A DNA stretch of 33,645 nt from a virus (taxonomy: Duplodnaviria; Caudoviricetes). The notes beneath the pieces are model-generated. The model was not told the origin of the DNA and searched no databases. It saw nothing but the letters and a program-made list of their open reading frames with translations. This document shows, piece by piece, positions 1-33,645 of the stretch (positions are counted from its first letter, which is position 1; every line of letters starts with the position of its first letter). The position numbers and the translations under genes are program-made. The stretch is from the IMG/VR virus record IMGVR_UViG_3300021086_000014, positions 1 to 33,645 of that record. One strand, given 5' to 3'.

Positions 1-347
1 CCCTCCCGCTCTAGCAGCTCGGGCAGGAACCCGCGGGCGTCGTACAGGTCCGCGACTAGCGTCACCGCCACCCGCATCCGCCCACGCAGCAGGTGCTGCT
101 CGCGGTGGCCGGTGTACACGTCGGACAGGTACTCGCGCACGCTGGCGCACTCCTCCGGCAGCACCACGTGCAGCCACCACCAGATCGAGGTGCGCAGCAG
201 CGCGTCGGGCAGGCCCGCGAGGTGCCGCCGGTCCAGCAGGGCGGTGAACTGGGCGAGCTCCAGTGCCATGGCCTTGTCCAGCAGGTCCTCGACGCGGGTG
301 AAGTCCGCGTACGCGCCCTGCGGGACGTCCTGGTCGAAGGCGGTCAC
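1..347 (-). CDS. Hypothetical early-region protein, 3' end truncated by the window edge (MTAFDQDVPQGAYADFTRVEDLL...)
   Basis: GTG at 347 overlaps the TGA of the upstream ORF (GTGA). The frame is open with high GC3 to the window edge. Not in the ORF track because it has no stop. Confidence 0.75.
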   Translation of the reverse strand, partial: MTAFDQDVPQGAYADFTRVEDLLDKAMALELAQFTALLDRRHLAGLPDALLRTSIWWWLHVVLPEECASVREYLSDVYTGHREQHLLRGRMRVAVTLVADLYDARGFLPELLERE

Positions 348-1132
348 CGGGGCTCACCGCACTCGGCCCCGACAGCGAGCACGGCCGCCTCCGCGTACCG
401 CACCGCATCCATCGCGGAGAGCACCCGCGGGGTCAGCGCCGGGAACGTGTCCGTCGGCGCCCCCACATCCCGCGCGCCCAGCGCGTCGCGCTGCGCGAGC
501 AGCAGCCGCGCCGAGGACACCGCCGCCTGCGTCTGCACGCCCAGGCTCGCGTACGCCTCCCGCACAGGGCCCACGACCTGCTGCCAGTAGTTGTTGACCC
601 GGTTGCGGTTGTACCGCTTGAGGCCTCCGTGCCCGTCGTTCACCCACCCGTCGATCTTCTGGTCGATGTCGGTGCACTGCGCATCCATGCCCTCGTAGGG
701 GCTCAGGTCGTCCTCGGTCCCGGCCATCGCGGCGACCGCGTCCCACGCCGCGGCCTCGGCGGCGTGCTGCTCGTCGAACGCGGCGATGATCACGTCGTAG
801 CGGACCCGCAACTCCTCGAGGAGCCGGTCGCCGGACTCGCGCATGGCCGCATAGTGGCGGTCGCGCTCGGCCAGGCCCGGGTGCACCCGGGGGATCACTT
901 GCGTCGCAGCGGTGTCTGCGGCCCGAAGCGCGGGCAGCACCTCGGTCGCGTGCACGCCGTTCAGGCCGCGTGCGGGCGGCACGATCGACGCGGGGATCAT
1001 CGCGCCTACCGGGCGGGCGACCAGCCTGGGCAGGTACGCGGTCGGGGGCGGATCGTGGGGGACCGGGTTGAGTGCGGGTCCGGTGCGCCGTCGCACGATC
1101 CCGGGGCGGCGGTGCCTGCTGTCGGCCGTCAC
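344..1132 (-). CDS. Hypothetical early protein (262 aa) with a Pro/Thr-rich N-terminus
   Basis: ORF with typical GC3 bias, coupled by GTGA overlaps at both ends. No recognisable family. Confidence 0.75.
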   Translation of the reverse strand: MTADSRHRRPGIVRRRTGPALNPVPHDPPPTAYLPRLVARPVGAMIPASIVPPARGLNGVHATEVLPALRAADTAATQVIPRVHPGLAERDRHYAAMRESGDRLLEELRVRYDVIIAAFDEQHAAEAAAWDAVAAMAGTEDDLSPYEGMDAQCTDIDQKIDGWVNDGHGGLKRYNRNRVNNYWQQVVGPVREAYASLGVQTQAAVSSARLLLAQRDALGARDVGAPTDTFPALTPRVLSAMDAVRYAEAAVLAVGAECGEPR

Positions 1133-1188
1133 GCGCCGCGGCCTTTGTGCGTAGGCTGATTTCCGTTTACGATGAGCACTGGTGCCAC
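1129..1188 (-). CDS. Putative 19-aa mini-ORF (MAPVLIVNGNQPTHKGRGA)
   Basis: GAGGGG SD-like sequence shortly before GTG at 1188. Its TGA overlaps the GTG of the 344..1132 ORF. Confidence 0.35.
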   Translation of the reverse strand: MAPVLIVNGNQPTHKGRGA

Positions 1189-1267
1189 GTTCCCCTCACT
1201 GGTAGGACTGGTGGTGCTGTTCGCCGCTTCGGCCCGGGGGCATCCGGGCTGGGCGGTTTTTCTGCTG

Positions 1268-1483
1268 CTAGGCGGCGCGGGCCGCGCCCGGGCCGCGCCG
1301 GCTTGCGGCCTCCTCGGCCAGCAGGCGCTGCACCGTGGGGGCGAGGATCCGGCGCACGCGCTCCACGAGTTCCGGCGAGGGATCCGGTGCCTGCGCGACC
1401 TGGCGGTCGATGTCCGCCATCGCCGCGGGCCCGAGCAGCGCCATGAAGTACTCCTCGGAGAAGTCGCACTCCGGGGCGCTCAT
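1268..1483 (-). CDS. Small helical protein downstream of Cro (71 aa, MSAPECDF...APDPSPELVERVRRILAP...)
   Basis: ATG at 1483 overlaps the Cro stop (ATGA). Good codon bias. Confidence 0.7.
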   Translation of the reverse strand: MSAPECDFSEEYFMALLGPAAMADIDRQVAQAPDPSPELVERVRRILAPTVQRLLAEEAASRRGPGAARAA

Positions 1484-1803
1484 GCGGCGGACTCGACGAG
1501 ATCCGCCGCGCAGGAAGTGTGGTCGACCCACCGGAAGAGGTGGTTGAACGCGGCGCGGCGCTCAAACTCGGTGCGTGCGCCGCTGGCCTTGACCAGACCG
1601 GCCATGACCTCCTGCGAAAGGGGCAACTCGCCGCGCCTGACCTTCCCGAGCGTGGAGGGCTCGCAGGCGATGGCGTAGGCGATCTGGGAGACGTTCGGGC
1701 GCCGTTCGCGGCCCCACTGGAAGACCGGGTTGCGCGAGGCGAGCCACGCGAGCCCCCCCGCCTTGAGCTCCCAGCGGGGTCCGGGCCTGTGCGGGCTGGG
1801 CAT
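1480..1803 (-). CDS. Cro-like HTH DNA-binding protein (107 aa)
   Basis: ATG at 1803 with GGAGG SD. HTH-like segment NVSQIAYAIACEPSTLGKVRRGELPLS. Divergent from the repressor. The ORF-track start at 2619 is spurious. Confidence 0.8.
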   Translation of the reverse strand: MPSPHRPGPRWELKAGGLAWLASRNPVFQWGRERRPNVSQIAYAIACEPSTLGKVRRGELPLSQEVMAGLVKASGARTEFERRAAFNHLFRWVDHTSCAADLVESAA

Positions 1804-1823
1804 GGACCCTCCTGCGATGTCGA

Positions 1824-1863
1824 GACAGACACTCTGTCCGTCACGACAGACAGTATGTCTGTC
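1824..1863. promoter_or_regulatory. Two tandem operators, GACAGAC-N5-GTC(C/T)GTC
   Basis: 1824-1842 GACAGAC actct GTCCGTC; 1845-1863 GACAGAC agtat GTCTGTC (perfect inverted repeat). 21-bp period, overlapping the cro promoter. A further half-site lies at 2040-2046. Confidence 0.8.
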
Positions 1864-1878
1864 ACGAAAGAAAGTCAA
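1850..1878 (-). promoter_or_regulatory. Early lytic promoter driving cro
   Basis: Minus strand TTGACT (1878-1873), 17-nt spacer, TACTGT (1855-1850): housekeeping sigma-70-type consensus. Confidence 0.8.
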
Positions 1879-2073
1879 CCGCCAGGGGCGCGCGACGGGT
1901 AACGAAACGGTCGCGTAGAGGGGCGTGTGTTTGACCAGCACGATTGCGCGCGCTTCTCCGGGTTCTGCGAATTCTAGCCAACCTGCTGCCGACGCGACGG
2001 ACGTCCGCCTACACTGAAACCCGCTAGAGTTTCGTTCCTGACAGACAATTTCTCGACGAAGGACGGCCCCTAG

Positions 2074-2583
2074 ATGGCAGGGACCCAAGACCACCCCACG
2101 TTCGCCGACTGGCTGCGCGGCGGCCTCGCCGCCCGCGGCTGGATCCCCGCCGATCTCGTGCGCGCCGGGGTCGTGAAATCCGAGAGCACCGTCTCCAAGT
2201 GGCTCAACGACAAGAACCCACCAGGACTGCCGGAGACCGTCATCAAGATCGCCGAGCTGACCGGGCAGGACGCCATCCCCGGGCTGTACGCCGCTGGCCA
2301 CGGCGATGTCGCGCGGTTCGCGGAGAAACTGCGCGCCGACCCCTCCGGCGCCCTGATCGAGCACGAGATGGCCGCGGCCAACGACGATCCGCACCTTGCC
2401 AAGATCGACGCCGCGGCGGCGCGCGGAGTCATCTCGCAGGCCGAACGCGACCGCATGAGAGCGGACTTCCTGCGCCGCACTGCGGAGAGCATCCGCCTGA
2501 TCGAGAGCGACTACAACGACGCCGTGGCCCGGCGCGAGCGCAGCGCGCCGGAGCCCGGCGGCAACGGCCGCGCGGCCCTGTGA
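2074..2583 (+). CDS. Immunity repressor, Xre-family HTH (169 aa)
   Basis: FADWLRGGLAARGWIPADLVRAGVVKSESTVSKWLN...P...TVIKIAELTG is an Xre-type HTH. Divergent from Cro and near the integrase. No S24 peptidase domain visible. Confidence 0.85.
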   Translation: MAGTQDHPTFADWLRGGLAARGWIPADLVRAGVVKSESTVSKWLNDKNPPGLPETVIKIAELTGQDAIPGLYAAGHGDVARFAEKLRADPSGALIEHEMAAANDDPHLAKIDAAAARGVISQAERDRMRADFLRRTAESIRLIESDYNDAVARRERSAPEPGGNGRAAL

Positions 2584-2644
2584 CACCGCCTCACACGATC
2601 GTGTGACGCATCTCCCCATTGCGCCACCTGAGGCCTACTGTGAC
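2579..2644. repeat. TGTGA/TCACA array including a perfect 16-bp palindrome TCACACGATCGTGTGA (2591-2606)
   Basis: TGTGAC occurs three times between 2579 and 2644, and TCACA at 2591, between the repressor and the membrane-protein gene. Confidence 0.45.
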
Positions 2645-2754
2645 GGTTTGGCGGCCAGCCGCCCGACCGCGACCGACACCCCAGACCCCGGTGCCAGCGC
2701 CATGCGATACCAGGCCGACCCGGCGGCCACAGCGGGAGCAAAGGGGAGAGCACC

Positions 2755-3231
2755 ATGTACGACCACGACGCGCCCACCGAGCCGCTGCCCGCCGTGGGGT
2801 CCGAGCGGCGCCTAACCGCAGCCGGGCGCCGCCTCGCGGCGCTGGCCTGCGCGTCGTGGTTGGCAGGGGGAGCGCTCACCGCCACGCAGATCACCGCGCT
2901 TGCGCACGCACCCCGCCCCGTGCGCTGCGCCGTGTGGAGCGTCGCCGTCGCGAGTCTCGCCCTCGGCCTGCTCGCCCTGGCCTGCTGCGCGGCCACCGCC
3001 GTGCTCGTCGCCGTGCGCCGCGCCGCGCGCGACGCCGAGGCTGAGCGCCAGACGCTCCGCGCGGCCGGGGACACCGCGCTCGCGGGCGAGCGTGAGCGAC
3101 ACCTCGCGCTCGCCCTGCGCGCAGCCGCACTGCCCGCACGGGCACGCAGACCAGCCCAGGGCGAGCGCCACATGCACCTGATCAAAGACACCCAGACCCG
3201 CGACCGCGCCGGGCGCGGCGCGGCGGGCTGA
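2755..3231 (+). CDS. Two-TM membrane protein co-oriented with the repressor
   Basis: AAGGGGAG SD before ATG. Two hydrophobic stretches (LAALACASWLAGGALTA; AVWSVAVASLALGLLALACCAATAVLVAV). Confidence 0.7.
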   Translation: MYDHDAPTEPLPAVGSERRLTAAGRRLAALACASWLAGGALTATQITALAHAPRPVRCAVWSVAVASLALGLLALACCAATAVLVAVRRAARDAEAERQTLRAAGDTALAGERERHLALALRAAALPARARRPAQGERHMHLIKDTQTRDRAGRGAAG

Positions 3232-3234
3232 CCC

Positions 3235-4722
3235 TCAGTGCAGCCACCCGAGCGTCACCCGGCCGGGCGGCAGCCCGCGCGCACCCCGCCCCGCCCGGTG
3301 CACCGTCACGCGCACCACCGCGCGCAGCAGCGCGCGACGCTCCATCAGATCCATCCCCGCCCACGCCTTGCGCGCGCCGGGTCCCGCCGCGCGGCGCAGC
3401 ACCGGCGGCAGCGTCGCCTCCATTGCGCGCTGCCGCGCTGCCTCCACCTGCGGCAACAACTCACCCTCCAAAGCCGCCAGCGACACCGCCGACAGCGCCA
3501 TCCGCCCCGCCGACGTCATCGTGGACGCCAACGTGCGCGCCTCAGCCAACTGCGCCTCGAGCGCATCGGCCTGCGCCAGGGACCGGCGCAGCGCCACGTC
3601 CGCCACGTCCGCCCGCATCGACGACGCGAACGACGGCCGCTCGATCCGCGTGAGCATCGCACGCGTCACATAGCCCTCAAGCAGCTCTGCGCGGATCGTC
3701 GCCCGATAGCAGGTGCGGCAGGTGTACGCGAACGTCCCCTTGATCCGGATCGGACGCATCACCCGGACGTCCTGGGCCAGGGCGTACAGGCACGGGCCGC
3801 ACACGGGCACCCCCGACAGCAGGTGCCGTATCGCCGAATCCTTGTGCGTCAGGCGCGCCGGGTCCGACACCAGCTTCAGGCACGCATAGTAGGTGGGGTC
3901 GTCCAGGATCGGCTCCCACGCCGCGTCCCCGATCACCTCGCCCGCGTGCTGCCGTTTGCCGATGTTCGTCGGCCGGGTCACCAGGTTGCGCACCGTGGTC
4001 AGCGACCAGTTCCCGCCCCGCGGCGAGGGAACACCCCGCCCGTTGAGGTCCTGCACGATCGAGAACAGGCTCTGCCCTGCGGCCACGCGCTGCGCCAACT
4101 CGCGTACGACCACGGCCCTGTCCTCGTCGACCACTTGGCGCTGCAGAGCCCCGGTCAGTGGGTCGTATTCGCGCCGGTAGCCGTAGGGGATGCGCCCGTG
4201 CGGACCGCCGCGCTCGGCGTTCAGGCGCACCGTGCGCAGGTTGCGGTCCCGGATGGCGTCGGCCTCCAGTTCCGCCGTCAGCGCGCCCAGTCCCGTGACG
4301 AACCGGTCCTGTCCGCGCGAGAGGTCGTACACGGTGCCGTTGAGGCACAGCAGCACCCCGCGTTGTTCGCACAGGTCGCGCAGGTCCAGGTAGGCGCGGG
4401 TGCTGCGGTAGGCGCGCGATGCCTCCCAGACCACTAGCACGTCGCATTCCTTGTCGTGGTCCGCAACATCGATACGGCTGATCATCTGCTCGTAGTCGGG
4501 GCGCCCGGTCTTGGCCCACCGGGACGCCGAGTACCCGGGGTCGTCGAACTCGTCGGCCACGCGCCAGCCGCGCGACTCGCAGAAGCGCCGGTTCTCTAAG
4601 CGCTGGTCTTCGACGGACCGGCCGCCGCGGGGGTTCAGGCGCGAGTTGCGGTCGTAGATGAACGCGCGTAGTTCCTGGCCGCCGTCGTGGCGCATGACGG
4701 CGGTGTGCGGTCTGGGGGCCAT
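3235..4722 (-). CDS. int: Large serine recombinase (serine integrase)
   Basis: Catalytic motif AFIYDRNS (YxRxS), DVLVVWEASRAYR, recombinase domain (GRIPYGY...WEPILD), zinc ribbon LLSGVPVCGPC...YTCRTC and coiled coil. Confidence 0.95.
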   Translation of the reverse strand: MAPRPHTAVMRHDGGQELRAFIYDRNSRLNPRGGRSVEDQRLENRRFCESRGWRVADEFDDPGYSASRWAKTGRPDYEQMISRIDVADHDKECDVLVVWEASRAYRSTRAYLDLRDLCEQRGVLLCLNGTVYDLSRGQDRFVTGLGALTAELEADAIRDRNLRTVRLNAERGGPHGRIPYGYRREYDPLTGALQRQVVDEDRAVVVRELAQRVAAGQSLFSIVQDLNGRGVPSPRGGNWSLTTVRNLVTRPTNIGKRQHAGEVIGDAAWEPILDDPTYYACLKLVSDPARLTHKDSAIRHLLSGVPVCGPCLYALAQDVRVMRPIRIKGTFAYTCRTCYRATIRAELLEGYVTRAMLTRIERPSFASSMRADVADVALRRSLAQADALEAQLAEARTLASTMTSAGRMALSAVSLAALEGELLPQVEAARQRAMEATLPPVLRRAAGPGARKAWAGMDLMERRALLRAVVRVTVHRAGRGARGLPPGRVTLGWLH

Positions 4723-4860
4723 GCAGTGACAGTACTTCAGAATTATCCGTCTGTCATACCTTGTCGGTCGAGATGGTGAGCATAGAGGGTATCTTTCTCT
4801 AGGGTGGGGCGACCGATAGTCGAACGGTAGCGAAGGGTGCAGGCCGGGGGCCGGGGAATG
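4723..4860. other. Candidate attP / integrase upstream region
   Basis: AT-richer non-coding gap directly upstream of int. Contains the inverted repeat TGACAG(4727-4732)-N18-CTGTCA(4751-4756). Assignment is positional inference. Confidence 0.4.
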
Positions 4861-4862
4861 CG

Positions 4863-4904
4863 AAAAGGCGCCCCGCGCCCGCCGGTGTGGCGGGCGCGGG
4901 GCGC
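4863..4904 (-). terminator. Intrinsic terminator ending the late operon
   Basis: 16-bp stem GCGCCCCGCGCCCGCC / GGCGGGCGCGGGGCGC (4868-4883 / 4889-4904) followed by CUUUU on the minus strand, just after the collagen-like gene. Confidence 0.85.
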
Positions 4905-4917
4905 GGTGTGTAGCGGG

Positions 4918-5850
4918 TCAGTCGGGTGCGTGCCGCCGGTCCAGAACTGCGGGGTCCAGGCCGAGCGGCAAGGTCCCGCCCGGCGACGGCGTGGGACTCG
5001 GCGCTGTGGGCGGTGTGCTGCGGGGCGGTGAAGGCTCCGGGGGTGGCGCGCCCTGGCGTACGGCCGCGCCGGGCGCCGTCCCGGCCGTGGCGGTGGACGC
5101 GGGGCTGCTCGCGGAGGGGCTCGGGGTCTGCTCGCACACCAGCGCCGCCCGGCCGGACAGCATCGTCTCCTGCGTGGGCGCGTACCCGGACGGGCACGCC
5201 GGACCGGGCGCCCCGTCCCTGCCCGGGGCGCCGTCCTGCCCCGGCGGACCCGGCGCCCCCGCGGGGCCGGCTGCACCGGCCGGGCCGGTCTGCCCGACGC
5301 CGGGACTGCCCTGCGCGCCCGGTGAACCGGCCGCGCCCGCCGGCCCGCTGGGCGCGGGGTGTGCGGCCATGTAGGCCGCGACCGCCGAGGCGACCTGGGC
5401 GTCGGTGGCGTCCTTGCCCGGCGCGGGCGGGTGCAGCGCCAGATACGATGTCACATCGGCCTCGACCTGCGCGGCGGGGACCGTCCCGGACGGGGGGTGC
5501 AGCCCCAAGTACGTGTCGACCGCGACCTGTACCTGCGCGTCGCTCGGACCGGGCCCCGCGGCGCCCTGCGGACCCGGGGGCCCGGCCTGCGCGATGATCT
5601 GCCCCGGGGGCGCCGCGGACGGGGAGATGCCGTGCGCCTTGAGCTGCTGCTCCGTCGTGCGCAGGCCGTCGACCAGCGCCGCGATCTGCGAGTTCTGCGT
5701 GTCCGCCCGGCCGCGCAGCCCCTCGAGTTGGGTGCTCGCCGCACCCAGCCGGGTGACCATCCACACCAGCACCAGCATCCCGGCCAGCGCGAGCAGCCAC
5801 GCCGCGGCCCGCGGGCCGCGCGTCCTCGCCGCCTCGCCGACCTTGCGCAT
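4918..5850 (-). CDS. Membrane-anchored collagen-like protein (lysis region)
   Basis: N-terminal TM helix, coiled coil, three AQVxxxVxxYLxxHP-type repeats, G-X-Y runs (GPAGAAGSPGAQGSPG..., GQDGAPGRDGAPG), CPSGY motif. Confidence 0.85.
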   Translation of the reverse strand: MRKVGEAARTRGPRAAAWLLALAGMLVLVWMVTRLGAASTQLEGLRGRADTQNSQIAALVDGLRTTEQQLKAHGISPSAAPPGQIIAQAGPPGPQGAAGPGPSDAQVQVAVDTYLGLHPPSGTVPAAQVEADVTSYLALHPPAPGKDATDAQVASAVAAYMAAHPAPSGPAGAAGSPGAQGSPGVGQTGPAGAAGPAGAPGPPGQDGAPGRDGAPGPACPSGYAPTQETMLSGRAALVCEQTPSPSASSPASTATAGTAPGAAVRQGAPPPEPSPPRSTPPTAPSPTPSPGGTLPLGLDPAVLDRRHAPD

Positions 5851-5852
5851 CG

Positions 5853-6272
5853 CTAGTGGATTCCCTTCGACGCGGCCGGCGCGGCGACGACCACGCCGGC
5901 CAGCGCCGCCGACGCGGTGAGCAGCCCGAGCGCCTTTTGCCAGGTGAACTGGGCGCGCGTCTCGCGCTGCGCGTTCAGCGCCTCGAGTTGCGCCTTGTGC
6001 TCGGCGCGCGCCTGCCCGATCTCCCGGCCCAGGTCCTCGCGCAGCGCCTTGACGTCCCCTTCGTGCGCCCGCCGCACGTCGCCGAGTTCGCGTTCGATGC
6101 GTTCGCGGTCCACCACGGCCTGGCGCACGTGCTCGGCCAGGGCGCCTTCCAGGGCCTGGTGCTGGGCGGCGAAGAGCTTCGCGGGCACCGTGTCGGTGGC
6201 CAACTGCTGCTGGGCGCGCTCGATGCGCTCGATGCTGCGGCGGATCTCGCCGGACGTGAGGTCGTCGGCCAC
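5853..6272 (-). CDS. Coiled-coil protein with a C-terminal TM helix (lysis accessory or holin-like; 139 aa, MADDLTSGEIRR...)
   Basis: GAAGGG SD before GTG at 6272. Long coiled coil followed by hydrophobic ALGLLTASAALAGVVVAA. The ORF-track start at 6971 is an out-of-frame overlap with the endolysin. Confidence 0.7.
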   Translation of the reverse strand: MADDLTSGEIRRSIERIERAQQQLATDTVPAKLFAAQHQALEGALAEHVRQAVVDRERIERELGDVRRAHEGDVKALREDLGREIGQARAEHKAQLEALNAQRETRAQFTWQKALGLLTASAALAGVVVAAPAASKGIH

Positions 6273-6340
6273 GGGGCGGCCCTTCTCGCTCAGCCGGGGT
6301 CCGGGGCCGGCCGATGGATGGCCGGCGGTGCTCGGGGTGC

Positions 6341-7285
6341 TCAGCTCTTCGCGGCTGCGGCGGTCAGGGCGGCGCCGATGTGCGACTCCAGGGTCTGGAC
6401 CAGCAGGTCGTCGCTGATCTGCGCGCCCGCGGTGGCCGCCGTGGTCAATGCGGGCCCGAGGGTCGCCGCGAGCGCTGCGGCCAGGGCGGGCACGTCCACT
6501 GCGCTCGGCGCGCCGAGCGCGGCCACCTTCGCCTGCAGGTCCGCGACGGACGCGACCAGGGCCGGGACCGCCTGCGCCGCCCTCACGACCACGTCCAGGG
6601 GCGAGCCGGGCGGCACGACCACCGCCTTGTCGCCGAACAGGTAGTCGCGCAGCCGGCCCAGGTCCGTCAGCGCCCAGTCGGCGCGGTTGCCCCCGGGGGT
6701 GCCGGGGCGCCCGCCCGGACCGTTGACCACATCGGACCAGTTGATGCTCATACCCGCTCCTCGCGTGTCCCACAGGGGTGCGTTGACGTTGACGATCGAG
6801 AGGTCCCAGGGGCGCCCCAACTGGGTGTCCCCGGCGTACTGGCGCCCCGCCCACCCGGGGCGCAGGAGCGCGGGGGCCGGGTCCTGGTCCCAGTTGGCGA
6901 CCCAGTAGCCGCCCGACGGGCGCGGGTTGCCCAGGATCGTGGACTGCTGCCCGTACACCGCGACCAGCCACCCGGCCGCGAGCACGGCCTCGTCATAGGC
7001 GGCGAGGTATCCGGGAGCGACGCGGTCCTCGAAGTCCAGGGCCGTGAGAGTGCCGGGCGGCTGTTTGTGTGCGCGGCACCACGCGATGGTGTGCGCCGCG
7101 TCCGCTGCGGGGTCGCCCCCGGTCGAGCGGGTGAAGATCGGCAGTAGGTAGCGGCACGGGATGCCTGCGACCTCGGCGTCCGACCAGGGGTGCGGGGTGT
7201 TGCCGCCGATGTAGAACGCCCACCCGTCCACCATCGCCGGATATGAGGGCGGGGGGTACGCGGAGTCGCCGAACGCGAGCGTCAA
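6341..7285 (-). CDS. Endolysin, GH25-like/DUF1906-type glycoside hydrolase plus C-terminal helical domain
   Basis: TTG at 7285 overlaps the upstream TGA. Motifs FGDSAY, AFYIGG, ALDFE (DxE), VAVYG, YWVANWD, RQYAG...WDLS fit a GH25-like TIM barrel. Lysis-region position. Confidence 0.8.
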   Translation of the reverse strand: MTLAFGDSAYPPPSYPAMVDGWAFYIGGNTPHPWSDAEVAGIPCRYLLPIFTRSTGGDPAADAAHTIAWCRAHKQPPGTLTALDFEDRVAPGYLAAYDEAVLAAGWLVAVYGQQSTILGNPRPSGGYWVANWDQDPAPALLRPGWAGRQYAGDTQLGRPWDLSIVNVNAPLWDTRGAGMSINWSDVVNGPGGRPGTPGGNRADWALTDLGRLRDYLFGDKAVVVPPGSPLDVVVRAAQAVPALVASVADLQAKVAALGAPSAVDVPALAAALAATLGPALTTAATAGAQISDDLLVQTLESHIGAALTAAAAKS

Positions 7286-7497
7286 CGCGGCGCCCCGTCC
7301 GGGCCGGTGCGCGGCGTCTGCCAGTCGAGCCGCTGGTGCAGGGCTGTGAGTTGGGTGAGCACTTCGTCGTGGCGCTCGGCGGCGCGCGCGTCCAGGCGGG
7401 CGAGCACAGTGCGCCACACCGCTGCGGGCGCGGCCACCACAGCCCCGGCCGCGAGGGCCTTGCGGGCGTGCGAGCGCAGGCCGTGGAGGCGGTTCAC
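7282..7497 (-). CDS. Small protein (71 aa) with a short hydrophobic segment; possible holin/antiholin partner
   Basis: Coupled by GTGA and TTGA overlaps on both sides. Confidence 0.65.
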   Translation of the reverse strand: MNRLHGLRSHARKALAAGAVVAAPAAVWRTVLARLDARAAERHDEVLTQLTALHQRLDWQTPRTGPDGAPR

Positions 7498-7991
7498 GGG
7501 GCGCCTCCCGTCGGTGGAGTGAGTTGCGTGAGGATCTGCTGCACCTGCGCGAGGATCCCAGCGACCGCCTCGTCCTGGGCGTGAAGGTGGTTGTCCTGCG
7601 CTTGGAGGTGCCGCTGGATCTCGGCAGCCTCGTGCAGCACGGCCTCGGCGTCCAGGTAGGTGGCCTCGGAGCGTTTGTCCGACGCTGCGGCCTGCAGGTT
7701 CTGACCGAGCTGCAGGACCGCGAGCATCACTAGTTGGATCATCGTCTGGGAGATCCAGCCGACGATCAGCAAAGTGCGCGACGGGAACCAGTTGAAGCCG
7801 AGCACGCTCGGCAGCGCGAGCAGCGCCAGGCCGGTGAACAGGTACGCGGCCTGCATCGTCCCGACCAGGGCGGTCAGCCGCAGCGCGATGCGTCCGTTGA
7901 TCCCGGCGGCATGCTGGTCTTGGATCTTGACCGGGCCAGCGAGCCTGCGCGCCGCCACGTGGGGATGGGCGACATGCTCGAACAGGCTCAC
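7494..7991 (-). CDS. DUF1003-like two-TM membrane protein (165 aa, [11 protein letters not shown]...)
   Basis: GTG at 7991 overlaps the PLD stop. [16 protein letters not shown], two TM helices, [28 protein letters not shown] and a C-terminal coiled coil resemble DUF1003. Confidence 0.75.
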
Positions 7992-8521
7992 GCCTTGGCC
8001 GCCGCAGTCAGCATGTGTTGATGAATGAGGTCCAGGCGGGCGCGGGCTTCGGCGGCGACCTGCGGGTCGCGGATGACGATCGCGGCGTTGTCCTGCAGCG
8101 CCTCGCCGGAGTGCGACCAGTTCGTGGACCCGGTCAGCACGTCGAGCCCGTCCACGACCGCCATTTTCAAGTGCATGATCGCTCCGCGTTCGCTGCGGCC
8201 GATCGCGATCGAATTGGACGGGAACGCGCTCTTGGCCAGCAGCGCCCGCTCGTGCACGCCCCCGGCCTGGCTGGAATCCAGCGTCAGTTGCACGTAGCAG
8301 TGCTCCGCGTCGAGCCTCTCGTGCAGCGCCGACGCCAACTCGTCGTCGTCGAACCCGTACATCCCGAGCACAAGTGAGCGCTGGGCGGAGCGGATGAGAT
8401 CCAGCAGCGCGCCGTGCACGTCGTCGACCGGGGAGTACAGCGAGCGCACATCCGGCGGGTAGCCGGGCGGGAAGCCCCCGCTCTTGTGCTTGTCCAGGGC
8501 GGACAGGTCGGGCAGCGGCAC
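7988..8521 (-). CDS. Phospholipase D-superfamily enzyme with a single HKD motif (Nuc/MitoPLD-like nuclease or phospholipase)
   Basis: [20 protein letters not shown] matches HxKxxxxDxxxxxxGSxN. N-terminal YSPVDD...[16 protein letters not shown]. No signal peptide evident. Confidence 0.9.
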
Positions 8522-8527
8522 AGTCGC

Positions 8528-8980
8528 TCACGCTCCCCCGGTCGGCTCGTTGATCTCGTTGCGGAACGGCATGCGCCGGTCCTGCTCGGTGCCCAGCTCC
8601 CGCACCAGGTACGGGTTCTGTCCGTACCCGTGGCTTGGCGCAAATGGCTTGTCGTCGCCGACCTGGAAGAATTCCATGCACTCGTGCAACTCCACCAGCC
8701 GCACCTGCTCGAAAAGCCAGCGGCGCCAGGACCGCTCGTCGTAGGCGGCCGGGGGCACGGGCAGGTAGTGATTGACCCGGTAGTCGGTTTCTTCGGGATG
8801 GTAGCTGTTGACGCCCAGCGTGGTGATGACCAGGGTGAGCCCTTCGCTGCCCTGGCCGCGGTTGATGTCCGCGAGCGCGAACCGCCACCCCGCCCGGTAG
8901 CGCAGCCGGGCGACGAGCGAGGCCAGGGTGTGCGGGTAGGGCGCCGACTGGCGCATGCCCTCCTCGCGCGCGGCGGTCAT
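8528..8980 (-). CDS. Conserved-looking hypothetical phage protein (W/Y-rich, VELHECMEFF)
   Basis: ATGA overlap with the upstream gene. Globular, aromatic-rich sequence. Confidence 0.75.
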   Translation of the reverse strand: MTAAREEGMRQSAPYPHTLASLVARLRYRAGWRFALADINRGQGSEGLTLVITTLGVNSYHPEETDYRVNHYLPVPPAAYDERSWRRWLFEQVRLVELHECMEFFQVGDDKPFAPSHGYGQNPYLVRELGTEQDRRMPFRNEINEPTGGA

Positions 8981-9228
8981 GTGAAGCTCGGCGGGGTCGC
9001 GCCCGCGTTCGTGGTGTACGAGGTGCTGCCGGTGTCCGCCTTGGCCACCTCCGCGTTGAACACCAGCCCCGCGGGCAGTGCGGCCTTGACCGCCGCGAGC
9101 AGCGCGAACGCGTCCGGGTCCCCGAATGTGGAACTCTTGGTGACACTGAAGGCGATCCCGGAGAACAGGGAACTGTCGCTCGGGTTGATGGCGAAGGTGT
9201 ACTGCGTCTGCGCGTACGTCGAACTCAT
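8977..9228 (-). CDS. Small hypothetical protein (83 aa), possible tail-tip accessory
   Basis: GGGAGGA SD before ATG. Beta-rich composition. Confidence 0.75.
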   Translation of the reverse strand: MSSTYAQTQYTFAINPSDSSLFSGIAFSVTKSSTFGDPDAFALLAAVKAALPAGLVFNAEVAKADTGSTSYTTNAGATPPSFT

Positions 9229-9262
9229 GGCGTCCTCCCGTGGGTGGCTCGCACCGCGGCGG

Positions 9263-9802
9263 CTAGTTGTGCAGGAACCAGATCGTCAGGCTGGAGCACA
9301 GGTCCGAGGCGACGAAGGTGTTCAGGGCGCCGCCGGAGTGCTGGTAGGCGTGGAACTCGATGAAGTCGCCGCTGCCGTTCAGGAAGATCGGGATGGTGGG
9401 TGTCGAGACCGTGGCCGCGTCGGTGGAGGGCGCCTGGAGCATCTGCGCGCCGCCCTGGATCGGGGTGCCGTTTTTCGCCAACCGCGCCCCGCGCGCGCCC
9501 GTGCCGTTCAGTGCGACCGCCGCGACCCCGCACGCCACATACCACCCCGGGACCTGGCCGACATACCGCGAATTGTTCGCCGTCGTACTGTGGCCGCCAT
9601 AGGAGTCGTTGACCGAGGCGTCCAGGGCCACGAACTGCCAGACCGCGGTCGTCGTGCCCTGCGCGGTGGCCTGTGTCAGGTACGCGATGGGCGGGCCGAG
9701 CAGGAAGTTGACGGCGTCGCGCACGCCCGTGTTCCACAGCGCCGAGGTGATGGTCAGCCCGGGCGACTGGGTCGATTCGACGGGCACGGGCAGGTTCGTC
9801 AC
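9263..9802 (-). CDS. Minor tail protein / probable receptor-binding jelly-roll (179 aa)
   Basis: N-terminal SPGLTITSALWN anchor-like segment and WQFVALD...D..GGH....NSRY..QVPGWY pattern. Follows the large tail-tip gene. Confidence 0.75.
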   Translation of the reverse strand: MTNLPVPVESTQSPGLTITSALWNTGVRDAVNFLLGPPIAYLTQATAQGTTTAVWQFVALDASVNDSYGGHSTTANNSRYVGQVPGWYVACGVAAVALNGTGARGARLAKNGTPIQGGAQMLQAPSTDAATVSTPTIPIFLNGSGDFIEFHAYQHSGGALNTFVASDLCSSLTIWFLHN

Positions 9803-9856
9803 GGCGCCCCACCCCCGCCCCGGTGCTGTGGCGCCGCCGGGGCGCGGGGCGCCCGG

Positions 9857-12800
9857 TCAGTACGCGAAATTCACGTTGCCGAACGCGCTGGAGTCCCACG
9901 TGGCGGGGTTCGTCACCCCGGGCGGGGTATAGGTGCTCGCGCCGTTGCCGCTGGTGTACGTGGTCTGCGAGAGGGCGGGCAGTTTCTCGCACACCACGGT
10001 GCTTGCGGCGTGGGTTTTCGCGAGGTTCGCGGTGAACGTGACGGTGACGCTCGCATAGCCGGGCGCGGTCGCCGACACCGACAGGACCGTGAGGGTCTCG
10101 CTGTTCGCGGTGCCCGGCTCCAGCGTCATCTGCATACCGGCGAACACATACGCGGAGAACGGGTTCGCCGCCGCGTCGGGCAGCGGGTTCAGCACGGCGG
10201 CGGCCTGCCCGCTGGCGGCCTGCACGCGCAGCGTCGTGTGCAGGGCCGCGAACACCCCGTACGGGGTCAGGTCCGCGGGCGAGCACTGCACGGTCAGGTC
10301 CGCCTCGCCCGTATCGTCCCCGGCCCAGTCCAGGGACTCCACGAAACAGTCCGTGGTGATCACCGGCGCTGCGGGTGGCCTGCGGTTGACCCGGATCCTG
10401 GTGCCCAGTTCCAGGCTCAGGCACACCGGCCACAATGAGGGCAGCGCGGAGGGGTGCAGTTTGAGCGCCTCGATGCGCTGCACGGCCTGGTTGTAGCGGG
10501 AGACCACATAGGCGGCCTGGTCCCCGCACTCGTTGCCGGAGGTGGACTGGTTGGCGATCTGCCGCTGGCGGGTGCCGGTGACGGTCTGGCTCGCGGCGGA
10601 CTGCGCGGTGAACACCTGCCCGGTGGTGGACTGGGTGACCTGTGCGCTGTTGCAGATCAGGGTGGGGTCCGCGTCGTAGGACACGTCCTCGTAGGGGAAT
10701 TCGCCCAGGTCCGTGCGCTCCCCGAACGTGTAGGCGGGGGTGAGGTTGTTGTAGCGGGCCGCGCGGGCCTTGAACGTGAGGCGCCCGGCGGCGTCCACGT
10801 AGTGCGCCCCCGCCTCGGTGTCCACCACGGCCTGCAGCGCGGACAGGGCGTCCAGGCCGGGCACGTCGGTCGCCGGACCCAGGCTCGCCGAGGACCCGGC
10901 GTCGATCGCGGTCGGCCCGGTCCAGCCGGCCAGTTTCAGGATCTGGGTGTAGCGCTGCCCGCTGGACTGCCCGGAGTACGCGGTCTTCCACGCCGTGTAG
11001 AGCCGGGTCATCTCGTTGCCGGTGAACTCGTACGGGTATTCCATCGCCCAGGCGATGTCCCCGGCGAACGGGAACACGTTGCCCTTGACGAGCGGGTCGG
11101 CGGCGCCCGCGAAGGAGTCTGTGAGGAACCCGCCGACCGGGTTCCACGCGGTGGTGTAGTCGATGGTGGACACGGCGCCGTCGAGGTTGTACGTGATGTG
11201 TTTCAGGGTGTTGCGCAGGGAGAACCCGATCATGTGCCAGTCGCCGAGGGACACGGCACCGATGTCGAAAGTGGCGGTGTTGACCGCGTCGGTGATCCCC
11301 ACGATCACGTGGCCGCCGGTACTCACGTAGCTCTTGACCTGGTTGACCTCGTTGACGCCGCCCTGGCACCACCAGATCGCGGACGCGGAGCCCGTGGGCA
11401 TCGTGGTGTAGCGGAACGCCACGATGCGGGTGAACCCGCCGGTGGCGGGCGGCCCGAGGATCCCGGCGGCGCTGGGGGGCAGCGCGATGACCGAGTAGGG
11501 GCCGAAGGTTCCGGCGCCCGGTGTGCCGCCCGCGCCGACGGCGAACGTGGTGACGGTGGTGCCGGGGGCGCCGAGGAACGTGCCGCCCGCGTCCGCGGAG
11601 GTGATCGCCGCCCCGGGGGTGACCGTGCCGGGCCCGTACTGGGCGTGCACGGAGATCTGCGCGGGCGGCCGGTTGCCGGTGGCGTCCGCGAACGTCACGC
11701 TGCCCGAGGGGTCGGCGAGTTTGTAGAGCATGTCGGGGCCGGCCTGCGGGTTGCCGGAGTCGTCCACCGGGTTGTAGATCGCCGCCGACAGCACGTCGGG
11801 CAGGGTGGACTGGGAAAGCAGCGCCATCGGGTCGGTGACGGTGGGCACGGAGCGCCCGGAGGTGCCCGAGTCGGTCCAGGACTGCGGGTAGCGTTCCACG
11901 CCGCCGGTCAGGATCGGATACCAGGGGTTGGGGACCGCGAACGCGGACGCGGTGGCGCTGGCCTCCCATTGCAGCCCGTCGGCCTGCAACTGGGCGGCGG
12001 TGCAGCCCGCGGGCAGGTTCAGGCCGATCAGCGCGTACCCTGCGCCCGCTGGGGCGGCGCCGGATGCGGTCAGGGTCGCGAACGAGGCGCCCCCGGCGCC
12101 GGTCAGGGTGGCGGGGGCGCCCAGGAGGGTGGCGATCAGCGCCCCGCCGGGGGTGTACCAGGAGATCTGCGCGGCCGCGCTGGGGTTCTGGCCGCCGGTC
12201 AGGCACCGGGCGTGGGTGGTGTAGCTGTAGGCCTGCCCGGTGGGGTACAGGCCGGCCTGGCTGAGGTACAGCAGCGCGCCCGCGGGCGGGGTGGAGGCCT
12301 GTGCGGGCACGGCGGTGCCGTAGGCGGCCCCGGCCGGGGCGGCCGCGGTGGTGCTCAGGAACGTCCAGGTCGCCGCCGTCAGCGGGGTGACGGTTCCGGC
12401 GGTGGGCGTCAGCGCGGCCCCGGCGGCGCTGTACCAGTTGATGTTCACGGCGGCGCTGTGCCCGGTGGCGGAGTAGACCCAGGCCTGCGCGGTGTAGCTC
12501 GCGCCTGCGGCGACCTGTCCGCGCCCGGATTCTGCGGTGTCCCGCAGGGAGGTGCCGTCGGGGGTCAGCAGTCCGGAGTAGGGCTGGCCGGGGTAGAGGA
12601 CGGCGGTGGACTGGGCCAGGGTCCCGCCGGCCGCGCTCCACGGCCCGGCCCCGCCGGTGAAGGTCGGGTTGGGGGTCAGCGGCGCCGGGGGCGCGGGCAC
12701 GGGCAGCGGCAGCGCGACCCGGGTGTAGAACTGGGCGGACCCGGCCGCGGCGGTGAGCGTCGCCTCCATGGCCTGCGCGCCCTGGAACGCGGTGGCGGAG

Positions 12801-13231
12801 GCGACGACCTGGTATTCGGTGGTGGTCCCGGTCACGTCGATGCCGAACATCGAGGGGGTCGTGCCGGGCCCGTAGGGGGTGCCCTCGCCGCTGGTGGCCT
12901 GGTCGACGGTGAGCAGGTTGATCCCGGTGGGCGGGTATTGGGCGCGCAGCCGGAACGCCTGGTAGGGATCGACGTTGGGCGCGAGCGGCGAGGAGGTGTT
13001 GGAGGGGTCGAACGCGCCGTCGCGGTTGTCCCAGGTGGTGTTGAGGCTCCCGGCCTGGACCTGGTTGGTTTCGTATTGGCGGCCGCGTTTGGCGCCCCAG
13101 TTCGCGATGGTGCGGGGGGTGACGTCGGTGAACGGGAAGTCGTCGTAGGAGGCGGAGGACACCCCGTAGCCGGTGTGCCCGGCGCTGGCCCATTCGGCGC
13201 GCAGCGTCGGCCAGTTCGGGTTGGTCGCCAC
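9857..13231 (-). CDS. Large tail-tip/baseplate protein (1124 aa) with carbohydrate-binding and LamG-like modules
   Basis: Directly after the tape measure gene. N-terminal RGRQYE...AG....WDNRDG.FDP.N motif, CBM-like repeats, concanavalin/LamG-like region (GDWHMIGF), C-terminal hub-like region (ALQAVVDTEAG..YVDAAGRLTF). Confidence 0.85.
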   Translation of the reverse strand: MATNPNWPTLRAEWASAGHTGYGVSSASYDDFPFTDVTPRTIANWGAKRGRQYETNQVQAGSLNTTWDNRDGAFDPSNTSSPLAPNVDPYQAFRLRAQYPPTGINLLTVDQATSGEGTPYGPGTTPSMFGIDVTGTTTEYQVVASATAFQGAQAMEATLTAAAGSAQFYTRVALPLPVPAPPAPLTPNPTFTGGAGPWSAAGGTLAQSTAVLYPGQPYSGLLTPDGTSLRDTAESGRGQVAAGASYTAQAWVYSATGHSAAVNINWYSAAGAALTPTAGTVTPLTAATWTFLSTTAAAPAGAAYGTAVPAQASTPPAGALLYLSQAGLYPTGQAYSYTTHARCLTGGQNPSAAAQISWYTPGGALIATLLGAPATLTGAGGASFATLTASGAAPAGAGYALIGLNLPAGCTAAQLQADGLQWEASATASAFAVPNPWYPILTGGVERYPQSWTDSGTSGRSVPTVTDPMALLSQSTLPDVLSAAIYNPVDDSGNPQAGPDMLYKLADPSGSVTFADATGNRPPAQISVHAQYGPGTVTPGAAITSADAGGTFLGAPGTTVTTFAVGAGGTPGAGTFGPYSVIALPPSAAGILGPPATGGFTRIVAFRYTTMPTGSASAIWWCQGGVNEVNQVKSYVSTGGHVIVGITDAVNTATFDIGAVSLGDWHMIGFSLRNTLKHITYNLDGAVSTIDYTTAWNPVGGFLTDSFAGAADPLVKGNVFPFAGDIAWAMEYPYEFTGNEMTRLYTAWKTAYSGQSSGQRYTQILKLAGWTGPTAIDAGSSASLGPATDVPGLDALSALQAVVDTEAGAHYVDAAGRLTFKARAARYNNLTPAYTFGERTDLGEFPYEDVSYDADPTLICNSAQVTQSTTGQVFTAQSAASQTVTGTRQRQIANQSTSGNECGDQAAYVVSRYNQAVQRIEALKLHPSALPSLWPVCLSLELGTRIRVNRRPPAAPVITTDCFVESLDWAGDDTGEADLTVQCSPADLTPYGVFAALHTTLRVQAASGQAAAVLNPLPDAAANPFSAYVFAGMQMTLEPGTANSETLTVLSVSATAPGYASVTVTFTANLAKTHAASTVVCEKLPALSQTTYTSGNGASTYTPPGVTNPATWDSSAFGNVNFAY

Positions 13232-13247
13232 CGCTCACCCCCGGAAG

Positions 13248-16200
13248 CTAGGAGGAGCGGTTGCGCGAGGACTGGTAGGGGGTGTAGCTGGTGGAGTTGC
13301 GCATGCCGACGCGGGTCATGGCCTGTTGTACGACCAGGCCCAGGTCGCGTTCGGCGAGCACGGAGCCGTCGATGCGGAAGTAGTTGTTGACCACCGTCGC
13401 GCCGCCGCTCGGGGGGGCGGGCATGTACGCCGCGCTGCCGGACGCGCCGCCGCCCGTGCCGCGCGCGGCGGCGAACGCGCCGGTCAGGGCGCGGTTGTCG
13501 ATGGGGGCGCGTCCTGTTTGCATGGCGTTGGACACGACGTATTCGCCGCCGTGGACGATGGCGAGCATGGGGGCGTCCTTCGCGCCGGGCACGAACCCCC
13601 CGGAGTCCATGCCCTTGAGGTGCAGCGCCTTGCCGACGATGCCGCCGACGCCGCCCAGTGCGCTCGCGTTGCCGCTCAGCGCGCTGATCGCGCTCGAGAT
13701 CCCGGAAACGGCGCCCGAGATCGTGTCGAAGATCGGTTTGAGGTAGCCCCAGACCGTGGACACGGTGGATTTGAAGCCGCCCCACACCGAGTCCCACACG
13801 CTCTTCACCGTGTTCAGCGCGCCGAGGATGTCGTTGTTGTAGAACGACTTGAGCGGCCGGAATATATTGTCGTCTATCCAGTGATAGATGGCGGCGGCCG
13901 TGGTTTTGATGCCGCCCCAGGCGGCGTCCCACGCGGCCTTCGCCCCGGCGACCGCGGCGCGGAAGGTGGCGGAGAAGAACTCGCCGATCGGGCGCAGCAC
14001 GTCGTTCCACACGAAGGTGTAGGCGGCCTTCGCGGCGCCGACGATGTCGCTCCAGGCGGCCTTCCAGAAATCCCGGAACCAGGCGCACTTGGTCCACAGC
14101 AGCACGAACGCCGCGACCAGCGCCGCGATCGCGAGCACGACCAGGGTGATCGGGTTGGCGGCCATCGCGGCGTCCAGCAGCCACTGCGCGGCGGTCGCGG
14201 CCCGCTCGGCGACGGTCGCCGCGATCAACGCGAGCTTGTCCGCGGTCCAGCCGATCGCGGTGCGCGCCGCCGCCGCCGAGGCCGCAGCGGCGGAGGTCAC
14301 CCAGCCCCAGGTCGCGCTCGCCGAGGACGCGATCGCGCCGCCGACCGAGGAGAGGGTGGCGGTGATGCCGCTCCACGCCGAGGACGCGAACGACGCCGCA
14401 GTCTCGGCGGCACTGGCGCCGAGTGTCTTCAGCCCCGTGGCAGCGCCGGAGGCCGCCGAGGCGATGCCCCGGCCCCAGTCCGCGACCGCGCCGGCGGCCT
14501 TGGACCCGGTGTCCTTGATGGACTGCAGGAACAGTTGGGCGTCCAGTTTCGTCGGCAGCACGTTCTTGGCCGCGTCGGCGGCCTTCCCGGCGAAGTCGGA
14601 GACCAGTCCCTTGGCGACGGACAGGCGCTGGCCCAGCACGTCGACCATCCCGGAGACTCCGGCTTTGAGTCCGTCCATGGCGTACATGCCGCGCGCCCGC
14701 AAGCCGTCGAAGATCTTGGACGCCTCGGAGGTCTTGGACGCTGCGGCCCTCATGCCGTCCAGCGCCGTGCCGATCTGCCCGATCTGGTTGACCGGGAATT
14801 TCAGGATCGCCGTGGACAGGTTCAGGATCCCGGTGGCGGCGTTGATGCTCTTGAGTACCAGCAGGCGGGCGATCAGCAGGCCGAGGACGACCTGCGCGAA
14901 CACGGTGATCAGGGTCCTGTTGCGGTCGAAGAACCTGGCGAGGGCGAGCAGCGCGGGGCCGGCCACGTCTTTGAGGATCCCGCCGACCGCGACGAGCGCG
15001 GCCAGGAACTCCTTGCCGATCAGCAGGGCCGCCGGGCCGACGGCCCGCACCAGTTCCGAGAAGGCCTTGGCCGCGTCCCTGCCGAACACGGTGGCGTCGG
15101 TGGCCAGGGTGCGCAGCACCTGCCCGAGCTGCTGCATCGGCGTGAGCGGCGGCGCGGGTATCGCGGCCTGCATTTCGTTCAGGCGCGCGTTGCCCAGGTT
15201 CGCCGGTGCGGGCGGCTTGCCCGCGGCGCCGGAGAAGCCCGAGGCGATCCCGCCGAACGCCGAGCCGATGGTTTTCGCGATCGGGGCGCCGCGGGTCTCG
15301 AGCAGGGTGATGAACGCGGACACCTTCGGGATCAGGAACTCGCCGATGCGGATCGCCAGGGCGTCGATCCCGGAGTGGATCTCCTTCATCTGCTGCGAGA
15401 ACGTGTTCTTCGTGGTCACCCACGCGTCGCCGAAGGCGCTCACCCCGGAGTCCATCATCGGGTACTTGGTCATCAGGCGGTCGTACTGGCCCATCAGGAC
15501 GGCGACGCCCGCCCCGGCCTTCTTGCCGAACATCTCCGTGATGATCTGGCCCTGCTCCGTCGCCCCGATGCCCGCGGCCTGGAAGTGCGCCTCCAGGTCT
15601 TGGAGCGCGAGCTTCATGCCGCCCTTCTGCATGTCCTGGGCGAGGGTGTTCTGCGTCATCCCGAATTCTTTGAGGTACACGCTCGCGGTCTTCGCCGGGA
15701 CGGCCAGCGCCTGGACCGACATCCGGAACATCGTTCCTGCGGCTGCTCCGCGGATGTTGTTGTCGCCGAACACCGCGAGCGCCGCGCCGGCGTCCTGGAT
15801 GGTCGCGCCGTAGCCCTTCACCACGGCCAGCGCGCCGCCGCTGAACGCCTTGGTCAGGTCGTCCATCGTCATCTCGCCCGAGCCGACCATCGCGTTGAGC
15901 ACGCCCATGGCCTTGGCGGCGTCGGCGATGGGGACGTAGCCCGATGCCATGACCGCGGTCAGCGCGGTGGTCGTCTTGATGAGGTCCGAGTGTCCGACTG
16001 CGGCGCCCTCGGCTGCGATCTTCGTCATCATCAGGGCGTTCGCGGACGTGATGCCCATGCTGGCGAAGCCGGATTCGACGTGGAACAGGGACTGGGACAG
16101 TGATGTCGCGGAGAACCCGACCTGTCCGGCCAGGGCGAGGACGCCGCTGCTCAGTCCGGCGATTTTGTCCTTGCTGACGTCCGCCTGCGTGTTGAGCAGC

Positions 16201-16628
16201 GTCATTTCCGCGTCGAAGGTCGAGGCCATCTTCACGGACTCGACGGCGACCCCGGCCAGGCCGATCGAACCCCACTTGGCGACCTTGTCGAACACCGGGC
16301 CGAGGCCGAGCAGTTTTCCGGCCATGGAGTCGGTGGCGGCGGCCGATTCCGCGGCGGCGGCCTTCGTGCCGGTCGCGGATTCCTTCGCCGCGGCGCCGAC
16401 CTTCGCGTAGCCCGCGCTCGCCGCAGTGGCGGCCGCGTCCACGGAGGCGGCCATCCGGTCGGCCGAGGCCCCGGCTGCGGCCATCGACTCGTCCACCGAC
16501 GACGACGCGGCCTTCGCGGCCTCGCCGAGCCGCCCGAGCCCGTCGATCGTTTTCGCCACGCTGGCGAGGAACCCGGTGTCGGTGCCGGTGAACTCGACCG
16601 TGACCGGGGGCAGGAACGAGTCGGGCAC
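13248..16628 (-). CDS. Tail tape measure protein (1126 aa)
   Basis: Long Ala/Gly-rich helical protein with a TP901-type TMP region (GAAAGTMFRMSVQAL), AAMAANPITLVVLAIAALVAAFVLLW, W/F-periodic repeats and C-terminal SGGFVPG...VHGGEYV. Confidence 0.95.
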   Translation of the reverse strand: MPDSFLPPVTVEFTGTDTGFLASVAKTIDGLGRLGEAAKAASSSVDESMAAAGASADRMAASVDAAATAASAGYAKVGAAAKESATGTKAAAAESAAATDSMAGKLLGLGPVFDKVAKWGSIGLAGVAVESVKMASTFDAEMTLLNTQADVSKDKIAGLSSGVLALAGQVGFSATSLSQSLFHVESGFASMGITSANALMMTKIAAEGAAVGHSDLIKTTTALTAVMASGYVPIADAAKAMGVLNAMVGSGEMTMDDLTKAFSGGALAVVKGYGATIQDAGAALAVFGDNNIRGAAAGTMFRMSVQALAVPAKTASVYLKEFGMTQNTLAQDMQKGGMKLALQDLEAHFQAAGIGATEQGQIITEMFGKKAGAGVAVLMGQYDRLMTKYPMMDSGVSAFGDAWVTTKNTFSQQMKEIHSGIDALAIRIGEFLIPKVSAFITLLETRGAPIAKTIGSAFGGIASGFSGAAGKPPAPANLGNARLNEMQAAIPAPPLTPMQQLGQVLRTLATDATVFGRDAAKAFSELVRAVGPAALLIGKEFLAALVAVGGILKDVAGPALLALARFFDRNRTLITVFAQVVLGLLIARLLVLKSINAATGILNLSTAILKFPVNQIGQIGTALDGMRAAASKTSEASKIFDGLRARGMYAMDGLKAGVSGMVDVLGQRLSVAKGLVSDFAGKAADAAKNVLPTKLDAQLFLQSIKDTGSKAAGAVADWGRGIASAASGAATGLKTLGASAAETAASFASSAWSGITATLSSVGGAIASSASATWGWVTSAAAASAAAARTAIGWTADKLALIAATVAERAATAAQWLLDAAMAANPITLVVLAIAALVAAFVLLWTKCAWFRDFWKAAWSDIVGAAKAAYTFVWNDVLRPIGEFFSATFRAAVAGAKAAWDAAWGGIKTTAAAIYHWIDDNIFRPLKSFYNNDILGALNTVKSVWDSVWGGFKSTVSTVWGYLKPIFDTISGAVSGISSAISALSGNASALGGVGGIVGKALHLKGMDSGGFVPGAKDAPMLAIVHGGEYVVSNAMQTGRAPIDNRALTGAFAAARGTGGGASGSAAYMPAPPSGGATVVNNYFRIDGSVLAERDLGLVVQQAMTRVGMRNSTSYTPYQSSRNRSS

Positions 16629-16678
16629 GGCGCACCCCCGTCACGGCGCAGACGGGACGCGGGCGGCGCGGGCGCCGG

Positions 16679-17125
16679 TCAGCCGGTGACGGCGGCGCCC
16701 CACATGCGGGCGAACACCCCGATCAGCGCCGGATCCCTGCGCACCGCCTCCGCGGCGGGGCGCAGATAGGGCCTCGCGGGCAGCACTACGGCGTGCCCGC
16801 GCCCGGTGACCCCGCCCAGTTCCTGCACGCGCGCGTACGGGGCCGTGGGACCCAGCACGCTCGTCCACGACCCGGCGTCCCCGACGGGCCCGGTCACCGC
16901 GAACGAGGACCGCAGCACACCGGTGACCAGCGCGGGCGGCGAGCCCGGCGCCGAGGGCGTGGGAGTACCGCGCCGGTGCGAGGCACGGGAGAGGCCCGCC
17001 CTGGCCCGGCCCTCCACCAGGGCCGCGGCGGCCAGCACCGCGACCGGGGTCGCCGCCTGCACGCGCGCGCCCACCGCCTCCAACGCCCGGACGCACTCCC
17101 CGATCCCGGTGACCGCGACGCCCAC
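16679..17125 (-). CDS. HK97 gp10-like tail completion/neck protein
   Basis: VTG..LRSS, GPTAPYARVQELGG, LPARPYLRPA motifs. Confidence 0.85.
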   Translation of the reverse strand: MGVAVTGIGECVRALEAVGARVQAATPVAVLAAAALVEGRARAGLSRASHRRGTPTPSAPGSPPALVTGVLRSSFAVTGPVGDAGSWTSVLGPTAPYARVQELGGVTGRGHAVVLPARPYLRPAAEAVRRDPALIGVFARMWGAAVTG

Positions 17126-17135
17126 GCGAGCCCCC

Positions 17136-17749
17136 TTAGCGGTTCTCGCGCTCCGCCTGCGCCTGCTCCCGCTCGATGCGCAGGTCCTGCGCCTCCGCGT
17201 ACGCCTGCGCGACCGGCGGCAACTGCTCGATCAGCCACCACGGCTGCTCGTCCACCACACTGGGGGGCCAGTGGTGCACCTGCGCGAACCACCCGTACGG
17301 CCAGGCCGCATCCTCCAGCGGTGTCGGCGGGTGGTCCCCGGGGATAGGCCTGCCGTCGAACGCCGCTACGAGACGACGGTAGGCGCGGTAGGGGACCCCG
17401 GGTCCGCTACCGCTTGCGCCTGCTCCTGCGGCGTGTCCGGCTGCGCCGAGCCCGGAAACAGCAGCTTCTGCGCCGGGCCCACCAGTTCCGTGAGCCGGTC
17501 GTAGTCGGGGATCTCAAGCATGTCCAGCACGGTGATGTCCTGGGAGGGCAGCGGCAACTGGGTGGGAAGCTGCCAGTTGACCACGAGCATCGCGGTCAGC
17601 CCGTCGGTGATCTCCAGCCCGGCGGACATCACCTTCTGGATGTCGCTGACGGCGCGCAGGACCTTCTTCTTGTCCCCGGACTTCAACTCTTTGGGGTCGC
17701 GCAGTTCGACCCAGGCGCCCTCGGACGCGAGGGCGTGGCGTTCGGACAC
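17136..17749 (-). CDS. Tail assembly chaperone, frameshifted long form (gpGT-like; -1 shift near 17390-17402)
   Basis: The -1 frame is open from the slip region to TAA at 17136 and encodes ...PYRAYRRLVAAFDG...FAQVHHWPPSVVDEQPWW...ERENR. The HWPPS motif is typical of gpT-like parts. Heptamer C CCG GGG (17402-17396) is followed by TCC CCT A. Confidence 0.8.
17366..17749 (-). CDS. Tail assembly chaperone, short form (gpG-like)
   Basis: Follows the major tail gene. 127 aa, acidic and helical. Confidence 0.85.
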   Translation of the reverse strand: MSERHALASEGAWVELRDPKELKSGDKKKVLRAVSDIQKVMSAGLEITDGLTAMLVVNWQLPTQLPLPSQDITVLDMLEIPDYDRLTELVGPAQKLLFPGSAQPDTPQEQAQAVADPGSPTAPTVVS

Positions 17750-17776
17750 GGGCAGGGCCTCTCGTGGAAGGGAGTG

Positions 17777-17810
17777 CGCGGGCCCGGGGCCCTTCCGCCC
17801 CGGGCCCGCG
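17777..17810 (-). terminator. GC-rich hairpin after the major tail gene (attenuator or mRNA stabiliser)
   Basis: 14-bp perfect stem CGCGGGCCCGGGGC / GCCCCGGGCCCGCG with a 6-nt loop; no U tract. Confidence 0.6.
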
Positions 17811-17824
17811 GCCTTGGCGCGGAC

Positions 17825-19078
17825 TCAGTAGGTGCCGGGGGTGACGTTGCACGTCACCGACACCCGGATCGGGGACATGCCCCCGGAGCCGCCCGCGTTG
17901 GTGGTGTTGAACAGGGCTTCGAACGTGGTGTTGTACCCCACCGCGGTCTTCGCCGTGTCCGGGTCGCTTGTGATGAACGCGCAGGACTGCATGTCCACCT
18001 GCACCGTGAGCAGGCTCGTGCCGGACAGGCCGTTGGTGGTGACCAGTTGCACCTGCGGCTGGGTGTTGTTGAGCATGTACAGCAGCGCCGACTCGTCGCT
18101 CACCGCGCCGAAGTTGAGCTTCCCGGCGACGTTGAGCAGGCCGCGCTGGATGATGTACGGGGTCTGCACCCCGTTCGCGGTGAAATACGGCACGGCCTGG
18201 CGCACGATGTTCGTCTCGCCGTCCATGACGGTGGCCACCAGGGTGCCCCCGGATGCGGGCCCGCCGATGCCGACCAGGGTCTGCCAGGACGCGATCGGCT
18301 TGATGCTGGTGCCGTTCGCGGTCGGCGCCGCCGCGGCGGGGATGGAGGGCCAGGACATGCCCTTGCCCGCCCACATCAGCAGTTCGGTCTCGACGTTGAA
18401 CTTCAGGTCCAGGCCGGTCATCGCGAACCCGGGGTAGGCGCGCGCGCCCACGGTCGCGGTGGGTCCGAGCGAGTGGGTGAGGGTGTGGCTGATCGGCTGG
18501 CCGCCGCCGGAGTTGAGCAGCGACCAGGCGTAGGTGAACGGCCCGGCGAGCACGGGCACGACGGCCTGCGCGGAGGCGTGCAGGTAGGCCAGGCCCCCGG
18601 CGGGGGTGGCCAGGGGGATCGTGTAGGGTCCGGCGCCGGTGGGGGTGCCGGTGGTGAACACCTCCGCGGTGGCCCCGGACCCGATCTGGATGATCGTGGC
18701 CGCGGGGATCGAGGCGGCCGTGGAGATGCTGGACGCGCCCGCGGCCGCCTGGGCGGCGAGGGTCGTGGAGCCCGAGCCGGTGGGGTGCCGGGTGACGGCG
18801 AGGTCGCCGAGGATGTTGCGCAGGAAAAACCCGGCGCCGTCGGCGAACACGGGTCCGCCCAGGTCCAGTTCGGCGTGCTTGACGCCCGCGATCTGCCCGA
18901 ACGCGTCGGTGCCCATCGAGCCGCGCCACGCGGTGTCCTTGAGGAACTTGGGCTTGTCCGAGGGTTTGAGCGTGTCGATGAGCTGGGTGAAGGCGGGGGC
19001 GACGGCGGTGCCCATGGTGGCCGCGCCCTCGTTGGCGCAGCCGAGGAACTGCTTGGCGGGCGCATAGGTGGCGACCAC
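17825..19078 (-). CDS. Major tail (tube) protein with an internal accessory domain
   Basis: Position before the chaperone/TMP. FLGCANE...GTAVAP N-terminus and beta-rich tube-like composition, with an Ala/Thr-rich insertion at about 18560-18770. Confidence 0.85.
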   Translation of the reverse strand: MVATYAPAKQFLGCANEGAATMGTAVAPAFTQLIDTLKPSDKPKFLKDTAWRGSMGTDAFGQIAGVKHAELDLGGPVFADGAGFFLRNILGDLAVTRHPTGSGSTTLAAQAAAGASSISTAASIPAATIIQIGSGATAEVFTTGTPTGAGPYTIPLATPAGGLAYLHASAQAVVPVLAGPFTYAWSLLNSGGGQPISHTLTHSLGPTATVGARAYPGFAMTGLDLKFNVETELLMWAGKGMSWPSIPAAAAPTANGTSIKPIASWQTLVGIGGPASGGTLVATVMDGETNIVRQAVPYFTANGVQTPYIIQRGLLNVAGKLNFGAVSDESALLYMLNNTQPQVQLVTTNGLSGTSLLTVQVDMQSCAFITSDPDTAKTAVGYNTTFEALFNTTNAGGSGGMSPIRVSVTCNVTPGTY

Positions 19079-19081
19079 GGC

Positions 19082-19444
19082 TCACACCCCCCGCGGATCG
19101 GCCGGGTGGTTGTCCGGCCACTGGTTGGGGCGTTTGGCCGTGGGCGTCCAGCGGTCGTCGTCCGGCGCGCCGTCCGGCCAGTCGAAGACGGTCGCGGGGC
19201 TCGCGGGCGCGGCGGGACGGCTGTCCGTCGCGGGAACCGCGGGAATGGCGGGGCGGGCGGTGAGCGGCACGGCGACGTACTGCGTCTCGAACACCGCGGT
19301 GTACTCGTACACGCCCGGCGCGAGGCGCCCGGTGGGCGCCGCGTCCGGGTCCGGGGACGAAGAAGCCCCCGCCGACGCGGGGGCTTGGGGGGTTGGGGTT
19401 GTGGCGTCCGGTTCGGGCGGCGGCGCGCCCGTAGTCTTAGGCAT
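19082..19444 (-). CDS. Pro/Ala-rich hypothetical protein
   Basis: GGGAG SD before ATG. Fills the gap between the tail terminator and major tail genes. Confidence 0.7.
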   Translation of the reverse strand: MPKTTGAPPPEPDATTPTPQAPASAGASSSPDPDAAPTGRLAPGVYEYTAVFETQYVAVPLTARPAIPAVPATDSRPAAPASPATVFDWPDGAPDDDRWTPTAKRPNQWPDNHPADPRGV

Positions 19445-19494
19445 GGCGGTCTCCCGGAATCGGGGCTGGGGAAAGGAGGGGAGCGCCGGGCCGG

Positions 19495-20028
19495 TCAGAC
19501 CCCGGCGAGAATCTCGCAGGCGCTAAAAGCCATCGACAGGAACGACTTGGTCAGCTCGTCCTTGGTCTGCGGCTGCCCGTAGCCGAACGCGATCTCGTTG
19601 CTGCCGTTGGTCATGTGCTCCCCTGCCTGGAACACCGCGCCGCCCAGGGTGCGGTCGCGCTGCATCCACCCGACCAGGGCGTCCTGCAGCGCGTACACGT
19701 CGTCCTGGGCGTCCTCGGCGTGCGGGGTGCGGCTGCGGATGAAACAGGCCAGTTCGGCCTCGAAATTGCGCTGCTTCATGCCGCCGTGCTCGCCGCCCAG
19801 CGCGATGCGGAACTCGCGGGAGCGGTAGATCGTGACGATGATCTGGCTGCCGGTGCGGGACGCCGCGGGCAGTCCGTGGAAGTAGTCGCCGTGGTTGTCG
19901 CGCTTCGCGAACGCGCGGCGCACCACCCCGACCCCCGCGACGGGGGAGGCGCGGTAGGTGCGGGTGCCCGGGTCGTAGGGGCCGCCGAAGTAGCGGCAGA
20001 TCCCGTCCAGTACCGCGGCGGCGCTCAT
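19495..20028 (-). CDS. Probable tail terminator / head-tail joining protein (177 aa, MSAAAVLDGICRYFGG...)
   Basis: ATG at 20028 overlaps the upstream stop (ATGA). RDRTLGGAV motif. The ORF-track start at 20769 is spurious. Confidence 0.7.
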   Translation of the reverse strand: MSAAAVLDGICRYFGGPYDPGTRTYRASPVAGVGVVRRAFAKRDNHGDYFHGLPAASRTGSQIIVTIYRSREFRIALGGEHGGMKQRNFEAELACFIRSRTPHAEDAQDDVYALQDALVGWMQRDRTLGGAVFQAGEHMTNGSNEIAFGYGQPQTKDELTKSFLSMAFSACEILAGV

Positions 20029-20909
20029 CGTTTGCGGCTGAAGCGTTCCAGGAGCCGCTCGGCCTCGTCCACCAGGCCGGAGCCGTCCTTGCGGGTGTCG
20101 GTCTGCCGGGTGCCCGAGGCCATGCGCGTGTCGGGGTAGGCGTCCTCGGCCGCGGTGTCCGGGCGCAGCAGGGACGCGGCCGCGTAGTTGACCACGGCCA
20201 GGCGCATGTCGTGCTCGAAGTTCGTGAAGTCGTGCCCGGCGCCGTGCGCGAACACGGTGGGGGCCGCGAGCGGGACCGCGGTGGCGGCCGGCGGCACGGT
20301 GACGGCGGGCGGGGTGAACGCGCCCGAGACGGTGACGGACTCCTCCGCGCCCGGCTCCCAGATCCGGTAGGGCGCGCCGGGCTGGATCCCGGTGGGGTCC
20401 GTGACGCTCAGGGACACCGCCCCGGCGAGCGCGGCGGCGGACAGGGTGGTGGCGACGTATGCGGCGGTGTAGACCAGCTGCACATGCACCGGGCAGCCCG
20501 CGCCGGGCGGGCCGAACTGCAGCGACCCGGACCAGGGGCCGCCCGCGCCGGTAGTGATCTCCAGGTTGCGCCCGTCCTCGCTCCACACGCCCGGGTTGGC
20601 GATGGTGGTCAGCGCGGTGGGCGTGTACCCGTACGCGACGGAGGTCACGGTGATCACGGGCGTGTGATCGGGGTGGATCTTCAGAGTGCCGTCGCGCCCG
20701 AACCGGGTGCGCAGGCGCTGGGTGTACTGGTGGGCGAGCAGCGGCTGCTCGCAGTACCCCTCGGCCCACGCGGAGGCCATGAGCAGCAGGTTGGTCAGTT
20801 CCGCGATCTGGTCGGGGGCGGAGGCGTCGCCGTAGCGCAGGTCGTCCAGGTCCAGGTAGGTGGGGTGGGCGGTGAACGCCGCGGCGGACACGAACGGGGT
20901 GACGATCAA
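20025..20909 (-). CDS. Head-tail adaptor/connector with an inserted beta module
   Basis: LLMASAWAEGYCEQPL, HVQLVYTAAY, DMRLAVV and EAERLLERF resemble adaptor (gp15/gp6-like) proteins. Confidence 0.75.
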   Translation of the reverse strand: MIVTPFVSAAAFTAHPTYLDLDDLRYGDASAPDQIAELTNLLLMASAWAEGYCEQPLLAHQYTQRLRTRFGRDGTLKIHPDHTPVITVTSVAYGYTPTALTTIANPGVWSEDGRNLEITTGAGGPWSGSLQFGPPGAGCPVHVQLVYTAAYVATTLSAAALAGAVSLSVTDPTGIQPGAPYRIWEPGAEESVTVSGAFTPPAVTVPPAATAVPLAAPTVFAHGAGHDFTNFEHDMRLAVVNYAAASLLRPDTAAEDAYPDTRMASGTRQTDTRKDGSGLVDEAERLLERFSRKR

Positions 20910-21325
20910 CGGTGCCGCCTTCCCGTGTGCCGCCGGGGCCCGTGCCTGCGGTGGGTGTGGCGGCGCACGGGGTGGCGGCGGGTCGTGTGCCTGCGCGCGC
21001 CGTGGCGGCGGACGGTATGGCGGCGGATCGTGTGTCTGCGGTGGGTGTGGCGCGCGGACGTGCGCCGCCGCGCGGTGTGCCGGCGGTGTCTGCCGCGCAG
21101 GGCGGTGGACAGTTTCTTGCGCGTCGCGGCGCTCACCGGGTGGCCGCGGCGGCGCGCCGCGCCCTTGCGCCGGGCGTGGTGCTTGCCCTTAAGGGCCGCG
21201 GAGAGTTTCGCGCGGGTCTTCGCCGACGCCTTGCGCCCCTTGGCGCCCTTGTGCCGCCTGCCCCTGTTGCGTCGGCTGATCCGCGCGCGCGCCGCCTTGG
21301 ACAGGTGCCAGCCGCGGCGCGCCAC
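20906..21325 (-). CDS. Extremely basic Arg/His/Lys-rich protein with three NUMOD3-like motifs
   Basis: HLSKAARARISRRNRG, KASAKTRAKLSAALKG, HPVSAATRKKLSTALRG, then RRHxx repeats. Starts immediately after the upstream TAG, and its stop overlaps the next TTG. Confidence 0.75.
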   Translation of the reverse strand: MARRGWHLSKAARARISRRNRGRRHKGAKGRKASAKTRAKLSAALKGKHHARRKGAARRRGHPVSAATRKKLSTALRGRHRRHTARRRTSARHTHRRHTIRRHTVRRHGARRHTTRRHPVRRHTHRRHGPRRHTGRRHR

Positions 21326-21505
21326 CTAGAGCACCTCGGCGCTCACCCACATGCCCGCCGCGTACACCGCCACCGTGCGCTCCCCCCGGCCCTCGCGGGC
21401 GGTCACGATCAGCGTCCCCGCGTCGTCCACGGTCACGTCGTCGGCGTCCTTGTGCACGGCCTGCTGCGGACCGCGCGCAGACACGACCTTCACCTCCACC
21501 GGCAC
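21326..21505 (-). CDS. Small beta-rich protein (59 aa, MPVEVKVVSARG...VAVYAAGMWVSAEVL)
   Basis: Below the ORF-track cut-off. Fills the gap exactly, with high GC3. Confidence 0.7.
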   Translation of the reverse strand: MPVEVKVVSARGPQQAVHKDADDVTVDDAGTLIVTAREGRGERTVAVYAAGMWVSAEVL

Positions 21506-21509
21506 GCGC

Positions 21510-23213
21510 TCACCGCCCGGTCACCCCGATCTGCGAGGTGATGTGCACGCCCGCGGTCACCGTCCAGGACACCCGCCAGTTGCCGTTGCCGCACGGCAGG
21601 ACGTTCCCGTTCGCGGTGCCGGGGCCGACCGAGAACGCGTACACCCCGGCCGCGGTGATCACCGGGGTGGAGCCGGCAGCGACCCAGTTGCCGTTACTGT
21701 CCTGCACCTGCAGCGAGTAGGTGACGTTCGTCGCCGTGAGCAGCGTGACGCTGACCGACACCAGGAACAGCGACGCGTTGTTCGGGATCGAGCCGCCCGT
21801 GATGTTCCCGCTGGCCTGCCGCCCCGAGTCGGCGACCGCAGACTCGGTGTACACCGGGAACGCCGCCTGCGTCAGGACGTTGACCGCGCCGTTGCTTCCC
21901 CTGATCCGGTCAAGGCTCGTGCCGTTCCACAGGCCCACCGCGACCACCGGGATGTTCGCGCCCGGCATCGAGTCCTGCGTCGCGGAGCGCCCGAGGTAGT
22001 ACAGCCCGGAGACCGGGTCGTAGACGCACTCCTCCCCGACGCCGATCCCGGCGGGGGCGAACCCGGAAAGGCCCGGCCCCTGCGGCGCGTACACGTCGAA
22101 CCGCGCCAGGGTCTGTGCGGCGTTCACCACCGGGGACTGTAGCGGCACGGTCGCCGAGGAGCCCGGCGTCCACGTCGCCGAGGTGTACACGACCTCCTGG
22201 GCGGCGCCGCCGGACAGGGTGACCGGGGCGCCGGGCTGCAGCAGGTTCGCGGCCGCGGCGGAGCCGAACACGAGCGTGGTGTTGCCCGCGCCCGTCGAAG
22301 TGATCGCCTGGGTCTGGCTGCCCTTGCCCTGCAGGTTGCGGGCCCGGTCGAACTGCAGCCCCGTGGCGAGCCCCGTGGCGAGCGCGGGTCCGCCGGAGGT
22401 GTGCTCGTACCGTGCGGCGATCGCCGCGCCCGCGCCCGACGCCCCGTCCAACTCGCCCGCGGCGGAGCGCTCGGACTCCACCCCGCCCGCCCCGCCGTTC
22501 AGGGCCGGGTTCAGGAAGTAGGCCACGGCGGCGCCGAACCCGGCCGACGGCGACCCGTCCGGGGCGCTCGCGTCGCGGGCCTGGTTGTACACGAACCCGG
22601 ACAGGGCGACCGCGGCGGCGTGCGGCTTGGCGAACGCGGCCGTGAGCGTGGTCGCGGTGGTCGCGGTGACGAACACGTACTCCTGGGCGGCGCCGGCGTC
22701 CACGGACAGGGTGTGCCCGGGCTGGATCGTCCAGGCGGAGCCGCGCACGGCGCCACTCATCGCGGCGGGGGTGATGGTGCGCGTCCCGGCGGTGATGGTG
22801 CCCGCGCCGGTGGTGGTGGTGAACGGCAGCGCCAGTTGCTGCGCGCCGGTGACGATCCCGGCGCCGGGCACGTTGTCGAACCCGGTCTCGCGCTGGCGGT
22901 CCAGGGTGCCTGCGGGGTTGATCGCCTGGGCGACGCCGCCGGTGAGCACCCCGAACGCGGAGCCGGGCAGGGACTGGTTGTCCGCGTTGTGGAACGCGAG
23001 GACCGCGGCGAGGTTGGTGGAGGCGCCGTCCTCGATACGCACGACGCTGGGCGCCAAGGATGATCCGGCCTGGGTCTGCAGCGGGTTGGCCGCGGTGCCC
23101 AGGATGTTGTTCTCGCCGTCGGTCAGCGCGACGCCTTGCGCGCTGGGCGCGTCGGGGTTGGTGGGGGACTGGGTGACGGCGGCGTGCCCGTGCCCGCGGA
23201 CGATCGCGGCCAT
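21510..23213 (-). CDS. Probable head fibre / capsid decoration protein (567 aa, MAAIVRGHGH...)
   Basis: ATG at 23213 overlaps the upstream TGA. Ala/Gly/Thr-rich, repeated LDRxR-type motifs (TLDRQR, FDRAR, SLDRIR), C-terminal jelly-roll-like domain. Located in the head module. Confidence 0.7.
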   Translation of the reverse strand: MAAIVRGHGHAAVTQSPTNPDAPSAQGVALTDGENNILGTAANPLQTQAGSSLAPSVVRIEDGASTNLAAVLAFHNADNQSLPGSAFGVLTGGVAQAINPAGTLDRQRETGFDNVPGAGIVTGAQQLALPFTTTTGAGTITAGTRTITPAAMSGAVRGSAWTIQPGHTLSVDAGAAQEYVFVTATTATTLTAAFAKPHAAAVALSGFVYNQARDASAPDGSPSAGFGAAVAYFLNPALNGGAGGVESERSAAGELDGASGAGAAIAARYEHTSGGPALATGLATGLQFDRARNLQGKGSQTQAITSTGAGNTTLVFGSAAAANLLQPGAPVTLSGGAAQEVVYTSATWTPGSSATVPLQSPVVNAAQTLARFDVYAPQGPGLSGFAPAGIGVGEECVYDPVSGLYYLGRSATQDSMPGANIPVVAVGLWNGTSLDRIRGSNGAVNVLTQAAFPVYTESAVADSGRQASGNITGGSIPNNASLFLVSVSVTLLTATNVTYSLQVQDSNGNWVAAGSTPVITAAGVYAFSVGPGTANGNVLPCGNGNWRVSWTVTAGVHITSQIGVTGR

Positions 23214-23575
23214 CAGGGTGCCTTGTCGGGCACGCGCACCCACTGGCCGTGCGGGCAGCCGACGGCGCCCGCGCCGGGCGGGGGGCCGGCGGGGTGGCAG
23301 ATGCGGCACGGGTCGCCCGGCGCCCCGGCGGTGGTCTCCCAGTGGAACGTCGGCTCCGGCACCGCATCGGGGGTGCCGTTCTTCGCGGGCCGGGCCGGCG
23401 CGTTCGCCGTCGCGGACGCCCCACCCCCCGTGGGGACGGCGCCGCCCGGGACGTCGGGGTCCGCCGGGCGGTCCTGGTCGGCCGCCGGGGCCTGCTTCGG
23501 CCCGGCAGCGGCCTCGCCGTCGGACGCTTCGGGATCGGGCTTCGCTGCGGCGCTCTTGCGCGGGCCGGCGGGCAT
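23213..23575 (-). CDS. Low-complexity protein with a C-terminal Cys/His motif (CRICHP...CPHGQW)
   Basis: GAGGGAGAG SD before ATG at 23575, which overlaps the upstream stop. Confidence 0.7.
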   Translation of the reverse strand: MPAGPRKSAAAKPDPEASDGEAAAGPKQAPAADQDRPADPDVPGGAVPTGGGASATANAPARPAKNGTPDAVPEPTFHWETTAGAPGDPCRICHPAGPPPGAGAVGCPHGQWVRVPDKAP

Positions 23576-23838
23576 CAGCTCTCCCTCTCGCACTCGCCGC
23601 CGCAGCGCGAGCACATCGTGAAATACGAACCCCAGCCGCAGCCGGGGCACCGGTAGCCGATGCCCTTGCGGGCGCCGCCCGCCACGGACACCGGGAACGC
23701 GCCCTCGGACCGCAGCGCCTTGACGTGCATCGGATCCTGCACGTCCATGACCCGGCCGTTGTAGCGGGTGACCTGCCCGGTCTGGGCGCCCTTGACCTCC
23801 ATGCCGGCGACCGCGCCGCTGGGCGCTGCAAGACGCAT
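23575..23838 (-). CDS. Small zinc-ribbon protein (CPGC...CSRC)
   Basis: GAGGAG SD. Two CxxC pairs. Immediately after the major capsid gene. Confidence 0.8.
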   Translation of the reverse strand: MRLAAPSGAVAGMEVKGAQTGQVTRYNGRVMDVQDPMHVKALRSEGAFPVSVAGGARKGIGYRCPGCGWGSYFTMCSRCGGECERES

Positions 23839-23859
23839 GCGGGACTCCTCTGCTCATGG

Positions 23860-23893
23860 CGAGGGCCCGACACATCGCGGTGTCGGGCCCTCG
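23860..23893 (-). terminator. Hairpin after the major capsid gene
   Basis: 14-bp perfect stem CGAGGGCCCGACAC / GTGTCGGGCCCTCG with a 6-nt loop. Confidence 0.65.
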
Positions 23894-23902
23894 GGACTTG
23901 GG

Positions 23903-25648
23903 TCAGCCGGCCGTCACCCCGGAAACGCATCCGTTCCAGCCGGGTGCGAAACACAAAAAGGTGCCGAACCAGTAGCTGGAGGACTCGTACGCGAACTGGG
24001 TCACGGGCCAGTCGATTCCCATGAAGTCCTGCACGTTGCAGATCGACCACACGTTGGAGACCTGGCTGTCCGGGATCGGCAGGGTGTCCGAGACGATCGG
24101 GCACACGCCCTGCGGCAGCCAGGGGCTGACCTCCATCTCGGTGCGCTTGCCGACGGTCTCATTCATGATCGCGACGGCGACGGAGCCGAGCGTCACCCCG
24201 GACACCTGGTCCTGGGTGACCTGCAGGAAGTAGTTGTTCGCCTCCCCGGTCTTCAGGGTCGCGGACAGCTGCTTGCGGTCGGCGCCGTTGAACATGATCC
24301 GGTCGGGCTCGGCCTTGACCGAGTTGTACAGGGACGCGAACGCGTCCTGGAACTCGCTGCCGGGGGTCGCCGTGCCGAACTTCGAGTTGATCTTGACGTT
24401 GTAGCCGGAGGACGCGCCCATGCACCAGGCCAGGATCCCGTCGTACCCCGCCGAGTACGCGGAGGTGTCCGCGGTGGGCGGGTTGGCGCCCGCGACCGGG
24501 ATCGCGCCCTGCAGCACGATGCCGGCGCCGCCCGCGCCGCCGGCGTTGACGGCCTGGTTGGGGAAGCGGCCGTAGAGGAAGAACGCGGAGTTCGCGGGCT
24601 GCGCGGCGCCGGTGCCGATGTACACCTTGTAGCCGAGCGCCGCCGGGACGTCGGTCAGGCGCAGCACCACGTTGTGGCCCGCGGTCGGCGCGATCGTCGC
24701 CACGGTGCTGACGACGGACTCGCCGAACGCGCCCGCGTCGGCGGTGACGTACACGTAGATGTTGGTGGTGTACCCGGTCAGGGCGACCTGGGTGCCCGCG
24801 GTGGTGTTGTCCACCAGGGAGGTGCCGGTGGGCGCGGCGAGCGCGCCCGCGTATCCGGAGGCGGTGCCCCTGCCCATCAGGAGCATCCGCTCCTCCATCA
24901 GCTTGCTGGCGTACAGCAGGCTGGTGCGTGACAACTGCCTTATATCCTGGTACCCCTGCCCTGCATATTGGGCGGACCAGGTGACCTCGTCGGACATCGA
25001 GAACTGCGAGTGCGGCAGCACGACGTCGTAGCCCGCGTACGCGATCTTCGGGCCGCGGGCGTAGTACAGCGAGTTGCTCGCGCCCGAGGGCGCGAAGTTG
25101 GTCTGCGTGGAGTCCGCGATACCGGGGTGGGTGTTGCCCACGCCCCCGGTGCCCGAGCCGGTGATCCCGCTGATGACCTTGAAGCGGTGGCTGGTGCCGA
25201 ATCCCTTGATCCTCGGCATGCGGTTGCTGACCGGCGTCGGGCGCGGCGCGAGGAACTTCGAGGGATCCTCGAGGTCGAAGGCCACCAGGCCGGTGCCGAC
25301 CGGGGAGGTCAGGCTGATGTCCTTGACCAGGTCCGGCTGCTGGCCCTTGAGCGCCTCCAGTGCCTGGGCGACCGAGGCGACCGCGTCCGGGGACATGGAC
25401 TTGGCCAGCTCCGGCGAGCGCAGCGCCTTGGTCATGTACTCGTAGGCGTTGGTGGGGCGCGGGGAGAAGTCGATCGGCTGGCCGGCCTTGAACGAGGTGA
25501 CGATCTCCTCGCGGGTCAGCTCCCGCTCCGGGACGCCCTGGATGGATTTGACCAGTTCGTCGAAGCGGACGGAGACCTCGGCCTTGGACAGCTTCGCGGA
25601 CTCGGGGGACTCGCCGAACATGAGCTCGATGTTCGTGGGCAGAGCCAT
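23903..25648 (-). CDS. Major capsid protein (HK97 fold) with N-terminal propeptide and internal FN3/Ig-like insertion
   Basis: Follows protease-scaffold with AAGGAG SD. FDLEDPSK.L.P..TP..NRMPR.KG.G, MEERMLLMG, SPWLPQG motifs. Inserted YVYVTAD...GES...GYKVYIGT domain. Confidence 0.9.
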   Translation of the reverse strand: MALPTNIELMFGESPESAKLSKAEVSVRFDELVKSIQGVPERELTREEIVTSFKAGQPIDFSPRPTNAYEYMTKALRSPELAKSMSPDAVASVAQALEALKGQQPDLVKDISLTSPVGTGLVAFDLEDPSKFLAPRPTPVSNRMPRIKGFGTSHRFKVISGITGSGTGGVGNTHPGIADSTQTNFAPSGASNSLYYARGPKIAYAGYDVVLPHSQFSMSDEVTWSAQYAGQGYQDIRQLSRTSLLYASKLMEERMLLMGRGTASGYAGALAAPTGTSLVDNTTAGTQVALTGYTTNIYVYVTADAGAFGESVVSTVATIAPTAGHNVVLRLTDVPAALGYKVYIGTGAAQPANSAFFLYGRFPNQAVNAGGAGGAGIVLQGAIPVAGANPPTADTSAYSAGYDGILAWCMGASSGYNVKINSKFGTATPGSEFQDAFASLYNSVKAEPDRIMFNGADRKQLSATLKTGEANNYFLQVTQDQVSGVTLGSVAVAIMNETVGKRTEMEVSPWLPQGVCPIVSDTLPIPDSQVSNVWSICNVQDFMGIDWPVTQFAYESSSYWFGTFLCFAPGWNGCVSGVTAG

Positions 25649-25671
25649 GGCTCTGCTCCTTCCATGCGAAT

Positions 25672-25691
25672 GGCCCCGCGCTGGCGGGGCC
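25672..25691 (-). other. Hairpin between protease-scaffold and capsid genes
   Basis: 8-bp stem GGCCCCGC / GCGGGGCC followed on the minus strand by ATTCGCATG and the capsid SD. Confidence 0.5.
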
Positions 25692-25717
25692 GGATGGTCG
25701 GTGGGGTGCTGCGGCGG

Positions 25718-27697
25718 TCAGGCGTCGGCCTTGGCGAGCAGGTCGCGGGCGCGGTCGCGGTACCCCTGGGCGAGGTCGCGGTTCGCGGCGTACATCTGGG
25801 CCTTCGCCATCAGCCCGGCGGCCTGGCCGCGCAGGCGGGCGGCGTCCGATGTGGTCGCCTCGCTCTGCTGGGCGGCGGTGCGGGTGAGCGCGGGTCCGCC
25901 GGGGATCGGCATTGCCTTGATGGCCTGGAGGTCGCCCTGGGCCTTCGCCAGGTCCGCCGTGAGCGCGGTGACGCGCTCCTCGTCGGCGGCCCGGGCCTTT
26001 GCCACGGCGTTCTTCACGAGGTCTTCGAGCTCTGCCTTGGTCACGGTGTCCGGGGCGGGCGCCGGGTCGGTCTGGGGGGTGTCGTTCTTCGCGAGTGCCG
26101 CGGCGAGGGCGGCGCCGACGATGTCGGCGGCCTGCGCCTTGGTCAGCGGCGGATCTGCGCCCTGCGCATCGTCGGCCTTGGCGGCGGCCTTCGCGGGGGC
26201 CTTCTTCTTCGCCGCGGGCTTCTCGTCGTCCTCGGCGTCGTCTTCGCCGTCCGCCGCGTCGGCGGTGTCGCCGTCCCCGGTGTCGGTGTCCTTCTTCTTC
26301 TTGAAGGGCGCGGCGAGGTTCGGGTTCTTGCCGTCGGCCTTGAGCAGGTCGCCCTCGGCGGGGGCGTCGGCGAGCGTCATCGCGGACCCGTCAGCACCGG
26401 ACTGCTCGTTGCGCTCGTTGGCCTGGAACCATTTCAAAGCGCGCACGGCGTCCAAGAGCAGCGCGATGTCGCAGGCCTCGTTCAGGTTGCCCAGGGCGAG
26501 GGACTCGGCCTCGGACACGATCAGCTTCGCGATACAGGCGATCGCTTCCTGCGCGCCTGCGATGTCGTCGCTCTCGTCCTCCTGGCCGTCGGATCCGCCG
26601 TCGGCGTCGGCCTTGGCGAGGTCGGGCACCAGGGCGCGCACGTCGCGCAGCACCGCCTCTGCCTTCTCGGTCATCTCCGGGCCGGCCTCGGCCTTGGCCT
26701 TGTCGCCCTTGAGGCTGCCGTCGGCGTTCCAGTTCTCGGGCACCATGCCCTCCAATCCGAGGGCCTTGGCCCGCTTGATGACGAACTTCCTGACCGCGTC
26801 GTGGTCGGCGCCGCCGCGCCCGACGGCCTTGACGGCCTTGCGCAGGTCGCTCTTGGTCTTGATCGTGTAGGCGGGGTCGCCGTCCGGGTTCTTCATCGCC
26901 TGCCCGGCGGCCAGGGCGGCGCGCTTCTGCTGCGCCGAGTAGTCCTTGACCAGGTCCGGGGCCGCTGGGGCGGTGTGCACGGCCACGTTCACCACCAGGG
27001 GCGTCGGGGGGTCTGCGGCGTCCGCCTTGGCGGCGTCGGGCGCGCGCACTTGGGCGGGTTCGACGGCGACCTGCGCGCCCGACGCGGCAAGGTCGGCGAG
27101 GGCCTGCTTGACGGGGGACGCGAGGCGGTCGAAGAGTTCGGCGGGCAGGCCGTAGGTCGGAGAGGTGACGCGCGTGAGCACGGGGTCCTCGACGGGCTGC
27201 AACTCGCCCTCGCCCATGGACTTCGCCAGGGGTAGACGCCAATGGTCTGTGATGGTTGCGCTCCCTAGGGAGGGCGCGTCCACGAGGCTGGTCTCGAAGA
27301 TCCTTCCCGCAATCACAACTCCGGCCGGGGCGTCGGCCTTGGTGTGGTCCAGGCGCCAGTTGCGGATGCCGATGGAGAAGCCGTTGAGGACGTCCTCCTC
27401 GACCTTCTCGATCGCGTCCTTGTCGACGACCTTCGCGCCGATGTACCAGCCGTCGGCCTTCTCCTCGAGTTCGATCGCCTTGCCTATCGCCCTCTTGGCA
27501 TCATGCTGTTCACGTAAATTACCTTTACGGAACCAGTCGGGGACCGCGGCCTTCAGCCAGCCCTCGTCCATCCGCTGGTTGTCCGCGTCCAGGTCCGGAC
27601 CGGTGACCTTGCCGTAGACGTAGAGGTGGCCCGTCTGCGGGTCCCGCTCCTTCTTCGTGATCGGGGCGTAGACCTCGAGGAGGTCGGCAGCGGCCAC
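25718..27697 (-). CDS. HK97-type prohead protease fused to a DUF6582-like domain and an acidic scaffold (659 aa)
   Basis: AAGGAGG SD before GTG at 27697. Protease motifs LREQH, LNGFSIG, ETSLVD. Middle domain AYTIKTKSDLRKAVKAVGR...RKFVIKRAKALG...PENW. Acidic coiled-coil C-terminus. Confidence 0.88.
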   Translation of the reverse strand: MAAADLLEVYAPITKKERDPQTGHLYVYGKVTGPDLDADNQRMDEGWLKAAVPDWFRKGNLREQHDAKRAIGKAIELEEKADGWYIGAKVVDKDAIEKVEEDVLNGFSIGIRNWRLDHTKADAPAGVVIAGRIFETSLVDAPSLGSATITDHWRLPLAKSMGEGELQPVEDPVLTRVTSPTYGLPAELFDRLASPVKQALADLAASGAQVAVEPAQVRAPDAAKADAADPPTPLVVNVAVHTAPAAPDLVKDYSAQQKRAALAAGQAMKNPDGDPAYTIKTKSDLRKAVKAVGRGGADHDAVRKFVIKRAKALGLEGMVPENWNADGSLKGDKAKAEAGPEMTEKAEAVLRDVRALVPDLAKADADGGSDGQEDESDDIAGAQEAIACIAKLIVSEAESLALGNLNEACDIALLLDAVRALKWFQANERNEQSGADGSAMTLADAPAEGDLLKADGKNPNLAAPFKKKKDTDTGDGDTADAADGEDDAEDDEKPAAKKKAPAKAAAKADDAQGADPPLTKAQAADIVGAALAAALAKNDTPQTDPAPAPDTVTKAELEDLVKNAVAKARAADEERVTALTADLAKAQGDLQAIKAMPIPGGPALTRTAAQQSEATTSDAARLRGQAAGLMAKAQMYAANRDLAQGYRDRARDLLAKADA

Positions 27698-27718
27698 CTC
27701 GCCTCCTTCGGGCATGCG

Positions 27719-27746
27719 AAAGGGCCGCACCGGCCGGTGCGGCCCT
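27719..27746 (-). terminator. Hairpin/terminator after the portal-MuF gene
   Basis: Perfect 26-bp palindrome AGGGCCGCACCGGCCGGTGCGGCCCT (27721-27746) followed by a short U run on the minus strand. Confidence 0.65.
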
Positions 27747-27774
27747 GCGGGCATTCGGTCCCGGCCGACGGGGG

Positions 27775-30700
27775 TCAGGCCGGGTACAGCCAGCAGCGGC
27801 AGCGGGCGTGCTGGGGCGGGGCGTCGACACCGGTCGGCCACGCCGACCCGAGGGGCAGCGGTCCGGCGCCGGCGTTGTCCAGGCACGGGTCGCAGGTGCG
27901 CTCGTCGGCTTCCGCACCCCAGGAGATCTGCGTGGTCCCGGCGCCCCGGTAGGCGTCGAGGGCGGCCTGGGAGGAGGCGCGGGTCAGTTCGGTCAGCGCG
28001 ACGCACTGCGCCCACGACGCGTCGGCGAGCACCGCGGCCAGCGAGGCGGCGAGGCCGGCGGAGTCCTGCCCCTGTCCGCCCGCGAGTGCCTTTGCCAGGG
28101 CGCCGAGCCGCCCGTTCGCGATGGATGCGGCCCACCCGGAGGCCTGCAGCGCCCACCGCTCGAAGCGGTTCCGTTCCTCGGGCGCCAGGGTGGCGCCCGC
28201 GCCGTTCGTGTCGCCCTCGGCCCAGCCCCATGCGCTCACCCGTCCGCGCCCGGCCAGGACCGCGGTGGCGGCCGCGTCGCCGATGGCGTAGCCCTCGAGC
28301 CAGATCAGGCGCAGCAGCGCGAGCGGCTGGGCGAGGGTGATGCCGCGGCGGTGCAGGAGCGCGAGCGCGGCGGTGGCGGCCCACTGTCGCGTGCCTGCGG
28401 CAGTGTCGGGGGTGGTCCAGTAGTCGGAAACGTCGGCCGGGGCGTAGTCGCCGGGGCTGTAGTCGTCCCCGCCGTCTGCGTCGTCGGCTTTGACGAGCTG
28501 CTGGGCGAGCCACGCCTCGGCCAGTGCGCGGGTGTCCAGTGCGCGGGCCATGGCGCGGGTGATGCGCGGCGCCCACAGGTGCGCGGTTTCGAGGTCCCGG
28601 TCCCAGCCCGGCCAGCGGCCGGGCCGGTCACCGGCTTTTGGGGGTGGTTCGCCGCCGCCCGGGGTGGCGAACACGACACGCGCGTCGCCCCACATGTCGT
28701 CGGGCGCGTCGGCCTTGGTCAGGACCTGCGCGTGGAACACGCGGCCGGCCTTGGGCGCCCGCCGGGCCCAGTTGCGGTAGGCGGCGACCTCCGCCTTGGC
28801 CGCCGCGCCCCGGGGCTTCGACGGGGCCGCGCCGGCGGGCGCCTGCCCGTCCTGCCCCTGGTCGTTCTCGAACCGGTCGGGGATCCCGTTCAGGTTGGCG
28901 TCCTTGTTGGGCGGGGCTTCGAGCGGGGAGATGGTTTCCCCCGCCGGCGCCGTCTTGGACGCCCCCTCCAGGAAGATCACACCGCGGCTGGTGGACACGA
29001 TCGGCATGTCCGCCTCCGCGAACGCGTACCGGGGCAGCCCCAAACGGTCGCGGTCCTCGTTGTAGGTCATGCGCGCGGACTTGACCCGGTTCTCGGCCAC
29101 CGCGTCGGCCGCCGCCTCGTCCTCGTCCTCCAGGCCCAGGATCCGGAACTCAAGCTCGGGCGGCATGGCCAGGTGGCGCCGGGAGATCCCGGTGATCAGC
29201 CCCTGGATCCACCGGTAGGTCGGCATGGTCGCGTTGCGGTCCTTGATGTCCGCCTGGCCCTCGTGGTACCCGGTGGAGCCCAGCCCGCCGGCCTCGGTGA
29301 AATTCAGCTCCGCGATCGTCGTGGCGAAGTGGGAGGCGAGCTGTTTGAGCAGGAACAGGTCGTAGTGCGGCTGGTACTTCTCCGCCACGTCGGGGATCGA
29401 CTCGAGTTCGAACCCGGGGGGCAGGATCCGCATCCGGTGGCGCTCGAGGGTCTGCCCGGACCAGGCGTCGTTCAGCGCGGTCTCGTACTCCAGGACCTGT
29501 TGGGGGGTCCAGGAGTTCAGGGCGGTGTTGCGCAAAAGCCCCGACGGGATGGTGCCGTCGGTGAACTCGGCGCGGATCCAGGCCCTGCGGCGCAGCCACA
29601 CGTCCAGGTCTTCGAGGCACTGCTCGACCGCGCTGAAGCCGTAGAGGGTTTCGGTGCGCACGTTGCGGCGCTTGTAGATCAGGGTGTCGGGGGCGTACCC
29701 GTTGATGACCCGGCCCTGGTCGTCCACGTCGGCGACGTATTCGCCGCGCGGGAAGCCCCACAGGATCTGCTGGTAGGCGGGGCCCGGCGGCAGGGGCTTG
29801 CCGCCCCGGTAGTCCCGCAACACCTTGATGGTGTTGCCGCACCAGGCCGGCTTGCCGTTACGCCGCACGTACAGCACCTCGTTGGGCACTGAAACACAGA
29901 ACACGTCCCCGTCGTACGGGACCGTGTCGGCGTGCCAGGTGCGGGCGTGGGTGTTCGAGAGCCGGATCGAGTACCGCTCGCGCTTGTTCTGTGCGCGGAT
30001 GACGCGCCCGTCGCGCATCACGGTGTCCTTTGTGAACACATCACGACTGACGTTGGCGCACTTGCCCATCTTCTGGGCGATCTCCTGGAGGTCGTCGGCC
30101 ATACGCGGGCTACACGTGACGACCGTTTCCCGGGCGCCGGAGTAGCACCCGTCGCCGAGCATGTAGAAGCGCCAGAAGATCTCAAGCTGGCGCGCGGACA
30201 TGTTCTTAACGGTGTCAGGGGCGTGCTTCTCGTGCGCTTTCCCGAACTGCGCAAGGTAGGAGTAGAGGCACTTGCGGCTGATGACGAACGACTTGCCGGT
30301 ATGGCATACCTCGCGACCGAAGATCCGTGTGAGCAGGTCACGGAACGGGCCGTACCCCTTCGACGCGGGGTCCTGCGAGATGCAGACGGTGTCCTTCTTC
30401 GCGCTGGTGAAACAGCCCTCGGAGAGGTACGCGCCCATGAAGGCCGCGAAGTCGTCGCCGCTGCACTCGAACGGCAGTGACGTGGTGCGGCCGGAGGCGG
30501 GCAGCTTGAACTCACCCAGGTCGGGTGCGTTCCACCGGGAGGTCATGGGGATCTTCGACGCCTGGCCGTTTCCGTGCTCGGCGAGGGCGGCGGCGGTCAC
30601 GATGGACTCGCCGCGTTCGCGCCAGCTAGATCCCCCGAGTGCCCGCGGCGTGGCCGTGACGAGCATCCGGTGGTTTCCGGTCACGAGAATGTCTAGCGAC

Positions 30701-31593
30701 TTCGATGAGAAGTGGTAGAGATCGCCCTTGTGCGGGGCGCGGTGGAAGTAAGTGGCCTGCTGCCACTCGAACTCGTGCGTCTTGGGATTGCGCGTCGCGA
30801 AGTCGTCGTCCGCGCAAGTGTCCGCGAAGCGCAGCCAGCCGCGCCGCGTCAAAACTTCGGTGTCGTCGGAGTAGCAGGACCCGTCCAATATCTCTAAAGC
30901 GTACAGGTCCCCGCCGTATGTCTTCCTCGGATAGATCGCGACCCCGTCGAGCACCAGGTGCTCCTCGAGGAGTTTGCCGATCCAGTCGGTCCAGTCCTCG
31001 TCCTGCCCGGGGTCGGGACGCTCCCAGAACGCGGAGCAGCGCGCGATCTGCGGCCCGAGGCGTTTGCGCAGGTCGGCTTCGACGTCGGCGCGCGAGGACG
31101 ACGGGCTGTCGGCCTCGGCCTGGGCGACGGCCTGCTTGGTGACGGTGATCGCCCATTCGAGGGTGGTGATCTCGTCCTTGCGGATCTGGATGCAGCGTCG
31201 CGGGATGCCCCCGGCGCTGGCGGCGTCGCGCAGTACCTTCCAGGGCACGAGCCGGTCGGTGACCCCGGGCAGGTTGGTGGAGACGGGGTATTCGGTGAAG
31301 CGGGGTTCGGGGCGGGCGGTGTCGCGGCGTACGGGGTCGATGGCCGCGGGGATCAGGGCGAGGCCGGGGCCGAACGCGACCTGCGGGTCGAGCCTTGGCA
31401 GGGGGTTGAAGCCGCCGTTGGTGGCGGGTGCGTTGTTGACTGCGGCGAGCAGGGCGGCGACCTGGGGGCCGGTGTAGGTGGTGGCGCCGGGTCCGATGCC
31501 GGGGGCGGCGGCCTTGTTCATTTCGGCCTGGGTGGAGCGGCGCACCTGGTAGTGCTGGCCGTTGCGTCGGTTGTTCTTGCTGCGGCGCGACAC
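27775..31593 (-). CDS. Portal protein with intein, fused in frame to a C-terminal MuF (Mu gpF-like minor head) domain
   Basis: Portal motifs LEILDGS|TIK, YGFSAVEQ, FTDGTIPSG, MTYNEDRDRLGL. C-terminal TELTRA...WGAEADERTCDPC...PPQHARCRC is the MuF signature. The start at 31593 (GTG) is approximate; ATG at 31521 is an alternative. Confidence 0.9.
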   Translation of the reverse strand: MSRRSKNNRRNGQHYQVRRSTQAEMNKAAAPGIGPGATTYTGPQVAALLAAVNNAPATNGGFNPLPRLDPQVAFGPGLALIPAAIDPVRRDTARPEPRFTEYPVSTNLPGVTDRLVPWKVLRDAASAGGIPRRCIQIRKDEITTLEWAITVTKQAVAQAEADSPSSSRADVEADLRKRLGPQIARCSAFWERPDPGQDEDWTDWIGKLLEEHLVLDGVAIYPRKTYGGDLYALEILDGSCYSDDTEVLTRRGWLRFADTCADDDFATRNPKTHEFEWQQATYFHRAPHKGDLYHFSSKSLDILVTGNHRMLVTATPRALGGSSWRERGESIVTAAALAEHGNGQASKIPMTSRWNAPDLGEFKLPASGRTTSLPFECSGDDFAAFMGAYLSEGCFTSAKKDTVCISQDPASKGYGPFRDLLTRIFGREVCHTGKSFVISRKCLYSYLAQFGKAHEKHAPDTVKNMSARQLEIFWRFYMLGDGCYSGARETVVTCSPRMADDLQEIAQKMGKCANVSRDVFTKDTVMRDGRVIRAQNKRERYSIRLSNTHARTWHADTVPYDGDVFCVSVPNEVLYVRRNGKPAWCGNTIKVLRDYRGGKPLPPGPAYQQILWGFPRGEYVADVDDQGRVINGYAPDTLIYKRRNVRTETLYGFSAVEQCLEDLDVWLRRRAWIRAEFTDGTIPSGLLRNTALNSWTPQQVLEYETALNDAWSGQTLERHRMRILPPGFELESIPDVAEKYQPHYDLFLLKQLASHFATTIAELNFTEAGGLGSTGYHEGQADIKDRNATMPTYRWIQGLITGISRRHLAMPPELEFRILGLEDEDEAAADAVAENRVKSARMTYNEDRDRLGLPRYAFAEADMPIVSTSRGVIFLEGASKTAPAGETISPLEAPPNKDANLNGIPDRFENDQGQDGQAPAGAAPSKPRGAAAKAEVAAYRNWARRAPKAGRVFHAQVLTKADAPDDMWGDARVVFATPGGGEPPPKAGDRPGRWPGWDRDLETAHLWAPRITRAMARALDTRALAEAWLAQQLVKADDADGGDDYSPGDYAPADVSDYWTTPDTAAGTRQWAATAALALLHRRGITLAQPLALLRLIWLEGYAIGDAAATAVLAGRGRVSAWGWAEGDTNGAGATLAPEERNRFERWALQASGWAASIANGRLGALAKALAGGQGQDSAGLAASLAAVLADASWAQCVALTELTRASSQAALDAYRGAGTTQISWGAEADERTCDPCLDNAGAGPLPLGSAWPTGVDAPPQHARCRCWLYPA
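29833..30876 (-). mobile_element. Intein with LAGLIDADG homing endonuclease in the portal gene (348 aa)
   Basis: Starts CYSDDTEVLTRRGW (block A), VTGNHRM (block B TxxH), FMGAYLSEGC and YMLGDGC (LAGLIDADG blocks), YDGDVFCVSVPNEVLYVRRNGKPAWCGN, followed by +1 Thr. Lower GC3 than the host gene. Confidence 0.95.
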
Positions 31594-31666
31594 CGGGGAT
31601 CCGACCCCCTCGGCGTGGGTCGGGCGCTGCCGCGCCGCCCGGGGCGGGCGGTGGCATCCTTGGCCC

Positions 31667-31930
31667 ATGCGGATCACGTTGCGGCGGCCCGCGGAGTCGG
31701 GCTGCGTCTTCGGCGGGCAGGCCCTGGACTCGAACGTCGGCACGACGACCCCGGTGGATCTCGGCGCACACCGGGCCGAGGGGACGGTCGTCGCGGCGCG
31801 GGTGGTCGAGGACGGCCGCGCGGTGGAGGTGACGGTCGAGATTGCCGAGGACGAGCAGGTGCGGCGGCTGGAGTCCGCGCTTTCGCCACGGCTTGGCCAC
31901 CACTCGGTCGGCGGGGCGCCCTCGGAGTGA
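31667..31930 (+). CDS. Small opposite-strand moron-like gene (87 aa, MRITLRRPAESG...)
   Basis: Strong plus-strand GC3 bias. CATCCT -10-like hexamer 6 nt before ATG and no SD, suggesting a leaderless transcript. Confidence 0.65.
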   Translation: MRITLRRPAESGCVFGGQALDSNVGTTTPVDLGAHRAEGTVVAARVVEDGRAVEVTVEIAEDEQVRRLESALSPRLGHHSVGGAPSE

Positions 31931-32307
31931 GCGTTTCCCGGCCGCCCCGCTGCCAGCGGTCGCACGAGGTACTCGAACCTGAACTCGACGACGGGCAGTG
32001 CGCGCAGCATGGCGGCCCCGGCGTGTCCGGCTTCGGTGAGCAGCCGGGCGGCGACCACGCAGGCCTGGGCGGTGATGTCGTCGATGCTCATGCCCGCGAA
32101 GCGCTCATCCCACCGCAGGCTGAACCGGATGTGCGGTGCGAGCCAGTCGTCTGCGGTGGCCTCACCCCAGGGGGCGACGGTGATGTCCGGGTCGGCTTCG
32201 GGCAGCGTGTCGACCGGTATGAGCGTGAAATCGCCCGGGCCGGGCCCGTGCACGGTAACCACCCGCCTGCGCGGTGGTCCGGCACCGGGCCCGGTCGTGT
32301 CGCTCAC
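31931..32307 (-). CDS. Hypothetical protein (MSDTTGPGAG...EFRFEYLVRP) lacking its own stop; frame continues into the portal
   Basis: GTG at 32307 overlaps the upstream TGA. Protein-like for about 115-125 codons, then reads antisense through 31667..31930 with no stop. The lower boundary is approximate. Confidence 0.55.
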
Positions 32308-32828
32308 CGCCGGACCACCTCGATCGGGATGAGCGGGCGCGAGCCCTCGGGTCGGTGCGCGGGTTCCAGGTCGCCCAGGTACGAGCAGCGCGGGTCCAGG
32401 TCCGCGGCGCGTTCGGGTGTCGGGGCCTGCCCGTACCAGGGGAAGTTGGCGCAGATCGGCGGCTTGGCGTCCTGTGCGGCGCACAGCCGGGTGGCGGGGT
32501 CGAACAGGTCGCAGTCGTAGTCGTGCGCGTCACCGTCGCGGCGGCGCCAGTGCTGGGCGGCGAAGTCGGCGTTGCGGCGGGTCGAGCCGTCCGGGGCGTA
32601 CATGCTTGCGGCGCGGGCGCGCGATTCCTCGGTGTCGTCGTCCCATCCGTTCGCCCGCCAGTAGGCCCAGCCCTCGTCGGTCCCGGGGTCCGGGACGCCC
32701 GCGAGTCGCCGGGTGGTCCACAGTTCGAGGGTGCCGGCGGCCCACGGCGAGAGCGTCACCGGGTCGCAACAGCACCCGCACCGGGCGCAACCGCGCGAGC
32801 GGCTTCCGGCGGCACCGGGCCCGGTCAC
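32304..32828 (-). CDS. YkgJ-family (CxxCxxCC) Zn/Fe-chelating protein
   Basis: CARCGCCC...CDLFDPATRLC....KPPICANFPW pattern. GTG at 32828 overlaps the upstream TGA. Confidence 0.85.
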   Translation of the reverse strand: MTGPGAAGSRSRGCARCGCCCDPVTLSPWAAGTLELWTTRRLAGVPDPGTDEGWAYWRANGWDDDTEESRARAASMYAPDGSTRRNADFAAQHWRRRDGDAHDYDCDLFDPATRLCAAQDAKPPICANFPWYGQAPTPERAADLDPRCSYLGDLEPAHRPEGSRPLIPIEVVRR

Positions 32829-33079
32829 GTCAGTCCCGTGATGATGAAGGGGGACGGCCCCGGCGGGAACGCCTCGCGGATCACCCGGCACATGCCGCAG
32901 TAGCCGGGGACGGGCTGTCTGCGCACACAGTCCGGGCAGAAGTACTCCGGCGGTTCGATCGCCCCGAACCCGTAGTCGCCAAGCGCGGCAGCGAGTGCCC
33001 GGGTCTCGGCCCATGCGAGCAGCTGCGGGTCCAGTGTGTATCCGCGCTGCGCCGCGAGGTCGAACACCGGCTCATCCAC
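32825..33079 (-). CDS. Small protein with a C-terminal zinc finger (CPDC...CGMC)
   Basis: Two CxxC pairs. Overlaps its neighbours in operon fashion. Confidence 0.65.
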   Translation of the reverse strand: MDEPVFDLAAQRGYTLDPQLLAWAETRALAAALGDYGFGAIEPPEYFCPDCVRRQPVPGYCGMCRVIREAFPPGPSPFIITGLT

Positions 33080-33374
33080 GGCCGCCCCAGCGCATCAGTG
33101 CCTCGGCCTCGCCGCCGTAGTACAACTCGCCGTCGAAGGTCATGACCGCCGGATCGCTGACGCTCGTAGCCGTGAAGCCTTCCGGTATCCGCGGCCAGCG
33201 CGCGGACCGGGTGAGGCAGTGCGGGTACTTCGCGCACGGCAGGTACTCCCGCGGCGTGTGGATGCCGTTGGCGAGGTGGAGGATCGCCTCGTCAAGGCGC
33301 GTCTTGACGGACGCGGCCCACTCGGCGTGTCCGGCGTCCCGGTGGTCTGCGTGCACGGATCCATGATGCGGCAT
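33072..33374 (-). CDS. Hypothetical protein (about 100 aa)
   Basis: Best GC3 frame in the interval. Start uncertain. Confidence 0.6.
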   Translation of the reverse strand: MPHHGSVHADHRDAGHAEWAASVKTRLDEAILHLANGIHTPREYLPCAKYPHCLTRSARWPRIPEGFTATSVSDPAVMTFDGELYYGGEAEALMRWGGRG

Positions 33375-33396
33375 AGGGGCGGGCGCCTGCCCGGCC

Positions 33397-33603
33397 TCAG
33401 GCGAGCGGGACGCCGTTCAGGACGCCGCTGGTGCACAGCGACTCGTGCGCGTCGCGGGCGCGCAGGTGGTCCGCGAGCGTCCACGAGTCGTTCGCCGTCC
33501 ACGCCGCGCCGCAGAACTCCCGGCCCCCGGCGCGGCACAGCAGTACCCGGAACAACCCGTCGGTGGCGCCGAAACTGCCGCCCAACCGGCGGGGCATCAA
33601 CAC
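33397..33603 (-). CDS. Small Cys/His-containing protein (68 aa)
   Basis: GAGAGGGG SD-like sequence upstream. C-x7-C...H-x6-H-x3-C could bind a metal. Confidence 0.55.
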   Translation of the reverse strand: MLMPRRLGGSFGATDGLFRVLLCRAGGREFCGAAWTANDSWTLADHLRARDAHESLCTSGVLNGVPLA

Positions 33604-33645
33604 CCGGCCACCCCTCTCACGCCGCGCGCATCCCCGCCAGCCAAC

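Follow-up and report, generated by a model that had tools for sequence, protein, structure and literature searches.

Four of the five clusters of rare codons in the head genes of a GC-rich soil phage, an actinophage, lie at or beside slots for an intein or a nuclease gene. These patches are probably target-site alleles that resist cutting by homing endonucleases, and they appear to have outlasted two free-standing nucleases that the phage has likely lost. The stretch of DNA that we analysed (33,645 nucleotides) is referred to below as the window; coordinates are those of the window, and every feature named lies on its minus strand. A first-pass annotation had described six islands of rare codons in genes that otherwise use almost only G or C at third codon positions. 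The codons that it quoted are present, on the minus strand and in frame, and GC3 in the window's genes is indeed 0.92-0.96.

Five of these islands, all in head genes, stand out in within-gene synonymous shuffles (gene-wide P 0.0002-0.004). Here P is the probability that the gene holds, at any position, a stretch as dense in rare codons, estimated from 5000 such shuffles; since the window widths were picked post hoc, these gene-wide values are optimistic. A genome-wide segment test without chosen widths (24 genes, 300 shuffles) returned the five head-gene patches as its five best segments. Five segments scored at least 8, compared with a null mean of 0.83 (null maximum 4), and only the top segment (18.3) singly exceeded the null 99% maximum of 12.5, the other four head patches lying below it. 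Permutation noise in the synonymous shuffles hardly accounts for the five head patches. The sixth island, in the tape-measure gene (aa915-922, 13863..13886; 4 of 8 codons rare), has a P of 0.18 and a score of 7.5, under the null mean maximum of 8.4 (24 genes, 300 shuffles); no relative aligns well there, and we rejected it as noise.

The islands had also been placed on conserved motifs, at positions where the protein cannot change. Conservation is high at capsid residues 221-240 (0.94-0.96), portal residues 220-239 (0.83-0.85) and protease residues 61-70 (0.79). The patch at the C-terminal end of the capsid protein, however, adjoins the longest invariant run (aa551-560) yet is itself variable, with aa563 and aa564 ranking 17th and 11th of 580 columns by entropy. 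That the protein cannot change at these positions is only partly right: among the 58 patch codons that depart from the majority codon of the relatives, 13 alter the amino acid. The patch codons are not common to all relatives: at every patch the majority of relatives use common codons, and the recoded relatives differ among themselves. Comparison with another assembly, which may stem from the same sample, shows no differing letter over 23000-32000 and so makes assembly error unlikely. No alternative allele at the patches was found in the one DNA run, which may be the source sample.

For comparison we gathered 94 GC-rich loci, which reduced to 53 distinct ones when those with more than 97% codon identity were merged and the window's own record was removed. 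Each element test took only loci with both flanking genes, and low-GC loci were left unscored. In all of these tests the loci are interrelated, the groups carrying an element are small (2-6), and the edges of the compared windows were chosen after viewing the data. No cultured relative was found in INPHARED, where the best capsid match has 26% identity, and a capsid search of 301 genomes found solely a prophage that was already known.

The portal gene (27775..31593) is a single frame of 1272 amino acids in which a portal protein (Pfam Phage_portal; PHROG 2662 portal) is fused to a MuF/minor-head domain (Pfam Phage_Mu_F) and interrupted by an in-frame intein with a predicted homing endonuclease inside (29833..30876). 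The insert is missing in 33 distinct close loci and found in two others. It runs from Cys240 to Asn587, followed by Thr, with Gly as its penultimate residue instead of the usual His. Matches in the PDB are weak and to mini-inteins (E 0.022 and 0.42), no Hint or endonuclease domain was recognised in it with Pfam or NCBIfam, and it contains what we take, by eye, to be LAGLIDADG-like motifs. The intein is 80% identical to that of locus L020, while the exteins are 69% identical. Portal proteins are known intein hosts in actinobacteriophages (bioRxiv 10.1101/2025.01.02.630785).

The rare-codon patch in this gene occupies the exon immediately 5′ of the intein (aa221-239, 30877..30933), and within it 7 of 16 codons are rare over aa221-236 (30886-30933; P=0.004). 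The rare-codon fraction is 0.35 in three intein-bearing loci, the window included, versus 0.05 in 33 intein-free loci (p=0.0018). None of those 33 has three or more rare codons in aa230-239, where the window has four. The patch is the best of 42 scan windows for intein state, and the remainder of the gene is equal in the two groups. Among same-site inteins in more distant portals (14 of 25 loci scored), the 5′ flank is enriched in rare codons (p<0.05) in 7 of 12 distinct loci, again counting the window, and not in the other five. The intein lies directly 3′ of the portal patch; in the loci and relatives listed, no intein or intron was seen right on the protease motifs, nor on capsid aa227-240. 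The suggestion that the portal patch is an intein co-conversion tract may hold in part. Its last 33 nt are identical in the window and in the intein-bearing locus L005 and absent from the 33 empty alleles, and this rare flank has been kept beside an intein that is 14% diverged. However, L020 and the more distant carriers spell the 5′ flank differently, and a plain co-conversion tract fails to explain the differing rare codons of several lineages at this site. Recoding here also needs an extra step, because an allele filled by the intein should already be immune.

In the gene that we infer to encode the major capsid protein (23903..25648), from its position, its conservation and its 22% match to a protein annotated as major head protein, the 3′-end patch (aa564-575, 23924..23959; 6 of 12 codons rare, P=0.0006) is a predicted target region of an HNH nuclease. 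A gene for such a nuclease follows the capsid gene in full in five of 41 scorable loci (L019, L092, L157, L159 and L174) and as a 17-aa remnant (E 2e-5) in a sixth, L006, and these loci are scattered on the capsid tree. The window's post-capsid spacer (23839..23902) is the slot that this gene occupies in relatives, empty here and with a hairpin like that found 3′ of the gene; four of the five spacers most like the window's belong to HNH-bearing or remnant loci, compared with 6 of 41 overall (p=7e-4). At the capsid 3′ end the rare-codon fraction is 0.27 in the five HNH loci versus 0.11 in the other 36 (p=0.0042), over backgrounds of 0.041 and 0.045, and with the remnant locus counted it is 0.29 (6 loci) versus 0.10 (35 loci; p=0.00076). 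Residues 565-579 form the best of 113 capsid scan windows separating HNH-bearing from HNH-free loci. In near pairs that differ in the gene, rare codons are more numerous on the HNH side in 6 of 6, and nucleotide identity falls at the capsid 3′ end in 5 of 6 (for L092 and L014, from 0.97 to 0.86). Cys566 is TGT in all six HNH loci, in 6 of 32 others and in the window (a test picked after viewing), and Cys574 is TGC in 17 of 17 relatives. The remnant-bearing L006 has eight rare codons, the top count in its capsid table. There are exceptions: HNH-bearing L019 has only two, and HNH-free L044, L008, L005 and L181 have five to seven.

The prohead protease-scaffold gene (25718..27697; TIGR01543 at E 6.6e-5, below the cut-off, and PHROG head maturation proteases) carries two patches. 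One surrounds the NLREQH motif (aa57-71, 27485..27529; 10 of 15 rare, P=0.0002), whose His65 we take to be the catalytic histidine. The other flanks the ETSLVD motif (aa126-155, 27233..27322; 11 of 30 rare, P=0.001), where Ser137 is presumably the catalytic serine. Over the 47 codons of aa30-76 the window has 11 rare ones, versus two and three in the nearest proteases (L081 and L007). L005 and the nuclease-bearing L032 and L083 also have rare codons at the ETSLVD flanks, but different ones. The spacer between portal and protease (27698..27774) is the slot that an endonuclease-VII-type gene occupies in relatives, empty here and with a hairpin like that 3′ of this gene. The gene is present in full in three of 37 scorable loci (L026, L032 and L083) and as a remnant in L162 (E 1e-31), again scattered on the capsid tree, and in likeness of this spacer to the window's the four hold ranks 2, 6, 8 and 9 of 37 (p=0.0019). 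No match to this nuclease was found in the window, from which both free-standing genes are absent.

The link between this gene and the protease patches depends on how the loci are scored. Classified by gap length alone, it is non-significant (p=0.07, 0.098 and 0.34); after reclassification, the rare-codon fraction over protease aa30-76 is 0.24 in the four endonuclease-VII or remnant loci versus 0.12 in 33 others (p=0.0032). The reclassification moved out two loci misfiled by gap length, L178, whose insert reads as an IS630-like transposase, and L153, whose gap has no nuclease match, and moved L162 in; we report both scorings. The signal is broad, peaking near aa26-40, off the window's patches, and a control region, aa77-125, gives p=0.076. 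The remnant-bearing L162 has 13 rare codons, the top count in its protease table. Searching with the L083 nuclease brought up endonuclease-VII proteins that are for the most part unrelated, and added no carrier with a head module. An intein or intron exactly at the protease motifs was rejected as a candidate: none was seen, and the 88 protease relatives listed in a length-limited search are all of 376-731 aa.

The fifth patch lies in mid-capsid, on the near-invariant motif QYAGQGYQDIRQLS (aa227-240, 24929..24970; 8 of 14 rare, P=0.0002), and differs from the relatives' majority by ten synonymous and no amino-acid changes. Eight rare codons also occur there in L001 and L012 and four in L005, all of one clade, and the spelling is common to three phages. 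No partner element for it was found in any locus seen. None of the loci fetched, some of them through motif scans on either side, has a capsid gene split at aa227-240. Of 2648 capsid relatives in a length-limited search, the best 120 are all of 438-587 aa. Two elements were rejected as partners: the HNH gene, whose loci have no rare codons in this region (p=0.99), and an intron at capsid aa129, for which p=0.044 over two loci is owed to L005 alone, intron-bearing L011 having a single rare codon.

The empty site of this group-I-like intron (capsid aa128-130, 25259..25267), which the first-pass annotation had not listed, reads D-P-S in the window and A-P-A in most close relatives. The inserts of L005 and L011 are about 1.05 kb long and out of frame, with a DUF559 nuclease ORF inside; being out of frame and intron-like, they are not inteins. 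They have no Rfam match (RF00028), but share blocks of 23-25 nt, 91-96% identical, with Rfam-positive introns of L062 and L070, and at their junctions T ends the exon and G ends the insert. This site serves as a built-in control, in that the best of 113 windows for intron state is the intron's own insertion site. L001 lacks the intron yet still has a 3′ flank of the intron type, as a footprint.

These patterns could arise as follows. A free-standing nuclease would cut a conserved stretch of a neighbouring gene in a co-infecting relative, and repair of the break would copy the nuclease gene, together with the donor's version of the target, into the recipient. The donor version would have to differ, to escape its own enzyme. 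Because the protein barely tolerates change and common codons are about 95% G/C-ending, escape falls on rare codons and a few variable residues. The resistant allele would then be left behind after deletion of the nuclease gene, or via short conversion tracts. The proposed pairings are the HNH nuclease with capsid aa558-578, the endonuclease-VII type with the 5′ third of the protease gene (where variants may differ between the His and Ser motifs), and the endonuclease of the intein with the 5′ flank in the portal gene. The patch in mid-capsid would mark an element yet to be sampled. Loss of both free-standing genes is likely because the window's spacers resemble the DNA 3′ of those genes and two relatives keep remnants, even though the spacer hairpins could partly track clade. 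The earlier proposal that the islands are scars of homing endonucleases is thus partly supported: the portal and capsid C-terminal patches back it, the two protease patches do so more weakly, and the mid-capsid patch lacks a partner element.

The same element association would be expected if the patches were neutral by-products of homing, left by error-prone repair of repeated breaks or by co-conversion from lower-GC donors, with no selection for resistance; both routes have been proposed by Repar and Warnecke for yeast introns (PMC5378118). The intein is richer in rare codons than the exteins (0.11 versus 0.04), the 33 nt before it are identical in the window and L005, and CAG TTG TCA for Q-L-S, as in the mid-capsid patch, is frequent in low-GC relatives. 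We nevertheless consider this unlikely. The patch peptides (HDAKRA, YGGDLYALEIL, AQYAGQG) are those of the GC-rich clade, unlike those of the sampled low-GC phages, and AGG and ATA are missing at those places among the 49 distinct low-GC rows listed. Furthermore, the rare codons found at one site vary between lineages, and the identical flank persists beside the diverged intein.

Evasion of CRISPR spacers in the host, or of RNA-guided nucleases with which rival phages target conserved motifs, would suit the mid-capsid patch, with its purely synonymous changes and no partner element, but gives no reason to expect an association with particular inserts, remnants and spacers. The CRISPR branch of the first-pass annotation found no support in one limited search. 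A 26-nt mid-capsid query in common codons, a weak test of one site, was run on two overlapping sets of actinobacterial genomes and matched 1 of 401 in the first and 3 of 201 in the second; all four matches lie in prophage capsid genes, none in an array. We regard this explanation as very improbable. Embedded signals, such as internal promoters, protein-binding sites or translational pauses, are scarcely plausible. Promoter activity is possible for AT-rich islands within GC-rich DNA, and the shared spellings of the mid-capsid patch (three phages) and the portal flank (two) could fit such a role, but a conserved regulatory site is disfavoured because most relatives use ordinary codons at the patches and the recoded ones are mutually different; a sigma-70 scan, outside whose scope other sigma factors fall, found no promoter-like site in 23700-31700. 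Chance clustering fits the tape-measure island, and four of the five head patches do lie singly under the genome-wide 99% maximum, but for these five it is largely refuted, and its probability negligible, given a gene-wide P of at most 0.004 for each, the excess of high-scoring segments and the fact that other loci, too, are enriched at some of these sites.

If the patches are resistant target-site alleles, the remnants and spacers suggest that such alleles outlive the nuclease, which bears on the end of the homing cycle and on the mosaicism of essential structural genes in phages. Targets of free-standing homing endonucleases sit away from the enzymes' own genes and are usually found only experimentally. 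Where a resistant allele is visible as rare codons at 95% GC3, the sequence can therefore suggest targets with a precision of about 60 bp, for testing on oligonucleotides. A warning also follows, namely that rare-codon islands need not signal foreign DNA or regulatory sites. We put forward more tentatively, as a possibility short of an even chance, a joint reading: islands in GC-rich phages might record past homing conflicts, one genome might combine alleles resistant to three or four different nucleases, none of which it encodes, islands alone might show where uncharacterised HNH and zinc-repeat endonuclease-VII enzymes have their targets, and the one in mid-capsid might predict an undiscovered nuclease or guide-directed system acting against QYAGQGYQDIRQLS.

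The principle is already known, from MobE and nrdB in T4, from WHO elements and FBA1 in yeast, and from exon co-conversion. Phage nuclease genes cluster by capsid and other essential genes (PMC10448857), and resistance through target mutation has been raised as future work (bioRxiv 10.1101/2025.01.02.630785, PMC10448857); the main texts of these two papers do not contain the word 'synonymous', and we found no codon-level target footprints described in them. In the openly accessible literature that we searched, we found no use of rare-codon islands to locate targets of phage homing nucleases. What is added here is a head module with four element types, in which the scars likely remain once an element is gone and point to the sites targeted. 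It offers a well-controlled case whose nuclease-target pairings can be tested.

The closest parallel is intronless homing in T4-like phages, above all that of MobE on nrdB (PMC2790892, PMC2988022), where a nuclease gene likewise sits between conserved essential genes and has its target in a neighbouring gene. The target of MobE is a conserved block that adjoins a polymorphic stretch (PMC2790892), an arrangement proposed to protect the carrier, and the flanks are co-converted (PMC2790892, PMC2988022). The present phage differs in that head genes of an actinophage and nucleases of HNH_3 and endonuclease-VII types are involved, that the case is known from sequence alone, and that the signal is legible as rare codons (GC3 about 95%) in a genome that lacks these nuclease genes. 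In Torulaspora yeasts (bioRxiv 10.64898/2026.08.13.744650), each WHO element similarly brings a resistant version of its target gene, FBA1, which varies at synonymous sites and a few variable residues amid invariant ones. WHO elements, however, duplicate the 3′ half of the host gene and form clusters, whereas the HNH and endonuclease-VII carrier loci have single capsid, protease and nuclease genes. Exon co-conversion by mobile introns, with raised diversity beside them (PMC5378118), also alters the exon at the insertion site and can leave a lasting footprint without the element, as in L001 here, but it fits directly only the intein and intron sites, and at three of the patches nothing is inserted in the patch itself.

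The head genes of the window have a GC3 of 0.92-0.96. When 24 genes were scanned for runs of rare synonymous codons, the top five segments proved to be the five head-gene patches listed in the first-pass annotation: one in the portal (aa221-236), two in the protease (aa57-71 and aa126-155) and two in the capsid (aa227-240 and aa564-575). Five segments in the window scored 8 or more, versus 0.83 on average and at most 4 after shuffling. All five patches are denser in rare codons than expected by chance (gene-wide P 0.0002-0.004, values that are optimistic because patch widths were picked after viewing), and a sixth island, in the tape measure gene (aa915-922), is not beyond chance (gene-wide P 0.18). 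Five of the six islands are real. The patches contain 45 synonymous and 13 amino-acid differences from the majority codons in 12 close loci. A second assembly, whose source sample may be the same one, matches letter for letter. Among the GC-rich relatives found in viral, metagenome and genome collections (94 loci, 53 distinct), most have common codons at every patch, so the refuting observation named in the first-pass annotation, the same codons kept by all relatives, does not hold.

The 33.6-kb record includes a serine integrase and a minus-strand late operon with the portal-intein-MuF gene (27775-31593, -), the protease-scaffold gene (25718-27697, -), the capsid gene (23903-25648, -), tail genes and the tape measure gene. 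Portal and MuF domains share one fused frame in the window and the majority of GC-rich relatives. The host is probably an actinomycete, because relatives are prophages in Actinacidiphila, Actinocrinis and Streptomyces records; no close cultured phage was found, the best capsid match being only 26%. A phospholipase-D-family protein is encoded amid tail and lysis genes (7988-8521, -). A small Arg/His/Lys-rich protein (20906-21325, -) has a NUMOD3 motif, known from homing endonucleases, and may bind or condense DNA and derive from a nuclease; close relatives encode similar basic proteins at another position, before the tail tube gene.

The head module is crowded with mobile elements. These are an intein in the portal gene (window, L005, L020), an endonuclease-VII gene in the portal-protease gap (L026, L032, L083), a group-I-intron-like insert with a DUF559 nuclease, missed by Rfam, at capsid aa129 (L005 8946-10000; L011 5733-6792), and an HNH gene directly after the capsid (L019, L092, L157, L159, L174). 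Low-GC relatives additionally have small introns of about 220 nt at several positions in the final 50 capsid codons (L062 4148-4346, L070 3362-3551, L066 5950-6470, with two in tandem, and L130 4300-4550); two of the small introns are Rfam-positive.

The capsid 3′ patch is the strongest case. Across capsid aa558-578, the rare-codon fraction is 0.27 in HNH carriers versus 0.11 in other loci (5 versus 36 loci, p=0.0042) with equal background, and the best of 113 capsid windows for this contrast is aa565-579. L006 has 8 rare codons and retains 17 residues of an HNH; with this locus included among the carriers, p=0.00076. Carriers are scattered over the tree, and rare codons are more numerous in the carrier than in its HNH-free partner in all six near pairs, though by only 1 in L019/L020 and 2 in L006/L008. 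The Cys566 codon, picked after viewing, is TGT in 6/6 carriers, 6/32 others and the window. Against the link, L019 shows very little recoding despite its HNH, and 5-7 rare codons are present in each of four loci that lack HNH. No HNH gene was found in the window sequence. Its post-capsid spacer (23839-23902) resembles above all the spacers of L006, L003, L157, L092 and L174; L005, which has the closest capsid, is less similar there. We infer that an ancestor of the window carried HNH or received an HNH flank.

In portal aa220-239, rare codons make up 0.35 in intein-bearing loci versus 0.05 in 33 empty loci; of 42 windows this one ranks first, and the remainder of the gene is equal. The last 33 nt of the patch are common to the window and L005, whose intein is 86% identical to the window's, and the L020 flank has different rare codons. 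Among loci with inteins at this site, the 5′ flank is enriched in 7 of 12 distinct loci (window included) and not in the other five, and none of the 33 empty close loci reaches three rare codons among the ten that precede the site. The proposed tie to the intein therefore holds in that the patch travels with it, mostly on the 5′ side, but it is not obligatory. A filled allele may have been recoded to protect its own retained half-site, through error-prone repair or under attack by a rival nuclease. L310 and L314 have a related intein (4001-5203) at another portal site, which lies downstream of this one and follows ILNAN; in L314, 6 of the ten codons preceding it are rare.

With elements in the portal-protease spacer (27698-27774 in the window) scored by gap length, protease recoding had no significant link to them (p=0.07-0.34). 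Reading of the gaps showed L178 to have a probable IS630-like transposase ORF (8543-9816), L153 no match to a nuclease and L162 a remnant of endonuclease VII, and the carrier set was corrected. Protease aa30-76 then has 0.24 versus 0.12 rare codons (4 versus 33 loci, p=0.0032), and the window's two protease patches give p=0.019 each; the signal is broad, a control window giving p=0.076. In the protease tree, L005 and L029, two non-carriers with high counts, are sisters of carriers, L083 and L162. When spacers are ranked by likeness to that of the window, all four carriers fall within the top nine, where close clade members also rank high. The pairing of these patches with endonuclease VII is likely. 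Identity among the three full nucleases is just 41-64%, so variants with different target sites are plausible. Within the second patch, aa143 (27271-27273, -) is Ser in the window and Cys in nearly all close proteases.

The mid-capsid patch (aa227-240) has only synonymous changes, in a near-invariant motif, and its spelling is shared, within one clade, by the window, L001, L012 and in part L005. No insert was found at this site among the relatives examined, the promoter scan found no sigma-70 site, and HNH carriers lack recoding there; one CRISPR-spacer pattern search with the site matched only prophage genes. An intron link rests on a single locus. By analogy with the other patches, we predict that it marks a not-yet-sampled element. 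For the capsid intron itself, used as a control, the best of 113 windows is its own insertion site. Splicing needs an exon-terminal U, and part of this signal may be that need. L001 lacks the intron but retains a 3′ flank of the intron type, and two residues across the empty site (25259-25267, -) are changed in the window. Capsid residues 128 and 132, around this site, vary strongly among close relatives.

A likely explanation of the observed patches, elements, association, remnants and spacer likeness is as follows. A homing nuclease would cleave common-codon alleles during mixed infection, the donor's resistant allele would be copied into the recipient, protein constraint and codon bias would confine escape to rare codons, and the nuclease gene would be lost afterwards. 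This explanation is well supported for two patches, moderately for two others and not for the remaining one. The main rival is that the patches are neutral damage or were imported from low-GC donors (PMC5378118); the sampled low-GC phages lack the right peptides at the patches.

In the main texts covered by our literature search, no paper was found that uses rare-codon islands to read targets. The underlying conflict is already known, and the window is a variant of it: earlier work has established intronless homing and marker exclusion (PMC2988022), described inteins in actinophage portals (10.1101/2025.01.02.630785) and reported clusters of nuclease genes in the vicinity of capsid genes (PMC10448857). 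At the capsid 3′ site, an invariant run (aa551-560) adjoins two of the more variable residues, and the same layout is described for MobE on nrdB (PMC2790892) and for WHO on FBA1 (10.64898/2026.08.13.744650).

Follow-up and report, generated by a model that had tools for sequence, protein, structure and literature searches.

The portal gene of this tailed soil phage is fused to a MuF domain, and at the border between the two it very probably carries a programmed −1 ribosomal frameshift of the dnaX type, by which one gene would give rise to both a portal-only protein and a portal-MuF fusion. A dnaX-like truncating shift with two products had been proposed in the first-pass annotation of this DNA, and that proposal is supported on comparative grounds, namely a conserved site, a conserved −1 stop and relatives in which the layout is reciprocal.

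The portal-MuF gene and its predicted products

The window, by which we mean the whole stretch of DNA that was analysed (33,645 nt), is a virus record with matches to serine recombinase, tape-measure and prohead-protease families. Since most named relatives of its proteins are prophage genes of Streptomyces and Actinocrinis, the host is presumably an actinobacterium. A single open reading frame on the minus strand (Table 1) matches the Pfam profile Phage_portal (E 7.9e-7, below the curated cut-off), PHROG 2662 in a profile search (E 3e-42) and the Pfam profile Phage_Mu_F (PF04233; E 1.5e-7), and is therefore a portal-MuF fusion. GTG was taken as the probable start because the N-termini of the homologues align there and GAGGGGGT lies upstream.

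Table 1. Features of the portal-MuF gene and its putative recoding site
Feature	Position	Strand	Remarks
Portal-intein-MuF gene	27775..31593	-	1272 aa in the 0 frame; predicted start GTG 31593
Portal N-extein, 239 aa	30877..31593	-	PHROG 2662 profile positions 22-156
Intein-like insertion, 348 aa	29833..30876	-	Ends read from the sequence; homologue consensus is without it
Portal C-extein, low-complexity spacer and small helical domain	28643..29832	-	Pfam portal; P0003 model
SD-like element GGGCGGCGGCGAA	28648..28660	-	-6.8 kcal/mol, 17th percentile within the gene; weak in this phage
Slippery heptamer C CCA AAA, Pro985-Lys986	28636..28642	-	In phase; in 35/35 close relatives with the junction Pro-Lys
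-1 frame stop TGA, made by GGT GAC	28628..28630	-	Short product would end ...GEPPPKSR
Predicted stimulatory hairpin	28597..28634	-	11-bp stem 28627-28603 and 5-bp lower stem 28634-28630/28601-28597
MuF part, WPGW motif to stop	27775..28614	-	Pfam MuF about 28098-27790; high-confidence domain in the P0003 model

The portal part is interrupted by an insertion which begins with Cys, ends with Asn and is followed by Thr at +1, and it is upon these residues, which we take to be intein motifs (Ser, Thr or Cys being accepted at +1), that the intein call is based. The homologue consensus at the point of insertion reads LEILDGS-TIK, uninterrupted. The insertion matched no Hint or intein profile in Pfam or NCBIfam and no sequence in the PDB, and both its ends match PHROG enzyme families weakly; we refer to it as intein-like only. 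Once these 348 residues are removed, and with GTG 31593 as the start, the recomputed lengths of the predicted products are 640 and 924 aa, in agreement with the earlier estimates. The portal C-extein, the spacer and the small helical domain are all retained in the predicted short product. Two layers of recoding had been envisaged for this gene; as splicing is post-translational, it would rather combine one recoding event with protein splicing.

The slippery heptamer and the −1 stop

At the portal/MuF border the 0 frame reads GAA CCA CCC CCA AAA GCC GGT GAC and the −1 frame CCC AAA AGC CGG TGA, the stop being codon 4. The heptamer at 28642-28636 and the TGA at 28630-28628 are thus as they had first been described, and C CCA AAA stands in the codon phase that is correct for a heptamer of the dnaX/IS type. 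The codons, said at first pass to be rare, are so in this gene (CCA for 3 of 81 Pro, AAA for 6 of 42 Lys), and just one CCCAAAA occurs among the 11 heptamers of X XXY YYZ type on the two strands of the window. A −1 stop this near has, in this gene alone, a probability of p = 0.035 under synonymous recoding. Positions 28000-30000 recur with zero differences in one contig of one DNA run, which is possibly the source of the record and thus not independent of it.

Based upon these features the following course of events might be envisaged. With CCA occupied by tRNA-Pro and AAA by tRNA-Lys, the ribosome would stall at a GC hairpin that lies 8 nt downstream; an SD-like element some 9-11 nt upstream would assist in most relatives, and presumably weakly here. 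Both tRNAs would then re-pair on CCC AAA in a tandem −1 slip, and two codons past the slip the TGA would end the chain, to give a short product with the C-terminus ...PPPKSR. Trypsin would cut ...GEPPPKSR after the Lys; AspN or chymotrypsin suits the −1 C-terminal peptide.

Related loci and their layouts

Loci were assembled from IMG/VR (79 from the best 80 of 109 related, the best 80 of 313, and one more, a duplicate, from a linker-only viral scan), from genomes (at least two in a single-protein scan that was swamped by a generic acidic pattern, and at least six of 401 genomes order-wide) and from metagenomes (at least 12, in a single-protein scan likewise dominated by a generic acidic pattern). 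Two cultured phages were added. Clustering of the portal cores at 90% identity left 82 representatives, the window included.

In 48 of the 82 the extension lies in the 0 frame and a stop in the −1 frame (layout A), 12 have the reciprocal arrangement, in which the portal frame is closed and the −1 frame leads on into the extension (layout B), 12 have a separately started next gene (layout C, labelled by hand) and one is fused without a heptamer site (layout D), counts which overstate independence because relatives share ancestry (the 60 sites form 40 clusters at 80% identity). Nine representatives were left unclassed, five of them ended by contig edges and four complete; in one of the complete loci (L073) a MuF-like gene starts from an ATG of its own. 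The junction rule accepted CCCAAAA, CCCTTTA, CCCTTTT and one A-run only. Heptamers of the kinds GGGTTTC/T, GGGAAAA and T7-type, which occur in the portal tails of the own-start loci L035, L037, L038, L166 and L177, stand outside the junction count. Three minus-strand loci, checked apart, all have the heptamer in frame, with the −1 stop at 4, 9 and 9 codons.

Conservation beyond the protein

An unbiased, protein-first test was made on a close set of 38 representatives with at least 50% core identity. The junction Pro-Lys is present in 35 of these and is written C|CCA AAA in every one of the 35; the three exceptions are a locus ended by its contig (L022), one with a separate MuF start (L146) and one fused without Pro-Lys (L085). 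In the loci with GC of at least 0.64 these genes contain 60 further Pro-Lys pairs, not one of which is spelled CCA AAA, and the background is 100 CCA in 1796 Pro and 87 AAA in 712 Lys codons. Of the other conserved columns, 14 with Pro have CCA in 0-4 of 31-35 sequences, and four with Lys have AAA in 2-9 of 30-35. The C that precedes CCA is fixed in 35 of 35 although it closes codons of many different amino acids, and codons ending in C make up 46% overall.

The stop is likewise maintained. Among the 48 layout A loci 19 have a −1 stop within 4 codons, against 3.3 expected under synonymous recoding, and 35 have one within 12 codons (8.8 expected); in nine it is 36-54 codons away. Gly-Asp/Glu pairs just 3′ of the site use GGT, which creates the TGA, in 11 of 11 cases as compared with 37 of 268 elsewhere. 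Judged by codon choice, the −1 stop is under selection. Thus the homologue check suggested at first pass gave both answers that it had allowed for, CCCAAAA with a near −1 stop being kept in relatives and the reciprocal arrangement being found as well.

Furthermore, in both layouts the heptamer is at some loci replaced by C CCT TTA or C CCT TTT, by which the residues change and the X XXY YYZ form and its phase are kept. The codon controls and these replacements together amount to the synonymous constraint that would be expected of a −1 frameshift site.

Reciprocal layouts and polarity changes

In the 12 reciprocal representatives the portal frame stops 6-19 codons past the heptamer and the −1 frame is open for 114-606 codons. 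Pfam found MuF in the −1 frame at seven of the eight loci tested, one of the matches being under the cut-off. The eighth, L042, carries there a non-MuF domain of about 130 aa which shares 55% identity with the extension that its layout A sister, L174, has in the 0 frame. Because of the excess of near stops in layout A and the MuF domains in the −1 frame of layout B, the −1 product appears meaningful at both kinds of locus.

In a FastTree phylogeny of 79 portal cores the polarity changes between A and B at least seven times, and there are sister pairs of opposite polarity: L032/L014 (87% core identity), L174/L042 (83%) and L063/L062. Three of the reciprocal loci (L014, L042 and L176) are nested among layout A loci and each is known from one contig; the other B groups have several. 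Sequencing error is an unlikely source of these loci, since random errors would not cluster just past the heptamer. The reciprocal layouts, together with heptamer replacements that keep form and phase, are the strongest argument that comparison offers for a ribosomal −1 shift.

The frame might instead be lost in the transcript, the polymerase adding or dropping a base at the C and A runs and the short form being made by ordinary translation, as for Thermus dnaX. Such slippage would yield the same two products, and the reciprocal locus L061 has nine consecutive A, which is long enough for slipping according to the part of the recoding review consulted (PMC5009743). The A run is, however, just four long in this phage and in most relatives, the conservation is codon-phased, down to the invariant C before CCA, and slippage needs neither of the two signals described below, yet both stand at spacings typical of ribosomal shifts. 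We regard transcriptional slippage as very improbable.

The site is not indispensable. One lineage (L028/L029/L085) is fused and has neither Pro-Lys nor heptamer; as layouts C and D exist, the shift is not needed throughout the family and must be dispensable in some lineages.

Position relative to the domains

An AlphaFold2 model was made of an intein-less homologue, P0003 (65 sequences, mean pLDDT 71.6, pTM 0.40), and as much of its portal core is poorly modelled only the domain border was taken from it. A helix (563-581) and a small helical domain precede a low-confidence linker (615-620), in which the Pro-Lys (619-620) is found; past the linker the MuF domain is mostly of pLDDT above 90, apart from one loop. 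Because the Pro-Lys of the model sits between folded domains, a shift there would be predicted to remove MuF whole.

This location could also be read without any shift, the rare codons and hairpin acting as a folding pause at a domain border, or the Pro-Lys as a cleavage or binding motif. The Pro-Lys does stand no more than 14 residues before W.GW in 118 of the 119 proteins which have that motif (121 in all), and in this phage it follows a PPP run. Such readings leave unexplained the selection upon the −1 stop, the start-less MuF in the −1 frame of the reciprocal loci and the Pro-Leu and Pro-Phe variants that retain the heptamer form, and we consider them highly unlikely.

Downstream RNA structure

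In this phage an 11-bp stem begins 8 nt past the heptamer. The next 50 nt fold at −34.5 kcal/mol (z −3.9), a stability reached by none of 200 shuffles; the control by synonymous recoding is weaker (z −0.95). Two GC hairpins had been noted at first pass, and a stable GC structure does lie downstream; the best fold, however, is one 11-bp stem, from which the GCCGG-TGA-CCGGC hairpin is absent. That smaller hairpin begins at the very edge of the heptamer and was rejected as a stimulator.

Across the family, in GC-adjusted folding, 34 of 40 clusters have windows starting 0-7 nt past the site that exceed the remainder of the gene in stability (mean z about −1.2), the extra stability being confined to these windows. 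With z from −4.3 to −2.4 at +0 to +7 this phage is among those with the most stable downstream folds of the set. Against synonymous recoding the excess is modest, being significant in the 34 close loci (p = 0.018) and not so in the 14 distant and 12 reciprocal ones. RNAalifold gave no single consensus hairpin for 16 aligned close loci, since the length of the linker varies. We read the hairpins as locally re-evolved, many with the WPGW codons as their 3′ arm.

The upstream SD-like element

SD-like pairing was scored against an anti-SD motif that we take to be the appropriate one. Family-wide, pairing peaks in 9-nt windows which end 5-6 nt before the heptamer, with a GGxGG core ending some 9-11 nt upstream of it. 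At 60% of the 60 loci the best SD-like site reaches −8 kcal/mol or lower, as do 6% of control positions, and it lies in the top decile in 22 of the 40 clusters at 80% identity. For −1 shifts an SD spacing of 9-14 nt is given in the available part of PMC5009743.

The element in this phage is GGCGGCGA rather than GGCGGTGA. One might suppose from its weak pairing (Table 1), and from the existence of a fused lineage without the site, that the switch is real in the family and vestigial or too weak in this particular phage. Decay is most unlikely here, since the heptamer is exact, the −1 frame stops at codon 4 and the downstream fold is among the most stable of the set.

In own-start relatives without the heptamer AAGGCGRGTG-ATG at the junction place starts MuF in the +1 frame, and close kin which bear the heptamer have nearly identical letters upstream (L146 as compared with L176 and L170). 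This suggests, as far as sequence comparison goes, one SD element with two uses, a separate MuF start or stimulation of the shift. That the element is here simply the ribosome-binding site of an internally started MuF, as in those relatives, is barely conceivable and was rejected, because 51 of the 60 heptamer loci, this phage included, have no ATG, GTG or TTG in the MuF frame from three codons before the site to about ten after it, and because such a start accounts for neither CCA AAA nor the −1 stop.

Possible role in the portal ring

If the ribosomal −1 shift operates, it is fairly probable that both forms co-assemble in the 12-mer portal ring, so that only some of the subunits would carry MuF within the head. 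It is plausible that the frameshift sets the stoichiometry of MuF. The muf gene lies just downstream of portal, and SPP1 gp7 binds the portal and is present in 1-2 copies per capsid, according to the portion of PMC5576092 available; 1-2 copies, as of gp7, would in layout A need more than 80% shifting. The repeated changes of polarity suggest a rate near one half and not of a few percent, because reversal of polarity by one base goes with an efficiency near 50% in the section of the Atkins review covered (PMC5009743).

More tentatively, near-half shifting might constitute a widespread and unannotated head-assembly switch, giving mixed rings in which some subunits bear MuF, or another cargo domain, and others do not. 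Its polarity would be flipped by single bases and the SD-like sequence would alternate between start and stimulator, so that split genes, fusion and the two polarities would be four interconvertible ways of dosing MuF. We hold this wider reading to be possible, a little short of probable.

Comparison with known recoding systems

The closest parallel is E. coli dnaX (tau/gamma). There, as described in the part of PMC5009743 consulted, a −1 shift two-thirds into the gene is followed by a near-immediate stop, so that the product is without the C-terminal domain; an SD lies 9-14 nt away on the 5′ side and a stem-loop on the 3′ side, and polarity is reversed in some bacteria. As far as that account goes the portal-MuF site resembles dnaX in its putative truncating −1 shift, in its predicted stem-loop and in having both polarities among relatives; an SD-like element marks the family as a whole and is weak in this phage. 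It differs from it in the heptamer, C CCA AAA (Pro-Lys) as compared with A AAA AAG, and in the target, a portal of the virion as compared with a replisome subunit.

The heptamer itself has a precedent among the structural genes of phages, Lactobacillus phage A2 reportedly using CCCAAAA. According to the relevant parts of PMC5009743 and PMC6950654, A2 has −1 frameshifts in its major head and tail genes, and CCCAAAA is noted for the head gene of the A2-related Lactobacillus phage BH1. Unlike the shift of A2, through which in those accounts capsid and tail proteins acquire an Ig-like extension, the one proposed here lies in a portal gene and in layout A would remove MuF. The tail assembly chaperones G/GT also offer a likeness, as a conserved −1 shift sets the ratio of short to extended protein (PMC4493119, in part) and two forms of a morphogenesis protein result; these chaperones, however, are not virion parts and are described there with an extension only, whereas the products predicted here are virion components and the layouts include both polarities.

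Portal-MuF fusion genes of actinobacteriophages, with the same fusion of domains, have been described as a plain in-frame gene, and frameshifting is not part of that description in the text available (PMC7302621, in which "frameshift" is used for tail chaperones only). The word occurs 0 times in the main text of PMC5576092, and neither "portal" nor "MuF" is found in 300,000 characters of the 2016 review (PMC5009743). "Portal" likewise occurs 0 times in the main text of PRFect, the supplement of which lists MuF-like genes among its predictions, and this may bear on novelty. A portal-MuF frameshift was not found in the portions of the literature searched, including PMC10885494 and PMC11375127.

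The portal is regarded as a ring of 12 identical subunits, and annotation makes a portal-MuF fusion one protein. Were the site functional, two portal forms per gene would be made by many phages and prophages of actinobacterial type, and some of the "separate" muf genes would have no real start and be mis-annotated. The portal gene would then join the few phage structural genes that have a programmed frameshift, and one would have a handle on how the portal vertex receives its dose of the little-understood MuF and of the domains that MuF carries. The proposal can be tested on cultured phages, since Sonali (MK411746, gp3) and Mufasa8 (MN586027, gp3), both soil phages of Arthrobacter, have C CCA AAA in the correct phase, followed 11 codons later by a −1 stop.

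Organization of the portal–MuF junction in related phages

The slip site found at the portal–MuF junction (C CCA AAA in the window) is predicted to govern, in L039, L174 and L042, a non-MuF extension of 130 aa bearing a DGHHR motif. Among sister phages this extension is found at the slip site in opposite polarities, that is, in the 0 frame with a -1 stop (locus L174) or in the -1 frame behind a portal stop (L042). Its match to ParB-like proteins is weak (E 0.22). In the cultured phages Sonali and Mufasa8 a NUDIX-like domain precedes the slip site, and the predicted short form would therefore retain this domain.

Three related loci (L028, L029 and L085) possess a portal–MuF fusion lacking any slip site, with an extra extension of >500 aa behind MuF. 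In L034, L037, L038, L040, L052, L146, L157, L164, L166 and L177 MuF has its own ATG or GTG in the +1 frame, lying some 100–110 nt within the portal gene in the nine loci with a start listed. Several of these MuF proteins begin with MPGGE...(W/F)PG, which is similar to the frameshift linker GGGEPPPK...WPG. The portal tails of L037, L166 and L177 contain, inside an extra C-terminal domain, in-phase GGGTTTC/T heptamers followed within 2–5 codons by a -1 stop. They could form a second switch, or simply reflect Gly-Phe codons that arose by chance.

Positions of features in the window and in related loci
Feature	Location	Strand	Remarks
Non-MuF extension, 130 aa	L039:5186-5575; L174; L042:4496-4888		Downstream of slip site
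Region with NUDIX-like domain	L095:2144-5131 (Sonali); L096:2134-5136 (Mufasa8)		Domain between portal and slip site
Intein-like insertion	window 30876-29833	-	348 aa, in portal part
Putative tail assembly chaperone pair	window 17749-17136, site near 17393	-	ORF + -1 frame layout
Large serine recombinase	window 3235-4722	-	Resolvase + Recombinase domains

Other features of the window

Clear terminal motifs mark the intein-like insertion, which also contains two LAGLIDADG-like motifs, YLSEG and MLGDG. Searches against Pfam, NCBIfam and PDB gave no match, and the insertion may belong to a divergent intein subfamily.

The window likely encodes a tail assembly chaperone pair. The first ORF specifies 127 aa ending in ...SPTAPTVVS, and from C CCT ACC, a non-standard site and candidate for a second -1 shift in the window, the -1 frame is open for 85 codons. 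The latter includes an HWPP motif, typical of gpT-like parts; a Pfam search returned no match. The large serine recombinase points to a temperate phage.
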